From Alphaproteobacteria bacterium (GTDB lineage: Bacteria > Pseudomonadota > Alphaproteobacteria > SPJN01), in assembly GCA_049609145.1 (NCBI GenBank), contig JBMYYF010000003.1:152256-216255 (forward strand): DNA of 64,000 nt, in the 5' to 3' direction. The notes under the pieces were generated by a model that was not told the DNA's origin, searched no databases, and worked only from the letters and a program-made list of their open reading frames with translations. The position numbers and the translations under genes were made by a program. Positions within the stretch are counted from its first letter, which is position 1. Each line of letters opens with the position of its first letter. This document shows, in pieces, positions 1 through 64,000 of the stretch.

Positions 1-253
1 GTGCTAAAGGCCCGAAAAACAAGAACTATCGCACCCGGCGCGGGGCGCCCAAGGGGCGTGGCCGCGGCCCGCGCAAATAGCGCTAACATTAGGCTACTAA
101 CTCTATTGTCAGCATGACAACAGGCACCGCGACAAATCGGGTGCTTGAGAGATCAATGTCTCGGCTCCACCCTCGTTCCCAATAAAAAAGCGGTTTACGA
201 ATAACGTAGCAGCCCACATCGGATTACAGGGTTTTAAGGAACGGAACATCACA

Positions 254-676
254 ATGGTTGATATCCACCAAATTGACGAAACGAAGCGCGCTGTATGGCC
301 TGCCCTGTTTGCGGGTATGCGCGGCCTGTGCCCGAATTGTCATGAAGGCAAGGTTTTCACATCCTTCCTAAAAGTTTCACACAAATGCGACACCTGCGGC
401 GAGGAACTGCACCACCATCGCGCTGATGATGCCCCGCCCTATCTCACCATCTTCATCGTGGGCCATATCGTCATTCCCCTGATGCTGCTGGTGGAAAAAG
501 TCTACACCCCTGCCATGTGGATTCATTGGATGACATGGCCCTTGATGGGCTTGTTTCTCGCCTTGCTTATGCTACCGGCCATTAAAGGCGGGTTTGTAAA
601 CCTGCAATGGGCGTTACGGATGCACGGATTTGATGCCTCCGGCGATGAAGAAACGGCAAAATTGCCCGCTGAGTAA
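254..676 (+). CDS. DUF983 domain-containing zinc-ribbon membrane protein
   Basis: 140 aa; N-terminal CPNCHEG...CDTCGEE zinc-ribbon followed by two hydrophobic helices; typical DUF983 architecture. Confidence 0.55.
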   Translation: MVDIHQIDETKRAVWPALFAGMRGLCPNCHEGKVFTSFLKVSHKCDTCGEELHHHRADDAPPYLTIFIVGHIVIPLMLLVEKVYTPAMWIHWMTWPLMGLFLALLMLPAIKGGFVNLQWALRMHGFDASGDEETAKLPAE

Positions 677-739
677 GCCATATCTGGACTTTTGCGGCCA
701 GACACGCCAGTTTCACCCCCGCAAATATTGGGGATATTC

Positions 740-1474
740 ATGAGCACTTTTGACAAGCCGCCCGCGAAAAATGAGGTGCCGAAACGCGCTGTGCGCCCGC
801 GCGATGCCGCTACACTTATTCTCGTAAACCGGGAAGCCCGCGGCGGGCCTACGGTGTTGATGGGCCAGCGCTCCAAGGGGCATGTGTTCATGCCTGACAA
901 GTTCGTTTTTCCCGGCGGTCGTTTGGATCGCGGTGACTTTGCGCCAAACCCGGCCACACGTCTGTCCGATCATGTCGTGCAGCGCCTTACGCAAGACCCG
1001 CGCGGTGCGCGTGCCATAACCGCCGCCAAAGCCCAAGCCCTTGCGATGGCAGCTTTACGTGAAACCTTTGAAGAAACGGGGCTGGTGCTGGGCACCGCCG
1101 ACGCAACCATGCCCCCCACCCGCTCCAAGACATGGCGGCCTTATCGCGATACCGGCATTGCGCCGCGGCTGGACACTTTGGAATTTGTTGCACGTGCCAT
1201 CACCCCGCCCTATCGCAATCGACGATTTGATGCGCGCTTCTTCATGGCCGATGCCGACCTGATTGCCGCCGATAAACATGATGAGTTTGCCGGGTCGGGT
1301 GAGTTGCTGGAACTTCACTGGGTGCCCTTGAAGGAAGCCAAAAAACTTGATCTGCCCAATATCACGCGCATGGTGATCGATATTGTGAATACGCATGTCG
1401 AAGGCCGAGCCGAAGATGGGGTGCCCTTTGTGCATTTTCGCCATGGCAAGCCGCAGATGGATAAAATTCTGTGA
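740..1474 (+). CDS. NUDIX hydrolase
   Basis: Nudix-like core (VFPGGRLDRGD, REtfEEtG); ORF-track start 692 trimmed to ATG 740 by analogy with the paralog N-terminus and a GGGGA RBS. Confidence 0.65.
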   Translation: MSTFDKPPAKNEVPKRAVRPRDAATLILVNREARGGPTVLMGQRSKGHVFMPDKFVFPGGRLDRGDFAPNPATRLSDHVVQRLTQDPRGARAITAAKAQALAMAALRETFEETGLVLGTADATMPPTRSKTWRPYRDTGIAPRLDTLEFVARAITPPYRNRRFDARFFMADADLIAADKHDEFAGSGELLELHWVPLKEAKKLDLPNITRMVIDIVNTHVEGRAEDGVPFVHFRHGKPQMDKIL

Positions 1475-2112
1475 GCAGACCTGCAAGGCCACGCCATAGT
1501 TCAAGTTTGATCTTGGTGCGCCAAAACAAATCCGGGCCGCCTGATATATTGATGGGACGCCGCCCAACCCGCTCCCGCTTTATGCCGGATGTCTATGTTT
1601 TTCCCGGCGGAGGTGTTGAGGCGCAAGATGGCGTATCAAAGCCTCTTAACGGCCTTGTGAAGCCCGTCGCAGCACACTTGGAGGCACAACCCGGCCCCAA
1701 TGCCGCAACCCTGGCTGATGCGGCTGTGCGTGAAACCTGGGAGGAAACCAGCCTGGTGCTCGGCCAGCAGGCGGCAGGCAGGCTGGCAGCAGATCATCGT
1801 CCCCTTGCCTTGGTGGGGCGTGCCATCACACCAACCGACAGCCCAATACGCTTCCACGCCCGTTTCTTTATGGCGGATGCCACTCACACCAGCGGCACGC
1901 CGAAAAGCAATGGCGAATTGCTTGATTTGGATTGGTACCCGGCAGACGAAGTGTTCGCTATGCCTATCATCGACGTAACGGAGATCATGCTGGAACGCGC
2001 CCTTGCTGTTTTGGGGCAACCCAAATGGGCAATCCAACCAATTCGTTTTTCCTACCGCAATGGCAAGCCCTATGTGGTCGATGACGGCGTGGCCTATCGG
2101 TTCACGCCGTAA
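1471..2112 (+). CDS. NUDIX hydrolase (paralog of upstream gene)
   Basis: VYVFPGGGVEAQDG / RETWEETS motifs; ATGA start/stop overlap with the upstream NUDIX gene. Confidence 0.65.
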   Translation: MSRPARPRHSSSLILVRQNKSGPPDILMGRRPTRSRFMPDVYVFPGGGVEAQDGVSKPLNGLVKPVAAHLEAQPGPNAATLADAAVRETWEETSLVLGQQAAGRLAADHRPLALVGRAITPTDSPIRFHARFFMADATHTSGTPKSNGELLDLDWYPADEVFAMPIIDVTEIMLERALAVLGQPKWAIQPIRFSYRNGKPYVVDDGVAYRFTP

Positions 2113-2115
2113 CTC

Positions 2116-3282
2116 ATGCTGCGCGATCTGGCCTATGAACTCGCCCCGGACAAGCGCCGGGCGCTCATTTTGATTCTAGTGGCAATCCTGATTTCCGGTG
2201 TGATGGTAGGGCTGACCATTCCGCTAATCTCACTCATGCTGGATGCCCGCGGACTGTCCCCCGCTGTGATCGGGCTCAACACGGCCATGCTGGGCATTGC
2301 GGCCCTTGTCGCCTTGCCGTTGCTGCCGGGCTTGGTTGCACGCTTTTCCATGCGCCACATTCTCATCACCTCAATCATGGGAGCGATCGGTTGTTTCATC
2401 GCCTATGTGGTGGTGGATAGTGTTTGGGGCTGGTTTGTCATCCGTTTCATCCACGGCTTGGTGCATACGGCCCTGTTCGCATTGGCAGAATTTTGGATCA
2501 ATCACATCCTGCATGACAAAATCCGTGGGCGTGTACTGGGCCTTTACTCCGCCCTGTTCGCCGGGGGTCTGATGATCGGGCCTCTGATCCTACTGATAAC
2601 CGGCACCGACCGGCCAGCCCCTTTCTTGACCGGCGCAGCCCTAATGGCATTGGCGGCGGTGCCCTTCATTACCGCGCGCATACAAATGCCGCGTTTTGAA
2701 AATGAGGCCGGCACCGGCGGCACCATGGCTTTTCTTTGGGCAGCGCCGACCATCATGTTAACAGCCATGATTTTTGGCCTTGTAGAAACAGGCCTATTCC
2801 AGCTTATGCCGATATATGCCCTGCGCGCCGGCAACGAGACACAGATGATCGCGTGGATGATGACCACCATCGGCGCTGGCAATATGGCATTTCAATTGCC
2901 GATTGGCTGGATGCTCGACCGATTCGACCGACGCGCGGTATTAGTGGCTTGCACCCTTGCCGGGGTCGGCGGCGGGGCCAGCCTGCCATTTTTGATTGCC
3001 CAGCCCTATCTGCTTTATCCCAGCCTGTTCATCTGGGCAGGGCTGCTGTTTGGGCTCTACACAATCGGGCTTTCCATGGTGGGTGACCGCTATCAGGGGG
3101 CAGAACTGTTGCGCGCGAATGCGGCTTATGTGCTGCTATATTCACTTGGCACACTTGTTGGCCCCATATTACTGGGCGTTGCCATGGATATTTGGGACCC
3201 GCAAGGCTTTCCTGCCGCCATTATTGCGGTGTGCTTGGGCTTCACCCTCCTGATCCTTTCCCGATCTGCCCAAAAGCCGTGA
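2116..3282 (+). CDS. MFS transporter
   Basis: 388 aa, about 12 predicted TM helices, MFS-like MLDRFDRR loop motif. Confidence 0.75.
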   Translation: MLRDLAYELAPDKRRALILILVAILISGVMVGLTIPLISLMLDARGLSPAVIGLNTAMLGIAALVALPLLPGLVARFSMRHILITSIMGAIGCFIAYVVVDSVWGWFVIRFIHGLVHTALFALAEFWINHILHDKIRGRVLGLYSALFAGGLMIGPLILLITGTDRPAPFLTGAALMALAAVPFITARIQMPRFENEAGTGGTMAFLWAAPTIMLTAMIFGLVETGLFQLMPIYALRAGNETQMIAWMMTTIGAGNMAFQLPIGWMLDRFDRRAVLVACTLAGVGGGASLPFLIAQPYLLYPSLFIWAGLLFGLYTIGLSMVGDRYQGAELLRANAAYVLLYSLGTLVGPILLGVAMDIWDPQGFPAAIIAVCLGFTLLILSRSAQKP

Positions 3283-3401
3283 CCGCCCGCCGCAGGGCGT
3301 TATCTGCTGCCCGCCTTGACTTTCCGCCCCCAGACAATATGTTCTCCTGACTTTGCGGGGCATTTTGGCCACCGCACCCGAAATTCTGGAAGATAAGACC
3401 C

Positions 3402-3569
3402 ATGGCAAAGCCAGCATCAGTCAAAATCAAATTGGTTAGCACCGCCGACACCGGCTATTACTATGTAACCAAGAAAAACGCCCGTACGCAGACCGAAAAA
3501 ATGGTCAAAAAGAAATATGACCCGGTAGCGCGCAAGCATGTTGACTTCAAGGAAGCTAAAATCAAATAG
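3402..3569 (+). CDS. rpmG: 50S ribosomal protein L33 (cysteine-less form)
   Basis: 55-aa [58 protein letters not shown]; not in the ORF track (<60 aa); terminator follows. Confidence 0.85.
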
Positions 3570-3594
3570 CATCCTGGTGAAATTCGATTAGGAT

Positions 3595-3629
3595 AAGCCG
3601 TCAGTTCGCGCTGGCGGCTTTTTCTTTTT
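3595..3629 (+). terminator. rho-independent terminator downstream of rpmG
   Basis: 10-bp stem AAGCCGTCAG/CTGGCGGCTT (one G-U), 6-nt loop, then TTTCTTTTTG. Confidence 0.55.
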
Positions 3630-3667
3630 GGGGCTTCTTATTTGATTTAGGGCCAGCGGACCACCAC

Positions 3668-3940
3668 ATGAACGAAAATGCAGCAGAAACATTGGCTTTG
3701 GAAGCCTTAAGCTGGATTGTGTCGGATGAAGACCGATTGATCGCTTTTTTGCGTCTTACCGGCATGACGCCAAGTGATCTACGGGCCAACGCCGGGGCGC
3801 GTACTACGCTGGTGGCCGTATTGGATTTTCTGATGGGCCGCGAATCAGATTTGCTGGATTGCTGTGCCTCCCTTAATGTCCCACCCGAAATGCCTGCCCG
3901 AGCGCGCCAGACCCTTAGCCCCCAAAGTCAATTTGAATAA
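3668..3940 (+). CDS. DUF3572 domain-containing protein
   Basis: 90 aa; conserved alphaproteobacterial small protein family (EALSWIVSDEDRLIAFL...). Confidence 0.5.
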   Translation: MNENAAETLALEALSWIVSDEDRLIAFLRLTGMTPSDLRANAGARTTLVAVLDFLMGRESDLLDCCASLNVPPEMPARARQTLSPQSQFE

Positions 3941-3952
3941 GGCACACCTTGA

Positions 3953-4609
3953 ATGAGCGATCTTCCTGAAAATCTGGCGACGCAACTTGCGGCTCTGCAA
4001 GACATTCCAACTCATCGCCCCATCATCCTGTCGGATGCCGATGAAGTGATCTTGACCTTCGTTTCCGCTTTTGAAGCCTTTTGCGAAACGATTGGCCTAC
4101 AGCTCTCGCTCGACACGCTTGCCATCACTGGCAATGTTACCCGCATGGAAGACGGCACAGTGCTGACAGCAGAAGAAGTGTCTGCCGCGCTTGGGCGGTT
4201 TTTCGCGGAAGGCAGCCATCATCAATCCCCTGTTGAGGGCGCAATTGAAGGACTGAACCGCTTGGCAGAGGACGCGACGGTGATCATCCTCACCAATATC
4301 CCGTTTGAAAGCCGGGCGGTCCGCCAAGCCGCCATGGAAAGTTTTGGCCTGCACCACCCCATCATCGCCAATTCCGGCGGCAAGGGGCCAGCGGCTCAAG
4401 CGCTGACCCAAGGCATTTCTGCACCCTCGTTCTTTATTGACGACCTACCCCCTAATCATATTTCGGTTGCCAAACACGCGCCGCATATTGAGTGCATTCA
4501 CTATGTGGCCGACGAAAGACTGAACAAACTCATGCCCGATGCCCCCGATATCGCCTTGCGTGCCAAAAGCTGGGCCGAGATCGAAGCCCACATAATGGGA
4601 CGCATCTAG
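3953..4609 (+). CDS. putative HAD-superfamily hydrolase
   Basis: DxDxV motif I (ILSDADEVIL), Thr motif II (IILTNIP), GGKG and FIDD motifs III/IV; weak family assignment. Confidence 0.4.
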   Translation: MSDLPENLATQLAALQDIPTHRPIILSDADEVILTFVSAFEAFCETIGLQLSLDTLAITGNVTRMEDGTVLTAEEVSAALGRFFAEGSHHQSPVEGAIEGLNRLAEDATVIILTNIPFESRAVRQAAMESFGLHHPIIANSGGKGPAAQALTQGISAPSFFIDDLPPNHISVAKHAPHIECIHYVADERLNKLMPDAPDIALRAKSWAEIEAHIMGRI

Positions 4610-4613
4610 CCCC

Positions 4614-5495
4614 ATGCGCATTGGTGTAGACCTTGGTGGCACAAAGATTGAGGCCATCGTTCTGGATAAGGATGGGACGGAAATTGCCCGCAAGCGCGTC
4701 CCTGCACCCCGCAACGACTACAAGGCTACCATTGGCGCGATATGTGATCTCATCGCCTCTCTCAACACGCCTCAAGTCACAATCGGAGTTGGTATGCCGG
4801 GCTCTCATAATCCGCGTACACGGCTTGTCCAGAACGCAAATTCAACGTGGCTGAACGACAAACCGTTTGAGAAGGATTTGGCGGCAGCGTTGGGCCAACC
4901 CGTACGCACCGCGAATGATGCGAACTGTTTCGCCTTGTCAGAGGCGGTCGATGGTGCCGCCAAGGGCGCGCACAGTGTGTTTGGCGTTATTCTGGGCACC
5001 GGAGTGGGAGGCGGTATCGTTATCGATCAACGCCCGATTGTTGGGGCACATGCCATTGCCGGCGAATGGGGGCACCTGCCCTTGCCGCACCAGCAAATGC
5101 CGCGGGACGAAGCCCTGCCCTGCTTTTGTGGGCTTGCCGGGTGCATCGAAACTTATTTGAGCGGTCCGGCCATGGCGCGCGCCTTCCACAAAGCCACCGG
5201 GCGCGCCCTCACCGCCACACAGATTGCCGCCGCCAGCGATCGCGAAGCCACCACGCATTTGGATATGTGGCTGGACAGGCTGGCCCGTGGCCTTTCCATG
5301 GTTGTGAACATTATCGACCCTGAGATTATTGTGTTTGGTGGCGGCCTGTCCAAGATCGCGCAAATCTACACAGAATTGCCGGGTCGATTGGCCAGCTATG
5401 CGGCTATCCCCACCAACCACACCCGCATCTTGAAAAACATCCACGGAGATTCGTCCGGTGTGCGCGGGGCGGCATGGCTTTGGGATGGTGAATAG
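4614..5495 (+). CDS. ROK-family sugar kinase (N-acetylglucosamine kinase-like)
   Basis: MRIGVDLGGTKIE N-terminus; CxCGxxGCxE zinc motif (CFCGLAGCIETY); ROK fold. Confidence 0.7.
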   Translation: MRIGVDLGGTKIEAIVLDKDGTEIARKRVPAPRNDYKATIGAICDLIASLNTPQVTIGVGMPGSHNPRTRLVQNANSTWLNDKPFEKDLAAALGQPVRTANDANCFALSEAVDGAAKGAHSVFGVILGTGVGGGIVIDQRPIVGAHAIAGEWGHLPLPHQQMPRDEALPCFCGLAGCIETYLSGPAMARAFHKATGRALTATQIAAASDREATTHLDMWLDRLARGLSMVVNIIDPEIIVFGGGLSKIAQIYTELPGRLASYAAIPTNHTRILKNIHGDSSGVRGAAWLWDGE

Positions 5496-5521
5496 TTACC
5501 AAAGTCCGTTATGATCTACCC

Positions 5522-6820
5522 ATGCAAGGGGAACACGGATTTTGCCAAGACTGCCTAGGCGACCTGCCGGAAAAATTCGGCGGCGCGCTATGCCCGCAAT
5601 GCCGGAGCCCCCGGCTGATACGCCATGAAGAGCTTGCCTCGCTTTCTATCGCCCATATTGATTGCGATGCGTTCTACGCTGCCGTCGAAAAGCGGGACAA
5701 CCCGGCGCTTCTTACCAAGCCGGTTATCATCGGTGGGGGCAAACGCGGCGTAGTTTCTACCTGTTGTTATGTGGCGCGCACCTTTGGTGTTCACTCCGCC
5801 CAACCCATGTTCGAAGCACTAAAACGCTGTCCTGACGCGATTGTCATAAAGCCCAATGGCGAAAAATACAGCGCCGTGGGCAAAGAGGTGCGCGCAGCCA
5901 TGCAGAACCTGACGCCTCTCGTACAACCCCTATCCATCGATGAAGCCTTTCTGGACTTGACCGGCACCGAACGTCTACACGGCATGGTGCCTGCAAAAGC
6001 GCTGGCGACGCTGCAACGCGATATCGAACAGGGGATTGGCATTTCTGTTTCCGTTGGCCTGTCGCACAATAAATTTCTAGCCAAAATGGCATCCGACGAA
6101 CGCAAGCCCCGCGGCTTTTATATTGTGGGACGCGCCGAAACATTGGCGTATCTCGCCCCAAAACCTGTCAGCGCCATCTTTGGCATTGGCAAAGTGTCGG
6201 CAGGAAAATTTGCCAAATCCGGGCTTACCCACATTCATCAGCTACAGGCGATGGCGGAGGCCGACCTTGCGCGCCTCTACGGTGAAACGGGCCTGCGCCT
6301 TTCCCGTCTGGCGCGCGGCATTGATGCCCGCCCCGTCAACACCTCTGGCCCCACCAAAAGCATATCCAGCGAAACCACCTTTATGGAAGACCATCGTGAT
6401 TTCGATACGCTGGACCCGATATTGTGGCGACAGGCAGAACGCGTGTCGGCGCGCGCCAAAAGCCAAGGCTATGCAGGACTGACCGTTACCTTGAAGCTTA
6501 AAACCAGCCGCTTCAAATCCCGCACCCGCAGCCACACATTGGCCGATCCCACGCAATTGGCAGATGTGATCTACCGCACCGCCCGGCCGATGCTGGAGAA
6601 AGAGATCGACGGCACCGCCTTTCGCTTATTAGGTATCGGCATCTCCAATTTGCGGGATGCGGCAGCCGCAGACCCCGGTGATTTGATCGATATAGAGGGC
6701 CGTACCCGCGCCAAGGCTGAAGCCGCTATGGATAAAATTCGTGAAAAATTTGGCCGCGATCTGATACAAAAGGGCCGCGCAGGCCGCCTGAAAGAGCCCG
6801 CAAAGAGTGAGAAGAAATGA
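5522..6820 (+). CDS. dinB: DNA polymerase IV (Y-family) with N-terminal C4 zinc-ribbon extension
   Basis: IAHIDCDAFYAAVEKRDNP and SIDEAFLD catalytic motifs; about 40 aa N-terminal CxxC-x13-CxxC extension. Confidence 0.85.
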   Translation: MQGEHGFCQDCLGDLPEKFGGALCPQCRSPRLIRHEELASLSIAHIDCDAFYAAVEKRDNPALLTKPVIIGGGKRGVVSTCCYVARTFGVHSAQPMFEALKRCPDAIVIKPNGEKYSAVGKEVRAAMQNLTPLVQPLSIDEAFLDLTGTERLHGMVPAKALATLQRDIEQGIGISVSVGLSHNKFLAKMASDERKPRGFYIVGRAETLAYLAPKPVSAIFGIGKVSAGKFAKSGLTHIHQLQAMAEADLARLYGETGLRLSRLARGIDARPVNTSGPTKSISSETTFMEDHRDFDTLDPILWRQAERVSARAKSQGYAGLTVTLKLKTSRFKSRTRSHTLADPTQLADVIYRTARPMLEKEIDGTAFRLLGIGISNLRDAAAADPGDLIDIEGRTRAKAEAAMDKIREKFGRDLIQKGRAGRLKEPAKSEKK

Positions 6821-7803
6821 AGCCAAAAATATTGGTCACCCGGCGCTTGCCCGATGATGTGATGACACGCATCGACACAGCTTTCACGGCAACGCATAAT
6901 CCCGCTGATGCCCCCATGGCAGCAGATGCCTTGATTGCAGGCGCAAAAGGTCAAGATGGGTTGCTGGTCACGATCACCGAACCCGTCACGGCTGAGATAA
7001 TTGACGCGTTGCCCAAAAGCATCAAAATCATTTCCACCTTTTCGGTTGGCTATGAACATATTGATGTGAACGCCGCTGCGGCCCGCAATATCATCATCAC
7101 CAACACGCCTGATGTATTAACAGATGCCACGGCGGATCTTGCCATGATGTTGATCTTGGGCATTACCCGCCGCGCCCATGAAGGTGAGCAAGCCATCCGC
7201 CAAAACAAGTGGCCGCACTGGGCCCCCACAAAGGGGGTGGAAAGCGGCTTGGGTGTGGGCTTGAGGGGTCGCCGCTTGGGCATTCTTGGCATGGGACGCA
7301 TCGGGCAAGCCCTGGCCGCCCGCGCGCGCGCCTTTGGCCTTGAGATACATTATCACAACCGCCGTCGCCTACCTGACACGGAAGAACAAAGTGCAATCTG
7401 GCACGACACAGCCGAACGCCTTTTGGGCATCAGTGATATTCTCTCTCTCAATGCAGCAGCAACACAGCAGACCCATGATTTTTTGAATGCAGATCGTATT
7501 GCGCTCATGCCGGACAATGCCTTTGTGATTAACACCGCCCGCGGTGCCCTCATCAACGATGACGCGCTGATCGCCGCCCTGACATCCGGCAAGTTGCGCG
7601 GGGCCGGACTGGACGTGTTTGCGGGTGAACCGGTCATTGATCCGCGATATCGGGACTTGCCCAACACCTTCTTGATGCCGCATCTTGGCAGCGCAACAGA
7701 AGAAACACGCAGCGCCATGGGACATCGTGCCGTTGATAATCTGGAAGCCTTTTTCAATGGCTCAACGACCATTGATCCGGTGGCACCACAGGAGGTGAAA
7801 TGA
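6817..7803 (+). CDS. D-isomer-specific 2-hydroxyacid dehydrogenase (glyoxylate/hydroxypyruvate reductase-like)
   Basis: GxGxxG NAD site (LGILGMGRIGQA), catalytic region MPHLGSAT; 4-nt overlap with dinB. Confidence 0.8.
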   Translation: MKPKILVTRRLPDDVMTRIDTAFTATHNPADAPMAADALIAGAKGQDGLLVTITEPVTAEIIDALPKSIKIISTFSVGYEHIDVNAAAARNIIITNTPDVLTDATADLAMMLILGITRRAHEGEQAIRQNKWPHWAPTKGVESGLGVGLRGRRLGILGMGRIGQALAARARAFGLEIHYHNRRRLPDTEEQSAIWHDTAERLLGISDILSLNAAATQQTHDFLNADRIALMPDNAFVINTARGALINDDALIAALTSGKLRGAGLDVFAGEPVIDPRYRDLPNTFLMPHLGSATEETRSAMGHRAVDNLEAFFNGSTTIDPVAPQEVK

Positions 7804-8267
7804 CCGACACAGCCCAACAACGCCTTGAGAAACTAGGCCTTTCCCTGCCCACCCCGGTCGCGCCGGTGGCAAATTATGTGCCTTATGTGCAAACCGGAAA
7901 TCTGCTCGTGATATCGGGACAAGTCTCCCTCACCGCCGATGGCACCTTAATCACCGGGCAACTTGGCGCCGATGTCAGCTTGGGCCGGGGTGTCGAAGCC
8001 GCCGTTGCCTGTGGGCTTAACCTTCTGGCACAGACAAATGCCGCGCTGGATGGGGATTTGGAACGCGTGACGCGTTGTGTGCGTCTTGGGGGTTTTGTAA
8101 ACGCCACCGCAGATTTCACTGATCATCCCAAAGTGATCAATGGCGCATCAGACCTGATGGTCGCCGTGTTAGGCGATAAAGGCCGCCATGCCCGGTTTGC
8201 GGTTGGCGCGCCATCCTTGCCTTTGGGTGCGGCGGTAGAAGTTGATGCCATGTTCGAGCTGCGCTGA
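7800..8267 (+). CDS. RidA/YjgF family protein
   Basis: 155 aa with the alphaproteobacterial RidA-like pattern (VQTGNLLVISGQ...); overlaps upstream gene by 4 nt. Confidence 0.65.
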   Translation: MTDTAQQRLEKLGLSLPTPVAPVANYVPYVQTGNLLVISGQVSLTADGTLITGQLGADVSLGRGVEAAVACGLNLLAQTNAALDGDLERVTRCVRLGGFVNATADFTDHPKVINGASDLMVAVLGDKGRHARFAVGAPSLPLGAAVEVDAMFELR

Positions 8268-9001
8268 TGGATTGGCTTACCCAACAACCATTTGCCCATC
8301 GCGGCCTGCACAACAAACAACAGGGCGTGATCGAAAATTCGCGCCGCGCATTTGCGGCTGCCATCACCCAAGGTTATGGCATTGAACTGGATGTGCAGCT
8401 TTCCCGCGACGGTCAGGCCATGGTGTTCCATGATCGCGGGCTCAAGCGGCTCACCGGCCAGCCCGGCAAACTGCAAGCCCTCACCGCCAAGGAACTTGCA
8501 GAAATCAACCTTAGCGGCGGCGTTGATGTCATCGAAACTTTGCCAGCCATTTTGGCGCTGATAGGCGGCAAGGTTCCTGTGTTGGTGGAAGTCAAAACCA
8601 CCCCGCGGGAAGAAGCCGGAAAACTGGAGGATGCCGTCGCCACCGCGCTGGATCACTATAACGGCCCCGCCGCCATGATGTCCTTTGCGCCGTCATCTGT
8701 TGCATGGTTTGCGCAAAACGCGCCGCATATTGTGCGCGGTGTGGTCGCCATGGATTTCGTAAAAGAACCCGCGGGCCTCGCTTGGGCAGAACGCGTGGTG
8801 TTGGCCCAACTGCTGCACATCGATCGCACCGACCCTGATTTCATCGCGTACAATCAAGCGCATCTGCCCCACAACAGCGTTTCCAGGCTTAAGCGGGAAG
8901 GCATGCCCGTTCTCAGTTGGACCGTGCGAGACCAAGCCGCCGCAAACCGCATCACACCCTATATAGACCAAATCATATTTGAGGGGTTCACCCCGGCGTG
9001 A
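8267..9001 (+). CDS. glycerophosphodiester phosphodiesterase family protein
   Basis: FAHRG...ELDVQLSRDG...VFHD GDPD motifs; 1-nt overlap with upstream stop. Confidence 0.7.
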   Translation: MDWLTQQPFAHRGLHNKQQGVIENSRRAFAAAITQGYGIELDVQLSRDGQAMVFHDRGLKRLTGQPGKLQALTAKELAEINLSGGVDVIETLPAILALIGGKVPVLVEVKTTPREEAGKLEDAVATALDHYNGPAAMMSFAPSSVAWFAQNAPHIVRGVVAMDFVKEPAGLAWAERVVLAQLLHIDRTDPDFIAYNQAHLPHNSVSRLKREGMPVLSWTVRDQAAANRITPYIDQIIFEGFTPA

Positions 9002-10215
9002 ATAGTGTGCAGCCCAGTATCACCTTGCGTACCGTCCCGTCCATTCACGAAGTGGCCGCGGGCGTGTGGGACAGCCTTGCCAATCCCGACCCTGCAACGC
9101 GCAATCCCTTCCTCTCCCACGCTTTTTTGTCGGCCTTGGAAGATAGCGGCTCAGCGGTATCGGAAACCGGCTGGCAAGCCTTGCATCTCATTTTGGAATG
9201 CGGCAACGACATTTTGGGCGCCGCGCCGCTTTATGTCAAAAGCCACAGCCAAGGCGAATATGTGTTTGATCATTCATGGGCGCATGCGTTGGAACGTGCC
9301 GGCGGGGCCTATTATCCCAAACTACTTTGTGCGGTTCCCTTCACCCCGGCAAGCGGTCCGCGGCTGCTTGTGGGGGCTGGCCCACAGGCCGATCACCACC
9401 GCATATTGCTGGCGCGCGGCATGGAACAGATGATGGAACGCCTTGAGGTGTCTTCCCTTCACATCAATTTTTTGACCAAACGGGAATGGCAAGCGCTTGG
9501 CACGCAGAACTATCTGCAACGCACGGATCAACAGTTTCATTGGTTGAACAAGGGCTATCAGACATTCGATGATTTTCTGAGCGACCTGTCTTCACGCAAA
9601 CGCAAACAGATCAAAAAGGAACGCCGAGAAGCGCTGGCCAACGGCATAGAGGTCAAAATTCTACGTGGGAACACCCTCACCGAAACGGCGCTGGACGCCT
9701 TCTACGGCTTCTATATGGATACGGGAATGCGCAAATGGGGCTCACCTTATCTTACGCGCACCTTCTTTTCCTTGATGCGTGACCGTATGGCAGATGATGT
9801 AGCCTTGGTTATGTGCTACCGCGAAGACCGCGCCATCGCCGGGGCCCTAAATTTTGTTGGGGGCGACACGCTCTATGGGCGCAATTGGGGGGCGCTGGAA
9901 CACCATAAGTTTCTGCATTTCGAGGCGTGCTATTACCAAGCCATTGAATTTGCTATCGAAAACGGGTTGAAAAAGGTAGAGGCGGGCGCTCAAGGCGCAC
10001 ATAAGTTGGCACGTGGTTACGTGCCATGCACAACTTATTCAGCCCACCTCATTGCACATGAAGGCTTTCGCGAAGCTGTCGCAGATTTTCTGGAACATGA
10101 ACGCAAAGCCGTGCAGGAGGAACAATCTTATTTGCGCGCCCATGCACCCTTCGCCAAAGATCGCTATAGTTTTGAATCGGATGACATAACGCCAGAAGAC
10201 GCAGGGGATTTTTGA
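8998..10215 (+). CDS. GNAT-like N-acetyltransferase (COG3146/DUF482, FemAB-like)
   Basis: 405 aa family common in alphaproteobacteria; 4-nt overlap with upstream gene. Confidence 0.55.
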   Translation: MNSVQPSITLRTVPSIHEVAAGVWDSLANPDPATRNPFLSHAFLSALEDSGSAVSETGWQALHLILECGNDILGAAPLYVKSHSQGEYVFDHSWAHALERAGGAYYPKLLCAVPFTPASGPRLLVGAGPQADHHRILLARGMEQMMERLEVSSLHINFLTKREWQALGTQNYLQRTDQQFHWLNKGYQTFDDFLSDLSSRKRKQIKKERREALANGIEVKILRGNTLTETALDAFYGFYMDTGMRKWGSPYLTRTFFSLMRDRMADDVALVMCYREDRAIAGALNFVGGDTLYGRNWGALEHHKFLHFEACYYQAIEFAIENGLKKVEAGAQGAHKLARGYVPCTTYSAHLIAHEGFREAVADFLEHERKAVQEEQSYLRAHAPFAKDRYSFESDDITPEDAGDF

Positions 10216-10218
10216 CCT

Positions 10219-10647
10219 ATGACCACCGCAGAAAAACATGATGAGAAATGCCTCTTTTGCAATATCATCAAAGGCAATATTCCTTCCGTGCAGGTGCACG
10301 AGGATGACAAGACATACGCCTTCATGGATATCATGCCCCAGTCAGAGGGGCACACGCTGGTCATCCCGAAATATCATACCGAAGATTTCTTTGACCTGCC
10401 GATCGAATGGGCCCAGGCCTGTTTGGCGACAGCGCAAAAATTGGCAACTGCCGCAAAATCGGCTCTGGCCCCCGAAGGCACAATGATCATGCAGTTGAAC
10501 GGGGCTGCCGCGGGGCAAACCGTGTTTCACTATCACATCCATGTCATTCCCCGCTGGGCTGACCGTCCCCTTGCGCAACATGCACGTGAAATGACCGATG
10601 CGGCAGTGCTGGAACCCATCGCCGCAAAAATACGCGCCGTGCTTTAG
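10219..10647 (+). CDS. HIT family protein
   Basis: histidine triad HYHIHVIPR; 142 aa. Confidence 0.8.
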   Translation: MTTAEKHDEKCLFCNIIKGNIPSVQVHEDDKTYAFMDIMPQSEGHTLVIPKYHTEDFFDLPIEWAQACLATAQKLATAAKSALAPEGTMIMQLNGAAAGQTVFHYHIHVIPRWADRPLAQHAREMTDAAVLEPIAAKIRAVL

Positions 10648-10653
10648 GAAAAC

Positions 10654-12270
10654 ATGATGAAACGATTATCCACACTGCTTGGCGCCCTTTTGTTTTCAAC
10701 CACAGTGAACGCAGAACAACCCAAAGGCTGGCAGGTTGAAGCCCTGCTGCCACCGTCGCCGTTTCACGGCGTGCATGGGATCACGGTGCGGGCAGACGGC
10801 ACCTTACTGGTAGGCTCTGTTGTCGGTGATGCGATTTATAAGGTGGACCGTGAGACAGGCGCCGTCAGCACCTATCGCGGTGCGCCGGGCGGCATGGCGG
10901 ACGATCTGGAAGAAGGGCCCAAAGGCACACCCTTTGCAGGCATGTTGGGTTTTACGGGGTTTTCAACCGGCCGCTACTTTTTAGATCTGCCCGATGGTTC
11001 CACCCGCAAATTGGCAAATGGCCTGCCCGGCATGAACTCAACAGCGTGGAACGCCGAAGGCCGCCTGTTCGCGACACAAGTATTTCTGGGTGATGCGCTT
11101 TACGAACTGGATCCTGCAGGGGAAACTCCGCCACGCCTGATTATGAAAGATATGGGCGGCCTGAACGGCTTTGATTTCGGGCCAGATGGCAAACTCTATG
11201 GGCCGCTTTGGTTCAAAGGCCAAATTGCCCGTGTGGATGTGGATGCCGCAACGCTGGAAGTCGTGGCCGATGGCTTTGCCATTCCTGCTGCTGCAAACTT
11301 CAACACCAAGGGCGAACTCTATGTCGTAGATACCGTGCGGGGTGAAGTGGTACGCGTTGACGCCAAGAGTGGTGCCCGCACTGTGGTTGCAAAGGTGAAG
11401 CCCGCGATAGACAATCTGGCCTTCGCACCGGACAACACCCTCTACATCACCAATATGGCCGACAATGCGGTGATTGAGGTTGACGTTGAAACCGGCACCA
11501 GTAAAACACTTGTGTCCGGCAAGCTGGCAGTGGCAGGTGGTATCGCGATTGATGGCAATACGCTTTACGTTGCAGATGTCTTTTCCGCACGGCAAATTGA
11601 TCTTGCTAGCGGCACGGTGTCAGATATCGCCCGCGCCTACGCCACCGAGGTAGAAAACCCGATATCTGTTGATGCGCGCAATGGCACACTCATTGTCGCT
11701 AGTTGGTTTTCCAGCGTGGTCCAAAAACTTGACCCTGTATCGGGCAAAGTTATCGCCGCCGCACATGATATCGCCGCGCCTATGGATGTGGCCATTGATC
11801 CAACAGGCGCGGTTTTCGTGTCGGAGGCCGGCACCGGTAATATTCTGCGCCTGTCCAGCAACCTCAAAACACGGCAAGTTATCGCCAGCGGCCTGCAACT
11901 CCCCACAGGCTTGGCAATCGGGCCAGATGGTGCACTTTATGTTGGCGAATATGGCACGGGTAAGGTTTTGCGCCTCGACCCAACCGGCGGGGCGCATTCT
12001 GAATTCGCCACTGGCCTCAACGGGGCAGAGGGCTTCACGTTCGGGCCAGACGGGCGCCTATATGTAGCCGATGTGCCTAAACAAAGGATCATCGCCATTG
12101 GTCAAGATCGCAGTCGTGAGGTTATTGCGAGCGGGCTACCAATTGGCTTGCCCGCTGCCGAAGGTGGCCTGCCGCAAAACATCCCCACAGGCTTGGCATT
12201 CGGACCGGACGGTTCACTTTATGTTTCAGCTGATGAGGACGCCACCATATATAAAATCACCCAAAGATAG
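10654..12270 (+). CDS. secreted beta-propeller repeat protein (NHL/SMP-30-like repeats)
   Basis: signal peptide MMKRLSTLLGALLFSTTVNA; repeated GPDG.LYV.D / LYVADV blades across 538 aa. Confidence 0.6.
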   Translation: MMKRLSTLLGALLFSTTVNAEQPKGWQVEALLPPSPFHGVHGITVRADGTLLVGSVVGDAIYKVDRETGAVSTYRGAPGGMADDLEEGPKGTPFAGMLGFTGFSTGRYFLDLPDGSTRKLANGLPGMNSTAWNAEGRLFATQVFLGDALYELDPAGETPPRLIMKDMGGLNGFDFGPDGKLYGPLWFKGQIARVDVDAATLEVVADGFAIPAAANFNTKGELYVVDTVRGEVVRVDAKSGARTVVAKVKPAIDNLAFAPDNTLYITNMADNAVIEVDVETGTSKTLVSGKLAVAGGIAIDGNTLYVADVFSARQIDLASGTVSDIARAYATEVENPISVDARNGTLIVASWFSSVVQKLDPVSGKVIAAAHDIAAPMDVAIDPTGAVFVSEAGTGNILRLSSNLKTRQVIASGLQLPTGLAIGPDGALYVGEYGTGKVLRLDPTGGAHSEFATGLNGAEGFTFGPDGRLYVADVPKQRIIAIGQDRSREVIASGLPIGLPAAEGGLPQNIPTGLAFGPDGSLYVSADEDATIYKITQR

Positions 12271-12354
12271 GTGCATTCCATCATGGCCGGCAGCCCTTGA
12301 CCCGAAGGCCCGCTGCGCCCATCTTTAAGGCAACGCTATTCATAGGAAAATGGA

Positions 12355-12762
12355 ATGACCATCATGGATTTCTCCGCACTGGTGCTGCACGAAAAACCAA
12401 ACCAATATCTGGTTTGCAATGCCGATATTTGCCCAAAGGCAGAAGCCCATCGCGAAGCACCGGTTTTTGATATGCCCGCCGCCGCCTTGCGCGCGGCTTG
12501 GGCCAAAGTCGTTGGCAACCAGCCACGCACCACCTTGCTGGAAAGCGATGATACGCAACTGGCGGATGAATATGTGCAGCGCAGCGCCTTGTTCCGTTAC
12601 CCGGACTTTGTTTCTGTACGCTTTGTTGATCTGGAACAGGGTGGCTCTACCGTTGCCATTTATTCCCGCTCAAAATATGGCTATTCTGATTTGGGTGTGA
12701 ACCAAAAACGTATTGATAGCTGGCTCGATCAATTGGCAAAAGAAGTCGAGGGTGACGCGTAA
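12355..12762 (+). CDS. DUF1499 domain-containing protein
   Basis: 135 aa conserved family; immediately upstream of clpS. Confidence 0.5.
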   Translation: MTIMDFSALVLHEKPNQYLVCNADICPKAEAHREAPVFDMPAAALRAAWAKVVGNQPRTTLLESDDTQLADEYVQRSALFRYPDFVSVRFVDLEQGGSTVAIYSRSKYGYSDLGVNQKRIDSWLDQLAKEVEGDA

Positions 12763-13110
12763 ATGTTGTGGCCCATTCTGGCATCGGATGACGATAATCA
12801 AAAAGGCGATGACGACGGCAAAAGCGGCACCGCCCTTTTAGAGCGCACAGAAACCAAAAAGCCCAATCTATACAAGGTGCTGTTGTTGAACGATGATTAC
12901 ACGCCGATGGAATTTGTCGTGCATGTGTTGCAACGCTATTTTGGCATGGATATGGATCAGGCAACCCAGGTAATGCTGGCTGTTCACCAGCACGGCATTG
13001 GGGTTTGTGGTGTATTCACCTATGAGATCGCAGAAACCAAAGTCGCGCAAGTTATGGACTTTGCCATCAAAAATCAGCATCCGCTTCAATGCACCCTTGA
13101 AAAAGAGTAA
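12763..13110 (+). CDS. clpS: ATP-dependent Clp protease adaptor ClpS
   Basis: [20 protein letters not shown]...[13 protein letters not shown] core; ATG immediately after upstream TAA. Confidence 0.85.
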
Positions 13111-13165
13111 CTTGAAAACGGATCCATAAACCGCCCAAGGATAAAGCCCCAAGAAAGGAAAGTTC

Positions 13166-15529
13166 TTGCCCGCATTCTCTAAAGTTCTTGAAGAAACACT
13201 ACGTCGCTCACTCGGTTTAGCCCGCGAGCACGCCCACGAGTTTGCAACATTGGAACACTTGCTGGCCGGATTGATAGACGATGAAGACGCCGCACATGTT
13301 CTGCGTGCCTGTGGGGCAAATCTTCCCGCGCTGCAAGAAGCGCTGTTGGGCTTTATCGAAAATGATCTTTCATATCTCATTCAACCGGGCAGCCACCAAG
13401 ACCCTGAACCCACTGCCGGGTTTCAGCGCGTTATCCACCGGGCGGTGATCAGCATTGATCAAAGCAATCGCGAAGAAGTTACCGGCGCAAATGTTTTGGT
13501 TGCCCTGTTCGCAGAACGCGAAAGCCATGCCGTTTACTTTTTAAACGAACAGGAAATCACCCGGCTGGATGCGGTGCGTTTTGTATCGCATGGCATTGCC
13601 AAGGTGCCCGGCCAATCCGAACCGCGGCCCGTGCGCGGTGCCAGTGGCATCGAACCGCCTTTGGGCGAAGATGGTGCCGAAAGCGCGGCGGAAGAAGAAA
13701 CCGCTTTGGGGGCCTATGCGGTGCATCTCAATGCCAAGGCCGAAGACGGCAAGATCGATCCCCTCATCGGTCGCGATGCAGAGGTGGAACGCACGATCCA
13801 GATTTTGTGCCGGCGCCGCAAAAACAACCCCCTACTGGTGGGCGACCCCGGCGTCGGCAAAACGGCCATCGCGGAGGGCTTGGCCCATCGCATTGTTTCT
13901 GGCGATGTGCCCGATGTGCTGGCAGACGCGCAGATTTATGCACTGGACATGGGGTCCCTTTTGGCAGGCACCCGCTATCGCGGCGACTTCGAGGAACGCT
14001 TGAAGGCCGTGGTCAATGAGATTGAAGGCATAGAAGATGCGGTGCTGTTCATCGATGAAATCCACACCGTTATTGGGGCCGGCGCCACATCCGGCGGGGC
14101 GATGGATGCATCCAACCTGCTGAAACCTGCCTTGCAAGCTGGTACTTTGCGCTGCATGGGATCGACCACCTATAAAGAATATCGCAGCTTCATCGAAAAG
14201 GATCGCGCCTTGCTGCGCCGTTTCCAGAAGATTGATGTCGTGGAACCCACCGTGACCGACGCCATCGATATTCTTAAAGGCTTGAAACCCTATTTCGAGG
14301 AATTTCACGGCGTGCGCTACACAGCAGACGCCATCAAAACCGCGGTTGAACTCTCCGCCCGCTATATCAATGATCGCAAATTGCCCGACAAGGCGATTGA
14401 TGTGATAGATGAAGTAGGCGCGGCAGAACGCATGAAGCCAGAAAACAAGCGCCGCAAAACCATTGGCGTCAAAGATGTAGAAGCCGTGGTCGCCAAGATC
14501 GCTCGCATCCCTCCCAAAAGCGTGTCCAAAGATGATCGCAGCCTGCTGGCAGATCTGGAAAGAAATCTGAAACGGGTCGTCTTCGGACAGGATGAAGCGA
14601 TTGAAGCCTTGGCCGCCTCTATCAAGCTTGCGCGCGCAGGTTTGCGTGAAGGCGAAAAGCCTGTTGGCTCTTATCTCTTCACCGGCCCCACCGGCGTCGG
14701 CAAAACAGAGGTTGCCCGCCAACTTGCCTCCATTCTTGGTGTCGAACTCAAACGCTTTGACATGTCGGAATATATGGAACGCCATGCCGTGTCTCGGCTG
14801 ATCGGCGCACCGCCGGGCTATGTGGGCTTCGATCAAGGTGGTTTGCTGACAGATGGGGTCGATCAAAACCCGCACTGCGTTTTGCTGCTGGATGAGATCG
14901 AAAAAGCGCATCCCGATGTGTTCAACATTTTGTTGCAAGTAATGGATCACGGCAAGCTGACGGACCATCAGGGCAAAACTGTCGATTTCCGTAACGTCAT
15001 TTTGATCATGACCTCCAATGCCGGGGCGGCAGACCTTGCCAAGGCGGCAATCGGTTTTGGCCGCACCGTGCGCGAAGGTGACGATCAAGAAGCGATTGAT
15101 CGCACATTCTCGCCAGAGTTCCGCAACCGGTTGGATTCCATCATCGGCTTCAACGCCCTGCCCGAACAGGTTGTTGCCCGCGTGGTAGAAAAATTTGTGC
15201 TGGAACTTGAAGGTCAACTTTCAGACCGCAATGTCATTTTTGAACTCACCCTAGAAGCCAATCGGTGGATCGCCAAAAAAGGCTTTGATCCGCAAATGGG
15301 CGCGCGTCCCCTTGCCCGGGTGATACAAGATCACATCAAGAAACCACTGGCAGATGAAATCTTGTTCGGCAAGCTCACCAAAGGCGGCATTGTGCGTGTC
15401 TATGTTGAAGATAAAAAACTTGCCTTCGAGGTGATAGACGAAGCGCCAAAACGTATAGCCCGTGATCCCGCACCCAAAAGCCTGCCGCGCAGCAAGAATG
15501 ACGACACACCGGCACCCGCAGAAAAATAG
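13166..15529 (+). CDS. clpA: ATP-dependent Clp protease ATP-binding subunit ClpA
   Basis: two AAA+ modules ([16 protein letters not shown] Walker A), Clp N-domain; TTG start preceded by AAGGAAAG RBS. Confidence 0.9.
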
Positions 15530-15552
15530 GGCTGAAAAATAGGTAAGCAGCT

Positions 15553-15642
15553 TGGCGGAGGGGGGGGGATTCGAACCCCCGAAAGGCTTTCACCTTTGCT
15601 GGTTTTCAAGACCAGTGCATTCAACCACTCTGCCACCCCTCC
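15553..15642 (-). tRNA. tRNA-Ser (anticodon TGA)
   Basis: minus strand reads GGAGGGGTGGCAGAGTGGTTGAATGC...anticodon loop CTTGAAA...long variable arm...GGGGGTTCGAATCCCCC-CCCCTCC-G-CCA; 90 nt, type II. Confidence 0.85.
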
Positions 15643-15794
15643 AAGGGCCACAAGCAATTCTAACATGAATCGCTGCAAAGCTGGGCGGAGCATAATAAAA
15701 GCGGCGAAAAGCGCAAGCCCGTCACACCGCCGCATCTGGATTTCTTTGACATCGGGGCTGCACGCCCTACCATCGCCCTAAAGTGAGGACGAAA

Positions 15795-16529
15795 ATGCTG
15801 GAAAATCAAACCGCTTTGGTCACAGGCGCCGGCAGGGGGCTGGGCTTTTCTATTGCCCGAGCCTTCGCCAAGGCGGGCGCGAAAGTGCTTTTAAACGGGC
15901 GCAACGCAGATGCTCTCTCCAAAGCGGCGGCGAAGATAGGGGCCAACGCCCAGCCCCTGCCCTTTGATGTAACCGATGAGGCCGCTGTTACCGCTGCATT
16001 TCGCACAATCAGCAGCACTGACAGTCCATTGACCATTTTGGTCAACAATGTCGGGCAGCGTGATCGGCGTGTCTCAACCGATTTCACCCTCGCAGAAGCC
16101 CGCAACCTGACAGAAGCAAACCTGATCGCCCCTTTTCATTTGGCGCAGCAGGCAGCGCGCGTCATGCAGCCGGGCAGCGCCATCCTCAACATTACGTCAA
16201 TTGCAGGCCCGCTCGCCTCGGGGCAAGATGCAGTTTACACTATGGCAAAAGGTGGGCTGGATGCCCTTACCCGTACCTTGGCGGCAGAACTTGGCCCCAA
16301 AGGCATACGGGTAAACGCGATTGCGCCCGGCTATTTCGCCACCGAAGCCAATCAGCAGATGACGGAAAATCCCGCGATTGCCGATTGGCTCAAGCAACGC
16401 ACATCTCTTGGGCGTTGGGGCAAGCCGGATGAAATTGCGGGGGCCGCAGTGTTTCTCTGCTCCCCCGCTGCCAGTTACATCACAGGTCAAACACTCGCCG
16501 TGGATGGCGGGTATATGACTCATTTTTGA
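15795..16529 (+). CDS. SDR family oxidoreductase
   Basis: TGAGRGLG Rossmann motif, YxxxK (YTMAKGG); ORF-track GTG 15783 lies within the GAGGA RBS, so ATG 15795 is preferred. Confidence 0.75.
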
Positions 16530-16541
16530 ACATAAGCTGTC

Positions 16542-19067
16542 CTAGAAGACGAAACGGCCCTGCAATTCAAAGCTACGGCCCGGCTCCAATATGCCGAAAA
16601 AGCCTTCTTGCTGCGCCGGAGTATCATTTTGAATAATCGTGCGCCGCAGATCGGTTAGATTATCGCCAAACAGCATCACCGCCCAACGACCATCCTCCGC
16701 CCGCACGCCAATACGCGCCCGCAACATCCAGCTTGCCTCGCGCATTGTGCGCTCATCCAGATCTACATTGTTGAAGTTATCGCTTTCATACAACGCATCG
16801 ATACCCGCATGAAGATTAAAGCCCCAATTGAACAACTCACGATCCCATGTGGCCGAAAGTGTGTGCACCCATTCCGGTGCCAGCGGCAAGGTTTCACCGC
16901 TTATGTCACAGGGCAAGAAACCTTGATAATCAACCTGACAAGGCCCGCCTTCAAAAGTGTCATACTGGGATTTGGTGTAAGAGCCATTTGCCGCCAGTAA
17001 CAACCCTTCCATTGGCACCAGCATGGTTTCCCACTCTGCCCCATACACCGTGGCGTCCGCCGCATTATCAACCACAAATTCAACGCCGTTAAAGGCCGCG
17101 ATCTGAAGCCCCTGGAATTGCGTATAGAACAATGAGATGTTGATGCGCGCAGCACCTTCCAACCATTCTGACTTCAGGCCCACCTCATAGGTGTCGGATT
17201 TTTCTTCTTCAAACTCAATGCTATCAGGGCGGTTGGGTTGAGCGTTAAACCCGCCGGACTTAAAGCCTCGGCCATAGGTAAAGTAAACCATCATGTCATC
17301 ATCGGGCTTATAGAGCGCTGAAAACTTCGGTGAAATATCAAACTCTGTCCGCTCGCGGCTATCTTCAAAGGGCTGAATACCTGGCGTGAAAATCTGCAAA
17401 ATGTGGGCACCACCAATTGGCCCCTGCCCGATCGAATAGCCCGGATTGCCATTTGCCAAATCAGGTCCGTTCGGGTCTTCGATAATAATATTGCCGGATT
17501 GACCGGTTTGGTTGTTGATCAAATCATGCCGGATATAGAGTTCTTTTTCTTCGTATGACACGCGGCCACCGAAGGTAAAGGTGATCTCCTCATTGATATT
17601 CCAGTTTACTTGACCGAAGGCAGCAAAGCTTTGTGCCTGCTGATCAAACACCCGTGATGAAATCTCATAAGGGTCGGTGATAACAGCCTGCTTTGCCAAA
17701 ATAGATTGGGCTGCCAGTTGCCCTTGCAAGGCGGCATACTCGCTATCCAACACAAAATCCCGACATTGCAGGAATTGTTCACGTGGCAATTGCGGATCAC
17801 ACGCGCCCAGTTCAATGGCACCGGTCAACATCACCGCGTCCACCACATCAATATATGTCGGATAATCGTAAGTGGCGTAAATATCCGTCATGTACAAAAA
17901 TGCACCGGCCACATATTCCCATGTACCGGGGCCAGAGGTAATGCGGAATTCTTGGCTGAACTGCCGATAATCTTCGTTGTTATCCAAGGTTAGGGCGCGC
18001 ACTGGCGCATAGTCGGGATCAACAAACAAATCTTCATCAAACCACGCGATATTGGTAATGGAGGTGATCAAATCATCGCCCCAATCATATTCAACTGTCA
18101 GCGTCGTATCCCAATAAGCGCGATCCACATAGTCGCGAAAATCTTTCGAGGTCAGGCCATCTTCCGCATCTGCGCTGAACTGCGGGTCAATCACCTTGAA
18201 CGCAGCATCAAAGCGGCGCTTGGTGTGCGTTGCCTGTGAGCCGGACCCGTCTTGCGAAAGCGTGCCGCCGTTCAAAGATGCCATAAACCGCAAATTGGCA
18301 CTGGGTTCCCAACCAAATTTCAGGCGCGCTACCAAATTATCAATCTGGTTTTCGTCCACGCCCAACAACGTATTTTGAATATCGCCATCGCGCGTTTCTT
18401 TCAGGAAGGCAAACCGAAATGATGTATCGTCGTTGAACAACGGGCCGCCAATTGCGCCACGATAGCGTTGAAAATTATCGGTCCCGAAAGTGGCATCCCC
18501 ATCGGCTGACCATTCCGCCTCGGGTCGGGCGGTGCGAATATGCAACGCCCCTGCCACTGCATTCTTACCGAACAGCGTGCCTTGCGGTCCCCGCAACACC
18601 TCGATTGAAGCCAGATCTAACTGACCATTGGAGAGGTAAGAAGGACGACCGTAGAACACTTCATCAATCACAATCGCGACCGATTGCTCAAAGCCGCGGT
18701 TCCAGCCAGAACCAATGCCGCGCATATAGATGAAGTTAAAGGTCGGCGTATTGATGATGTTCATATTAGGCGTGTATTCGCCCACCGCCGCCAAATCGCC
18801 AATGTTCTTTTCTTTTAGCGTTTCGCCGCCAATAGCGGTCACTGAAAGCGGCACGTCTTGCACATCTTCTGCCCGCTTTTGGGCGGTCACGATAATTTCA
18901 TCGAGCTTCGGGGCAGAACGTTTTTCCTCTGCCTGCGGTGCGGGATCCGCCGCCTGCTCACCCTCTTCCGGCAAAGCGTCCAACGCTTCATCCTGCGCGA
19001 ACGCTGGTACGATAAATCCAATAGAAAAAGTCAACGCAAACAGCGCCGCAAAGTGACGAGCCAACAT
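16542..19067 (-). CDS. TonB-dependent receptor
   Basis: 841 aa; signal peptide; plug and 22-strand barrel signatures; C-terminal ...LQGRFVF. Confidence 0.85.
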   Translation of the reverse strand: MLARHFAALFALTFSIGFIVPAFAQDEALDALPEEGEQAADPAPQAEEKRSAPKLDEIIVTAQKRAEDVQDVPLSVTAIGGETLKEKNIGDLAAVGEYTPNMNIINTPTFNFIYMRGIGSGWNRGFEQSVAIVIDEVFYGRPSYLSNGQLDLASIEVLRGPQGTLFGKNAVAGALHIRTARPEAEWSADGDATFGTDNFQRYRGAIGGPLFNDDTSFRFAFLKETRDGDIQNTLLGVDENQIDNLVARLKFGWEPSANLRFMASLNGGTLSQDGSGSQATHTKRRFDAAFKVIDPQFSADAEDGLTSKDFRDYVDRAYWDTTLTVEYDWGDDLITSITNIAWFDEDLFVDPDYAPVRALTLDNNEDYRQFSQEFRITSGPGTWEYVAGAFLYMTDIYATYDYPTYIDVVDAVMLTGAIELGACDPQLPREQFLQCRDFVLDSEYAALQGQLAAQSILAKQAVITDPYEISSRVFDQQAQSFAAFGQVNWNINEEITFTFGGRVSYEEKELYIRHDLINNQTGQSGNIIIEDPNGPDLANGNPGYSIGQGPIGGAHILQIFTPGIQPFEDSRERTEFDISPKFSALYKPDDDMMVYFTYGRGFKSGGFNAQPNRPDSIEFEEEKSDTYEVGLKSEWLEGAARINISLFYTQFQGLQIAAFNGVEFVVDNAADATVYGAEWETMLVPMEGLLLAANGSYTKSQYDTFEGGPCQVDYQGFLPCDISGETLPLAPEWVHTLSATWDRELFNWGFNLHAGIDALYESDNFNNVDLDERTMREASWMLRARIGVRAEDGRWAVMLFGDNLTDLRRTIIQNDTPAQQEGFFGILEPGRSFELQGRFVF

Positions 19068-19208
19068 GCCGTCTCCCCCAAAAATGCGACCCTGTACAGA
19101 TAGGGTCGGTCCCCAAATTAGAGCTGCGCCTTTTCAGCTTGCAGCGATTTTTAGACAACACCACCTGCCACGGGCGTGTTGTCGGTACCGACCATGCCTG
19201 TTCTTGCC

Positions 19209-19249
19209 ATAAAGAAAACGCCTGCGCAATCCATGATTGCACAGGCGTT
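19209..19249 (-). terminator. rho-independent terminator downstream of the DUF1446 gene
   Basis: 15-bp stem (one mismatch) AACGCCTGCGCAATC/GATTGCACAGGCGTT with CATG loop; on the minus strand followed by TTTTCTTT. Confidence 0.5.
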
Positions 19250-19271
19250 AAACAACAATTGTGTAAGTAGA

Positions 19272-21071
19272 TTACAGGCTTTTCGCCAAGGCCGCAGGCA
19301 CCCGGATCGGCGTATCCAATATTAATTGGGCATAGGTTTTGCCCTGTGGGTCGTTGCGCACAGAAGCAACACCGCCGCCGCCCAACACATCATGCAGCAA
19401 AAAGTTGATGGCGTTGGAGCCGGGCATATAGAACCGCTCGACGCTGCCATCAAGGAAATGTGCAAAATGCTTGGCAATGGCAGCCTCATCCAACGCCGCC
19501 CAAATATATGGCAAGTATGCGGCTTTGCGCGCGATGACGCCGATATTGGCTTTATTGCCCTTATCCCCGCTGCGACCCCATGCCAATGCCACCAAAGGCA
19601 CCTCCACCACATCCCCCGATAGATCAGGTGCCGCAGGTGGTGCGGGCGGTGTGCTCGCTTTGGGATCGTATGGCACCACAACTTTGTCGGTGAACGTCTC
19701 TGTTTTGCCATCCACATCCACCGTAATAGGCACTTGCCCCTTATCAATGGTCATGGAAAACAGCCGCACAACAGGCGATGGCTTGGCACGATTACCTGCG
19801 AAGCCCGCCAAGCCGGGGGGTGCCGCAAGAGCCAAGCCCGTCGCCTCACGCAGCATGATTGCGATGCCTGCTTGATCGGGATGTTTGGCGGCGATCTTCA
19901 CATCCACTTCCCGCGCGCCTTGAATGCGGCGCGCGTCACCATAGTGATCTTCTGCGCCAATCACCTCAACCTCGGTATGGGTAAAATCAGGCATGTTCAA
20001 ACGGTGGAACTGCTTGCGCGCCCGCGCATAAACAGCATCTGTGAAGGCACGCGCTTTTCTATCAGCATCAATCCCGCAATAGGTAAACACCGTGCCACCG
20101 CGCCAGCCATCGCTAAACGTCGTAGAAACCTTATAGCTATCAGGCACCCCTGCCCCCTTGGCATGAGACACCTTCACGCGATCGCGGCCCAATTCTTCCA
20201 ATTGCACTTGGGAGAAATCGCAAACCACATCTGGCAGGAAGTAAGCCTGCGGATCGCCGATTTCATACAGCATTTGTTCAGCCACGGTGCCAACCATCAC
20301 CCGGCCACCTGTGCCCGCAGGCTTGGTGGTGACGAACGACCCATCAGCGCTGACCTCTGCAATTGGATAACCAATATCCTCATAGGTACCGACAATTTCT
20401 TCCCAATCGGTGAAATTGCCACCTGTAGCTTGCGGACCGCATTCCAGAATATGCCCGCACAATGAGCCGCCCGCCAATTCGTCCAAATCTTCCGGCTGCC
20501 AGCCAAAGGCGTGAATGCACGCGCCCAGTGTCACCGCGCTATCCACGGAACGTCCGGTAATCACGATATCTGCGCCTTCATTCAACGCCTTGGCGACAGG
20601 GAATGCCCCCAAATAGGCATTCATGGACAAAATATTATCGGGATCGGGAAAGCCTTCGCCGGTGAACATCTCCGCCGGGGCGGTTGCACCAATTTCGGCA
20701 CGCCGCTCAACCAAATCATCCCCCACCACAACAGCAACTTTCAGATCAAGCCCAAGCTCTTGCACCAAGGCGCGCACCGCTGCGCCACAGGCTGCCGGGT
20801 TCACCCCACCGGCATTGGACAATATCTTGACGCCTTGATTGGCGATCTCCGTCAAATTTTGTTTGAGCGCGACGGAAACGAAGTCGCCCGCATAACCCAT
20901 ATCGGGATTTTTGGCGCGCGCGCGTGCCATGATAGACATGGTGATCTCTGCCAAATAGTCATAGACGATGAAATCAAGATTGCCATCACCCAGCAACTGG
21001 GTGGTTGCGTGCCCGGCATCGCCCCAAAAACCGCTGGCCCCACCGATACGAATTGTTTTGCTATCACTCAT
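19272..21071 (-). CDS. fused DUF1446 (AtuA-like) / DUF4387 protein
   Basis: N-terminal MSDSKTIRIGGASGFWGD typical of DUF1446; C-terminal ~100 aa resembles DUF4387; 599 aa. Confidence 0.6.
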   Translation of the reverse strand: MSDSKTIRIGGASGFWGDAGHATTQLLGDGNLDFIVYDYLAEITMSIMARARAKNPDMGYAGDFVSVALKQNLTEIANQGVKILSNAGGVNPAACGAAVRALVQELGLDLKVAVVVGDDLVERRAEIGATAPAEMFTGEGFPDPDNILSMNAYLGAFPVAKALNEGADIVITGRSVDSAVTLGACIHAFGWQPEDLDELAGGSLCGHILECGPQATGGNFTDWEEIVGTYEDIGYPIAEVSADGSFVTTKPAGTGGRVMVGTVAEQMLYEIGDPQAYFLPDVVCDFSQVQLEELGRDRVKVSHAKGAGVPDSYKVSTTFSDGWRGGTVFTYCGIDADRKARAFTDAVYARARKQFHRLNMPDFTHTEVEVIGAEDHYGDARRIQGAREVDVKIAAKHPDQAGIAIMLREATGLALAAPPGLAGFAGNRAKPSPVVRLFSMTIDKGQVPITVDVDGKTETFTDKVVVPYDPKASTPPAPPAAPDLSGDVVEVPLVALAWGRSGDKGNKANIGVIARKAAYLPYIWAALDEAAIAKHFAHFLDGSVERFYMPGSNAINFLLHDVLGGGGVASVRNDPQGKTYAQLILDTPIRVPAALAKSL

Positions 21072-21082
21072 TTGGGGGCTCC

Positions 21083-21691
21083 TTAAGCGTCTTTAATGCG
21101 TTGATAGGCGGGGCGATCGGTAATGCGATCCCACCAGCGTTGTATGTTGGGCGTGAAGGCCTCTTCGATCTTCAGGTCTTTTGCCAGGAACAAGGCATAG
21201 CCCACGGCGATATCTGCCATGGTAAAGCGCCCGCCTGCCATATAGTCATTATCTTCGGCCCAGCTTTCAACACTGCGCAAGCGGGCTAAAAACCAGCCTT
21301 TGTAATCTTCTGCCACTTGGGGCTGGCGGCGTTCCTCCGGCTCTAATGCCGTATAGCGCAGCACCAAGGTTTGCGGGAAAGTCAGCGTCGCGTCGGACCT
21401 GTGCAGCCAGTTGATATAATCGCCATAGCCCGGCTCATCTACCCGCACCTCTAAATCGGTCGGGCCATATTTCGCGGCAAGATACTGGCAGCAGCCCGCA
21501 CTCTCCGTAATACGCGCTTCACCATCCACCAAAAGCGGGATCGTACCCAGCGGGTTTTCCTGCTTGTATTCCTTATGAAAAACTCGGGGCGGGAACGGCA
21601 TGGTGATCAACTCATATTCCAGACCCATTTCTTCCAGCGCCCAAACCGCGCGCAAGGAACGTGCGCCTTTGCAGTGATAGAGTGTGATCAT
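21083..21691 (-). CDS. glutathione S-transferase family protein
   Basis: N-terminal thioredoxin-like GST fold (ITLYHCKGARSLR...), 202 aa. Confidence 0.75.
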   Translation of the reverse strand: MITLYHCKGARSLRAVWALEEMGLEYELITMPFPPRVFHKEYKQENPLGTIPLLVDGEARITESAGCCQYLAAKYGPTDLEVRVDEPGYGDYINWLHRSDATLTFPQTLVLRYTALEPEERRQPQVAEDYKGWFLARLRSVESWAEDNDYMAGGRFTMADIAVGYALFLAKDLKIEEAFTPNIQRWWDRITDRPAYQRIKDA

Positions 21692-21726
21692 GCTTTTCTC
21701 CCAAACTTGACTTTGCTGAAAATGTC

Positions 21727-22869
21727 TTACGCCATCGCGCGGCTGGGGGAAAGCGCCGCAACCTCAAGCCCGGCAGCCGCAATATCCGCGGGCACTGTGT
21801 CGCCTAACACCAAGGCCGCAGCAACACGCGCCATGGCAGGCGCGGTTTGAATACCGTATCCCCCCTGCCCGGCCAGCCAGAAAAAGCCCTGTTTCCCCGG
21901 TTCAAAGCCCACAATCGGCACCCCATCAGGCGCGAAGGTGCGCAACCCAGCCCATTTGTGCTCAATGCGCGGAATATCCAGCGTGGTGGCCCGCATAATC
22001 TTATCGGCACAGATGGCAACATCCATCTCATCCGGCTGGGCATCGTGGGGCCGCATTTCCGTCTCATCACAGGGCGATCCCAGCAATAGCCCTGCTTCAT
22101 GCTTGAAGTAGAATTCCTCGTCCACATCAATCACCAAGGGCCAATTGGCAATATCCAATCCGGCGGGTGCCTTGAAGGTAAGTGCCGTGCGGCGCAGGGG
22201 CCTGAGCCCTTTCTCGGCAACGCCGCATCGGCGGGCCACCGTATCGGCCCAGGCCCCTGCCGCGTTGATAATCAGTGGGGCTTCAAATATCCCTGCCGGT
22301 GTTTCCAGCATCCAAACATTGTCTTGCGACTTGCCCGCCAGAACTTCGGCCTTTGGCACAAATTCCGCCCCGCCCCCCAAAGCGCCGCGGAAAAACCCCA
22401 TATGGATTTCATTCACATCCATCGTAGCTGAATGTGGCTCAAACACTGCCCCGGCCACATATTCAGGGTTCAACACTGGTACACGGCGCACAACCTCGGC
22501 GCGCGCAAGCTGTTCAATACCGGAAAGCTGAGCTGTCAAATCCTGATATGTTTCATCAAGGCTGCCTTGTTGGTCGGCCCGGCCAATAAACAGGCAACCC
22601 ACATCAGGCCCCAAAAGGGGGTTTTCAGCGAATTCGTCCGGTGTTTCTTTAAAGAAAGGCCCACTGGCATTGGTAAGCGCAATAATGGGCGGCGGCCCAT
22701 ATCCCAAGGCATACATGGCCGCAGAACGCCCCGTCGTGTGATAGCCGGGACTGTTTTCCTGTTCCAACAGCACCACTTTGCAGCCAGCCCGAGCCAGTTC
22801 ATAGGCCACAGAAGCCCCGGCCATACCGGCCCCGACAACCGCCACATCATATGTTCGACTTTCGCTCAT
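21727..22869 (-). CDS. FAD-dependent oxidoreductase (DAO family)
   Basis: YDVAVVGAGMAGASVAYELA dinucleotide fold; start moved to MSESRTYD (22869) from the longer ORF-track start. Confidence 0.7.
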   Translation of the reverse strand: MSESRTYDVAVVGAGMAGASVAYELARAGCKVVLLEQENSPGYHTTGRSAAMYALGYGPPPIIALTNASGPFFKETPDEFAENPLLGPDVGCLFIGRADQQGSLDETYQDLTAQLSGIEQLARAEVVRRVPVLNPEYVAGAVFEPHSATMDVNEIHMGFFRGALGGGAEFVPKAEVLAGKSQDNVWMLETPAGIFEAPLIINAAGAWADTVARRCGVAEKGLRPLRRTALTFKAPAGLDIANWPLVIDVDEEFYFKHEAGLLLGSPCDETEMRPHDAQPDEMDVAICADKIMRATTLDIPRIEHKWAGLRTFAPDGVPIVGFEPGKQGFFWLAGQGGYGIQTAPAMARVAAALVLGDTVPADIAAAGLEVAALSPSRAMA

Positions 22870-23035
22870 GCCCCGCATGTCGCACAGCCAGACTTGCGCC
22901 ACAAGGCCCATATGGGCGCTATCTGTGACCATTGGCCAACCTTGACTTTAGGGGGTGGCAGTTGGACAAGACCTTGCCTTACAATCTCCATGATTGTTTA
23001 GAAGAATCATCGCCTTAATTATCAGGGACTACACC

Positions 23036-24298
23036 ATGGCGTTTCGTGCCGCACTAATTGGTTTGATTGGCATTTTTGCTCTTATGCTTCCGGCTTCCTC
23101 CGCCGTGCGGGCACAGGAAGAAGATGTGCAAAAAATTGCTGCCATTGTGAACGATGAACTCATTTCTGAATATGATGTTGATCAACGGCTTTTGCTGGTT
23201 TTTGCCTCATCGGGACGACGTCCCGGGGCAGAAATTCTGGAACAGATGCGGCCAGAAATTCTAGGCACCCTGATCGATGAAAAACTGCAACTGCAAGCCG
23301 CCCGTGAGTTTGAACTCACCATGTCGGAAGAAGAATTGCTGAACGCGGTTGAATATATCGCCAGCCAAAACGATATGGACGCTTCGGCCTTTCGTTCCCG
23401 CTTGGGCGCAGCCGGTGTTGCCTGGCGCGGCTATCTGGAACAAGTGCGCGCCAATCTGGTTTGGGATCGCCTGGTCCGGGGCCGTTTCTCAGGCTCCGTC
23501 ACCGTATCTGAAGAAGACGTGGAAGCTTATTTGGCCCGCATTAAAGAAAATGCCGACAAGCCTGAACGCCGCGTCGCAGAAATTTTTCTGGCAGTCGATA
23601 ACCCAGAAGAAGATCAAGCCGTCGCGCGGCAAGCCGCTGCCATCTATTCCCAGCTTGAACAAGGTGCCAGCTTCCCCGAAATGGCCCGTCAGTTTTCGCA
23701 AGCAGCAACTGCCGCCACAGGTGGCGATATCGGCTGGGTACGGGAAGGATTACTTGACCCCGAAATTGATGCCACCCTCAAGCAACTGCAACCGCGTGAA
23801 GTGTCTCGCCCGGTGCGCACCGTTGCAGGCTATCACATTGTACTGGTCATCAATGAGCGCACGCTCGGTAAGGCAGACCCGGATAAAGATCGTTACACCA
23901 TCAAGCAAGTTGCCATTCCCTTCGGTGAAGATGGTGGCATCAAGGCAGAAGCAGATTTGACCGATCTGCGCACCGAGATCAATTCTTGTTCATCTGTTGA
24001 TCGCTTGGCGGCGCAGGTTGAAAATGCGCGCGTACTGGATTTTGGTACATTAATTGCCGCAGATTTGGCCGGCGATATGCGCGAAAAACTCACCCCGCTG
24101 ACAACTGGCGGTAAAACAGCGATTGAGCCAACAGAAACCGACGTGCGCTTTCTTTATGTGTGCGAGAAAGTCGCCGACAAGCCAGCCCTGCCCACCAAGG
24201 CAGATATCGATAATCGACTTTCGGGACAACAAATTGCCCGCATGGCACGTCGCTATCTACGCGATTTACGGCGCGACGCCACGATCGAATACCGCTAG
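23036..24298 (+). CDS. surA: periplasmic chaperone / peptidyl-prolyl isomerase SurA
   Basis: signal peptide MAFRAALIGLIGIFALMLPASSAVRA, SurA N-domain plus parvulin domain; followed by pdxA-rsmA as in the classical surA-pdxA-ksgA locus. Confidence 0.75.
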   Translation: MAFRAALIGLIGIFALMLPASSAVRAQEEDVQKIAAIVNDELISEYDVDQRLLLVFASSGRRPGAEILEQMRPEILGTLIDEKLQLQAAREFELTMSEEELLNAVEYIASQNDMDASAFRSRLGAAGVAWRGYLEQVRANLVWDRLVRGRFSGSVTVSEEDVEAYLARIKENADKPERRVAEIFLAVDNPEEDQAVARQAAAIYSQLEQGASFPEMARQFSQAATAATGGDIGWVREGLLDPEIDATLKQLQPREVSRPVRTVAGYHIVLVINERTLGKADPDKDRYTIKQVAIPFGEDGGIKAEADLTDLRTEINSCSSVDRLAAQVENARVLDFGTLIAADLAGDMREKLTPLTTGGKTAIEPTETDVRFLYVCEKVADKPALPTKADIDNRLSGQQIARMARRYLRDLRRDATIEYR

Positions 24299-24304
24299 TC
24301 GCAC

Positions 24305-25318
24305 ATGGGCTCCCGTAAAGGCTCTGCCCCCCCTATCGCTGTGACACAAGGCACCCCTGAGGGCATCGGTGCAGAGGTGCTGTTAAAGGCCGTGGCCCAT
24401 GGCGGCCTACCGCCGCTTTATGCCATCGCAGACCCCACACATTTGGCCGACACGGCCAAGGCTTTGGGCTTGGAGGTGGCAATTAAAACCATCTCATCGG
24501 CAGCGGAGGTTGCAGCCTTTTCCGGCACATCGGTATTGCCGGTTCGCCCAAGCCCGCTGGCCTGCACGCCTATACCTGCCCAACCGAATATTGAAAACGC
24601 CGCCGCCACCATCGCCTCGATCGAACAGGCCATGAAAGATGTGCAAGCAGGTGACGCAAGCGCCATCTGCACACTGCCGCTGGCAAAATCTGTTCTGCAA
24701 GCGGCGGGATTTTCCCATCCCGGTCACACCGAGTTTTTAGGTGCCCTGTGTGGTAACGCACAAAAACCGATGATGATGTTGGCCGTACCCGGTTTGCGGG
24801 TCGTGCTGGCCACCATTCACCAACCGCTTGCCAGTGTGTCAGTCACACTCAGCCAATCGCGGGTAGAGGATATTGCGCAGCGCACCCTGCAAGCACTCAC
24901 GCAAGATTTCGGCATCACTGCACCCCGCTTGGCAGTTGCCGCCTTCAATCCCCACGGCGGGGAAGATGGCACGCTGGGCCGCGAAGAAATTGAGATTATC
25001 GCCCCAGCCTGCGCCGCGCTTAGGGCCGCGGGGCTGGCTGTCAGCGGGCCGCATCCGGCTGATACGCTGTTTCATGCCGCAGCGCGTGAAACCTATGATG
25101 CCGCGCTTTGCATGTATCATGATCAAGCGTTGATCCCGCTCAAAACCATAGATTTCGCGCGCGGGGTCAATATCACCTTGGGCCTGCCCATTGTGCGCAC
25201 CTCGCCCGATCATGGCACCGCGTTTGATATTGCGGGCAAAGGCATCGCCGACCCGCGCAGCTTGATCGAGGCACTCAACACCGCCTATGCAATTGCCGGG
25301 CAGCGGCGCAATGGTTGA
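24305..25318 (+). CDS. pdxA: 4-hydroxythreonine-4-phosphate dehydrogenase
   Basis: PdxA motifs (GHTEFL, HGTAFDIAGKG). Confidence 0.85.
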   Translation: MGSRKGSAPPIAVTQGTPEGIGAEVLLKAVAHGGLPPLYAIADPTHLADTAKALGLEVAIKTISSAAEVAAFSGTSVLPVRPSPLACTPIPAQPNIENAAATIASIEQAMKDVQAGDASAICTLPLAKSVLQAAGFSHPGHTEFLGALCGNAQKPMMMLAVPGLRVVLATIHQPLASVSVTLSQSRVEDIAQRTLQALTQDFGITAPRLAVAAFNPHGGEDGTLGREEIEIIAPACAALRAAGLAVSGPHPADTLFHAAARETYDAALCMYHDQALIPLKTIDFARGVNITLGLPIVRTSPDHGTAFDIAGKGIADPRSLIEALNTAYAIAGQRRNG

Positions 25319-26180
25319 GCAGACCTACAACACCTTGGATGGCTTGCCACCGTTGCGAGACATCATCGCGCAAGCAAATCTAAAAGCCGACAAATCGCTG
25401 GGCCAGAACTTCTTGCTGGACCTGAATTTAACCGACAAAATCGCCCGCGCCGCCGGTCCCTTCGCAGACCATACCGTGCTGGAAGTTGGTCCCGGCCCCG
25501 GCGGGCTGACCCGCATGTTGCTGGCACATGAGGCAAGCCCCCTCATCGCCATCGAACAGGACGACAGGGCCGTTAAAGCCCTAGCCTATCTACAGGCCGC
25601 CCACGGCACCGCGTTTGATCTGCGCGCCGGCGATGCGCTCGCCTTAAACATTTCAACCTTGGGTGACAGGCCAATCAAAATCGTTGCCAATTTGCCGTAC
25701 AACATTGCCACCCCCTTATTGATCAACTGGCTGGTTGAGATCGAACAGCGCCACGCCAACGTCACCTCCATGACTTTGATGTTTCAGAAAGAGGTGGCTG
25801 ATCGCATTGCCGCCCAGCCCGGCACCAAGCAATGGGGGCGGTTGTCAATCCTCAGCCAATGGCTGTGCGAAACCCGTCGCCTGTTTGACCTGCCGCCGGA
25901 AGCCTTCACACCGCCGCCCAAAATCACATCAACCATTGTGCAACTTACGCCCCGCGCCCAACCCTTGGCCGCAGCGCGCAGCGAAACTTTGCAAAAAGTC
26001 GTTGCACAGGCCTTCAACCAACGACGCAAAATGCTGCGCCAATCCCTAAAGCCCCTTGGGGGTGAAGCCTTGCTGGAAAAAGGCGGGATAGACCCCACAA
26101 GGCGGGCCGAAACCCTTTCGATCGAAGAATTTTGCGCTTTGGCCAATATACTGGACGAAACCGAACCCCAAAATGCTTGA
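25311..26180 (+). CDS. rsmA: 16S rRNA (adenine1518/1519-N6)-dimethyltransferase
   Basis: LGQNFL..., VLEVGPGPGGLT SAM motif; 8-nt overlap with pdxA. Confidence 0.85.
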   Translation: MVEQTYNTLDGLPPLRDIIAQANLKADKSLGQNFLLDLNLTDKIARAAGPFADHTVLEVGPGPGGLTRMLLAHEASPLIAIEQDDRAVKALAYLQAAHGTAFDLRAGDALALNISTLGDRPIKIVANLPYNIATPLLINWLVEIEQRHANVTSMTLMFQKEVADRIAAQPGTKQWGRLSILSQWLCETRRLFDLPPEAFTPPPKITSTIVQLTPRAQPLAAARSETLQKVVAQAFNQRRKMLRQSLKPLGGEALLEKGGIDPTRRAETLSIEEFCALANILDETEPQNA

Positions 26181-26251
26181 TCCTGCCCGCGCACCAAGGC
26201 ACTCTGCGGCATCAAAATTCATCCAATGAACTCACCACAGGAATAGTTGTT

Positions 26252-27301
26252 ATGCACGCAGAACAGTTTGAAGAATATGGCCAAGCACTGGTTCGCAACG
26301 AAATGGAAACCCCCGCGCCCGCGGGCAAAGAAGTGCTGGTGAAAATCACCCATCGCGGCGTCTGCCATTCTGATGTCCATATTCATGATGGCTATTTCGG
26401 TCTGGGTGGCGATGCCAAGCTGGATGTGCGCGGCAACCGCCCCCTGCCCTTTACACTGGGTCACGAAATTGTGGGCGAGGTAGAGGCTATTGGCCCCGAT
26501 GCCTCCGGCGTCAGCATTGGTGACAAGGTTTCCGTTTACCCCTGGATCGGTTGTGGCGAATGCGCCATCTGCACCCGTGATGAAGAACAGTTCTGCACCG
26601 CGCCGCGCCATTTGGGCGTTGTGGTAGATGGCGGCTTTGCCAGCCATGTGATCGTGCCTGATGGGCGCTATTGCGTAGACTATGCAGGGGTAAGCCCCGC
26701 CATGGCAGCCGCGATTGCGTGTTCGGGCCTAACCGCCTATTCCGCCCTGCGCAAACTTGGCACCCCGGCAGAAAGCGACAGCATTGTGATTGTGGGCGCA
26801 GGCGGTGTTGGCATGATGGGCATTCAATTTGCCAAAGCCATGTTCGGCAAAGGCCCTATCGTGGTTGATATTGACGACGCCAAACTTGAAGCTGCCAAAG
26901 CCGCCGGTGCCTCCGATGTCGTCAACGGCAAGGATGAAGATGCCATTGCACAACTCATGGCCAAAACCGGTGGCGGCGCCTTCGGGTCCGTCGATTTTGT
27001 GGGCAATGAAGCCAGTTTCACCACCGCCCATTCATGCCTGCGCAAAGGCGGTTCCTGCTATGTGGTGGGCCTGTTCGGTGGCGGCTTTTCCATGCCGATC
27101 ACCATGTTCCCGCTGCGCGCCATCTCTATGGGCGGCAGCTTCGTCGGCTCCCTGGGTGAGTTCCGCGATTGCATTAAAATGGCGCAAGATGGCAAGGTAG
27201 CCGACATTCCCATGGAACACCGCACGCTTGATCAAGCCAGCCAGTCACTTGATGATCTGCGCGCAGGCAGCGTGATAGGCCGGGTGATATTGGAGGACTA
27301 A
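26252..27301 (+). CDS. zinc-dependent alcohol dehydrogenase family (MDR)
   Basis: GVCHSDVH catalytic zinc motif, structural zinc cysteines CGECAIC, GAGGVG NAD site; start trimmed to MHAEQ. Confidence 0.8.
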   Translation: MHAEQFEEYGQALVRNEMETPAPAGKEVLVKITHRGVCHSDVHIHDGYFGLGGDAKLDVRGNRPLPFTLGHEIVGEVEAIGPDASGVSIGDKVSVYPWIGCGECAICTRDEEQFCTAPRHLGVVVDGGFASHVIVPDGRYCVDYAGVSPAMAAAIACSGLTAYSALRKLGTPAESDSIVIVGAGGVGMMGIQFAKAMFGKGPIVVDIDDAKLEAAKAAGASDVVNGKDEDAIAQLMAKTGGGAFGSVDFVGNEASFTTAHSCLRKGGSCYVVGLFGGGFSMPITMFPLRAISMGGSFVGSLGEFRDCIKMAQDGKVADIPMEHRTLDQASQSLDDLRAGSVIGRVILED

Positions 27302-27331
27302 GCCTCTCCCAATATTCGCAAATACCTTAAA

Positions 27332-27357
27332 CCCCGGCCACCGCGTCGGGGTTTTTT
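27332..27357 (+). terminator. rho-independent terminator between convergent adh and der
   Basis: CCCCGGC-CACCGC-GTCGGGG hairpin followed by TTTTTT. Confidence 0.55.
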
Positions 27358-27373
27358 ACATCGAGATAGGGTT

Positions 27374-28744
27374 TTACCCCTTGCCCTTATCATCCACATA
27401 GGGGTTTTTCTGACTGCGCACATGAATGCGAATAGGCACACCCTTCAGGTCAAAGCGTTCGCGCAATCCATTCACCAAATAGCGACTGTAACTATCGGGC
27501 AATGATTCCGCCCGGCTGGCAAACAGCGCAAAGGTGGGGGGGCGTGTGCGGGCCTGCGTCATGTAACGCAGCCGAATGCGCCTGCCATTCACTGATGGCG
27601 GCGGATGGCGAATAATCATTTCATCCAGCCAGCGATTAAGCTGCCCGGTGCCAATCCGCGCATTCCAAACCTTGTAAATATCAATCACAGCAGGCATCAA
27701 CTTATCAACCGCGCGGCCTGTCATGGCAGAAAATGTCACCATCGGCACACCGCGCACTTGCGGCAGGCTTTCTTCCAGCAACAAGCGCAGCTCTTTTTGC
27801 ATGGCTTGCTTATCTTCCACCAAATCCCACTTATTAACCGCTATTACCAAGGCGCGGCCTTCGCGGGCAATTAGGGCCGCGATTGTTAAATCCTGCTTCT
27901 CAAAAGGTTGGGTCGCATCCAGCATGACCACCACCACTTCCGCGAATTTCACCGCGCGCAAGCCATCGGCGACCGATAGCTTCTCCAGCTTTTCATTCAC
28001 GCGCGCCTTTTTGCGCATACCGGCGGTGTCATGAAAACGAATGGCGTGGCGCTCACCATCCTTAGCGACATATTCCCAATCAACCGATATTGAATCGCGC
28101 GTAATGCCCGCTTCCGGCCCAGTCAGCAATCTATCTTGTCCGATCATATGATTGATAAGCGTAGACTTGCCCGCATTTGGCCGCCCGACGATCGCCACCT
28201 TGATCGGGCCTTCGGCGTTTTCATCGGCGTCTTCCGGCGCGGCTTCGGCAGCCGCTTCTGCAAAGGGGCGCATGGCCTCCAGCAAATCGGCCAGCCCTTC
28301 CCCGTGTTCGGCAGAAAACTTGATAGGATCGCCAAGTCCCAAACCAAAGGCTTCATAAAAGCCGGGGTCTGCGGCCTTGCCTTCGCATTTATTGGCCAAC
28401 ACCAATGAAGGCGTTGAGGTGCGTCGCATCACATCTGCAAAGTGGTTGTCCAGCGGGGTCACGCCCGCGCGCGCATCGATCAAAAACAGGCAAAGATCGG
28501 CATCAACAATGGCCTGCTCGCTTTGGGCACGCATTCGCGCCTCCAGCTTGCCGGGTTTGGCTTCTTCAAGACCCGCCGTATCGACAATCAAAAATTCCAG
28601 ATCACCCAGCGAACCAAAGGCTTCTCGCCTGTCGCGGGTCACACCCGGCGTATCATCCACCAGCGCCAAACGCTTACCGGCAAGCCGGTTAAAGAGTGTA
28701 GATTTCCCCACATTGGGCCGACCAACAATGGCAATTGTAAACAT
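27374..28744 (-). CDS. der: ribosome biogenesis GTPase Der (EngA)
   Basis: two GTPase domains (GRPNVGKST twice), KH-like C-terminus. Confidence 0.9.
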
Positions 28745-28777
28745 AGGTGGTCACCCCAATATGTGATCCCTTGCCGC

Positions 28778-30097
28778 CTAGCGGTAAGCGATCATCTCCC
28801 CTTCATCATTCAAAATGATGAGTGTGCGCCGGGCAATTACCGGCGGAATAAAGCTGCCTTCACGAATATCGACCTGCCCCTTGATCTCACCCGTATAGGG
28901 CGAAACGGACACCGCCTTGCCATGGCTGGAAACCGCGATCAAACGATTGGAACCCAAAGCAGGTCCAGACCATACAATCGGGTCTTCCTGATCTTCCGGG
29001 TCTTCATATTGGGCAAGTTCAGCCACCCAACGTACCCGGCCATCAGCCCGATTCAGGCAAACCATTTTCGCTTCAACGGTCACAACAAACAGATAATCAC
29101 CCGCTACCCAGGGGGTTTGGGTAGAGGCTATGCTGCGCGTCCACACCCGTTCCCCGGTACGCAAATCAATGGCCACCAGCCGCCCGGCATGGGAAGCCGC
29201 AAAAACAAGGCCACGGTCAATAACGGGGCGACCTGCAATATCCGCCAGCGTGGAAAGCGATGTTAAGCGCCCGGTGCGGGTGAGCGAATCCTGCCAAAGC
29301 ACTTTGCCGTTTTCGGCGCGCAGCGCCACCACTTCACCCGATGTAAACGGCGCAATCACGATGTCGTCTTCAACCGCAACCGATGAATTACCCAGCAGGC
29401 CCGCAGCCTCTACCAAGGCGGCGTGCTCCCATAGGGTTTCACCATTTTTGGCATCAAGCGCGAAAAGTTGGTTATCATGGCTGATCACATAAACCCGGCC
29501 ATCGTGAAACGTGGGCGCGGCGCGAAACGGTAAGCCAATTTTGCGATGCCAAAGCGCATTCCCTGTACGCGCTTCAACGGCGATTACAAAGCCCAGCCCG
29601 GTGCTGATATACAAGCGGCCATCGCCATAGGCCAAGCCACCGCCCACATTTTCATCCGGGTCTTCACCGCGGATAGACACATTGCGGGTCCAAAACCGTT
29701 TACCTGATTTCAGATCAAAGGCGCTGACATGGCCTTCGGCATCAGCCGCAAACACAACATCGCCAACCACGATCGGCGGCACCAACAGCTTGCCGTAATC
29801 CCATGCGCCAATGCCAATACCGGCTGCCCAGCGTTCTTTCAACGGGCCGTCCAGCATTAAATGATGCATGGCATGGCTGGCATAGCCACCCGGCTGTGAC
29901 CAGTTTTCATTTACATAAGGCCGCGGCAGGCGCACAGGCACCTGGCCCAAACGCGGATCGGCCTCGATCTTGCTTTCAAAGGCAAGCACCGAAATGCGTT
30001 CGCCGCGCAGCTTGTCTTTCGGGTCAACAGAATCAGAGCACGCCGCAAGGCCCGCTACCAACACACTAACGCCAACAAAAGGTTTCAAAAACTTCAT
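28778..30097 (-). CDS. bamB: outer membrane protein assembly factor BamB (PQQ-like beta-propeller lipoprotein)
   Basis: lipobox LAAC, PQQ-like repeats, position immediately upstream of der as in E. coli yfgL-engA. Confidence 0.7.
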   Translation of the reverse strand: MKFLKPFVGVSVLVAGLAACSDSVDPKDKLRGERISVLAFESKIEADPRLGQVPVRLPRPYVNENWSQPGGYASHAMHHLMLDGPLKERWAAGIGIGAWDYGKLLVPPIVVGDVVFAADAEGHVSAFDLKSGKRFWTRNVSIRGEDPDENVGGGLAYGDGRLYISTGLGFVIAVEARTGNALWHRKIGLPFRAAPTFHDGRVYVISHDNQLFALDAKNGETLWEHAALVEAAGLLGNSSVAVEDDIVIAPFTSGEVVALRAENGKVLWQDSLTRTGRLTSLSTLADIAGRPVIDRGLVFAASHAGRLVAIDLRTGERVWTRSIASTQTPWVAGDYLFVVTVEAKMVCLNRADGRVRWVAELAQYEDPEDQEDPIVWSGPALGSNRLIAVSSHGKAVSVSPYTGEIKGQVDIREGSFIPPVIARRTLIILNDEGEMIAYR

Positions 30098-30798
30098 TGC
30101 GCTGCCTCATCTTCGGCGACGCCATCTGTTGCAGGGTCAACCGCCACCACAGGCTGGGGACGCCCCAACACATCCAGCATCGCATTCGCCCGAAAGCGCA
30201 CGCCAGCCGGTGCTTTGAAATCGCGCGACAGTTCATCATACAAGGTGCGAGCATCATCCTCACGGCCATCGCGCATCGCGTTCATGGCTTTTGCTTCCAG
30301 CGCCAGGGGACGATAGGCATTGCCCGCCTTTGTCAGCGGGGCCAGCCGGGCCTCCACCTCATCCGCAGACGCCGTATCAATTGCAATCAGTGCCGCCTTC
30401 ATGCGTGCCAGATCCCGCAAAGTGGCTGCCACGCCCGCATCCGCGGCAATGGCATCCAGCGTTGCAATGGCGCCTGCCGTATCAGGCTTGGCCACCTGCA
30501 AGGCAGCCAGATCAAACCGCGCCAAGGCCGCATAGCCTGCGGGGCTGCCATCGATCACACCGCGCAAGGCAGTTTCTGCATTGGGGGCCTGTTCCGCCAC
30601 CAAGGCCGCGGCGGCACGATAGGCTTCGGATGCTTCAACCTTGCGGTTTTGATCCCAATTTTGCCAAACCACATTGCCAACGGTGGCCGCCACAACAGCC
30701 ACAGCCGCGCCGATCAAATAGCCGCCAAAACGATCCCACAGCGCCTTCATCTGATCGCGGCGGATATCCTCATCAACTTCACTGAATACGTCGCTCAC
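30094..30798 (-). CDS. YfgM-like tetratricopeptide-repeat membrane protein
   Basis: N-terminal single TM (LIGAAVAVVAA) plus TPR-like helical domain; conserved yfgM-bamB-der synteny. Confidence 0.55.
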   Translation of the reverse strand: MSDVFSEVDEDIRRDQMKALWDRFGGYLIGAAVAVVAATVGNVVWQNWDQNRKVEASEAYRAAAALVAEQAPNAETALRGVIDGSPAGYAALARFDLAALQVAKPDTAGAIATLDAIAADAGVAATLRDLARMKAALIAIDTASADEVEARLAPLTKAGNAYRPLALEAKAMNAMRDGREDDARTLYDELSRDFKAPAGVRFRANAMLDVLGRPQPVVAVDPATDGVAEDEAAQ

Positions 30799-30916
30799 TT
30801 AAGCACTCCCGCGCCACACAAAATCACAATGGCGCTGACACTATCTATGATGTGGACGCAAATCAATCTGCGCGGCAGCGGCATTTATCCTCATTTTCAG
30901 GGATTTAGCTGGTCAC

Positions 30917-31846
30917 TCAATCCTCGGCTACCAGCGACAGCCAGGGGATTTCACCTTCCCGATCCGGCTTTGCCTCTTTTTCAGCCTCCAGGGCGGCTTT
31001 ATCGCCTGCCTTCATGGCATAGGTATGTTCTTCCCCCGGAAAGCTGCGATCGCGCACTTCCGCCGCATATTGGCCCACAGCGCCATCGATAATGCCCGCC
31101 AGATCAGCAAATTTCTTGACGAATTTCGGCACCCTGTCGCCCATGCCCAGCATATCGTCCGTCACCAATATTTGGCCATCACAGCGCGATGAGGCACCGA
31201 TACCGATCGTGGGGATATCAAGATCGCGGGTGATTTTTTCCGCCAAGGGCGCCGCCACGCCTTCAACCACAACCGCAAAGGCCCCGGCATCCTGCACGGC
31301 GCGCGCATCGGCTAAAATACCGCTCCATTCATTGCGCGAACGCCCCGCCGCCTGATAACCGCCGCGTGTGTTCACTGATTGCGGTTGCAACCCAATATGC
31401 GCAACCACGGGAATGCCGCGTTCTACCAAAAAGGCAATCTTGTCGGCCATGGCCACGCCGCCTTCCAGCTTCACGCCGGAACAGGATACTTCCTGCATGA
31501 TACGCGCCGCATTGGCATAAGCCGTTTCGGCGCTCGCCTCATAGGAACCAAAAGGCATATCTACAATCACACAAGCCTGCTCAGAGCCCCGCATAACTGC
31601 CTTGCCATGCAGGATCATCATATCCAGCGTGACGCCTACGGTGCTGTCCAGCCCATGCATGACCATGCCCAGCGAATCGCCCACAAGAATGAGATCACAA
31701 TGCGGATCAATCAATTTTGCAATCGGCGCTGTATAGGCGGTCAGGCAAACAATCGGTTCACCGTTTTTGCGCGCAGCGATACGCGGCGCTGTAATACGGC
31801 GTTTTGGGGCAGTTTTGCCTTCATTGACGGGTGGTTGTGCAGACAT
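30917..31846 (-). CDS. panB: 3-methyl-2-oxobutanoate hydroxymethyltransferase
   Basis: PanB motifs ([19 protein letters not shown]); start set at MSAQPP with a GGAGGG RBS. Confidence 0.85.
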
Positions 31847-31999
31847 TTGACCCTCCATCCGGGTTGGTGTCTTTAAGAGCAATACGGTACTTTTGCACCG
31901 CACCAGCACGCGGGGGCGCGCGGGGTGGCATTCAGAGCATTTTGACCCTTGGAATACAAGAGCAAATCTAGCAAAAAAATCGCTGAATTGCGAGTATTT

Positions 32000-33463
32000 T
32001 CAAACCAATTCCGGGGGGTGAAAGCCGCCTGTCACCCCTTCTACGGCACGACCAACCGCCAAGGTAGTTAAATCTTCCAGATAAGGCCCCATAATTTGCA
32101 CCCCAATTGGCAATTCTTGGGGCGAAAACCCGGCGCGCGTAACCGTGGCAGGCAAGCGTCCTAAAATGGCCGGTCCGGCCCATTTCAGAAAATCAATATA
32201 GGCCCGATCGGCCCCATCTACCGGCACCACCCGCTCCGCGAACGACACGTCGGTATTGTGTTCAAACGCCGCATCGGGCGACACCGGCATCAAAACCGCA
32301 TCATAGTTTTCAAAAAACGCTTCCCAGGCAGCCTGATAGGCGGCCCGCATTTCTTGATAAATTGCATGGGTGCGATAGCGCATATCGGCCCCGCGCGCCT
32401 GCAACACATCAATATCCGTGCTGTCCGGATCGCTGCCCTTGGCACGTTCCGCCAACCCTTCCAGCATTTGATCCGGCAAGCCCGACAGCACAACGGCGTT
32501 CAGCATAGGGTGATAGATTTTCATCGTCTCCGCCAAGGAGGTCGGCAATGGCGGGTCGCGATCCACCTTGGCCCCTGCCGCCTCAAGCCCATCGGCCAAA
32601 TCATTCAGCGCTTTTTTCGTCGCCGCAGAAACTGTCGCGAAAGGGTCGTCCAGCCACAGCGCCAAACGCATACCTTTTGGCTGGTTGGCCCGTGCCGCTG
32701 GCAGTTCTACGCGCCATGCCTTGGCGTCCCGCGCAGACGGACCAAGCAGAATGGGCAGCATGAGTTCCAGATCCCGTACCGAGCGGGCCAGTGGCCCCAC
32801 CACGGACAAATCATCTTCTTCCACCATGCCCGGCGGCGGTGGAATGTGCCCCCGCTTGGATACAAGCCCTAAGCTGGGCTTATGCCCCGCCACGCCGCAA
32901 TAATGCGCCGGGCAACGAATAGACCCACCAATATCGGACCCGATTTCAATCATCGTCAGCCCCGCCGCCAATGATGCCGCTGCCCCACCGGATGAACCAC
33001 CGGGCGTGCGCCCCGTATCCCACGGGTTATTCGTGGTGCCGTAAACGTCGTTATAGGTCTGCAAATCGCCGCTCATATAAGGCACATTTGTTTTGCCAAT
33101 GATGATCGCCCCGGCATCGACCACACGTTGCACCGCATCTGCATGTGCGGTGGGCACATGGTCTTTCAGTTCCGGTGCACCGCCTGTTGTGACAATACCT
33201 GCCACCTCCAGTGCATCCTTGATGGTCATTGGCAGCCCATGCAACGGCCCCAATACCTCACCCGCTGCGCGCGCCTTGTCTGCTACATCGGCGGCTTTGC
33301 GCGCCGCTGCAAAGTCTGTCACAACCACAGCATTTAGAGAGGGGTTTACCGCCTCGATCCTTGCGATCACCTTTTCCAGCAAGTCGCGCGCGGTCAGCTC
33401 GCCCGCTGCCATCGCCGCAAGCCAGCCTGTTGCATCTCTTAGTTGCAGATCATGCGCCATCAT
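32000..33463 (-). CDS. amidase (amidase-signature family)
   Basis: GGSSGG signature and Ser-cisSer-Lys context; start set at MMAHDLQL. Confidence 0.75.
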   Translation of the reverse strand: MMAHDLQLRDATGWLAAMAAGELTARDLLEKVIARIEAVNPSLNAVVVTDFAAARKAADVADKARAAGEVLGPLHGLPMTIKDALEVAGIVTTGGAPELKDHVPTAHADAVQRVVDAGAIIIGKTNVPYMSGDLQTYNDVYGTTNNPWDTGRTPGGSSGGAAASLAAGLTMIEIGSDIGGSIRCPAHYCGVAGHKPSLGLVSKRGHIPPPPGMVEEDDLSVVGPLARSVRDLELMLPILLGPSARDAKAWRVELPAARANQPKGMRLALWLDDPFATVSAATKKALNDLADGLEAAGAKVDRDPPLPTSLAETMKIYHPMLNAVVLSGLPDQMLEGLAERAKGSDPDSTDIDVLQARGADMRYRTHAIYQEMRAAYQAAWEAFFENYDAVLMPVSPDAAFEHNTDVSFAERVVPVDGADRAYIDFLKWAGPAILGRLPATVTRAGFSPQELPIGVQIMGPYLEDLTTLAVGRAVEGVTGGFHPPELV

Positions 33464-33479
33464 ATCCCCCACAATCAGC

Positions 33480-34322
33480 CTAGAACATATCGCCAAAGGC
33501 TTTGCCAAGCTCTTCGACAGCTTGCCCGGCACCTTCGCCAAGCTCCTTATCAATGCGATCCAACCCCTGTTGTTTCAACGCATCCACACCGCCATCAAGC
33601 ATTTTGTTCACATCCGCCAGATCAAGGCGTTGAACCGCGCCCAAGGCATCACCCTTCACCTTGTCGAGCAATACGGCGGCCAGTTCACCCCCGGTCATGC
33701 CGCCTTGGCGCTTGCCGATATCTGACATCAGGATATCCGGCAAATCAGAGCTGATTTCACCCAGATTGAGAAATTTGGAATGCACCGTTACCTCACCACC
33801 CGTCAGGCGGAAGTCTTCAAGGATGAACTTTTGTTCCACCCCAGATTCTGTACCATCATTTGCGCCGCCGCCCGATGAGCCGCCGCCGGTTTGTTCCTCA
33901 ACTGCTTTTTGCAGGTTTTCAACATAGGCCATCACATTGCGTTGCAGATGCTCAAGATTGGTGGAACCATCTTCCGCAATCTCTACCGTTACGCTTGGCT
34001 GGGTGACATGCACCTTGCGGATCACAATTACATCCTCGCCAATGGTGGCAGGATCAATGCCCAAGGCGATTGATCCCAACGTCAATGCCTTTTTGGTTTC
34101 ATAGCCATCGGGGTTATCCACCTCAAAACCCTTGATCTCGCCTTCGCCATCAGTGGGGGATAAATCAACATCATCCACCGTCACGTCTGATTGGGTCATC
34201 TCCGGCCCGTAAGATTCAATCGCACTTTCCAGAATTTCACCGGCATTTGTCAGCAAATATGCCAGCGCGCCACCCAAAATCAGTACCAACAGTGCGCCTG
34301 CAATCATCAATCCGCGTGTCAT
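33480..34322 (-). CDS. hypothetical acidic protein with N-terminal membrane anchor
   Basis: start MTRGLMIAGALLVLILGG preceded by an AAGGGAG RBS; Asp/Glu/Gly-rich; no confident family. Confidence 0.4.
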   Translation of the reverse strand: MTRGLMIAGALLVLILGGALAYLLTNAGEILESAIESYGPEMTQSDVTVDDVDLSPTDGEGEIKGFEVDNPDGYETKKALTLGSIALGIDPATIGEDVIVIRKVHVTQPSVTVEIAEDGSTNLEHLQRNVMAYVENLQKAVEEQTGGGSSGGGANDGTESGVEQKFILEDFRLTGGEVTVHSKFLNLGEISSDLPDILMSDIGKRQGGMTGGELAAVLLDKVKGDALGAVQRLDLADVNKMLDGGVDALKQQGLDRIDKELGEGAGQAVEELGKAFGDMF

Positions 34323-34428
34323 TACCCTGCTCCCTTTATACGCAAGTTGTATCGCCACATCATTCAAGCCTATTATGTCATGCTTAAGCTATAAAGGCAC
34401 TTTAGAATTTGGGGTAAATCAGGGGCGT

Positions 34429-34893
34429 ATGTCAGAACTGCTGGAAAATATTGCCGATTTCCTGAAACGGGAACGCGATCATTCATCGGCCGATAGCCCG
34501 CTATCAGACCGTCCACACGCCAATGCGTTGGCGGCGGCTGTTTTGTTGGTCGAGCTTGCGCGCCAGGATCAGGATTACGGCATTGAAGAACGGCAAATTA
34601 TCGCCCAATTGGTGCGGGAAAGATTTGACCTAACACCAAAAGACGCCGCCGCTTTGGCCGCCCGCGCAGAAACAGTGGAACATGCCGCCGACGACAATTT
34701 TGAATATCGCCAAACCATTCGGCAAAATTTCACCGAGACTGAGCGTCTATCCATTATCGAAATGTTGTGGCGAGTGGCGTTTGCTGATGGTGTGCTCATG
34801 CCACTGGAGGCCGATTTGATCCACCGCATTGGTGGCTCTATCGGGTTAAGCGAAACCCAGATCAATAATGCCAATCCGGCCCGCTTGCGTTAG
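34429..34893 (+). CDS. TerB-family (tellurite-resistance TerB-like) protein
   Basis: TerB-like helical pattern (ANALAAAVLLVELARQD...ERLSIIEMLWRVAFADG); start trimmed to MSELLENI. Confidence 0.55.
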   Translation: MSELLENIADFLKRERDHSSADSPLSDRPHANALAAAVLLVELARQDQDYGIEERQIIAQLVRERFDLTPKDAAALAARAETVEHAADDNFEYRQTIRQNFTETERLSIIEMLWRVAFADGVLMPLEADLIHRIGGSIGLSETQINNANPARLR

Positions 34894-34909
34894 CCCCGGC
34901 GGCTCCGCC

Positions 34910-36418
34910 TCAACCAAGCCCCGCCTGTTGCAACCCTTTTAACAAGGGCCCAACATCCAAGCGTCCACCCAGCGACCCGCGCACAACTTCCTCCACTGCG
35001 CCTGCTTCGGCAAGATCGGGGTTAAGAACCACGGCCTCTTTCGCCGCGCGCTTGGCCTCGTCAATTTGTCCATCCAAACCGTAGGCCGCCGCCAGCACAA
35101 GCCAGTTCCAATAATAGCGACGCGACAGGCCGATGGCGCGTTTTTCCGCCGCAATCGCCCCGGCAATATCACCTTCAAGCAAGCGTGCAGCGGCCACCCA
35201 GCCCCACCAGATGAACGCCATAGGATCGCGCGGCGCAATCTGCACGGCACGCTGAATATGCTGTTGCGCCTCTTCCAAATTACCCGCATTGCGCAAGGCG
35301 CGGCCCAAATGGGCGTGGGCGCGGGCATTCACCGGGTTAATATCAACCGCCCGGCGCAAATGCGGAATGGCGGTTTCCGCGTCATTCAGGGATGTCAGCA
35401 CAAACCCGTAAATAACGTTCACCATGGCATCATCGGGCGCCAGTTCCAGCGCTTTATCACCGGCGGCACGAATTTCCTGTTCGCTGACCTGATCTTTCGC
35501 CTTCAAGTTAAAGCCGCGCTTTTGCATTAAGGTGGCGGCCAACACCGCGTGCGCCATGCCGCTATCAGGCGCTTGTTCCACGGCCAAACGCGCCAGCCTT
35601 TCAGCTTCCAGCGCGCCGTCTTTTTGTTGCGCCGCCCCAACCCCGGAAAACGCCAACACCGATAAAGACCAGCTATCAAGATCATGTGGATCTGCCTTGG
35701 CGGCGCGTGCCACCTCGGCAGCTTGAATATGGTCAATCACTTCCCAGGTAATGCGTTGGGTTAGGGCTTCTTCTTCCGCCGTCAGATCATCGCAGGCACA
35801 ATCAAACCGATCTGCCCATAAATGGCGACCTGTCGCGACGTCTACCACGCGCGCGATAATGCGCACATTCTCGCCCAAGGTACGCACCGACCCTTCCACT
35901 ACATAGCGAGTACCAGCATGGGCAATTTGATGTTCCATGCCATGAACAGCACGCCCCGCCAGCACCTCATATCCTGTCATGCCCGCAAAGCCGGTGGCAA
36001 TCTCATCTGCCAATGCATGACACAGGCCGCTGCGCGCCTCGCCATCATCCAGCGGCGAAAACGGAAACACCGCAATGGTCGGACTGCCATGGGCATCTTT
36101 GTGATCTTCCACAGGGCCAGATGACCATGTTTGATCAAGCCGCCCAAAGGCCGGCAAGCGCGGCGCGAAGAAACTGCCCGCAGCCCCGCCCTTGGCAGCA
36201 CCGCTCAACATGGTGTCGATCAAGGCCGGATCAAGCGCAGATACATCAAAGCCCTGATTGTTCGTGTTGTCCCGATTATTGCCAAACAGCGCGGCTCGCA
36301 ATTGGGGAAAGGCCAGCGTGGCAACGGCAATAAGCACAGCGACACCTTCAACAACACCTTCATTGGCGTTGAGCCATTCCATCAATCTGTCGAATAGCTG
36401 TTCCAGCCCGTCCATCAC
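34910..36418 (-). CDS. tetratricopeptide repeat protein with TolB-like N-terminal module
   Basis: IAVFPFSPL...VVEGSVR pattern of the TolB-N-like domain seen in cyclase/regulator families; C-terminal TPRs. Confidence 0.5.
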   Translation of the reverse strand: MMDGLEQLFDRLMEWLNANEGVVEGVAVLIAVATLAFPQLRAALFGNNRDNTNNQGFDVSALDPALIDTMLSGAAKGGAAGSFFAPRLPAFGRLDQTWSSGPVEDHKDAHGSPTIAVFPFSPLDDGEARSGLCHALADEIATGFAGMTGYEVLAGRAVHGMEHQIAHAGTRYVVEGSVRTLGENVRIIARVVDVATGRHLWADRFDCACDDLTAEEEALTQRITWEVIDHIQAAEVARAAKADPHDLDSWSLSVLAFSGVGAAQQKDGALEAERLARLAVEQAPDSGMAHAVLAATLMQKRGFNLKAKDQVSEQEIRAAGDKALELAPDDAMVNVIYGFVLTSLNDAETAIPHLRRAVDINPVNARAHAHLGRALRNAGNLEEAQQHIQRAVQIAPRDPMAFIWWGWVAAARLLEGDIAGAIAAEKRAIGLSRRYYWNWLVLAAAYGLDGQIDEAKRAAKEAVVLNPDLAEAGAVEEVVRGSLGGRLDVGPLLKGLQQAGLG

Positions 36419-36495
36419 CTGCCCTGCCTTTTGCTGGTGCTAATGTGGGGTCTTAACGACGCAACCTCAAGGGTTGATGCACATTTCATATCCAG

Positions 36496-36948
36496 CTAGG
36501 CGATATCCGCCACCTTCAGCGCCAAAATGGCTTGCCATTTTTCATCCATCTGCGGCAACCATTTGGTCAGCAGGGGTGAGGTCGCCACCTCTTCCGCAAC
36601 GCCCTGTTGCAAGGTTAGATATTGATACATAAAGGCCGACACACGCGCATTTACGGCGCAATGCACAAACACACGCTCCCCCTCCAGCGCATCCATCAGT
36701 CGAAAAAACTTGCGCAAATGTCCAGCATTGGGCGCGTCGAACGGAATAGGCATATGGATATAGGCCATGCCATAAGACGCCGCGATATTCCCTTCTTCCG
36801 GGATCACATTGTCGGAATCATTCATCGCCAGATTGATCAAGCTTGTGTAACCCGCCCCCGCAATGTCGGCCAACTGGCTTTCGGTCGGCTGCCCACCCGT
36901 GCCGATATTCGTAATCGGCGCATAAAAATTCAAAATGTCTTCAACCAT
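36496..36948 (-). CDS. DUF442 / dual-specificity-phosphatase-like protein
   Basis: HCAVNAR CX5R phosphatase P-loop; 150 aa. Confidence 0.55.
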   Translation of the reverse strand: MVEDILNFYAPITNIGTGGQPTESQLADIAGAGYTSLINLAMNDSDNVIPEEGNIAASYGMAYIHMPIPFDAPNAGHLRKFFRLMDALEGERVFVHCAVNARVSAFMYQYLTLQQGVAEEVATSPLLTKWLPQMDEKWQAILALKVADIA

Positions 36949-36965
36949 CGCCCGGCTCCCGCTTT

Positions 36966-37373
36966 CTACACACCATAAATGCCCAACCCCAATGCAACGA
37001 CGGCAAAGGGGATTGTATAGCCCGTGAGTTTGATCTTGGCAGCCCAGCCCTTAAACGCCTCATCCGTCGTGGCACGGGCGCGTTCAATCACCCAATGAAT
37101 GCAGATCACATTCGCAATCACGGCTATGACACCCGCGGCCACTTTCACAAGCAGCAATGTCGATACCTCCGGCCAAATATCCCAAAGCAATATGGACCCA
37201 GTAATAAGCGTTAGAGACATCAACGGCCCTTCAACATAAATGTCGATTGTGCGATGCACTTGCGCAACGAAACTCTTCGTCTCCCGGCTTTTGGCCATCA
37301 GTTCCATCGCGGTTTCCCCCGCGACCAAGCCCAGCCACGCACTGGCAATAATGATGTGAAATGTTAGGAGCAT
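36966..37373 (-). CDS. DUF2269-like integral membrane protein
   Basis: 135 aa, four predicted TM helices. Confidence 0.45.
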   Translation of the reverse strand: MLLTFHIIIASAWLGLVAGETAMELMAKSRETKSFVAQVHRTIDIYVEGPLMSLTLITGSILLWDIWPEVSTLLLVKVAAGVIAVIANVICIHWVIERARATTDEAFKGWAAKIKLTGYTIPFAVVALGLGIYGV

Positions 37374-37534
37374 TTAGCCCTCCCGCCGACATTACCGGCA
37401 GCATAGGAGATTAGCGGCGCGCCGACCAGAGGGCCGACCCTTCGAGCATAGCTCTCAGGGTGTTCGTCTCTCGAATTGATGCGTCAACCCTCTGAAAGGT
37501 CCACCGGACCTTTCATTCGCTCCGCAACCGTTCC

Positions 37535-39082
37535 TCACTCCCACTCAATCGTGCCGGGCGGCTTCGACGTAATGTCATAGGTCACGCGATTGATGCCCTT
37601 CACCTCATTGATGATGCGGGTGGCGACGCGACCAAGGAATTCCATATCATAAGGATAGAAGTCTGCCGTCATGCCATCGGTTGAGGTGACGGCCCGCAAG
37701 GCGCACACGCTTTCGTAACTGCGCTCATCGCCCATCACACCCACGGTGCGCACGGGCAACAACACGGCAAAGGCCTGCCAAATTTCATCATATAATCCGG
37801 CCTTGCGGATTTCATCCAAATAGATCGCATCGGCCTTGCGCAGAATATCCGCGCGTTCCTTCGTTACCGCGCCGGGCAAACGAATGGCCAAACCGGGGCC
37901 AGGGAACGGATGGCGGTCCACAAAACTTTCGGGCAAGCCCAGTTCACGGCCCAGCACACGCACTTCATCTTTAAAGAGTTCGCGCAAAGGCTCTACCAGT
38001 TTCAGCTTCATGTAATCGGGCAAGCCGCCCACATTGTGATGGGACTTGATGGTGACAGATGGCCCCCCCGTGAAGGAGACGCTTTCAATCACATCAGGAT
38101 AAAGCGTGCCTTGGGCCAAAAATTCTGCGCCATCCACGTTGGCGGCTTCCTTGTCGAACAAATCAACAAACAACGCGCCAATGATCTTGCGCTTTTTCTC
38201 CGGGTCGTCCACGCCATCAAGCTGGCTCAGGAATTCGTCTTCGGCTTCTACATGCACCAGCGGAATATTGTAATGTTCGCGGAACAGGGAAACGACTTCT
38301 TCGCCCTCCCCCATGCGCATCAAGCCTGTATCTACAAACACGCAGGTTAGTTGCTCACCAATCGCCTCATGGATCAGCTTGGCGGTCACGGCGCTGTCCA
38401 CCCCGCCGGACAAGCCGCAAATCACCCGGCCTTCACCCACTTGTTCGCGTATTTTGGCGATCATGGTGTCTTTAAACGCGGCCATAGTCCAATCGCCGGA
38501 ACAACCACACACCTTGTGGGTAAAGTTGTTCAGCAGCTTGGCCCCTTCCAGCGAGTGCACCACCTCAGGGTGGAACTGCACGCCATAGAAACGCTTTTCA
38601 TCATTGGCGATGCCCGCAAACGGCGCATTCGGTGTGGTGGCGACAACCTTGAAGCCATCCGGCAAGGCGGTTACGCGGTCGCCATGGCTCATCCACACTT
38701 GGGATGTGTTCCCAACCGACCAAAGCCCATCGAACAAATCGCAGCTATCCGTCACTTCAATTTCGGCACGACCAAATTCCCGTTCATGGGCCGGCTCTAC
38801 TGCGCCGCCAAGTTGCGCCACCATGGTTTGTTCACCATAGCAAATGCCAAGCACGGGCACGCCCATGTCGAACACTTGGGCAGGCGCGCGCGGCGTATCT
38901 GTGCCTGTAACCGAAGCTGGCCCGCCCGACAGAATAATGCCCTGCGGATCAAAATTCTCCAGCGCTTTTTCGGCGCTTTGGAAGGGCACAATCTCGGAAT
39001 AAACGCCGCTTTCGCGCACGCGCCTTGCAATCAGCTGCGTAACCTGCGAGCCGAAATCAATAATCAGAATGCGATCTGTCAT
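37535..39082 (-). CDS. guaA: GMP synthase (glutamine-hydrolysing)
   Basis: GATase-1 domain plus ATP-PPase SGGVDS motif; C-terminal ...PGTIEWE. Confidence 0.9.
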
Positions 39083-39096
39083 AAGGGGAATTAAGC

Positions 39097-39597
39097 CTAT
39101 TTCTTGCCGTCTTTTTCGTCTTCGTCTTTCTTCGCGCTCAGCGCTGCCAAACGTTCCGCTTCACTCATTTGCGGACGTTCCTTAAAGGCGATAACGGCCT
39201 GCTTCAAATCTTTATATTCAGGACAATCGGCACCGCACAGGCGCAACAGGCGCTCTTTCTTCTTTTCAGCTTCTGCTTCCAGCTCCAGTGCCAAATCGGC
39301 CTTGCCGCCGCCGGACAATGCCTTGAGATCATCGGGCTCTATATCCAGCGCACCGGCATAAAATTGGCGCGCAGCCATCGGGTGATCCAGCGCCAAATGC
39401 ACATTGCCCAAGCCAATACGTGGCCGCGGATCGGCGGGATCAGCCACAACGGCTTGTTCGTAAGCTTGACGCGCCGCGGTTAAATCCCCGGCGGCCAATG
39501 CGCTATCCCCCACGGCATTCAACTTGTCGCTCATCGACAATGCATGGGCCGACAGAGTGAAAAGACTGGCAATAATCAGCAGGCACAAACGCTTCAT
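39097..39597 (-). CDS. secreted tetratricopeptide repeat protein
   Basis: signal peptide [19 protein letters not shown]; TPR-like helices; Lys/Glu-rich tail. Confidence 0.5.
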
Positions 39598-39663
39598 TTA
39601 GATCTCCAATTCCATTGCTGCTCGCTTAGCACAGCCGCGCAGGCAAGTTAAGCCGCCAGCAAA

Positions 39664-40836
39664 TCAATCTTTGCGCCGGAACGACGCGATATAGAACCCG
39701 TCACTATCGTTAAGATGCGGCAAAAGTTGGACAGGGGCTTCCTCGCCCACCTCAAAACCTTTGTTTCGCGCCAAAAAGGCCTGCGCTTGGGCATCATTTT
39801 CAACCGCAAGGAAGGAGCACGTCACATAAGTGAGCGTGCCGCCGGGTTTCACCAAAGGCGCGGCTTTATCCAGAATTTCAGCCTGTAGAGCGACGGTTTT
39901 CGCCAAGGTGGCTTCATCCAGCCGCCAGCGCGTTTCCGGGTTGCGTCGCCATGCGCCGGTGCCCGAACACGGGGCATCTACCAGTACGCGATGGGCGCGG
40001 CCTTCTGTGATGCGCTTCAGCTCATCATAATCGGTGTGAATTTGCGCATTGCGCACCTTGGCGCGCTCCAGCCGCTTTTTCAGGGCCTTCATGCGGCCAG
40101 CCAGCGCATCATAGGCATAGATCTGGCCTTTGTTCTGCATCGCAGCCGCCATGGCGAGTGTCTTCCCACCACCACCGGCGCAAAAATCCACCACCTGCTG
40201 ACCGGGCTCAACCTGCACCTTATCCGCCACATGCTGCGAGCCAACATCTTGCGGCTCCACCAATCCATCTTTCAATAAGGCCGGATTGACATCACCTTCA
40301 ACCCGCACCGCATGGGGCGACAACTCAAGCGCCACCCCGCCGGTTGAGGCCACTACATCATCGCGTGTGGTTTTCAGCACATTCACCCGCAGATCAACGG
40401 GCGCGCGACCTTCAAAGCCTGCCAGCACCGCGGGCAGTTCGTCGCCAAATTGGGCTTGTAACGGGCCAAACAAAAAGTCCGGCAGGTTGTGCGTTGCCGC
40501 TTCCTCAAGGGCGGGCACATCCGCGGCGGCCCAAGCCTGTTCAGCCTCGCTCAACGCCGCTGGCCCATGCCCTTCGCCATCGAACAAGGCCGCCAGATCC
40601 TCACCGCGCACATGCGCCAACATCAATCCGCGGGCGGAGCCATCGGGGGCGACCGCATTCAGCCGCCAACAATTACGCAGTATATCATAGACATAGGCTG
40701 AAATCGCGCGGCGATCCTTCGACCCGGCAAAGCGATGCGTGCGTCCCCAGGCCGAGACGGCCTTATCAGCCGGGCGTCCTTCATACACCTCATCCAAAAT
40801 TTGAATGGCAGCGGCAATGCGTGCTTTTTCTTGCAT
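39664..40836 (-). CDS. RsmB/NOP-family 16S rRNA m5C methyltransferase
   Basis: SAM-binding DFCAGGGGKT and PCSGTG catalytic Cys motif. Confidence 0.75.
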   Translation of the reverse strand: MQEKARIAAAIQILDEVYEGRPADKAVSAWGRTHRFAGSKDRRAISAYVYDILRNCWRLNAVAPDGSARGLMLAHVRGEDLAALFDGEGHGPAALSEAEQAWAAADVPALEEAATHNLPDFLFGPLQAQFGDELPAVLAGFEGRAPVDLRVNVLKTTRDDVVASTGGVALELSPHAVRVEGDVNPALLKDGLVEPQDVGSQHVADKVQVEPGQQVVDFCAGGGGKTLAMAAAMQNKGQIYAYDALAGRMKALKKRLERAKVRNAQIHTDYDELKRITEGRAHRVLVDAPCSGTGAWRRNPETRWRLDEATLAKTVALQAEILDKAAPLVKPGGTLTYVTCSFLAVENDAQAQAFLARNKGFEVGEEAPVQLLPHLNDSDGFYIASFRRKD

Positions 40837-40841
40837 ACCCG

Positions 40842-42670
<1,829 letters not shown>

Positions 42671-42756
42671 TCCGGCATCCAGACAGGGCCTCAACCAACA
42701 TCGCCCTACCAGATTTCCCCGCTACACCGACCCCGGCTGAAGCCCGAAGCAACAGC

Positions 42757-43515
42757 CTAGTCGTCACTCCTCCGAAAACCTTGGGCCAGCACATACATTT
42801 CTTTAGAATCCGCGCGGCTGGCCTTGGGCTTTACATGCCGCACCGTCTTAAACTGCCGCCGCATTTGAGCCAGCAAATCCGCTTCGGTGCCGCCTTGCAG
42901 CACCTTGGCCACAAAGGCCCCGCCGGGGGCCAACACTTCTTCTGCAAACATCAAAGCCGTTTCAGCCAGCGCCATAATCTTGATGTGATCGGTGCCCTTA
43001 TGCCCGGTGGCATGCGCTGCCATATCCGACATCACCAAATCGGCAGAGCCACCAAGCATCTGCTTCAAAACATCCGGTGCCTCATCAGCCATGAAATCCA
43101 TGGTGATAAGCTCCGCCCCTTCAATGCCATCCATCTCTTGCAAATCTATGCCGATCACCTTGCCGGTTGGCCCCACTTTTTTCACCGCCACCTGTGCCCA
43201 GCCGCCGGGCGCGGCCCCCAAATCGACAATGCGGCCGCCCTTGTGCAGCAGGTTGTAGCGCTCATCCATTTCGATCAGCTTATACGCCGCCCGTGAACGA
43301 TACCCGTCGGCCTGCGCCTTCTTCACATAGGGATCATTCAACTGCCGCTCCAGCCATAGCTTGGATGATATGCGCCGCCCCTTCGCCGTTTTCACCTTCA
43401 CATGCAGGCCGCTTTCACCTGTGGCACGGGTGCGCTTCTTCTTCTTTTTCGCTGCCGGTTTTGCCGCCGCCTTTTTAGAGGCATCAGGTTTATTGTTTCC
43501 ACCTTCTTGCGTCAT
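42757..43515 (-). CDS. rlmE: 23S rRNA (uridine2552-2'-O)-methyltransferase
   Basis: FtsJ fold: RSRAAYKL, VDLGAAPGGW; Lys-rich N-terminus. Confidence 0.85.
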   Translation of the reverse strand: MTQEGGNNKPDASKKAAAKPAAKKKKKRTRATGESGLHVKVKTAKGRRISSKLWLERQLNDPYVKKAQADGYRSRAAYKLIEMDERYNLLHKGGRIVDLGAAPGGWAQVAVKKVGPTGKVIGIDLQEMDGIEGAELITMDFMADEAPDVLKQMLGGSADLVMSDMAAHATGHKGTDHIKIMALAETALMFAEEVLAPGGAFVAKVLQGGTEADLLAQMRRQFKTVRHVKPKASRADSKEMYVLAQGFRRSDD

Positions 43516-44951
43516 GATGTGCCCTCTGCCGCCTCAGCGTTAATGTTTTGCGATTGCTTGTTATTGCCACCGCGGCGGCCACGCCCGCCCCCGCCGCGCC
43601 GACGGCGCTTCTTGCGGCGTTCGCGTTGGGCCTCTGCCATAAGCTGCAGCAACATGCCTTCGCGCAAACCGCGATCGGCCACCCGCACTCTAAGCGTTGG
43701 CCATTCAATCATAATCGCTTCCATGATGGCACAACCGGCAACCACAAGGTCAGCGCGTTCTTCACCAATACATGGCTCCGCCACCCGGCCATCATAATCC
43801 AGCGCCGCCAAGCGATGTGATATTTCCAACAATGCCGGTGAAGGTATCCACGACCCATCAACGGCGCGGCGATCATAGCGCGGCAATTTCAGGTGAATAC
43901 CGGCCAGTGTTGTCACCGTGCCCGACGTGCCCAGCAATTGTATTTTTGCCTCTGCGTGGTTTTCTTTCAAACCATGGCGCTTGGCAAAATCAGCCAACTG
44001 CCCGCGCACCACATCCAACATATGATGATAATCGACCGCGCCGGGATCATGGCCTTCCAGTGCCTCTGTCAGCGTTACCACGCCAGATGGCAATGAAACC
44101 CAGTCGGCCAGTTCCGGTGTTTCGCCCCGGCAATCAACCCAGATCAATTCGGTCGAGCCACCGCCAATATCAAACACCAAGGCGTAATCTGCCCATGGCT
44201 CGATCAACGGCTTGCACCCTTGCAAGGCTAGGCTGGCTTCGCGTTCGGTAGAGATAATATCCAGCTCAAGCCCTGTGCGGGCGCGCACACGGTCACGAAA
44301 AACATCGCCGTTCTCGGCTATTCGGCACGCCTCTGTCGCGATCGACCACGAACGGGTCACGCCGCGGCGGCTCATTTTTTCAACGCAATTTTCAAGGGCA
44401 TCGACAGCGCGGTCCATCGCCTCCTCCGACAAGGCACCGCTGCTGCGCACACCTTCACCCAATCTCACAACCCGCGAAAAAGCATCCACCACGCGAAAAC
44501 CATCGCGGGTGCGCCTTGCCACTAACAGGCGGCAATTGTTTGTGCCCAGATCAATCGCGGCATAAACCTCGCGCCCGCGCCTTATCCGTGCCGCGGGTCG
44601 TCCGTTTGCTGCTGGCGCCTGTTCCGGTGGGGTCGGCGGGGCATCGACGTGACCATCATGGCCAGTGCCCGATTGTTGGGCTGGCCGCTGCCAAAGCTGC
44701 ATTTTGGGTTTGCGGTTGGGCCGCGCGCGCCGGGCGGCCTGATCCCCAAGGGGCGCACTCGCGCCTGCCGTGCCTGCTGCCACGGCGGGGCCAGTTGGTT
44801 TGTGCTGGGGTGGCCTCGCGTCCTCACCATCTGGAGTCCCATTTGCGGACTCGGTTTGGTGCTGCGTCGTGTTCTTGTTACGACGCCCTCTCCGCCGGTT
44901 ACGGCGGCGACGCGAGCGGCCGGGGTTTTCCCGCCCCTCAAGCTCGCTCAC
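43512..44951 (-). CDS. Ppx/GppA-family phosphatase with Arg-rich N-terminal extension
   Basis: AIDLGTNNCRLLVAR actin-like fold starts at about residue 135; N-terminal ~130 aa is low-complexity and polybasic; 4-nt overlap with rlmE. Confidence 0.7.
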   Translation of the reverse strand: MSELEGRENPGRSRRRRNRRRGRRNKNTTQHQTESANGTPDGEDARPPQHKPTGPAVAAGTAGASAPLGDQAARRARPNRKPKMQLWQRPAQQSGTGHDGHVDAPPTPPEQAPAANGRPAARIRRGREVYAAIDLGTNNCRLLVARRTRDGFRVVDAFSRVVRLGEGVRSSGALSEEAMDRAVDALENCVEKMSRRGVTRSWSIATEACRIAENGDVFRDRVRARTGLELDIISTEREASLALQGCKPLIEPWADYALVFDIGGGSTELIWVDCRGETPELADWVSLPSGVVTLTEALEGHDPGAVDYHHMLDVVRGQLADFAKRHGLKENHAEAKIQLLGTSGTVTTLAGIHLKLPRYDRRAVDGSWIPSPALLEISHRLAALDYDGRVAEPCIGEERADLVVAGCAIMEAIMIEWPTLRVRVADRGLREGMLLQLMAEAQRERRKKRRRRGGGGRGRRGGNNKQSQNINAEAAEGTS

Positions 44952-45185
44952 AATGTTAATCCTTCATATTCCAGTCGCGCAGCCTGGCCCAAACTTCAGG
45001 GCGGCGCGCGGCCAGCATGTTTGTACAATCAACAAAGACTCTATCAGCCGAGCCGCGCTTGGCAAGAAAAGACCACGCTCCTCAACAACAATTGATGCGT
45101 TTTCGGCCTAAACCCGCTCGAAACCTGTAAAACTGGCGTTTAAATGAGTTTGAATGTCAGTTTTTGCCCCACCGCAAAGCTTGGG

Positions 45186-45893
45186 TCAGCCCGCTTGCAA
45201 AAGATGGTGGAAAAGCCCGAAAAGCAGCAAATATTGGGCGCCCATATATGTCACCCACACCGTCATCCGCGAGCCGGGAAAAGGCTTGCGAAACCGCTCT
45301 ATACCAATGACCGAATCCGAGACCATGAACAACACAGCCCCCAAAATGACCCAGCCCCCATAAGCATTTGAAAATACTGCCGAAATCCCCATGAACGCAA
45401 TCGTTGTGGCATAGAACGCGACCGGCAGGCGCATCGACCCTGCCCCCTTCCACAGCACGGCGATCATCCCCAATGCCGCCACGGCCAAGGCCACCGCTAT
45501 GCCAAATTGCCAGCCGGATAATTGGCTGAAATCCGCCAAAAACAGCATCGCAACCACATAAAAAACGTGACCCGTCAAAAAGGCCACAAGGCCATAAAGG
45601 AAGGTTTTATCTGTATTTCGCGCCAGCAACCCATCTCCCAACACGGAGAAGACGAGCGCTAAAAGCACAATAATACCAATACCTTGCGCTGTATCTGGCA
45701 GATGAATGTGGCTCGCCAATGTCCAAATTATCAAGCCCCCCACAGCGCCCACCTTCACCAAAGTACGGCGATTGATTGGGCCGTCTTCCGCCATAAATGG
45801 ATAGGCAATGCTTGTCAGCCCCGCCATGGCAAGGGCCAGCCAGCGCAGAAAATCAAGATTATCACCAAACAGAGGCGGCATTGGAAACGGCAT
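45186..45893 (-). CDS. lysoplasmalogenase / YhhN family membrane protein
   Basis: 235 aa, about 8 TM helices, YhhN-like pattern. Confidence 0.55.
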   Translation of the reverse strand: MPFPMPPLFGDNLDFLRWLALAMAGLTSIAYPFMAEDGPINRRTLVKVGAVGGLIIWTLASHIHLPDTAQGIGIIVLLALVFSVLGDGLLARNTDKTFLYGLVAFLTGHVFYVVAMLFLADFSQLSGWQFGIAVALAVAALGMIAVLWKGAGSMRLPVAFYATTIAFMGISAVFSNAYGGWVILGAVLFMVSDSVIGIERFRKPFPGSRMTVWVTYMGAQYLLLFGLFHHLLQAG

Positions 45894-45909
45894 GTTTTTC
45901 CCTTTTAAA

Positions 45910-46728
45910 TTAAAGGCTTATGAACATTCTGATAGATGTCAGCGCCAAAAACAAGGCGAAGATACGTGACAGTAATTTACGATCCAGCCCATGCGCCACC
46001 CGCGCCCCATAAGGCGCCATAAGAACAGATGCCGGTACAATCAACGCGAAACCAAGCAGATGTACATAGCCAACAGCAAAGGCCGGCAATCCCTCAACCG
46101 TCCAGCCACTAACCACAAAGCCGATCGTACCGGGCACGGCGATCAAAAAACCAATCGCCGCGGCGGTTCCCACCGCCTTGTGTACCGGATGCCCAAACAG
46201 GGTTAGGAACGGCACCGACAATGTCCCGCCGCCAATCCCCATCATGGAAGAGAAAGCCCCGATGATCAGCCCCATGGCACTGGTGCCTGTTCGGCCCGGT
46301 AGATTGGCTGATATCTGCCAGTTTTCGCGCCCGAAAGCCATATTCAGCGCAACCAAAAGCGCGACAACAGCGAAAACACCGGTCAGCGTTCGGCCACTCA
46401 CCATAGCGGCGATCAATGCCCCCAGCAAAACGCCACCGATGATCGCAGGCCCAATTAGGCGCAGCAACGCATCATCAACCGCGCCATTGCGCTGATGGCT
46501 GCGCGCCGAAGCGATGGAGGTCGGCACGATCGTTGCCAGAGACGTCCCCACAGCCAAATGCATGGAGATATCCGGAGAAACACCAACAATTTCAAATAGA
46601 TAGTAGAGAACAGGCACAACAATGATGCCACCGCCCACACCCAACAATCCGGCCAAAAATCCGGCAGCCGCCCCCGTTGCCAGCAGGGCCGCGATAACCG
46701 GCAACAATGTGGAGAGGCTTGTATCCAT
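45910..46728 (-). CDS. sulfite exporter TauE/SafE family protein
   Basis: two repeated 4-TM modules with GxGGG motifs (GVGGGIIVVP; GIGGGTLSVP). Confidence 0.75.
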   Translation of the reverse strand: MDTSLSTLLPVIAALLATGAAAGFLAGLLGVGGGIIVVPVLYYLFEIVGVSPDISMHLAVGTSLATIVPTSIASARSHQRNGAVDDALLRLIGPAIIGGVLLGALIAAMVSGRTLTGVFAVVALLVALNMAFGRENWQISANLPGRTGTSAMGLIIGAFSSMMGIGGGTLSVPFLTLFGHPVHKAVGTAAAIGFLIAVPGTIGFVVSGWTVEGLPAFAVGYVHLLGFALIVPASVLMAPYGARVAHGLDRKLLSRIFALFLALTSIRMFISL

Positions 46729-46763
46729 AAGGCCCCAACAAGGGAGTGAGAGAGAAACGACCG

Positions 46764-47744
46764 TTAGGCCGCCACATGTGATGCTGCGTTACGAAGCGCC
46801 TGTGCTCCGGCTTCTGCCAGATGCACATGGTCCGACAATGCGCGCCGATAGGCTCTAGCACCCCGCTCCCCTTGAAACAGGCCGACCATATGACGCGCGA
46901 TGGATTTGACCGGCGTGCCGCGATCACGGTTCATACGCGCGGCATATTCTACCATGGAATCAATAACTTGCTGGCGATCTGGCACATGGACATGCCCGAA
47001 AAAGCGTTGATCAACATCAGCCAGCATCCACGGTGTTTTATATGCCGCGCGCCCCAACATCACCCCATCCACATACGAAAGATGATCCTGCGCAGCCGCC
47101 AGATCAGGCACGCCGCCATTAATGACAATCTCAAGATCAGGCCGCGCCTGCTTCAAGTCATAAACGCGCTGGTAGTTTAGCGGCGGCACATCGCGGTTTT
47201 GCGCAGGGCTTAAACCACTAAGCCATGCTTTGCGCGCATGGACCGCAAAGCTTGTTATCCCCGCGCCGGTCACGGTTTCGATAAAGTTGCGGAAATCAGC
47301 GTCTTCATCTTGATCATCAATGCCAATCCGGCATTTCACGGTCACAGGAATATCCACCGCTTGTTGCATGGCTTCCACACAGCGCGCCACCAAATCCGGC
47401 TGGGCCATAAGGGCCGCGCCAAAACAGCCTGATTGCACCCGATCAGAGGGGCACCCCACATTCAAATTGATTTCATCATAGCCATAGCCTGCGCCGATAC
47501 GGGCCGCTTCCGCCAAGGCTTGCGGCTCGCTGCCTCCCAGTTGCAGTGCCAGAGGATGTTCCGCGGCATCAAAGCCCAGCAGGCGTTCCCGGTCGCCATG
47601 GATCACAGCGTTCGCCGTCACCATTTCTGTGTATAGCAGCGCATGGCGCGTGATGAGACGATGGAAATAGCGGCAATGCCGATCCGTCCAATCCATCATC
47701 GGTGCCACAGAAAAGCGGCGGGATATGTTGATGTTTTGCGTCAC
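46764..47744 (-). CDS. dusA: tRNA dihydrouridine synthase A
   Basis: FSVAPMMDWTDRHCRYF, NVGCP catalytic Cys motif. Confidence 0.85.
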   Translation of the reverse strand: MTQNINISRRFSVAPMMDWTDRHCRYFHRLITRHALLYTEMVTANAVIHGDRERLLGFDAAEHPLALQLGGSEPQALAEAARIGAGYGYDEINLNVGCPSDRVQSGCFGAALMAQPDLVARCVEAMQQAVDIPVTVKCRIGIDDQDEDADFRNFIETVTGAGITSFAVHARKAWLSGLSPAQNRDVPPLNYQRVYDLKQARPDLEIVINGGVPDLAAAQDHLSYVDGVMLGRAAYKTPWMLADVDQRFFGHVHVPDRQQVIDSMVEYAARMNRDRGTPVKSIARHMVGLFQGERGARAYRRALSDHVHLAEAGAQALRNAASHVAA

Positions 47745-47762
47745 AGCAGCAGTGTGACAAGT

Positions 47763-48374
47763 CTAAAACGTCAATCCAAGCGCCTTGAGGTCGCGCGTGG
47801 CCTGATCCGGGTGTTCAAATACAATGCCGTGCCAGCCGCGATCGTTTGCAGTGGCAATGTTTTTCGGCAGATCATCCAAAAACGCCAGTTCGGCCCCAGC
47901 CAGCCCGGCGCGGCGTTCCGTCAACTCATAGATGGCAGGATCGGGTTTGGCGCATTTTTCCCGTCCTGAGACGATCACATCATCAAACCCTTCAAACAGA
48001 CCGTAGGCGGCGCGCAAATCGTCAAACTGTTCGTCCGGCACATTGGTAAGACCAACAAGTCCGTAGCCTGCCGCCTTGAGTTGATCAATCAAATCAAAGG
48101 TGCCTTCAATGCGCCCCTTCACCATCTCCAGCCAACGATTGCCCCAAGCGCGAATGAGGTCTTCATGTTCAGGGTGCTGCGCAGACAATAGATCGGCATT
48201 TTCCTTGAAGCTCTTGCCGCCTTGATCGTGCTCGAAATGCCAATCCATCGTGCAAATCTCGGCCAGAAAATACTCCATCTGCGCCTCATCATCGATGAGC
48301 TTGCGATAAAGATGGCGCGGATCCCAATCGACCAACACATTTCCCATATCAAACACAACGGCCTTGACAGTCAT
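47763..48374 (-). CDS. HAD family hydrolase
   Basis: VVFDMGNVL motif I, LVGLTN motif II, K/DD motifs. Confidence 0.7.
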   Translation of the reverse strand: MTVKAVVFDMGNVLVDWDPRHLYRKLIDDEAQMEYFLAEICTMDWHFEHDQGGKSFKENADLLSAQHPEHEDLIRAWGNRWLEMVKGRIEGTFDLIDQLKAAGYGLVGLTNVPDEQFDDLRAAYGLFEGFDDVIVSGREKCAKPDPAIYELTERRAGLAGAELAFLDDLPKNIATANDRGWHGIVFEHPDQATRDLKALGLTF

Positions 48375-48387
48375 TAGCAGGTCTCCA

Positions 48388-48422
48388 AACGAAAAAAGCC
48401 GCGACTCCTTGCGAAGCGCGGC
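48388..48422 (-). terminator. rho-independent terminator downstream of rpmJ
   Basis: minus strand GGCCGCGCTTCGCAAGGAGTCGCGGC hairpin followed by TTTTTTCGTTT. Confidence 0.55.
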
Positions 48423-48445
48423 CTCAATCCGGTGTTGATGATCGC

Positions 48446-48571
48446 TTAGCCCTGACGAGCCTTCAGGCGCGGATTGCGCTTGTTGATCACGTAAACACGA
48501 CCTTTACGGCGCACGACGCGACAATGGCGATCACGTTTCTTGGCAGACTTCAATGAGTTGACGACTTTCAT
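48446..48571 (-). CDS. rpmJ: 50S ribosomal protein L36 (cysteine-less form)
   Basis: 41 aa [41 protein letters not shown]; ORF-track start trimmed. Confidence 0.8.
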
Positions 48572-48720
48572 GAGATCGCCCTTTCCATAACAAAACCGCC
48601 AGAAATGACGGCACAAATCTTGATGCAAAATCAGTTGGGCGGAACCTATTGAACGCGCTCGCCCCTGTCAACAAAGGGCGGCGCAGCGATTTAGGGCACA
48701 CGGTCGCACGTTGCGCCAGT

Positions 48721-49419
48721 TTAGGCAGAGGCGTGGGCCTGCAACCACCTAATCACCGGCTGGAAAGCTTTTACCTGTTCCAACATAAAGGGCACGGCAT
48801 CGGCAGAAAACAGCGGGGAAGACCCGGGAATATGCCGGGTCATGTAGAAACCGCTATGCTTGAGAAATTCTGCCCGTTTGTGATCGGGGTCAAAACCGCG
48901 AGGCACACGTTTGTAATGAGTGCCACCCGGCCCTTCAAATCCGGCCTTCTCCACTTTTTTAACGGCGCGCAGAAGCGCTGGGCCTTTCTTGTCATCAATA
49001 ATGGCAGCCCGATACGCGTCGCGCGGGCCTGTATCAAAGCGGAACCAGCCACCCGCCAACCACAGCCCGTCAATGCCGATATGCACAAAGGTCCCCGGCC
49101 CTTCCTTCATGCCCTGTGCAGGCTGACGCAAGCGCAGAAACATATTGTGTTTATAGGGCGTCTTGTCCTTGGAAAAGCGCGTATCGCGATTGATACGCCC
49201 AATCGTGCCGCCCACTTTCGGTACGGCTATAATGTCGGGCGATATTTTGGAAAGCCCCGGCGCCAGTGCGGCTACAAAGTCCTTGGCGGGTTCCAGATGC
49301 AAGGCATCATAGTCAGCTCTGTGCGCCTCAAACCATGTCTTGCTATTGTTCTTCTTGAGCGCTTTGTAGAATTTGATCAGCGCCGGATCGAAGCCGGAAA
49401 AAGTTGAAGATACGGACAC
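48721..49419 (-). CDS. DUF2461 (TIGR02453) family protein
   Basis: 232 aa conserved hypothetical family; 3-nt gap to the upstream tetR. Confidence 0.55.
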   Translation of the reverse strand: MSVSSTFSGFDPALIKFYKALKKNNSKTWFEAHRADYDALHLEPAKDFVAALAPGLSKISPDIIAVPKVGGTIGRINRDTRFSKDKTPYKHNMFLRLRQPAQGMKEGPGTFVHIGIDGLWLAGGWFRFDTGPRDAYRAAIIDDKKGPALLRAVKKVEKAGFEGPGGTHYKRVPRGFDPDHKRAEFLKHSGFYMTRHIPGSSPLFSADAVPFMLEQVKAFQPVIRWLQAHASA

Positions 49420-49422
49420 GCG

Positions 49423-50091
49423 CTATTCCTCGTCTGCCGGCATGCCCCCACTCAACAGATGGATTTCCAGAAGACGGGCAAACCATTTACGGAAATCTTT
49501 CCGCATTTCGCTTTGGTCTTCAACGCCAAAACTGTCCAACAGGCCAGACCCAAACACCGCCTCCCCAAAGGCGGCACTTGCTGCCAGCAAGACCACATTC
49601 ATCGTATCCTGTTTGTTTGCACGCGGCAGGCCCAGCTTCTCAGCGCCTTCATCCCGTAGATTGTGGATAACCTCGGAAATATCGCGCATCAGAAATTCAT
49701 CAGCCGTGCCAGCGGGGATATCCGGCATACGGCCAGACAGAACGACCCAAGCCAGCAAACGCGCCAAGCCACGATCTGATAGCACGGAAAAGACCTGCGA
49801 TATCACTTCCCCGGCATCCGGGTTCTGCAGGTCGATATCCTTCAAAAGCTCAATCAAACCTTCACGCAGATTGAGCAATGTGCGCACAGAAAGCGCCAAC
49901 ACAAGCCCATCCCGGCTTTCAAAGTGATGCAAAATGGCCGGATGAGAGATACCTACATCGGCAGCGATGTCTTGCAGGCGCAACGCCTCTGGCCCGCCTT
50001 TGGCCAACCGTTCTTCGGCGGCATCAAGGATCACCCGTCGGGCTTCTTCCTTTGTGCGGCGAACCCGCTTTTTCGGTACTGTATCAGCCAT
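49423..50091 (-). CDS. TetR/AcrR family transcriptional regulator
   Basis: N-terminal HTH (RLQDIAADVGISHPAILHHFESRDGL). Confidence 0.8.
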   Translation of the reverse strand: MADTVPKKRVRRTKEEARRVILDAAEERLAKGGPEALRLQDIAADVGISHPAILHHFESRDGLVLALSVRTLLNLREGLIELLKDIDLQNPDAGEVISQVFSVLSDRGLARLLAWVVLSGRMPDIPAGTADEFLMRDISEVIHNLRDEGAEKLGLPRANKQDTMNVVLLAASAAFGEAVFGSGLLDSFGVEDQSEMRKDFRKWFARLLEIHLLSGGMPADEE

Positions 50092-50100
50092 AGTGATTCG

Positions 50101-50553
50101 TTATCCCCTGCCACGATAGCTTGGCACATTGGCGTCGGGAACCCAAACGCCGCCCGGCACATTGCCGGTTTGATAGAAAATGTCGATCGGCATACCGCCA
50201 CGCGGATACCAGTAGCCACCTATACGCAACCAACGCGGCTGCATCGCCGCGATCAAACGCTTGGCGATCATCACCGTGCAGTCTTCGTGGAACGCGCCAT
50301 GATTACGGAACGATTGAAAAAACAGCTTGAGCGATTTGGATTCAACCAATGCTTGGTCCGGCACGTAGTCGATGACCAAATGAGCAAAATCAGGCTGGCC
50401 TGTCACGGGGCACAGGCTGGTAAATTCTGGCTGCACGAAGCGCACCGCATAGTCCACATCCGGATGTGGGTTGGGCACTGTTTCCAGCACCGCTTCTTCT
50501 GGATTGTTGGCGGCAACGGCCTGGCTGCCAAGTTGTGAAACTTTATCGCTCAT
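50101..50553 (-). CDS. queF: NADPH-dependent 7-cyano-7-deazaguanine reductase (unimodular)
   Basis: QueF motif ...[15 protein letters not shown]...; start at MSDKVSQL overlaps the queD stop (ATGA). Confidence 0.85.
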
Positions 50554-50924
50554 GCCGCGCGCCCCACATATTCGCACCCTTCGTTCAAGGAATCGCGGTG
50601 CACCCCCACTTTGAATAGCGACGGTAACGCCGGAGCCAAAGCGTTGAAGATAAACACGCTGAGATTTTCCAACGTTGGCACCTCAAGTCCCGGCACTTCA
50701 TTCAACGTGTTGTGATCCAGCACGTCGCGCATTTTGGCAATGGCTGCATTCACTTCCTGCAAATCTTGAAGCAAGCCTGTATCCGCATTAGGCACACCGC
50801 GCATGAACACAGCAACACGGAATGAATGCCCGTGCATCCGCCGGTTTGGGTGACCTTCCGGTGCATGGGGCAGGAAATGGGCCGCGTCGAAGCGGAATTC
50901 CTTATATAATTCAACCGTGTGCAT
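50550..50924 (-). CDS. queD: 6-carboxy-5,6,7,8-tetrahydropterin synthase
   Basis: [20 protein letters not shown]...HGHSF catalytic His motifs; ORF-track start trimmed to the conserved N-terminus. Confidence 0.8.
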
Positions 50925-50932
50925 GGCTTTGG

Positions 50933-51562
50933 CTAATCTATGCCCAATATCTTGTGACTTTGCAGGCTTAATGACCAGTGCGGGTGAGATAAGCAATAGG
51001 ACGTAGCCGCGCGGGTGTTTTCCGCCGTTGCCGGCCCGTCCATGGGTTGCAGATAAAAATGGCTGAATTTAAGGCTTTCAAAGCGGGCGGGCATGGCTTT
51101 GGGCTGCGGATAGACCAGCTTCAACTCATCGCCGGAAAGTTGCGCCAGTGGCGCGTCTGCCTTGGGGCTGACACATATCCAGTCAATGCCCTTTGGTGCT
51201 TTGATAGTGCCATTGGTTTCGACCGCTATCTCAAAGGCTTGATCATGCAGTGCATTGATCAGAGCTTGATCAAGCTGCAGCAAGGGCTCCCCGCCGGTAC
51301 ACACAACATAAGGTGTGCCACCACCCGGCCAAAATGACTTGACCCGCGCTGCCAGTTCATCCGCGGCCTTGAACTGACCGCCATTTTGACCATCTACGCC
51401 GACAAAATCGGTATCGCAAAAGGTGCAAACGGCTTGAGTGCGATCACGCTCCAACCCGTTCCAAAGATTGCACCCGGCAAAGCGCAGGAACACCGCCGGG
51501 CGGCCCGCTTGCGCGCCTTCCCCCTGCAGGGTGTAAAACATTTCCTTGATCGAATAAGTCAT
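50933..51562 (-). CDS. queE: 7-carboxy-7-deazaguanine synthase (radical SAM)
   Basis: LQGEG...[12 protein letters not shown] cluster-binding motif. Confidence 0.85.
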
Positions 51563-52269
51563 CGTTCATTCCATGCGGACCATTCTGCATGGCCCTTGGC
51601 ACGCAACTCACACGCAGGGCATGTGCCGCAGCCATAGCCCCAAGAATGGCGCTTGGCACGTACCCCTTCATAGCAGGTGTGGGATTGTTCCAAAATAACA
51701 TCGATCAAACGCTCGCCGCCCAACCGCTCGGCCAAAGCCCATATTTGCGCCTTGGTGATAAACATCAACGGTGTTTCGATTGACACATCTTGATCCAACC
51801 CCAACGACAAAGCCGACGCCATCGCTTTCATCGTATCATCCCGGCAATCGGGATAGCCGGAATAATCCGTCTCGCACATGCCGCCCACAAGCGTTTCAAT
51901 GCCCCGCCGCCAGCCATAAGCCGCAGCCAGCGTGAGAAACAGCAAATTGCGCCCCGGCACAAAGGTATTGGGTAAGCCGCCTTCTTCTGCCTTGATCGCT
52001 ACATCGTGGGTCAGGGCTGTTTGCGCGACATCGCCCAAGACATGGGCTGGCAGCACAATATCAACCCCCAACTTGCCTTTGGCACGGTCCATCATGGCAA
52101 TCGCGACGGCATCGCGCAAAGGGCCGCGCACCTCCATCTCAATGGCGTGACGCTGCCCATAGTCGAAACCGATGGTTTCCACATAATCAAAGCGATCAAG
52201 CGCCCATGCCAGACAGGTGGCACTATCCTGCCCGCCTGAAAACAGCACGAGCGCTTTGGAAACGGTCAT
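51559..52269 (-). CDS. queC: 7-cyano-7-deazaguanine synthase
   Basis: SGGQDS PP-loop, C-terminal zinc cysteines CTCPACELR; 4-nt overlap with queE. Confidence 0.9.
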
Positions 52270-52277
52270 GGCTGGCC

Positions 52278-53243
52278 CTATTCGGCGGCGGCCGCCGCCT
52301 CACCCTTCAGATCAGCGACCAAGGCGGGGTCTGCCTCATCTGCCAAATGGCCTTGCACAAAAGTGCCAATGGTTTTGATCGCCCGCTTACCTTCCGGCAA
52401 AAACCGCGCCAGCACCGGGAACACGTGTGGCATGCCGGGCCAGATCTCCAGCGCCACCGGCACCCCTGCGCGTTTCAGCTTGGCCGCAAGGCGACGGCTG
52501 TCGTCTAACAGCACTTCCGGCTCCCCCACTTGGATCAAGGTTGGCGGCAAGCCAACATGATTGCCGTAATGAGGTGACGCATAGGGTGTTTCAGGGTCTT
52601 GGCCTTGCAAATAGTGCTCTCCGGTTTCAACCAAACGATCACCGGGGATCATCAGGTCTGACGCCAGATTGGTCACGACCGTATCACCCGTACCGGCAAG
52701 GTCGGTCCATGGGGACAAACCAATCGCGCAGGCAGGTAAGGGAATGCCTTCATCACGCATACGCAATAGGGAACCGAAGGTCAGACCGCCACCGGCACTA
52801 TCACCACCAATGGCGATGGCCTCAGAGCGATAGCCTTGTTCCAGCAGCCAGTTATAGGCGGCAATGGCATCGTCCACCGCGGCCGGGAAAGGGGCCTCCG
52901 GCGCCAAACGATAATCAATGGCCAATACGCGTGCACCCGCGGCTTTGGACAAGCGCCACAGCAAATCTTTGTGGGTCGTATCCGGCGCGCCGAAAATATA
53001 GCCGCCGCCATGCAGATAATAGAACACGCGGTTGGGGTCGACCCCTTCGGCATTAACCCAAAAGGCTTTCACACCACCGGCCGAAACTTCTTCAACCTTG
53101 CCGCCCTTGGGCCATTTGCCCGGCGCAGTGCGGGCATTAATTGCCTCGCGCAAGGCTGCAGGCTCCAAGCCGTTTTCCTTATGAATTTGCCGTTTAACTG
53201 TCAGCCGCATTACCAGCCGCACCAAAGATGCCCGAATGCTCAT
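52278..53243 (-). CDS. alpha/beta hydrolase (HSL-type esterase/lipase family)
   Basis: HGGGY oxyanion motif, GDSAGG nucleophile elbow. Confidence 0.75.
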
Positions 53244-53362
53244 GTCCTAATTCTCCCAAATTTCTGCGGTGCTTATACGCCCTACAGCGGCAAAAAACAA
53301 AGCGGGCGGAACTGCCGCAGCATTTTCCGGCCACAAGCCTATATGCGCCCTCTTCGCGCTAT

Positions 53363-53390
53363 TGACAAGATGTCAGCAAGACATAAATTG
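53363..53390 (+). promoter_or_regulatory. candidate sigma70-like promoter (TTGACA-N16-TAAATT) with embedded ATGTC-N5-GACAT palindrome
   Basis: located 36-63 nt upstream of the 53426 start, in a divergent intergenic region. Confidence 0.3.
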
Positions 53391-53425
53391 GATGCTAGAG
53401 GGTTTACTCTAAAGGAAAAGCAAAA

Positions 53426-54271
53426 ATGACACCGAATACCGCTCACCGCGACCAGCCTATTCCGCCGCGGAATATCAAATTCGACCTTGACGATGACTGC
53501 CCCCGCGATTGGTACGACAACGACCCCGCCATCTCCCGTTTCTTTGATGGCATGTCCATCGTATTCCCCGAAGGCGAGCGCTTTTTTATTGAGGCCGTAC
53601 GCCACTACAAGGACCGCGTTGACGATCCACGCCTGCTGGAGCAAATGCGGGGCTTCATTGCGCAAGAAGCGATCCATGGCCGGGAGCACGAAGTCTACAA
53701 CGAGCTGATGCAGAAAAATGGCCTGCCGCAAAAAAAGCTGGATGCCCAGTTCATGTGGCTGATCACCCGCGCCCGCAAAATTCTGCCTTGGAAGGCCAAG
53801 CTTGCCGGCACCTGTGCCGCAGAACATTACACGGCAATGTTGGCTGACTCCGTTCTCTCCGACCCGACATGGAACGAAAAAACTCATCCCGTATATCGTG
53901 ATCTTTGGAACTGGCATGCCGTGGAAGAAACCGAGCACAAATCGGTGGCCTATGATGTTTACCAAACTGTCCACACGGGTTGGAAAGGCTATCTACAACG
54001 CATCTTCTCCTACACCATGGTCTTGATTGTGCTGAACATTCGCTTCGCCTACCATTGGATTACACTGATGCGCTCTACGGGTGATCTGAACCTCAAGGCA
54101 GTTGGCCGCCTGTTCTGGTTCATCTGGGGCAAGCCGGGCCTGTATCGCCGCCAACTTGGGCAAGCCCTGGCCTATTACAAACCAAGCTATCACCCATGGG
54201 ATCACGACAACCGCGAACAAGTAGAGGCGTGGAAAGAAATCAGCGCCCCTGAGCTGATGGCAGCCGAATAG
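53426..54271 (+). CDS. predicted metal-dependent hydrolase (PF10118-like)
   Basis: ISRFFDGMSIVFPEGERFFIEAVR...HGREH...HAVEETEH His/Glu-rich pattern; family assignment from memory. Confidence 0.5.
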   Translation: MTPNTAHRDQPIPPRNIKFDLDDDCPRDWYDNDPAISRFFDGMSIVFPEGERFFIEAVRHYKDRVDDPRLLEQMRGFIAQEAIHGREHEVYNELMQKNGLPQKKLDAQFMWLITRARKILPWKAKLAGTCAAEHYTAMLADSVLSDPTWNEKTHPVYRDLWNWHAVEETEHKSVAYDVYQTVHTGWKGYLQRIFSYTMVLIVLNIRFAYHWITLMRSTGDLNLKAVGRLFWFIWGKPGLYRRQLGQALAYYKPSYHPWDHDNREQVEAWKEISAPELMAAE

Positions 54272-54355
54272 ACAAGGCGGCTCACCCAAGGCAAATCACA
54301 TGCTATACTGTGGCTCGGTACATCACCGGGCCACACGCACAATGAGGGAAAGACA

Positions 54356-55195
54356 ATGACAAAAATCAAAGACAAAGTGGCAATCGTCACCGGCGCTGCC
54401 AGTGGTATGGGCCGGGATCTGGCTGTTCAACTGGCAGAACGCGGTGCAAAGGCCGTTGTGATTTGCGACGTGAACGAAGCTGAGCTTGCCAAAACCGAAG
54501 AAATGGTGAAACGCCTGCAAGTGCCAGTACTGTCCCGCAAGGTAGACGTGGCCGATCGCACTGCCGTTGAAACCTTGGCAGAAGACACGATTAGCCAGTT
54601 TGGCGGCGTGGACCTTATGTTCAACAATGCCGGGGTCGCCACAGGCTCCACCGCGCAAGATGCCAAATATGAAGACATTGAATGGCTGATGGGCATTAAT
54701 TTCTGGGGCGTGATCTATGGCACCAAAGCTGTATTGAACCACATGCTGGAAAAAGGTGAAGGCCATATCATCAACACCTCCTCCATCTTTGGCTTTATCG
54801 GTGTGCCTTCGCAAACCGCCTATTGCGCCGCCAAATTTGGCGTGCGCGGCTATACCGAAAGCCTGATCCACGAACTTGAAGGGCTGGACGTTCATGCCAC
54901 CACCGTTCACCCCGGCGGCATTAAAACCAACATTGCAGCCAATGCGCGCATGGACCCCACCACGGGCGTTGATAAAGCAGATGCTGCCGCCAATTTTGAA
55001 AAGCTGGCGCGCACCACATCAGCCGATGCAGCGAAGGTTATTTTGAACGGTGTTGAAAAGAACAAAAAGCGTGTCATGATTGGCGGCGACGCACATGTGA
55101 TCACACGCATGGTACGCTACTTCCCGCGCACCTATTATTGGATTTTGGGCCGCATGGGTAAACGCGCGCGCGCCGAACTAAAAAACGCAGGGTAG
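54356..55195 (+). CDS. SDR family oxidoreductase
   Basis: TGAASGMG, NNAG, YCAAK catalytic motifs. Confidence 0.8.
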   Translation: MTKIKDKVAIVTGAASGMGRDLAVQLAERGAKAVVICDVNEAELAKTEEMVKRLQVPVLSRKVDVADRTAVETLAEDTISQFGGVDLMFNNAGVATGSTAQDAKYEDIEWLMGINFWGVIYGTKAVLNHMLEKGEGHIINTSSIFGFIGVPSQTAYCAAKFGVRGYTESLIHELEGLDVHATTVHPGGIKTNIAANARMDPTTGVDKADAAANFEKLARTTSADAAKVILNGVEKNKKRVMIGGDAHVITRMVRYFPRTYYWILGRMGKRARAELKNAG

Positions 55196-55217
55196 TGCCG
55201 CTTTCCGGTATCCCCTG

Positions 55218-56096
55218 TTGCACGATGGGGGATACCGATTGTTTGATACACTGATTGATGGCCTTGCCTTTGGGGAAGGCCCACGCTGGCACGAAGGTGA
55301 GCAGCGCCTTTATTTCTCTGACATGCATGCAGGCCAGGTTCTCGCCGTTGATGGTGATGGCAATGTGGACCTGATTGCCGAAGTTGAGAACGATCCCTCC
55401 GGCCTTGGTTGGTTGCCCGATGGCCGTTTGCTGATTGTCTCCATGAAAGACCGCAAGCTGCTGGTGCAAGAGACAAGCGGCGACTTAACCATCCATGCGG
55501 ACTTATCCGATATTGCTACTTTCCATTGCAACGACATGGTGGTTGATAATCAAGGCCGCGCTTATGTGGGTAATTTTGGTTTCGATCTTCACGCCGCCCA
55601 AAAAGGCAGCTTCCAACCTGCCACGTTGGCGATTGTCGATCTCGATGGCACGGCACAGGCAGGGCCAGCGGACATGTATTTTCCCAATGGCTCTGTTATC
55701 ACTGATGACGGTAAAACCCTTGTAGTGGCAGAAACATTTGCGGGCCGCCTTGCTGAGTTTGATATCGCAGCCGATGGCAGCCTTTCCAATCGCCGTGTGT
55801 GGGCCAACCTGCCGGAGGGCATAACGCCTGATGGCATAGCCATGGATATTGCGGGCGACATTTGGGTGACATGCCCTTCTTCCGGCAAAGTCTATTTGAT
55901 TGAAGAAGGCGGCGCGGTGAAAGAAACGCTTGCCCCCAGCCAAAACCCCTTTGCTTGTATGTTGGGCGGGCCGGATGGCAAAACGCTGTTTGTGCTTACC
56001 GCTACTGATTCTCACCCAGACAAAGCCAAGACTTCCCGCTCCGGCAAACTTGAAGTCACCCGTGTCGCCGCAGGCAGAGGATATGCCAAACCATGA
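55218..56096 (+). CDS. SMP-30/gluconolactonase/LRE family lactonase
   Basis: GEGPRWHEG...LYFSD N-terminus and six-blade propeller pattern; only TTG/CTG in-frame starts are available. Confidence 0.7.
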   Translation: MHDGGYRLFDTLIDGLAFGEGPRWHEGEQRLYFSDMHAGQVLAVDGDGNVDLIAEVENDPSGLGWLPDGRLLIVSMKDRKLLVQETSGDLTIHADLSDIATFHCNDMVVDNQGRAYVGNFGFDLHAAQKGSFQPATLAIVDLDGTAQAGPADMYFPNGSVITDDGKTLVVAETFAGRLAEFDIAADGSLSNRRVWANLPEGITPDGIAMDIAGDIWVTCPSSGKVYLIEEGGAVKETLAPSQNPFACMLGGPDGKTLFVLTATDSHPDKAKTSRSGKLEVTRVAAGRGYAKP

Positions 56097-57193
56097 CCAA
56101 GCGTACCGACATCCCCACACCCGCCATGATCCTTGATCTAGACGCCTTCGAGCGCAATGTCGCCAAAATGGCTAATCATTGCGCGGCGAATGGTATGGCG
56201 CTGCGGCCTCATGCGAAAACCCATAAGTCAGCCGATATCGCCAAAGCACAAATCAAAGCAGGTGCCGTTGGGGTGTGCTGCGCCAAGCTGGCAGAAGCTG
56301 AAGCACTGGCGGCGGCGGGTATTCAAGACATCCTCCTCACCTCTCCCATCGTGACTGATAATAGTCATGCGCGCGCGGTGGCGCTGGCACAAAAAATCGA
56401 ACGATTGGCCGTGACGGTTGATTATCCAGATGTCGCTGCCCGCCTTGCAGATGCCGCAAAGGCCGCGGGCCTTACCCTGCCCGTATTGGTCGACTTGAAT
56501 GTCGGCACCATGCGCACAGGTATTTTTCCCGGTCAGCTTTCCACCGCCTTGGCGCAACAGATTGATGCCGCACCAGCCCTTTCGTTTGAGGGTTTCCAAG
56601 CCTATGCAGGCCACTTGATGCATCTTGCCACCAAGCAAGAACGTGCCAATGGCAATCAAGACGCTATGGCGCAAATGCAGGTCGCCATTAAGGCCGCACA
56701 GGCTGCCGGACTTGATCCCGCCATTCTCACCGGCGGCGGCACGGGCACATACAACATTGAACCGGACAGCGGCGTACTGAATGAACTGCAAGCAGGCAGC
56801 TATATCTTTATGGACAAGGAATATGGTGATGTGGCGGGCAATGACTGGCAGGACATTGCGTTTGAGCCCTCCCTCTTTATCGACACCACAGTGATCAGCG
56901 CCAACAATCCGGGCTTTGTCACCACCGATGCGGGCTTTAAAAGCTTCGCCATGGATGGCCCAAAACCTGCCCTTTATAGAGGTGTGGAGGGCGCGAAATA
57001 TTTCTTCATGGGCGATGAGCATGGCGGCATCACGGTGCCCGAAGGTGCAGAACAGCCCGTGCCCGGCACGCGCTTTGCCACCATCGTGCCCCACTGCGAT
57101 CCCACGGTGAATTTGTACGACAATTATCACTGTGTGCGGGGCGATGACCTTGAGGCTGTTTGGCCTGTTACCGCACGGGGCAAAAGCCAATGA
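56093..57193 (+). CDS. DSD1-family PLP-dependent enzyme (alanine racemase-like N-domain / D-serine dehydratase-like C-domain)
   Basis: PAMILDLDAFERN...LRPHAKTHK PLP-lysine region; ATGA overlap with upstream and downstream genes. Confidence 0.65.
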   Translation: MTKRTDIPTPAMILDLDAFERNVAKMANHCAANGMALRPHAKTHKSADIAKAQIKAGAVGVCCAKLAEAEALAAAGIQDILLTSPIVTDNSHARAVALAQKIERLAVTVDYPDVAARLADAAKAAGLTLPVLVDLNVGTMRTGIFPGQLSTALAQQIDAAPALSFEGFQAYAGHLMHLATKQERANGNQDAMAQMQVAIKAAQAAGLDPAILTGGGTGTYNIEPDSGVLNELQAGSYIFMDKEYGDVAGNDWQDIAFEPSLFIDTTVISANNPGFVTTDAGFKSFAMDGPKPALYRGVEGAKYFFMGDEHGGITVPEGAEQPVPGTRFATIVPHCDPTVNLYDNYHCVRGDDLEAVWPVTARGKSQ

Positions 57194-58476
57194 CCAAAGC
57201 AACAATTGAAGGCTGGCAAAACTGGTCCGGTGGACAAAGCGCAGCGCCAGCCCGCATCTTCAAACCGCAAAGCGCGGCGGAGTTAGCAGCAGCCTTACCC
57301 GATCTGCCAACACCCATTCGCCCTGTCGGTTCAGGCCATTCCTTCACGCCCTTGGTACCCACCGATGGCACCATCATAGACATCGCCGCCCTGAACGGCA
57401 TCGTGCGGGTTGATGGCACACAGGCAACACTGCGCGCCGGATCACAATTGCGCACCATCGGCGCTGCCATGCGTGAACGTGACCTCGCGTTCAAAAATCA
57501 GGGCGATATTGACCACCAAACAATTGGTGGCGCGCTTGGCACCGGCACCCATGGCACCGGGCTTAGCCATGGCAGCTTCTCTGACACGTTGATCGGCTGT
57601 TCTTTTCTGTTGGCCGATGGCACGAAATGGCAGCCATCAAATGAAGATGAATTGAATGCCGCGCGGGTTTCCGTCGGCACCCTTGGGCTGATGACCGAGG
57701 CCACGCTTGATCTAACCCCAGCCTATGATCTGGCGGAAGAATCCCAAGCCCTGCCTTTGGATGAAGCATTGGCGGCTGTGCATGGCAACCAGTATCGCCA
57801 TGCAGAGTTTTTCGCCTTCCCGCATGCCGACAATGTGATCCTAAAAACATTGGATATTGCAACCAACGCCCATGACGATTGGCCGGATGCTGAGCCATTG
57901 CCGCAGATTGATGAAGAAACAACAGAAGATGTGATGTTCAAATCTGCCGCAACGACACTCCGGTTTTTTCCCAATCTCGCCCCGGCCCTGCATCAATCCC
58001 TGATGGCGGGCATTGGGGTGGATCGACGCAAAGGCCCCTCCAATCTCATCTTCCCCAGCCCGCGCAATGCCCGCTTCAATGAGATGGAATATGCTGTACC
58101 CCTGTCACAAGGGCCAAACGCGATACGCGCGGTAATTGCCGCCATGCGTGAGGAAGGGCCTGCCTGTATGTGGCCGGTGGAATATCGCACCCTGCCCGCT
58201 TCCACCGCGTGGCTATCACCCGCCTTTGAGCGCGATAGCGTCACCATCTCCATCCACCAATATGGCCCAGTAAACCCCAAACCGCTTTTCGGCCTGATCG
58301 AGCCGCTTCTACGCAAATTTGAAGGTCGGCCCCATTGGGGCAAAATGCATAGCTGCTCAGCACCCGATCTAAGGGCGCTTTATCCCCGCTTTGACGACTT
58401 CGGCACCTTGCGGCAAAAACTGGATCCTGAAGATCGCCTGCTTAATCCCGCTTTGGCGAACTGGCTGGCTGTCTAA
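57190..58476 (+). CDS. FAD-linked aldonolactone oxidase/dehydrogenase (GULO/ALO family)
   Basis: NWSGGQSA...PVGSGHSF FAD-binding PCMH region and C-terminal HWGK motif of the ALO domain. Confidence 0.7.
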   Translation: MTKATIEGWQNWSGGQSAAPARIFKPQSAAELAAALPDLPTPIRPVGSGHSFTPLVPTDGTIIDIAALNGIVRVDGTQATLRAGSQLRTIGAAMRERDLAFKNQGDIDHQTIGGALGTGTHGTGLSHGSFSDTLIGCSFLLADGTKWQPSNEDELNAARVSVGTLGLMTEATLDLTPAYDLAEESQALPLDEALAAVHGNQYRHAEFFAFPHADNVILKTLDIATNAHDDWPDAEPLPQIDEETTEDVMFKSAATTLRFFPNLAPALHQSLMAGIGVDRRKGPSNLIFPSPRNARFNEMEYAVPLSQGPNAIRAVIAAMREEGPACMWPVEYRTLPASTAWLSPAFERDSVTISIHQYGPVNPKPLFGLIEPLLRKFEGRPHWGKMHSCSAPDLRALYPRFDDFGTLRQKLDPEDRLLNPALANWLAV

Positions 58477-58846
58477 CCAGCAGCCACATATGAATGGCCG
58501 CAACCAGCCCTGCACCGAAAACGGTGATGGTTTCCACGGGCGGCACAAATTCGTATTTGGGATGATCGTTCAGCAGGAAATGCGCGATCGCGTGGCCAAC
58601 CATAATCGCATCAAGTATCAATTGATTACGGCGGCGCGCCTTGGCGTTTCCATGCCCGCCCATCCAGTACATTACCCCGAACATAGGAATATGCAGCAAA
58701 ATGAATGCCTGCATGGCGGCCTTGTCGTCCATGCCACTTAATACTGGTAGCAAACGCCATTCATGACGGATCATGGCGTCCAGCTCATGGGTCGCCAGCA
58801 AAGCCAGCGCCAGACAAAACAGTGGCCACCCGAAACGATCAAGCAT
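58442..58846 (-). CDS. hypothetical integral membrane protein
   Basis: 4 predicted TM helices; start moved to MLDRFGW because the upstream 33 nt form a terminator hairpin. Confidence 0.4.
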   Translation of the reverse strand: MLDRFGWPLFCLALALLATHELDAMIRHEWRLLPVLSGMDDKAAMQAFILLHIPMFGVMYWMGGHGNAKARRRNQLILDAIMVGHAIAHFLLNDHPKYEFVPPVETITVFGAGLVAAIHMWLLVRQPASSPKRD

Positions 58847-58852
58847 GATGCT

Positions 58853-58896
58853 ACCCCCAAAAGAAAACGGCACGGTCATTTTACATGACCATGCCG
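58853..58896 (-). terminator. rho-independent terminator downstream of the DUF4170 gene
   Basis: 12-bp stem CGGCATGGTCAT/ATGACCGTGCCG (one mismatch) followed by TTTTCTTTTGGGGG on the minus strand. Confidence 0.5.
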
Positions 58897-58950
58897 CAAT
58901 GTCATTGCAAGGAACGCTAAAAAACGCTCCCTTCTTAAACCGCTAAGGGG

Positions 58951-59148
58951 TTAAACGCGTACCGGCTCTTCAGCTATGGTAAAGCGTACCAAGGCACGCC
59001 CGGCAGAGCCCGAAAGGCGTTTCCATTCTTCCAGCGCTTCGTCGCGCGCATAGAACGGCCCTGCAATCGTGCCGGTGCCTTCCTTCAACGCTTCGAAGTT
59101 GGAGTTGGTGTATTCCCCACCCACAACCCAATACTTCTTCGCAGGCAT
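58951..59148 (-). CDS. DUF4170 domain-containing protein
   Basis: 65 aa MPAKKYWVVGGEYTNSNFE... family; AGGAGA RBS. Confidence 0.5.
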   Translation of the reverse strand: MPAKKYWVVGGEYTNSNFEALKEGTGTIAGPFYARDEALEEWKRLSGSAGRALVRFTIAEEPVRV

Positions 59149-59170
59149 ATCGTTATCTCCTGTTACGTTT

Positions 59171-59207
59171 CAAGAAAAGCGGGGCGGCGGGTTTACGCCA
59201 CCGCCCC
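59171..59207 (-). terminator. rho-independent terminator downstream of aceA
   Basis: GGGGCGGTGGCG-TAAA-CCCGCCGCCCC hairpin followed by GCTTTTCTT on the minus strand. Confidence 0.45.
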
Positions 59208-59217
59208 AACCTTTTGC

Positions 59218-60498
59218 TTAGTCTTTAAACTGAGCGGACTCGGTTGATTCACCCAGCGCCGTGGTGGAGCTTTCGCCACCAGCCGCAGAAGTTGCAACCA
59301 TATCGAAGTAACCGGTACCCACTTCACGTTGGTGACGCGTTGCGGTGTAGCCGGAAGCTTCTGAAGCAAACTCAGCTTGTTGCAGTTCGGAGTAAGCAGC
59401 CATGCCGCGATCGCGGTAGGCAGAAGCCAGTTCGAACATGCCGTGGTTCAGTTGATGGAAACCAGCCAAGGTCACGAACTGGTACTTGTAGCCCATGGCG
59501 CCAAGTTCACGCTGGTATTTGGCAATGGTGTCTTTGTCCAGATTTGCTTCCCAGTTGAAGGAAGGTGAGCAGTTGTAGGCCAACAATTGGTCAGGATGCT
59601 CTTTCTTCACTTCTTCGGCAAAGCGACGGGCATCGTCCAAATTCGGAACAGATGTTTCCCACCACAGCAGGTCCGCATAGTTCGCGAATTCTTTACCGCG
59701 GGCGATACAATGATCAACGCCGGTGCCATCTTTCAAACGATAGAAGCCTTCAGCCGTACGGCCAGCATCGAAATCGATGAAGTCGTGATCGCGCTCATCA
59801 ATGTCTGACGTAATCAGCTTGGCTGATTCGGCATCGGTACGTGCCATGATCAGCGTGGGAGTACCCATAACGTCGGCGCCAAGGCGGGCCGCGTTCAAGT
59901 TACGCTCATGCTGTTTGGTGGGGATCAATACTTTACCACCCAAATGGCCACATTTCTTTTCAGATGCCAGTTGGTCTTCGTAGTGAACGCCAGCAGCGCC
60001 TGCTTCGATGTAGGCTTTCATCAGCTCAAAGCAGTTCAGCGGGCCACCGAAACCGGCTTCGGCGTCGGCCACGATGGGCAAGAACCAATCACGCTTGGCG
60101 CCACCTTCGGAATGCTCAACTTGGTCTGCACGTTGCAGGGTTTTGTTGATTTTCTTGGCCAGTTCCGGGCCTGAATTGGCGGGGTACAGGCTTTGGTCAG
60201 GGTAGGTTGTGCCTGCGGTGTTGTTATCGGCAGCAACTTGCCAACCTGAAAGGTAGATGGCTTTCAAGCCAGCGCGCGCCATTTGCATGGCTTGGTTGCC
60301 GGACAAGGCACCCAGTGAATGCACATAGTCTTCCGTGTGGATCAAATCCCACAGCTTGTTGGCACCGCGTTCGGCCAAGGTGTACTCAATGCGGAAAGAA
60401 CCGCGCAGTTTTTCAACTTCTTCCGGCGTGTAGTTACGCTTTACGTTGTCGAAGCGGCCTTCGGGCGCGCCGGGAACAAGATCGTAGAAAGTGGTCAT
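59218..60498 (-). CDS. aceA: isocitrate lyase
   Basis: KKCGH catalytic motif, ICL family throughout; start at [10 protein letters not shown] with an AAGGAG RBS. Confidence 0.9.
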
Positions 60499-60630
60499 GG
60501 GGAATACTCCTTGAATTGGACCGAGACTAATCACTCACATGATTATTGGCGCCTGATCTACGCCTGTTAGGTCAAGAACGAAAGCCAAATAAGCAAAAAT
60601 GGCTCTATAAAAAGGTTTCCGTGTATGGTG

Positions 60631-60670
60631 CTTTACATCAACACAGTGTAAAGTTGTAAATCTTGTAAAG
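60631..60670. promoter_or_regulatory. candidate operator: inverted repeat CTTTACA-N9-TGTAAAG followed by direct TGTAAA repeats
   Basis: between divergent aceA and the RamB-like regulator, 18-57 nt upstream of the regulator start. Confidence 0.35.
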
Positions 60671-60687
60671 AAACATGAGGCACGATC

Positions 60688-62139
60688 ATGGCTGATCGGA
60701 AAATATTTGCCGGGCCGCGGATCAAGCGTATCCGCCGGGATTTGGGCCTTTCACAGGCCAGAATGGCCGAGGAATTGGGCATTTCCGGCTCTTATCTCAA
60801 TTTGATTGAGCGCGATCAACGCCCCTTAACCGCGCAGTTGCTGCTGCGCCTGGCAGAAACCTATGACATTGACCTGAAGGCGCTTGCGGGTGACGAAGAA
60901 CAACTCGTCATGGCCGAATTGCGGGAAGTGTTTGCTGATCCGCTTTTTGCGGGCACCGAAATCCTCCAACAAGAGATTCGCGACGTTGCCGCAGCCAGCC
61001 CTGTGCTGTCACAAGCCATCGCGCGGCTGTTTCGCGCCTATCAGGAGGCAATGTCGGGCGCAACAGCCCTCGCGGAGCGCATGGCAGATCGCGACCAAGA
61101 GGTGACCCCAGCCCTTGGCGGCGGCGCCCTTCACCTACCAGTTGAGGAGGTGCGCGACCACTTTCATGCCAAGCGCAATCATTTTCCGGAACTGGATGAG
61201 CGTGCCGAAGATCTCTATGACGCGATCCACAAGGAAGGCGAAGACCCTTATTCCGCCTTGCGCCTATATTTGAAAGACAAGCATGATGTCTCGGTCTCCA
61301 TCATGCCGGTGGATGTGATGGCCGCTTCGCTGCGTCGATACGATCGTCACCGCAAGCGTATCCAGCTTTCGGAACGTCTGGGCTATGCGGCACGCACTTT
61401 CCAGTTGGCTAACCGCATCATCGCTCTGGAATGCGGAGACTTACTGGAACAGGAAGTTTCAAGCAGCGGGCTGGAGGCGGAAGGTGCTGCCCCCCTGTTT
61501 CGGCTGGGCTTATCAAATTATGGCGCAGCCGCCCTTGTCATGCCCTACGGCAAGTTTTTGGAAACGGCCAAAAACTTACGTTACGATGTTGAAGCGCTGT
61601 GCGATCGTTTCTCCGCAAGTTTTGAGCAGGTCTGCCACCGCCTGACCACCCTGCAACGCCCCGGCGCGCGCGGCATTCCCTTTTTCCTGATCCGGGTCGA
61701 TTGCGCAGGCAATGTTTCCAAACGCTTTTCTGCGGGTGGCTTCCACTTCGCACGCTCCGGCGGCACTTGCCCGCGATGGAATGTGCACGAGGCGTTTCGC
61801 ACGCCCGGCCAAATTTATACCCAGATTATCCAACTACCTGACGAAACAGCCTATTTCTCTATCGCCAAAGCAGTTGAGCGTGTGGGGGGAGACGCCGCCA
61901 TTCCCAATCAAACCTTTGCGGTGGGATTGGGCTGTGAAATTTCACATGCAAGCCGTATCACCTATGCACAAAATTATGATCTTGATGATCCGGCGCAGGC
62001 AACACCCATAGGCGTGACCTGCCGGTTATGCGAGCGCGCCGACTGTACACAACGCGCCTTTCCCCCGTTGCGACGGGCACTCACCGTGCACGATCATGTG
62101 CGCGGCGTGTCCCCCTTCACTTTTGTGGGGGATGGTTGA
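60688..62139 (+). CDS. XRE-family HTH regulator with ImmA/IrrE-like and DUF2083 domains (RamB/ScfR-like)
   Basis: N-terminal HTH (IRRDLGLSQARMAEELGISGSYLNLIE), long C-terminal domain with Cys cluster; divergent from aceA. Confidence 0.65.
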   Translation: MADRKIFAGPRIKRIRRDLGLSQARMAEELGISGSYLNLIERDQRPLTAQLLLRLAETYDIDLKALAGDEEQLVMAELREVFADPLFAGTEILQQEIRDVAAASPVLSQAIARLFRAYQEAMSGATALAERMADRDQEVTPALGGGALHLPVEEVRDHFHAKRNHFPELDERAEDLYDAIHKEGEDPYSALRLYLKDKHDVSVSIMPVDVMAASLRRYDRHRKRIQLSERLGYAARTFQLANRIIALECGDLLEQEVSSSGLEAEGAAPLFRLGLSNYGAAALVMPYGKFLETAKNLRYDVEALCDRFSASFEQVCHRLTTLQRPGARGIPFFLIRVDCAGNVSKRFSAGGFHFARSGGTCPRWNVHEAFRTPGQIYTQIIQLPDETAYFSIAKAVERVGGDAAIPNQTFAVGLGCEISHASRITYAQNYDLDDPAQATPIGVTCRLCERADCTQRAFPPLRRALTVHDHVRGVSPFTFVGDG

Positions 62140-63672
62140 TCACTCTGCTGCCAATTGCTGTGGCACATCCTCTATTTGGCGATACTCAGAGAAATCGGGG
62201 TTTTGCATTTCCAGACGATATTGCTCCGGCGACCAAGGATAAAGATTGGGTAGGCCGGATTTATCAATATACCAGCTATCGCAGCCGCCCGTATACCAAA
62301 CCGTGTTCTTCACCGCGACGTTCATCTGTGCGTTGTAATCTTCATACGCCTCTTGTTTAGGTGCAAGGGCGACCAGCTTCTCGTCGCGCATCTTATTCAG
62401 CCCATGGATAACATGATCAATCTGCCATTCACTCAACTGTATGAGGGAGAAATTGCCCACTGGCCCGGTTGGCCCCTCCAGCATCCAGAAATTCGGGAAG
62501 CCCGGCATCGCCACTGCGCGATGAGCGCGAGGGGCACCATCCCAAATATCACGTAGTTCCACCTTGTTTTCACCATATACGCGGATGGGCAGCACAAAGG
62601 CTGAGCTATCAAACCCGGTGGCAAGCGCCAACACATCAAGCTCGTGCAGCACACCATCCTTCGTGCGCACACCTTTAGGCTCAATCTTGTCGATCCCCTC
62701 TGTCACGAGGACCGCGTTTTCAGCACTGATGGCCGGATAGAAATCTGAACACACAATGATGCGCTTACAAGCCGCCTGAAAATCAGGGGTGAGCTTTTTG
62801 CGCAATTCAGGATCAAGCACATTTTCTTCCAAATTGTTCAACGCAATTTCGCTGATCATATCTTGGGCCTTTTTGTCCCCCGTGGTCGCCTTTACCAAAC
62901 CTCTGCCTGTCATGGTGCGGAACCACCAACGCAACACATTGTGATAAGCCGGAAAAACCTTCAAAAATGTCTTGAACAGGGATGAGTATTCCTTCTGCAT
63001 CAGTGGCACCATCCATTGCGGGGTGCGCTGGAAGGCAACCAACTTGCCGACGCGCGGGCCAATATCACCAATAATTTGAGCCGCCGTTGACCCTGCCCCG
63101 ATCACGCCAACGCGCTTGCCTTCAAGTTGAATCGAGTGATCCCAACGGGCTGAATGAAAGGCCGCGCCATCAAATGTTTCCAAACCCTCAAAATGCGGGA
63201 TAGAAGGATGGTGCAGCACACCGGTAGCGCAAACCACCACATCGTAGACGCTTTCTTCCCCGGTTTCAGTCCTTAGACGCCAAACGGGCGCCTCATAGGT
63301 CAACTCTGCTATCGGCGTATTGAACCGGGTGATAGCCGTTACACCATAGCGATCAGCCACATCTTCCATATAGGCCTGGATATCCGGGCCATACGAATAT
63401 CGGTGCTTCCAATCCGGATTGGGTGCGAAAGTGAAGGAATACCAATGGGAAGGTACATCGCAGGACAGGCCCGGATAGCTGTTTTCGCGCCACGTGCCGC
63501 CCGGACGATCTGCTTTTTCATAGACCGTAAGATCGTTGTACCCGGCCTCGCGCAACTTAACGACAGCCGCTATGCCCGACATGCCAGCGCCGACAATCGC
63601 TATGCGGGGTGTGCGGCCTTCCTTCGCCCACGCCCCCTGTTTTTTGGCTTGCCCCTTGGCTTGCTGTTCCAT
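62140..63672 (-). CDS. flavin-containing / Baeyer-Villiger-type monooxygenase
   Basis: IAIVGAGMSG FAD motif, second GxGxxG NADPH motif (GVIGAGSTA); start at MEQQAKG with a GGAGG RBS. Confidence 0.75.
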   Translation of the reverse strand: MEQQAKGQAKKQGAWAKEGRTPRIAIVGAGMSGIAAVVKLREAGYNDLTVYEKADRPGGTWRENSYPGLSCDVPSHWYSFTFAPNPDWKHRYSYGPDIQAYMEDVADRYGVTAITRFNTPIAELTYEAPVWRLRTETGEESVYDVVVCATGVLHHPSIPHFEGLETFDGAAFHSARWDHSIQLEGKRVGVIGAGSTAAQIIGDIGPRVGKLVAFQRTPQWMVPLMQKEYSSLFKTFLKVFPAYHNVLRWWFRTMTGRGLVKATTGDKKAQDMISEIALNNLEENVLDPELRKKLTPDFQAACKRIIVCSDFYPAISAENAVLVTEGIDKIEPKGVRTKDGVLHELDVLALATGFDSSAFVLPIRVYGENKVELRDIWDGAPRAHRAVAMPGFPNFWMLEGPTGPVGNFSLIQLSEWQIDHVIHGLNKMRDEKLVALAPKQEAYEDYNAQMNVAVKNTVWYTGGCDSWYIDKSGLPNLYPWSPEQYRLEMQNPDFSEYRQIEDVPQQLAAE

Positions 63673-63762
63673 ACTGCCTCCGGTGTGCTCAATATCGATC
63701 ACACCAGTCTGGCACTCTGCCAAGGGGTCGCCAAGCCCCGCAACACTCGGAATTGCACGATA

Positions 63763-64000
63763 CTACCCGGAAATATCTTTCACTGTGCTGCTGCGCCCGG
63801 CCTCCGCTGGATCGGGGTTAGTGCTGAAAATTCTGTCAGCAAGGCCCATCGAAACACCCCACCATTGGTTTTCATTGTGGAAATGATGCCACCGATGCTC
63901 GCGCACCCGGCGGCGATAATATTCCAGCGGCGGCACCCATTTGATATGGGCAAGATAGTGCGACCACTCATAGTTCAAAGCCATCAAAAAAAAGAAGGCA
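63763..64000 (-). CDS. fatty acid hydroxylase / sterol desaturase family protein (C-terminal fragment, gene continues past window end)
   Basis: histidine box HRWHHFH; open reading frame continues to the window edge. Confidence 0.45.
   Translation of the reverse strand, partial: AFFFLMALNYEWSHYLAHIKWVPPLEYYRRRVREHRWHHFHNENQWWGVSMGLADRIFSTNPDPAEAGRSSTVKDISG

Follow-up and report, generated by a model that had tools for sequence, protein, structure and literature searches.

A four-gene array with an AtuA family protein and a TonB-dependent receptor in an alphaproteobacterium probably joins two conserved gene pairs in a lineage-specific mosaic

A 64,000-nucleotide stretch of alphaproteobacterial DNA (hereafter the window) carries four consecutive open reading frames on its minus strand, coding for a DAO-like oxidase, a glutathione S-transferase (GST), an AtuA protein and a TonB-dependent receptor. 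This arrangement raises the question of whether the four genes form one dedicated module, as proposed in a preliminary description of the locus wherein the receptor imports a compound that the oxidase, GST and AtuA then degrade together. All four reading frames are indeed present, and profile matches agree with the domains originally assigned to them (DAO, GST, DUF1446-DUF4387 and receptor; Table 1). The proposed module itself fared less well, and we consider it probable that two conserved gene pairs have instead come together in this lineage as a mosaic. All of the component families are already known, and such a mosaic is ordinary. The one new lead to emerge is a recurrent thiol-enzyme partner of AtuA.

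Table 1. Features of the array, with coordinates given as positions in the window
Feature	Coordinates	Strand	Basis
DauA-like FAD-dependent amino-acid dehydrogenase (DAO family)	21727..22932	-	PF01266, PDB match
Glutathione S-transferase (GST), 202 aa	21083..21691	-	GST_N + GST_C
Full-length AtuA, 599 aa, predicted acetate-releasing C-C lyase	19272..21071	-	PF07287 + PF23544
Predicted intrinsic-terminator hairpin 3' of atuA	19217..19249	-	15-bp stem, 3-nt loop, then U-tract TTTTCTTT to about 19207
Conserved non-coding region 5' of receptor gene	19068..19216	-	Spacer conservation among four relatives
TonB-dependent outer-membrane receptor, 841 aa	16542..19067	-	Plug + barrel domains

The AtuA protein matches PF07287, the catalytic DUF1446 domain, across residues 7-452 (E=1e-141; 473 bits versus a cut-off of 22.8), and its C-terminal tail matches PF23544 (AtuA_ferredoxin, the former DUF4387-type domain) across residues 491-589 (E=2.9e-25). 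The fusion of these two domains, pointed out in the preliminary description, proves to be ordinary, since each of the 120 best AtuA homologs is approximately 600 aa long and carries both domains. The AtuA protein of Thauera is likewise 615 aa in length (PMC4847356). A fold search revealed that the window AtuA matches the fold of CmlA, a solved member of the family, and a profile search retrieved the same protein (9erq_A, 'Citramalate lyase, subunit A (cmlA)') at an identity of only 15%. Single-sequence comparison by phmmer yielded no match among PDB sequences, and the 9ERQ structure was found by the fold and profile searches only. CmlAB (PDB 9ERQ/9EVF) is composed of an AtuA family protein (subunit A) and a DUF4387 protein (subunit B) as two separate subunits, whereas the window AtuA is one fused chain. 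The solved structure includes a bound nucleotide (AMPPNP). A two-subunit Cml (cmlAB) of Raoultella planticola acts directly on citramalate, splitting it into pyruvate plus acetate (bioRxiv 10.64898/2026.01.16.699985).

These similarities are consistent with a model in which AtuA would be a CmlA-type C-C lyase using the same chemistry. Its presumed substrate is a CoA thioester, in contrast to the free citramalate used by CmlAB. Most likely, AtuA would split acetate off a 3-hydroxy-3-alkylglutaryl-CoA, of which 3-hydroxy-3-isohexenylglutaryl-CoA is one example. When methyl-branched (acyclic terpenoid) acyl-CoAs are degraded, this cleavage would come after the gamma-carboxylation and hydration steps. 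In the literature, the lyase role of AtuA is tentative (PMC4847356), and one review gives the lyase step to LiuE rather than to AtuA (PMC4097962). Our examination of the literature uncovered no demonstrated activity for any AtuA protein, and no papers that tie 'citramalate lyase' to AtuA. The 2025 structure of citramalate lyase is the first mechanistic anchor for the AtuA family, and it makes the tentative role of AtuA as an acetate-releasing lyase in terpenoid breakdown directly testable.

The genomic neighborhoods of AtuA orthologs were evaluated in a sample of 80 genomes whose AtuA proteins are 59-68% identical to that of the window, with gene counts obtained by tblastn using defined queries. 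A carboxyltransferase gene resides directly downstream of atuA in 56 of these genomes, as in atu (geranyl-CoA carboxylase) clusters, and a biotin carboxylase is present in 50. An enoyl-CoA hydratase is usual at these loci, and acyl-CoA dehydrogenase and TetR genes are frequent. The resemblance to the atu cluster of Pseudomonas and Thauera (atuRABCDEFGH) therefore extends from the Pfam family and the fused architecture of approximately 600 aa to the gene context of the orthologs, which lead clusters ordered AtuA-carboxyltransferase-hydratase-biotin carboxylase with a divergent TetR gene. The window atuA, in contrast, is detached from the carboxylase, hydratase, acyl-CoA dehydrogenase and TetR genes, and is flanked instead by the genes for GST, the DauA-like oxidase and the receptor. 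Searches of the 64-kb window by tblastn and Pfam found no atu/liu carboxylase, hydratase, dehydrogenase or TetR genes, and no TetR-type regulator (AtuR) flanks the array, whereas several ortholog loci have one upstream. As a result, the pathway context of the window AtuA comes entirely from orthology. Close relatives carry a different carboxylase cluster (40-42% identical) 7-12 kb away.

The same sample exposed the recurrent partner. Either an ortholog of the window GST (4 genomes) or a DinB/MDMPI_N protein (28 genomes) accompanies AtuA, giving a thiol-enzyme-like partner in 32 of the 80 genomes. Both the GST fold and the DinB/MDMPI fold include thiol-dependent maleylpyruvate isomerases. In full clusters, the two types occupy a single slot after the biotin carboxylase gene, with the GST genes starting 4520-4538 nt after AtuA and seven MDMPI_N genes starting 4464-4537 nt after it; three other MDMPI_N genes start near 6.8 kb. 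At approximately 18 loci of the Sphingorhabdus / Parasphingorhabdus type that lack the carboxylase, the MDMPI_N gene directly follows atuA. Thus, either type of enzyme fills the same position in the cluster or directly follows AtuA, suggesting that GST could serve as the thiol-dependent partner of AtuA, with the DinB/MDMPI_N protein taking its place elsewhere. This partnership and its identical position in full clusters point to a missing step, probably glutathione-dependent, in the route by which marine bacteria degrade methyl-branched lipids.

The GST itself is a well-supported family member, with GST_N (45 bits) and GST_C (36 bits) matches that both exceed their cut-offs, and an alignment of 12 family sequences has 57 invariant columns. 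Its orthologs within AtuA clusters (loci L002, L003, L005 and L008) are 54-60% identical. The association is also evident from the GST side: among 80 metagenome loci with a GST ortholog (56-71% identical), a biotin carboxylase match occurs in 23 and an AtuA match in 7, while two carboxyltransferase queries match 16 and 11. Among solved structures, those closest to it are generic GSTs, with E values around 1e-18 to 1e-16. A zeta-class assignment as maleylacetoacetate isomerase (TIGR01262, maiA) was rejected, since the score of 38.9 bits is far below the 171-bit cut-off and the match covers just the N-terminal part; the window GST differs in this respect from enzymes of the maleylpyruvate isomerase type. 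A literature search for glutathione-dependent isomerases in the atu pathway returned nothing specific.

The oxidase matches PF01266 (E=2.5e-56) and aligns with D-arginine dehydrogenase (PDB 3NYC/6P9D; E=5.5e-91) at 42% identity over 370 residues. It retains Tyr53, Arg222, Tyr249, Arg305 and Gly332 of the homologous Pseudomonas aeruginosa enzyme DauA, residues that we take to bind the carboxylate and amino group of the substrate. However, Glu87, which recognizes the cationic side chain in DauA, is replaced by Gly, and His48 by Met. For these reasons, the protein was not classed as a D-arginine dehydrogenase, and the dauB/dauR context of DauA is likewise missing here. Retention of the alpha-carboxylate-binding residues without this Glu suggests that the enzyme probably oxidizes either a neutral D-amino acid or some related amine. 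Both members of the subfamily with which it was compared, P0142 and P0144, share its GP.VGCLF and SAAMY motifs. With the oxidase a clear DauA homolog, 56 of 80 genomes placing the AtuA ortholog within an atu/acyl-CoA carboxylase cluster and a split member of the AtuA family solved as citramalate lyase, the initial statement that none of the components has a known substrate was too strong.

The receptor has a Plug domain (E=2e-12) as well as a barrel domain (E=3e-31), and its translation shows a signal peptide, the TonB box DEIIVTA and Phe as the C-terminal residue. It thus displays the plug, 22-strand barrel, signal peptide and TonB box that define TonB-dependent receptors. Assignment to the siderophore, haem or B12 subfamilies was rejected, since the best score (TIGR01783, 100.7 bits) falls well short of its cut-off of 223.5 and all other NCBIfam subfamily and equivalog models score far lower, each well under its own threshold.

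Several features suggest that the receptor gene is set apart from the enzyme genes. The oxidase and GST genes are separated by 35 nt and the GST and AtuA genes by 11 nt, suggesting that these three genes are probably co-transcribed from the region divergent to surA. The gap between the AtuA and receptor genes is 204 nt, and it contains a hairpin, starting 22 nt past the atuA stop codon, that is predicted to be an intrinsic (Rho-independent) terminator at which the upstream transcript would stop. Its folding energy is -24.8 kcal/mol (z = -5.9), and none of 200 shuffled sequences folds as well. The hairpin is also kept in three related contigs (L081, L167 and L168), with a compensated change from T-A to C-G. 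Moreover, four relatives share 78-81% identity across the AtuA-receptor spacer taken together with short stretches of adjoining coding sequence, against about 45% at four-fold sites of the flanking genes. Since a strong, conserved terminator follows atuA and the spacer is conserved far beyond synonymous sites, the receptor gene is probably a separate transcription unit, driven from the conserved region upstream of it. The strong terminator and the separate receptor promoter proposed in the preliminary description are therefore both borne out, the latter as a probability.

This upstream region holds a palindrome, GGTCGGTACCGACA, at positions 19180-19193, and a second hairpin at 19108-19087, about 20 nt 5' of the receptor start codon, that exhibits compensated changes among the relatives. 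Searches of 173 loci and the rest of the window located these motifs only in the lineage of the window and only at this site, and so they define no regulon. Rfam identified no riboswitch upstream of the receptor gene and no family anywhere in the array region, with only a tRNA nearby.

Outside of this lineage, relatives of the oxidase and receptor genes are again found as neighbors. At two loci (L086 and L169), a full receptor homolog (47-49% identical) is divergent from a FolD-oxidase pair in which the oxidase is 53-56% identical. A third locus (L171) has the FolD-oxidase pair as well, and a partial upstream reading frame there shows a 74% match to the plug domain. The first and third of these loci (L086 and L171) probably represent one lineage, and thus the oxidase-receptor link amounts to two or three independent cases. 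Because FolD is a housekeeping gene, this adjacency may be an inherited order without shared function.

The GST-AtuA and oxidase-receptor links are the only recurring pairwise links. The arrangement is probably best explained if gst-atuA forms one pair, the DauA-like dehydrogenase and the receptor form the other, and the lineage of the window placed the first between the two genes of the second. The alternative of a single uptake and catabolic module can point to the common strand and narrow gaps of its enzyme genes, to the adjacency of oxidase and receptor relatives elsewhere, and to the best receptor homolog outside the lineage (56% identical, L170), which resides 8 kb from an AtuA-MDMPI_N operon. 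Yet the oxidase (cut-off E 1e-6, >50% coverage) is absent from every one of the 80 AtuA loci, as is any receptor relative with 35% identity or more, the 80 GST loci likewise yielded no oxidase or receptor matches (E 1e-8), and the conserved terminator together with the separate conserved upstream region divides the receptor from the enzyme genes. The conserved linkage that the preliminary description had set as its own test is largely lacking, for the four-gene order is restricted to the window and the same three close-relative contigs, in one of which (L081) AtuA is about 91% identical. That the order persists in four contigs with saturated synonymous sites speaks for the single module, but the housekeeping neighbors surA-pdxA-rsmA, der and bamB keep their order equally well in the same contigs, and thus retained order alone is no evidence of shared function. 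We therefore regard the single module as unlikely. The persistence of the order beyond synonymous saturation, like the 35- and 11-nt gaps, would also fit a functional link.

Two further alternatives concern the gst-atuA pair of our mosaic model. AtuA might function outside of terpenoid or branched acyl-CoA catabolism as a CoA-independent lyase for a free hydroxy-dicarboxylic acid, like CmlAB, with the product of the oxidase as one possible substrate. The only characterized relative does act on a free acid, the window lacks carboxylase genes, and the sphingomonad loci noted above combine AtuA and its thiol-enzyme partner without a carboxylase. We nevertheless judge this quite improbable, given that identity to CmlA is so much lower than the 59-68% shared with AtuA proteins embedded in carboxylase clusters, and that the fused architecture is of the atu type rather than the split CmlAB type. 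Furthermore, the enterobacterial DUF1446 gene resides in a methylaspartate/mesaconate cluster (PMC4682846), and the window contains none of those pathway genes. Recent horizontal transfer of gst-atuA is a different proposal, which would account for the observation that, of the proteins in this region, AtuA (91%) and GST (95%) differ least between the window and L081, where most flanking proteins are 70-80% identical. However, the identity of atuA at four-fold sites is 45.5%, equal to the 44-48% of its flanks, and only GST is somewhat higher (61%, 87 sites); GC content also exhibits no step across the array. Recent transfer is accordingly rejected as very improbable, and the high protein identity of AtuA is best ascribed to purifying selection.

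For the mosaic that we favor, annotation as a novel uptake-and-catabolism island is not warranted, and the main value of the array lies in this correction. We advise instead that annotation name an AtuA-type lyase and its GST partner, a DauA-like dehydrogenase with non-cationic specificity and an independently transcribed receptor. Two starts can be considered for the dehydrogenase gene. Its longest reading frame codes for 401 aa, whereas the end originally given (22869) corresponds to an internal ATG that yields 380 aa. This shorter start is more likely, because homologs are mostly 365-390 aa long and the gene call in L167 is also 380 aa.

The preliminary description placed four consecutive minus-strand genes here, and both its open reading frames and all of its domain assignments, the DUF4387-type tail of AtuA included, agree with our ORF calling and Pfam results. 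The oxidase is listed below as its longest open reading frame; the preliminary description placed its end at 22869, an internal ATG from which 380 amino acids are encoded, a better fit to the lengths of most homologs. Intergenic gaps measure 35 nt (oxidase-GST), 11 nt (GST-AtuA) and 204 nt (AtuA-receptor). According to the window annotation, housekeeping genes surround the array on both sides, with ClpS, ClpA, tRNA-Ser and an SDR gene on one flank and SurA, pdxA, rsmA, a Zn-dependent alcohol dehydrogenase, der, bamB and panB on the other. In E. coli, lptD heads the surA-pdxA-rsmA operon; the upstream neighbour of these genes in the window (22933-24298) is the divergent oxidase gene, not lptD.

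Features of the array and its surroundings (window positions unless a relative's contig is named)
Feature	Position	Strand	Details
TonB-dependent receptor	16542-19067	minus	841 aa; signal peptide, DEIIVTA TonB box, terminal Phe
AtuA	19272-21071	minus	599 aa; PF07287 E=1e-141; tail PF23544 (AtuA ferredoxin-like domain, DUF4387-type) E=2.9e-25
GST	21083-21691	minus	202 aa; Pfam domains
DAO-family flavoprotein (oxidase)	21727-22932	minus	longest ORF; Pfam domain
Hairpin 3' of atuA	19249-19217	minus	15 bp, then TTTTCTTT
Conserved spacer	19068-19216	minus	L081 11801-11998; L167 10186-10396; L168 11801-11999
Spacer palindrome	19180-19193	minus	GGTCGGTA(T)CCGACA
Spacer hairpin	19108-19087	minus	about 20 nt upstream of receptor start codon; compensated changes
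tRNA-Ser(TGA)	15553-15642	minus	at break in gene order (region 12763-16529)

We infer the operon structure of the array, as we do its substrates. The gaps of 35 and 11 nt, in which no terminator-like site occurs, suggest a single oxidase-GST-AtuA transcript, predicted to run from the surA-divergent region to the hairpin behind atuA. A strong terminator had been proposed between AtuA and the receptor, and the hairpin is indeed present there; at -24.8 kcal/mol (z = -5.9) it is the strongest terminator-like site of the region, and the relatives keep it, one T-A pair having become C-G by a compensated change. The 204-nt spacer that separates the two genes is 78-81% identical among four contigs, compared with roughly 45% at neutral four-fold sites. 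Rfam holds no family that matches this spacer, and neither the rest of the window nor any fetched locus contains a second copy of its motifs. Together, the conserved terminator and the conserved, separate upstream spacer support the earlier suggestion of a separate promoter for the receptor gene. They also suggest dedicated regulation of the receptor gene, for which the spacer could provide an operator and a leader RNA.

The four-gene arrangement had been called typical of a substrate-specific uptake and catabolic module. This reading finds only partial support, as linkage of all four genes is largely not conserved elsewhere. Among the loci fetched, the order DAO-GST-AtuA-receptor is confined to the contigs of three close relatives, namely L081, L167 and L168 (the last was fetched a second time as L173, which is not an extra case). 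Because the order of the housekeeping neighbours is kept equally well, the retained four-gene order is weak evidence of shared function. What does recur are two pairs, GST-AtuA and oxidase-receptor. All four genes belong to known families, and two conserved pairs are interleaved here in a lineage-specific way; the array exists as described but is for the most part unremarkable.

When the window is compared with L081, saturation of synonymous sites is seen throughout (44-48% identity at four-fold sites), and protein identity is 91% for AtuA, 95% for GST and 70-80% for most neighbours. This comparison shows strong purifying selection on the AtuA and GST genes. Recent transfer of gst-atuA is disfavoured, given that the high protein identity occurs despite the saturated synonymous sites.

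On the other side of the receptor, a TauD-family gene lies between the receptor and SDR genes in all three relatives and is missing from the window, where gene order breaks past the SDR gene at the tRNA-Ser, followed by clpA and clpS. In L081 and L168, the two of these contigs that reach further, the region 7-12 kb downstream carries genes for an alpha/beta-hydrolase, enoyl-CoA hydratase (ECH), TetR, biotin carboxylase (BC), BCCP, a carboxyltransferase (CT) and a second receptor; two hypothetical genes and the hydrolase come before an ECH-TetR-BC-BCCP-CT cluster, and the second receptor follows. Since this carboxyltransferase shares no more than 40-42% identity with the AtuC-type proteins beside AtuA orthologs, it belongs to a different acyl-CoA carboxylase, of a type that also occurs near many GST orthologs. 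No carboxylase was found by tblastn or Pfam anywhere in the 64-kb window.

The DUF1446-DUF4387 fusion, noted earlier, proves to be the standard form of AtuA, because all 120 of the 120 best homologs are two-domain proteins of about 600 amino acids and the Thauera AtuA has 615 (PMC4847356). The family now has a characterised member. The two-subunit Cml of Raoultella planticola (cmlAB), used in a 2026 preprint from the Berg laboratory and possibly the enzyme of structure 9ERQ, converts citramalate directly to pyruvate and acetate (bioRxiv 10.64898/2026.01.16.699985). This fits what the same laboratory remarked in 2015, namely that enterobacteria have a DUF1446 gene downstream of the one for methylaspartate ammonia-lyase (PMC4682846). 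In this chemistry a tertiary hydroxy acid loses acetate and a ketone remains. One review assigns the acetate-releasing lyase step of terpenoid breakdown to LiuE (PMC4097962), and the anaerobic naphthalene thn operon also has annotated AtuA-like lyases (PMC12016498). From fold and context we therefore infer that the window AtuA is a CmlA-type lyase acting on 3-hydroxy-3-alkylglutaryl-CoA. This tie between AtuA and the newly solved citramalate lyase is one of the two most useful outcomes of the analysis.

The genomic context of AtuA was surveyed in the best 80 of 325 loci (one genome per species, 59-68% identity), with neighbours scored by tblastn, so that all counts vary with tblastn thresholds. 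Within this set, a carboxyltransferase lies directly 3' of AtuA in 56 loci and a biotin carboxylase downstream in 50; an MDMPI_N (DinB-like) protein is nearby in 28 and an ortholog of the window GST in four. Neither a window-type oxidase nor a receptor relative of at least 35% identity was detected near AtuA at any of the 80. Loci with the carboxylase usually encode an enoyl-CoA hydratase as well; acyl-CoA dehydrogenases and a divergently oriented TetR gene are also frequent (as in locus L082). Together these genes form the arrangement of atu (geranyl-CoA carboxylase) clusters.

The GST orthologs within AtuA clusters (L002, L003, L005 and L008; 54-60% identity) reside in Parvibaculum and Rhodobiaceae genomes and a Pseudomonadales MAG. 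In the reverse test, which used metagenome loci of GST orthologs (best 80 of 377, 56-71% identity, many on short contigs), a biotin carboxylase match occurs in 23 of the 80, matches to two carboxyltransferase queries in 16 and 11, and AtuA in seven; by inspection of the counts, carboxylase genes are present on about two-thirds of those contigs that measure at least 15 kb. An alignment of 12 GST sequences has 57 invariant columns, and its unusually rigid core comprises an N-terminal His6-Cys7...Arg11-Ser12, HRSDATLTFPQT.VLRY..LEP and FPPR. Such rigidity points to an enzyme with a specific role, and not to a GST of general detoxification. The family is not represented by any NCBIfam model.

Where AtuA loci lack the GST, a DinB-like protein (PF11716, MDMPI_N) is often present. 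In full clusters it starts 4464-4537 nt after AtuA at seven loci (L022, L024, L025, L036, L038, L051 and L063), compared with 4520-4538 nt, or about 4.5 kb, for the GST in L002, L003 and L005; at three more full-cluster loci it lies near 6.8 kb. One cluster slot is taken by either of two unrelated folds. Both folds include thiol-dependent transferases and maleylpyruvate isomerases, and the exchange looks like non-orthologous displacement of an AtuA-coupled thiol-dependent step. One or the other partner accompanies AtuA in 32 of the best 80 of 325 loci. This recurrent partner, which may mark an unassigned thiol-dependent reaction in the breakdown of branched-chain or terpenoid acyl-CoAs, is the other of the two most useful outcomes. 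In about 18 Sphingorhabdus/Parasphingorhabdus-type loci, all without carboxylase, MDMPI_N is directly 3' of AtuA; such genomes (among L039-L078) have AtuA and MDMPI_N alone, with a divergent SDR gene. An outgroup contig, L170, carries an apparent AtuA-MDMPI_N-SDR-DsbA-like (PF01323)-NMO-ApbA operon (16486-22580, minus strand), in which one AtuA is adjoined by two thiol-enzyme-like families.

The second pair joins the oxidase to the receptor. The oxidase is clearly homologous to the Pseudomonas aeruginosa D-arginine dehydrogenase DauA (PDB 3NYC; E=5.5e-91, 42% identity) and retains its Tyr53, Arg222, Tyr249, Arg305 and Gly332, with Glu87 replaced by Gly and His48 by Met. We read it as a putative D-amino-acid-type dehydrogenase with a predicted non-cationic substrate. 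Outside the lineage, its best homologs (53-56% identity) occur in FolD-oxidase pairs. On contigs L086 and L169 the gene divergent from such a pair encodes a receptor that shares 47-49% identity with the one in the window; on L171 it is a partial ORF with a plug domain matching the window receptor at 74% identity. As the oxidases of L086 and L169 share just 55% identity, the adjacency exists in at least two lineages. The pairs with a DauA-like oxidase bearing Gly at the Glu87 position lie within L086 1-9104, L169 56-5277 and L171 1-2945; a GH3 glycosidase and two GST-like genes come next in L086 and L171.

The best outgroup homolog of the window receptor (56% identity) is on L170, 8 kb from the AtuA-MDMPI_N-SDR-DsbA-like-NMO operon, and this proximity alone hints that receptor and AtuA could be linked. 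For the receptor clade, lipid or hydrophobic substrates may be hinted at. Named relatives come from Zhongshania, Spongiibacter, Solimonas, Nevskiales and Oceanococcus. A receptor paralog of 47% identity, on another contig (L172) of the genome that contains L081 (GCA_025450675.1), adjoins genes for a thioesterase, a luciferase-like monooxygenase, an MFS transporter and an SDR.

What the first reader, a model, noticed from the sequence alone, without database searches (positions are those of the whole stretch)
53426..58476. Five-gene lactonase / GULO-like oxidase / DSD1 cluster, a candidate uncharacterised aldonolactone or amino-sugar-acid pathway
Five same-strand genes run in order: a PF10118-like metal hydrolase, an SDR, an SMP-30/gluconolactonase lactonase, a DSD1-type PLP enzyme and a GULO/ALO-family FAD oxidase. 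The last three are joined by ATGA stop/start overlaps at 56093-56096 and 57190-57193, which implies translational coupling and a shared function. SMP-30/regucalcin and GULO catalyse the two terminal steps of animal ascorbate synthesis. Finding both families in a bacterial operon together with a D-serine-dehydratase-like PLP enzyme is unusual. It suggests a pathway that forms and oxidises an aldono-1,4-lactone, or an amino-substituted sugar acid, that has not been described.
Basis: partly seen in the sequence, partly recalled or inferred. Interest (0 to 1): 0.62.

Follow-up and report, generated by a model that had tools for sequence, protein, structure and literature searches.

The report
Amino-alcohol oxidase plus D-aldolase operon
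The five genes are real, but only the flavin oxidase and the D-threonine-aldolase-type enzyme recur together widely, in the same pairing as the Pseudomonas sphingosine-detoxifying genes sphC/sphD, so the cluster probably breaks 2-amino-1,3-diols down to glycine plus an aldehyde and is unlikely to make or oxidise vitamin-C-like sugar lactones.

Summary
**Observation: confirmed.**
- The five + strand genes and all five predicted families are there.
- Both ATGA overlaps are there.
- Two corrections: the oxidase starts at ATG 57190 (428 aa), and the lactonase most likely starts at TTG 55239 (285 aa).

**Interpretation: partly supported.**
- The "DSD1" enzyme is a canonical D-threonine/D-3-hydroxyaspartate-aldolase type. 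It keeps all five AxDTA catalytic residues, with a His/Asp metal site.
- The "GULO" enzyme belongs to the bacterial subfamily TIGR01679. It falls below the sugar-lactone-oxidase cutoff, and its best solved match is alditol oxidase.
- The five-gene unit exists only in the window's own syntenic clade. There the lactonase is sometimes lost or split off.
- An ALO-family gene next to a fold-type-III PLP gene recurs in about half of 80 diverse genomes, in four architectures.
- Those genomes include Pseudomonas sphB-sphC-sphD-sphA-sphR. They also include ceramidase-linked operons in Acinetobacter and Saprospira.

**Best reading (confidence about 0.5).** The flavoenzyme oxidises C1 of a (2S)-2-amino-1,3-diol. 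SDR and lactonase may carry a lactol, lactone, acid branch. The D-specific aldolase then yields glycine plus an aldehyde.

**Status.** This is a cytoplasmic, predicted O2-using variant of the sphCD logic. No step has been shown biochemically.

The parts
53362..53389 (+). Sigma-70-like promoter candidate (TTGACA-16-TAAATT), 37 nt upstream of the first gene. It overlaps the palindrome TGACAagaTGTCA.
   Evidence: The consensus scan gives 10 of 12 matches, and the sequence was read. This is a consensus match only and function was not tested. The number of such sites in the region (5) is close to the shuffle expectation (4.1).
53426..54271 (+). PF10118 protein (281 aa). It has a ferritin-like di-metal carboxylate fold and is probably an oxygenase/oxidase, not a hydrolase. 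Its membership of the pathway is uncertain.
54356..55195 (+). Classical short-chain dehydrogenase/reductase (279 aa) with no specific subfamily. Proposed, by inference only, to act as a lactol or aldehyde dehydrogenase.
   Evidence: adh_short E = 2.5e-52. All NCBIfam hits are below their cutoffs. PDB hits are generic FabG-like, at most 124 bits. It is syntenic with the cluster in L001, L002, L003 and L092 only.
55206..55237 (+). Stable 14-bp hairpin between the SDR stop and the lactonase start. Its 3' arm contains the SD-like GGGGGA. Possible attenuator, terminator or translational-coupling element.
   Evidence: Terminator-like scan. MFE -25.1 kcal/mol, z = -2.56. An equivalent hairpin with a changed but still paired stem is present in L001.
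55239..56096 (+). SMP-30/gluconolactonase-family six-bladed propeller (285 aa from TTG 55239; the mechanical ORF starts at 55218). A lineage-specific accessory lactonase.
   Evidence: SGL E = 1.1e-47. Best PDB match 7plb at 69 bits. The start matches the L001 gene call. It is absent in L003 and separated from DTA in L002 and L092. Homologs 55-61% identical in other phyla sit by acyl-CoA DH/thiolase or CoA-transferase/MaoC genes.
56093..57193 (+). Fold-type-III PLP enzyme of the D-threonine aldolase / D-3-hydroxyaspartate aldolase type (366 aa). Core component.
   Evidence: Ala_racemase_N plus D-ser_dehydrat. PDB 6qkb 262 bits and 4v15 242 bits, against D-Ser dehydratase 3anu at 85 bits. K42, Y171, H177, H334 and D336 align with AxDTA K59, Y187, H193, H347 and D349 (residues from PMC4401734). 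BhcC equivalog 338 bits against a cutoff of 690.
57190..58476 (+). ALO/AldO-family FAD oxidoreductase (428 aa), bacterial subfamily TIGR01679, with no signal peptide. Core component.
   Evidence: FAD_binding_4 plus ALO. TIGR01679 379 bits against 292; TIGR01678 163 bits against 397. Best PDB match is alditol/xylitol oxidase 2vfr at 148 bits. GSGHS (H50), E331-x-R333 and H382-W-G-K385 are invariant. G105 sits at the GalDH A113 'gatekeeper' position. The N-terminus has no twin-arginine motif.

Best explanation
**Core module.** The functional core is the translationally coupled pair 56093-57193 (DTA-type PLP aldolase) and 57190-58476 (ALO/alditol-oxidase-family flavoenzyme). It is a cytoplasmic two-step route that degrades a (2S)-2-amino-1,3-diol.

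**Candidate substrates.** Sphingoid bases, or smaller amino-polyols.

**Steps, all inferred.**
1. The flavoenzyme oxidises the C1 hydroxymethyl group, as alditol oxidase does with polyols. O2 is the likely acceptor because the gatekeeper residue is Gly.
2. The carbon reaches the acid level. This could happen by a second oxidation. For substrates with a 4-OH (phytosphingosine-like or 2-amino-2-deoxy-alditol-like) it could go through lactol, then 1,4-lactone, then acid. The neighbouring SDR would serve as lactol dehydrogenase and the SGL protein as lactonase.
3. The product has the D (2R) configuration, because C1 rather than the former serine carboxyl becomes the carboxylate. A D-specific, Mn-assisted aldolase can therefore cleave it. 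The products are glycine plus an aldehyde, which would feed fatty-acid or central metabolism.

**Other genes.** PF10118 (a di-iron oxygenase fold) and the divergent esterase may be a separate lipid-related unit.

**What is shown.** Families, catalytic residues, coupling, and the recurrent pairing across phyla. Substrate, every reaction step and the roles of SDR, SGL and PF10118 are inferred.
For: **The pairing is widespread.**
- In 80 diverse genome loci found with the ALO protein, a fold-type-III PLP gene lies within 3 kb of the ALO gene in about 42: 30 SphD-type, 3 DTA-type and 9 divergent.
- In 80 metagenome loci found with the DTA protein, 16 carry an adjacent ALO gene.
- Four gene architectures occur across Alpha- and Gammaproteobacteria, Acidobacteriota, Bacteroidota, Bacillales and Myxococcota.

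**Link to the sph system.**
- Pseudomonas jessenii locus L041 reads cytochrome c, TAT-ALO, Ala_racemase_N protein, porin, AraC.
- That matches the published sphB-sphC-sphD-sphA-sphR arrangement. The genes are induced by sphingosine, and sphBC are needed to remove sphingosine, sphinganine and phytosphingosine (PMC3900636; PMC11398299).
- SphC and the window protein both pass TIGR01679.

**Ceramidase links.** Ceramidase-ALO-PLP operons occur in Acinetobacter (L005, L010, L011, L013) and Saprospira (L070).

**The PLP enzyme is an aldolase.** It keeps all the catalytic and Mn-site residues of AxDTA.

**The flavoenzyme resembles a polyol oxidase.** Its best solved match is alditol oxidase.

**Oxidase versus dehydrogenase.**
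- Window G105 aligns with GalDH A113. There Ala gives a dehydrogenase and Gly gives oxidase activity (PMC11099136).
- Pseudomonas SphC, which has a cytochrome c partner, carries Ala.

**Shared compartment.** The predicted twin-arginine status of ALO and its PLP neighbour agrees in 57 of 61 paired loci.

**Stereochemistry (inference from CIP rules).** Oxidising C1 of (2S,3R)-sphinganine gives a (2R,3R), D-allo-threonine-like acid. DTAs accept both beta-configurations.

**Local context.** The flanks are lipid and acetate genes: esterase, isocitrate lyase, RamB/ScfR regulator and BVMO. There are no sugar transporters or kinases.
Against: - There is no biochemical proof even for SphC/SphD. The sphingosine product could not be identified, and sphD was dispensable in the growth assay.
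- The window's PLP enzyme is only 23% identical to SphD-type partners. These lack the His193 equivalent and have Q-S/T-E in place of H-x-D. The analogy is therefore at module level, not orthology.
- No ceramidase, SphR-like regulator, porin or cytochrome c is present in the 64-kb window.
- About 64 of 80 DTA homologs 44-57% identical to the window's have no ALO neighbour, and many ALO homologs are solitary. Neither protein is therefore dedicated to the pairing.
- In the NJ tree the window ALO clade is sister to a clade of solitary ALOs, not inside the SphC clade. The tree has no support values.
- The family also contains a lactone dehydrogenase, M. tuberculosis Rv1771 (PMC11505616), so a lactone substrate cannot be excluded.
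- Conservation within the window's clade may partly reflect plain synteny that runs from queCDEF to ICL.
Confidence: 0.5

Rival explanations
1. Amino-sugar route. The flavoenzyme or the SDR oxidises a free 2-amino-2-deoxy-aldose or -alditol to the aminoaldono-lactone. SGL hydrolyses that to a D-2-amino-2-deoxy-aldonate such as D-glucosaminate. The D-aldolase then cleaves it to glycine plus a shorter aldose.
For: It uses SDR, SGL, DTA and ALO coherently. SGL-DTA-ALO are joined by ATGA overlaps in the window and in L001. 2-amino-aldonates are D-configured beta-hydroxy-alpha-amino acids, which is the substrate class of DTA. AldO-like enzymes act on polyols.
Against: There are no sugar transporter, kinase or sugar-acid genes nearby. 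SGL is missing in L003 and in every ALO-PLP locus outside the clade. Close SGL homologs elsewhere sit with acyl-CoA genes, not sugar genes. The ALO-PLP pairs with an informative context point to ceramide and sphingosine.
Confidence: 0.17
2. Ascorbate-like aldonolactone pathway. SGL forms an aldono-1,4-lactone from an aldonate, and the GULO/ALO homolog oxidises it to an ascorbate analogue. The PLP enzyme has an unrelated or peripheral role.
For: The ALO domain, the HWGK motif and the E-x-R pair are shared with lactone oxidoreductases. A member of the bacterial family, Rv1771, is reported as an L-gulono-gamma-lactone dehydrogenase. SGL is coupled to the operon in the window.
Against: TIGR01678 scores 163 bits, below the cutoff of 397. 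SGL is never next to ALO in 80 diverse genomes and is lost within the clade. The conserved partner is the PLP aldolase, which this model does not explain. Alditol oxidase is the best structural match.
Confidence: 0.1
3. There is no single pathway. The five genes are neighbours by inherited synteny: a lipid-related esterase/PF10118/SDR(/SGL) group next to an independent DTA-ALO pair. Alternatively, the DTA simply degrades free D-threonine or D-hydroxy-amino acids while the ALO enzyme does something unrelated.
For: The whole region from queCDEF to ICL is syntenic in every relative that has the cluster. A strong hairpin separates SDR from SGL. PF10118 and SGL homologs elsewhere have contexts without ALO or DTA. 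Most DTA homologs lack an ALO neighbour.
Against: The ALO-PLP adjacency recurs in several phyla and in four gene orders, with matching export signals. That is far more than synteny or chance would give. Stop/start overlaps link SGL, DTA and ALO. In L003 the SDR stop is 7 bp from the DTA start.
Confidence: 0.15

Closest known systems
Pseudomonas aeruginosa sphBCD (SphR regulon): SphC flavin oxidoreductase plus SphD PLP 'threonine-aldolase-like' enzyme
   Same: An ALO/TIGR01679-family flavoenzyme is encoded next to, and coupled with, a fold-type-III PLP enzyme. The published proposal for it is oxidation of C1 of sphingosine followed by aldol cleavage to glycine plus a long-chain aldehyde (PMC3900636).
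   Different: The window proteins have no TAT signals, so they are cytoplasmic. There is no cytochrome c SphB, porin SphA, AraC SphR or ceramidase. The gatekeeper residue is Gly rather than Ala. The PLP partner is a canonical DTA, 23% identical to SphD, which lacks the H-x-D metal site. The gene order is reversed. SDR, lactonase and PF10118 genes are added.
Alditol (xylitol) oxidase AldO of Streptomyces coelicolor (PDB 2vfr)
   Same: It is the best solved-structure match (148 bits). It shares the FAD_binding_4 plus ALO architecture and the GSGHS covalent-FAD histidine context. It oxidises the primary C1 alcohol of polyols (family knowledge).
   Different: The similarity is moderate only. AldO has Ala at the position of G105. 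AldO has no PLP-aldolase partner that I know of. The window enzyme's substrate is unknown.
D-threonine aldolase (A. xylosoxidans, 4v15) and D-3-hydroxyaspartate aldolase BhcC (6qkb)
   Same: 242-262 bits over the full length. The PLP lysine, stacking Tyr, His base and His/Asp Mn site are all conserved.
   Different: It scores below the BhcC equivalog cutoff (338 against 690) and has no bhcABD neighbours. The physiological role of DTAs is described as largely unknown (PMC4401734). Here the enzyme is coupled to an ALO-family oxidase.
Animal SMP-30/regucalcin plus GULO, and M. tuberculosis Rv1771 L-gulono-1,4-lactone dehydrogenase
   Same: The same two Pfam families, SGL and FAD_binding_4/ALO. 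Rv1771 shows that the bacterial family can act on aldonolactones.
   Different: The score is below the sugar-lactone-oxidase subfamily cutoff. SGL is not a conserved neighbour of ALO genes. The actinobacterial clade in the tree has no strong (SphD- or DTA-type) PLP partner; two loci carry only weak, opposite-strand PLP matches.

Membership tests
ALO/AldO aldonolactone-alditol oxidoreductase family (VAO superfamily), bacterial subfamily TIGR01679 | FAD_binding_4 N-domain plus ALO C-domain; score above the TIGR01679 cutoff | tested here: met
   PF01565 6.5e-21 and PF04030 2.1e-52. TIGR01679 378.9 bits against a cutoff of 292.25.
ALO/AldO aldonolactone-alditol oxidoreductase family (VAO superfamily), bacterial subfamily TIGR01679 | Histidine for covalent FAD (G-x-G-H-S), C-terminal HWXK motif and the E-x-R substrate-binding pair | tested here: met
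   VGSGHSFT (H50), E331-Y-R333 and H382-W-G-K385 are invariant in 18 homologs. The HWXK role is described in PMC11505616. The roles of the His and of the E/R pair come from family knowledge.
Sugar 1,4-lactone oxidases (GULO/ALO, TIGR01678) | Score above the curated subfamily cutoff | tested here: not met
   162.9 bits against a cutoff of 396.8.
Sugar 1,4-lactone oxidases (GULO/ALO, TIGR01678) | Oxidation of L-gulono-, L-galactono- or D-arabinono-1,4-lactone | not testable with these tools
   This needs an enzyme assay.
D-threonine aldolase type (fold-type III PLP, metal-assisted) | PLP Lys59, Tyr187, base His193 and Mn ligands His347 and Asp349 (AxDTA numbering) | tested here: met
   K42, Y171, H177, H334 and D336 align. 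The residues are defined in PMC4401734. They are invariant in 7 DTA-type partners.
DSD1-type D-serine dehydratase | His/Cys metal site and no His193-equivalent base; closest similarity to dehydratases | tested here: not met
   The site is His334/Asp336 and H177 is present. 3anu scores 85 bits against 262 and 242 bits for the aldolases.
BhcC 3-hydroxy-D-aspartate aldolase (beta-hydroxyaspartate cycle) | NCBIfam equivalog cutoff; bhcA/B/D neighbours | tested here: not met
   338.2 bits against a cutoff of 690. The neighbours are SGL and ALO, not bhc genes.
Pseudomonas sphBCD / SphR regulon | SphC-type (TIGR01679) flavoenzyme adjacent to a fold-type-III PLP gene | tested here: met
   Window pair. 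Pseudomonas L041.
Pseudomonas sphBCD / SphR regulon | TAT-exported SphC with cytochrome c SphB partner; SphD-type PLP protein; SphA porin; AraC SphR; ceramidase in the regulon | tested here: not met
   There is no twin-arginine signal. No cytochrome c, porin, AraC or ceramidase lies near the cluster or in the window. The PLP enzyme is 23% identical to the SphD type.
Pseudomonas sphBCD / SphR regulon | Induction by sphingoid bases and a role in removing them | not testable with these tools
   This needs expression and metabolite experiments.
SMP-30/gluconolactonase (SGL) | SGL six-bladed propeller domain over its full length | tested here: met
   PF08450 1.1e-47, profile positions 1-245 of 246.
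SMP-30 + GULO ascorbate-type module | Conserved genomic association of the lactonase with the ALO-family gene | tested here: not met
   0 of 80 genome loci, and only the clade member L092 among 80 metagenome loci. Lost in L003.
PF10118 'predicted metal-dependent hydrolase' | Pfam model match | tested here: met
   286.5 bits. However, the fold and motifs are those of di-iron oxygenases, so the family's name is doubtful.

The most novel reading that the evidence does not exclude
Canonical D-threonine aldolases have a physiological role described as 'largely unknown'. In many bacteria they may be the second enzyme of a widespread route for degrading 2-amino-1,3-diols and sphingoid bases. This route would need no phosphorylation and no S1P lyase.

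In it an ALO-family flavoenzyme makes the D-configured beta-hydroxy-alpha-amino acid. The window would carry a cytoplasmic, O2-dependent version. An SDR/lactonase branch would handle 4-hydroxylated bases, and an associated di-iron oxygenase (PF10118) would also take part.
Probability: 0.3. Interest if true: 0.72.

Novelty: new variant of a known kind. Interest (0 to 1): 0.5.

Why it matters
If the reading is right, three things follow.
- It gives a testable physiological role to two enzyme groups whose physiological roles are poorly defined: bacterial 'GULO-like' TIGR01679 flavoenzymes and D-threonine aldolases.
- It extends the genetically defined but biochemically unsolved Pseudomonas sphCD logic to cytoplasmic, oxygen-using versions in marine Alphaproteobacteria, Acidobacteriota, Bacteroidota and others.
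- It suggests how bacteria could recover glycine and fatty aldehydes from sphingoid bases, which are abundant eukaryotic and algal lipids and also host antimicrobials, without sphingosine kinase or lyase.

The Gly versus Ala/Pro gatekeeper pattern, which tracks export, is also a simple predictor of oxidase versus dehydrogenase behaviour in this family.

Tried and rejected
1. **Sphingomyelinase lead.** In L151 and L163 an Exo_endo_phos gene sits directly upstream of ALO-DTA, which looked like a sphingomyelinase link. The PDB search shows it is exonuclease III (6fk4, 202 bits), so the lead was rejected.
2. **PF10118 as a conserved member.** Distant PF10118 homologs in Isoalcanivorax, Parvibaculum and Burkholderia have no ALO or DTA neighbours.
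3. **SGL as a sugar-acid lactonase.** Homologs 57-58% identical in other phyla sit by acyl-CoA dehydrogenase/thiolase or CoA-transferase III/MaoC genes. They are not near sugar genes or ALO.
4. **Context of DTA-only metagenome loci (L091, L094, L098).** Greedy ORF calling in these high-GC contigs gave mostly ORFs with no Pfam hit, so this was uninformative.
5. **SDR subfamily.** Only generic FabG-like hits were found.
6. **Rfam scan of 52000-60000.** No RNA family was found.
7. **Literature.** No paper in the searchable library links 'D-threonine aldolase' with 'sphingosine', and none covers marine sphingoid-base degradation by such genes.
8. **Ceramidase, AraC or a second ALO or DTA in the window.** A tblastn of the whole window found none.
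9. **Recurrent third partner.** Clustering of neighbours across 61 paired loci found no universal third gene. Only lineage-specific ones appeared: cytochrome c, AraC, ceramidase and acyl-CoA synthetase.

Full report
**1. The observation**

The five + strand ORFs exist as described. HMM searches confirm every predicted family:

| Coordinates | Family | Score |
|---|---|---|
| 53426-54271 | PF10118 | E = 2.5e-85 |
| 54356-55195 | adh_short | E = 2.5e-52 |
| 55218-56096 | SGL | E = 1.1e-47 |
| 56093-57193 | Ala_racemase_N + D-ser_dehydrat | 2.2e-26 / 6.5e-15 |
| 57190-58476 | FAD_binding_4 + ALO | ALO 2.1e-52 |

- The ATGA overlaps at 56093-56096 and 57190-57193 can be read directly in the sequence.
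- The oxidase is 428 aa from ATG 57190. That is the same length as a 100%-identical protein from a marine alphaproteobacterial MAG. The 438-aa figure is the TTG-extended mechanical ORF.
- The lactonase more likely starts at TTG 55239 (285 aa). This start corresponds to the gene call in the closest relative, L001.
- TTG 55239 follows a 14-bp hairpin at 55206-55237 (dG -25 kcal/mol, z = -2.6). L001 keeps this hairpin with a changed but still paired stem.
- A promoter-like TTGACA-16-TAAATT lies 37 nt upstream of the first gene.

**2. What the two key enzymes are**

The PLP enzyme is not a DSD1-type dehydratase.
- Its best solved relatives are D-3-hydroxyaspartate aldolase (6qkb, 262 bits) and D-threonine aldolases (4v15 at 242 bits, also 7yqa and 7dib).
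- D-serine dehydratase (3anu) and D-threo-3-hydroxyaspartate dehydratase score only about 85 bits.
- In the residue-by-residue alignment to AxDTA, window K42, Y171, H177, H334 and D336 match K59 (PLP), Y187, H193 (base), H347 and D349 (Mn site). These residues are defined in PMC4401734.
- That paper notes that dehydratases use His/Cys and lack His193.
- The enzyme scores below the BhcC equivalog cutoff (338 against 690).

The flavoenzyme belongs to the bacterial subfamily.
- It passes TIGR01679 (379 bits against 292) but fails the sugar-1,4-lactone-oxidase model TIGR01678 (163 bits against 397).
- Among solved structures it is closest to alditol/xylitol oxidase (2vfr, 148 bits). GalDH scores 92 bits.
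- It keeps the GSGHS histidine, E331-x-R333 and HWGK.
- It has no signal peptide.
- It has Gly105 at the position of GalDH Ala113. Ala blocks O2 at that position, while ALO and GULO oxidases carry Gly (PMC11099136).

**3. Is the cluster conserved as a unit?**

Only within its own clade.

| Locus | ALO identity | Arrangement |
|---|---|---|
| L001 | 81% | SDR-SGL-DTA-ALO |
| L002 | 53% | SDR-SGL, then a 4.5-kb insertion (a chaperone-usher cluster in L002), then DTA-ALO |
| L092 | 54% | as L002 (insertion content not checked) |
| L003 | 51% | two PF10118 genes-SDR-DTA-ALO, no lactonase |

- All four loci share synteny from queCDEF and the esterase on one side to isocitrate lyase and the RamB/ScfR regulator on the other. 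Conservation of the accessory genes therefore cannot be separated from common descent.
- Outside the clade, SGL, the SDR and PF10118 are never next to ALO genes.
- PF10118 relatives 42-43% identical (Isoalcanivorax, Parvibaculum, Burkholderia) have no ALO or DTA neighbours.
- SGL relatives 57-58% identical sit beside acyl-CoA dehydrogenase/thiolase or CoA-transferase/MaoC genes.

**4. What is conserved**

The pairing of an ALO-family gene with a fold-type-III PLP gene is what recurs.
- In 80 genome loci recovered with an ALO alignment, 30 have an SphD-type PLP gene immediately downstream. Three have a DTA-type gene nearby, directly upstream in two and 2.2 kb upstream in L057. Nine have a more divergent Ala_racemase_N gene nearby.
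- In 80 metagenome loci recovered with a DTA alignment, 16 have an adjacent ALO gene, mostly in the order ALO then DTA.
- The taxa span Gamma- and Alphaproteobacteria, Acidobacteriota, Bacteroidota, Bacillales and Myxococcota.
- The predicted twin-arginine status of the two proteins agrees in 57 of 61 paired loci. This points to action in the same compartment.
- Neither family is dedicated to the pairing. Many ALO genes are solitary, and about 64 of 80 DTA homologs lack an ALO neighbour.

**5. Link to known biology**

- In Pseudomonas jessenii (L041) the locus reads: lipoprotein cytochrome c, TAT-signal ALO protein, Ala_racemase_N protein (which also has an RRNFLL motif), Phenol_MetA_deg porin, AraC regulator.
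- This is the sphB-sphC-sphD-sphA-sphR arrangement described for P. aeruginosa.
- There the genes belong to the sphingosine-responsive SphR regulon together with the ceramidase cerN (PMC3900636).
- sphB and sphC are needed to deplete sphingosine and for growth with sphingosine, sphinganine and phytosphingosine (PMC11398299).
- The authors proposed oxidation of C1 followed by aldol cleavage to glycine plus a long-chain aldehyde. They could not identify the product, and sphD was dispensable in their assay.
- SphC, the Acinetobacter, Saprospira and L151 proteins, and the window protein all pass TIGR01679.
- Independent context support comes from Acinetobacter (AraC, ceramidase, ALO, SphD-type PLP, with an acyl-CoA synthetase nearby) and from Saprospira (ceramidase, PLP, ALO).

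**6. Differences from sphCD**

- The window's PLP partner is a canonical DTA, only 23% identical to SphD-type proteins.
- SphD-type proteins keep the lysine and tyrosine. They have Q-S/T-E in place of H-x-D and lack the His193 equivalent.
- The window proteins are cytoplasmic. There is no cytochrome c, porin, AraC regulator or ceramidase in the 64 kb.
- The gatekeeper residue differs. Across 85 homologs, all 67 without a TAT signal have Gly. The 17 TAT forms have Ala (nine, the Pseudomonas SphC group) or Pro (eight).
- In an unsupported NJ tree the window clade is sister to a clade of solitary alphaproteobacterial ALOs. Both together are sister to the SphC clade. Actinobacterial and Firmicute proteins are more distant.

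**7. Proposed mechanism (inferred)**

1. The flavoenzyme oxidises the C1 hydroxymethyl of a (2S)-2-amino-1,3-diol.
2. By the CIP rules, converting C1 of (2S,3R)-sphinganine to a carboxylate gives a (2R,3R) acid. That is a D-allo-threonine homologue.
3. This explains why the recurrent partner is a D-specific fold-type-III enzyme and not an L-threonine aldolase. DTAs tolerate both beta-configurations.
4. Cleavage gives glycine plus an aldehyde.
5. For substrates with a 4-OH, the C1 aldehyde would cyclise to a lactol. An SDR (lactol to 1,4-lactone) and an SGL lactonase (lactone to acid) would then complete the path to the acid.
6. That SDR-plus-lactonase step parallels aldose dehydrogenase/lactonase pairs (family knowledge). 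It would give roles to four of the five genes, and it would explain why the lactonase is dispensable in some relatives.

I put about 0.5 on the general chemistry, and less, about 0.3, on sphingoid bases as the specific substrate.

**8. Rivals**

- **Amino-sugar/aminoaldonate version (about 0.17).** It uses the same enzymes but lacks any sugar context.
- **Ascorbate-like lactone pathway (about 0.1).** It does not explain the conserved PLP partner, and the lactonase is not conserved with ALO.
- **Mere synteny of unrelated genes (about 0.15).** It is contradicted for the DTA-ALO pair but remains possible for PF10118, the SDR and the esterase.

**9. PF10118**

- The 'metal hydrolase' label is doubtful.
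- Homologs have invariant E51, E81xxH84, E133/H134 and E167/168xxH171.
- The AF2 model is confident (pLDDT 92).

**10. Verdict**

The families and the operon are right and the 'amino-substituted acid' idea is plausible, but the SMP-30/GULO ascorbate analogy is not supported.
- The finding is a new variant (cytoplasmic, predicted oxidase, canonical DTA partner, extra SDR and lactonase) of a known but biochemically unresolved kind of module, sphCD.
- Interest is moderate. The recurrent DTA-ALO pairing offers a concrete, testable physiological role for D-threonine aldolases and for bacterial GULO-like flavoenzymes.

Noticed in passing
window 55206-55237 (+); L001 606-640: A 14-bp hairpin (dG -25 kcal/mol, z = -2.6) lies between the SDR stop and the lactonase start TTG 55239. 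Its 3' arm contains the SD-like GGGGGA. L001 keeps it with a changed but still paired stem, and L002 does not have it. It could be a terminator or attenuator, or it could couple lactonase translation to SDR translation.
   Followed up: partly
[not shown]
   Followed up: yes
window residue G105 of the 57190-58476 protein; loci L001-L087: At the flavin 'gatekeeper' position (GalDH A113), all 67 ALO homologs without a twin-arginine signal have Gly. The 17 TAT-exported ones have Ala (nine, the Pseudomonas SphC group) or Pro (eight). This may be a simple marker of oxidase versus dehydrogenase behaviour that tracks the compartment.
   Followed up: partly
L041 11275-12558; L028 11400-12692; L042 8653-9921: The PLP partners of TAT-exported ALO proteins carry twin-arginine motifs themselves (RRNFLL, RRGFLI, RRDFIA). 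TAT status agrees between partners in 57 of 61 loci. The sph papers I read describe SphC as TAT-secreted and say nothing about SphD.
   Followed up: partly
window 53362-53389: A promoter-like TTGACA-16-TAAATT overlaps a perfect palindrome, TGACAagaTGTCA, which could be an operator. A TetR-family gene lies at 49423-50091 (-).
   Followed up: no
L002 2358-6664; L092 about 3500-8000: An insertion of about 4.5 kb sits exactly between the lactonase and the DTA gene in two clade members. In L002 it is a chaperone-usher fimbrial cluster (SCPU, Usher, PapD); the content of the L092 gap was not examined.
   Followed up: no
L005 5099-10469; L010, L011, L013; L070 2749-7017: Acinetobacter (AraC, ceramidase, ALO, SphD-type PLP, with an acyl-CoA synthetase nearby) and Saprospira (ceramidase, PLP, ALO) carry apparently cytoplasmic ceramide and sphingoid-base operons. 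I found no description of these in the searched literature.
   Followed up: partly
L171-L173: The lactonase belongs to a subfamily that is unusually conserved (55-61% identity) across distant phyla, including Binataceae, Myxococcota and Acidobacteriota. Its genes sit next to acyl-CoA dehydrogenase/thiolase or CoA-transferase III/MaoC genes. This suggests a non-sugar, CoA-linked lactone or ester substrate.
   Followed up: partly
window 47763-53243 and 58442-63723: The flanks hold HAD hydrolase, DUF2461, TetR, queF-queD-queE-queC and an Abhydrolase_3 esterase on one side. On the other side are DUF6713, isocitrate lyase, a RamB/ScfR-type regulator and an FMO/BVMO-like monooxygenase. The malate synthase found between ICL and the regulator in L001 and L003 is absent from this position in the window.
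   Followed up: no
L057 6626-11182: In a Pseudomonadales MAG the DTA-type and ALO genes bracket a MaoC-like hydratase and a family III CoA-transferase, with overlapping stops and starts. This is a different elaboration of the pair and its meaning is unknown.
   Followed up: no
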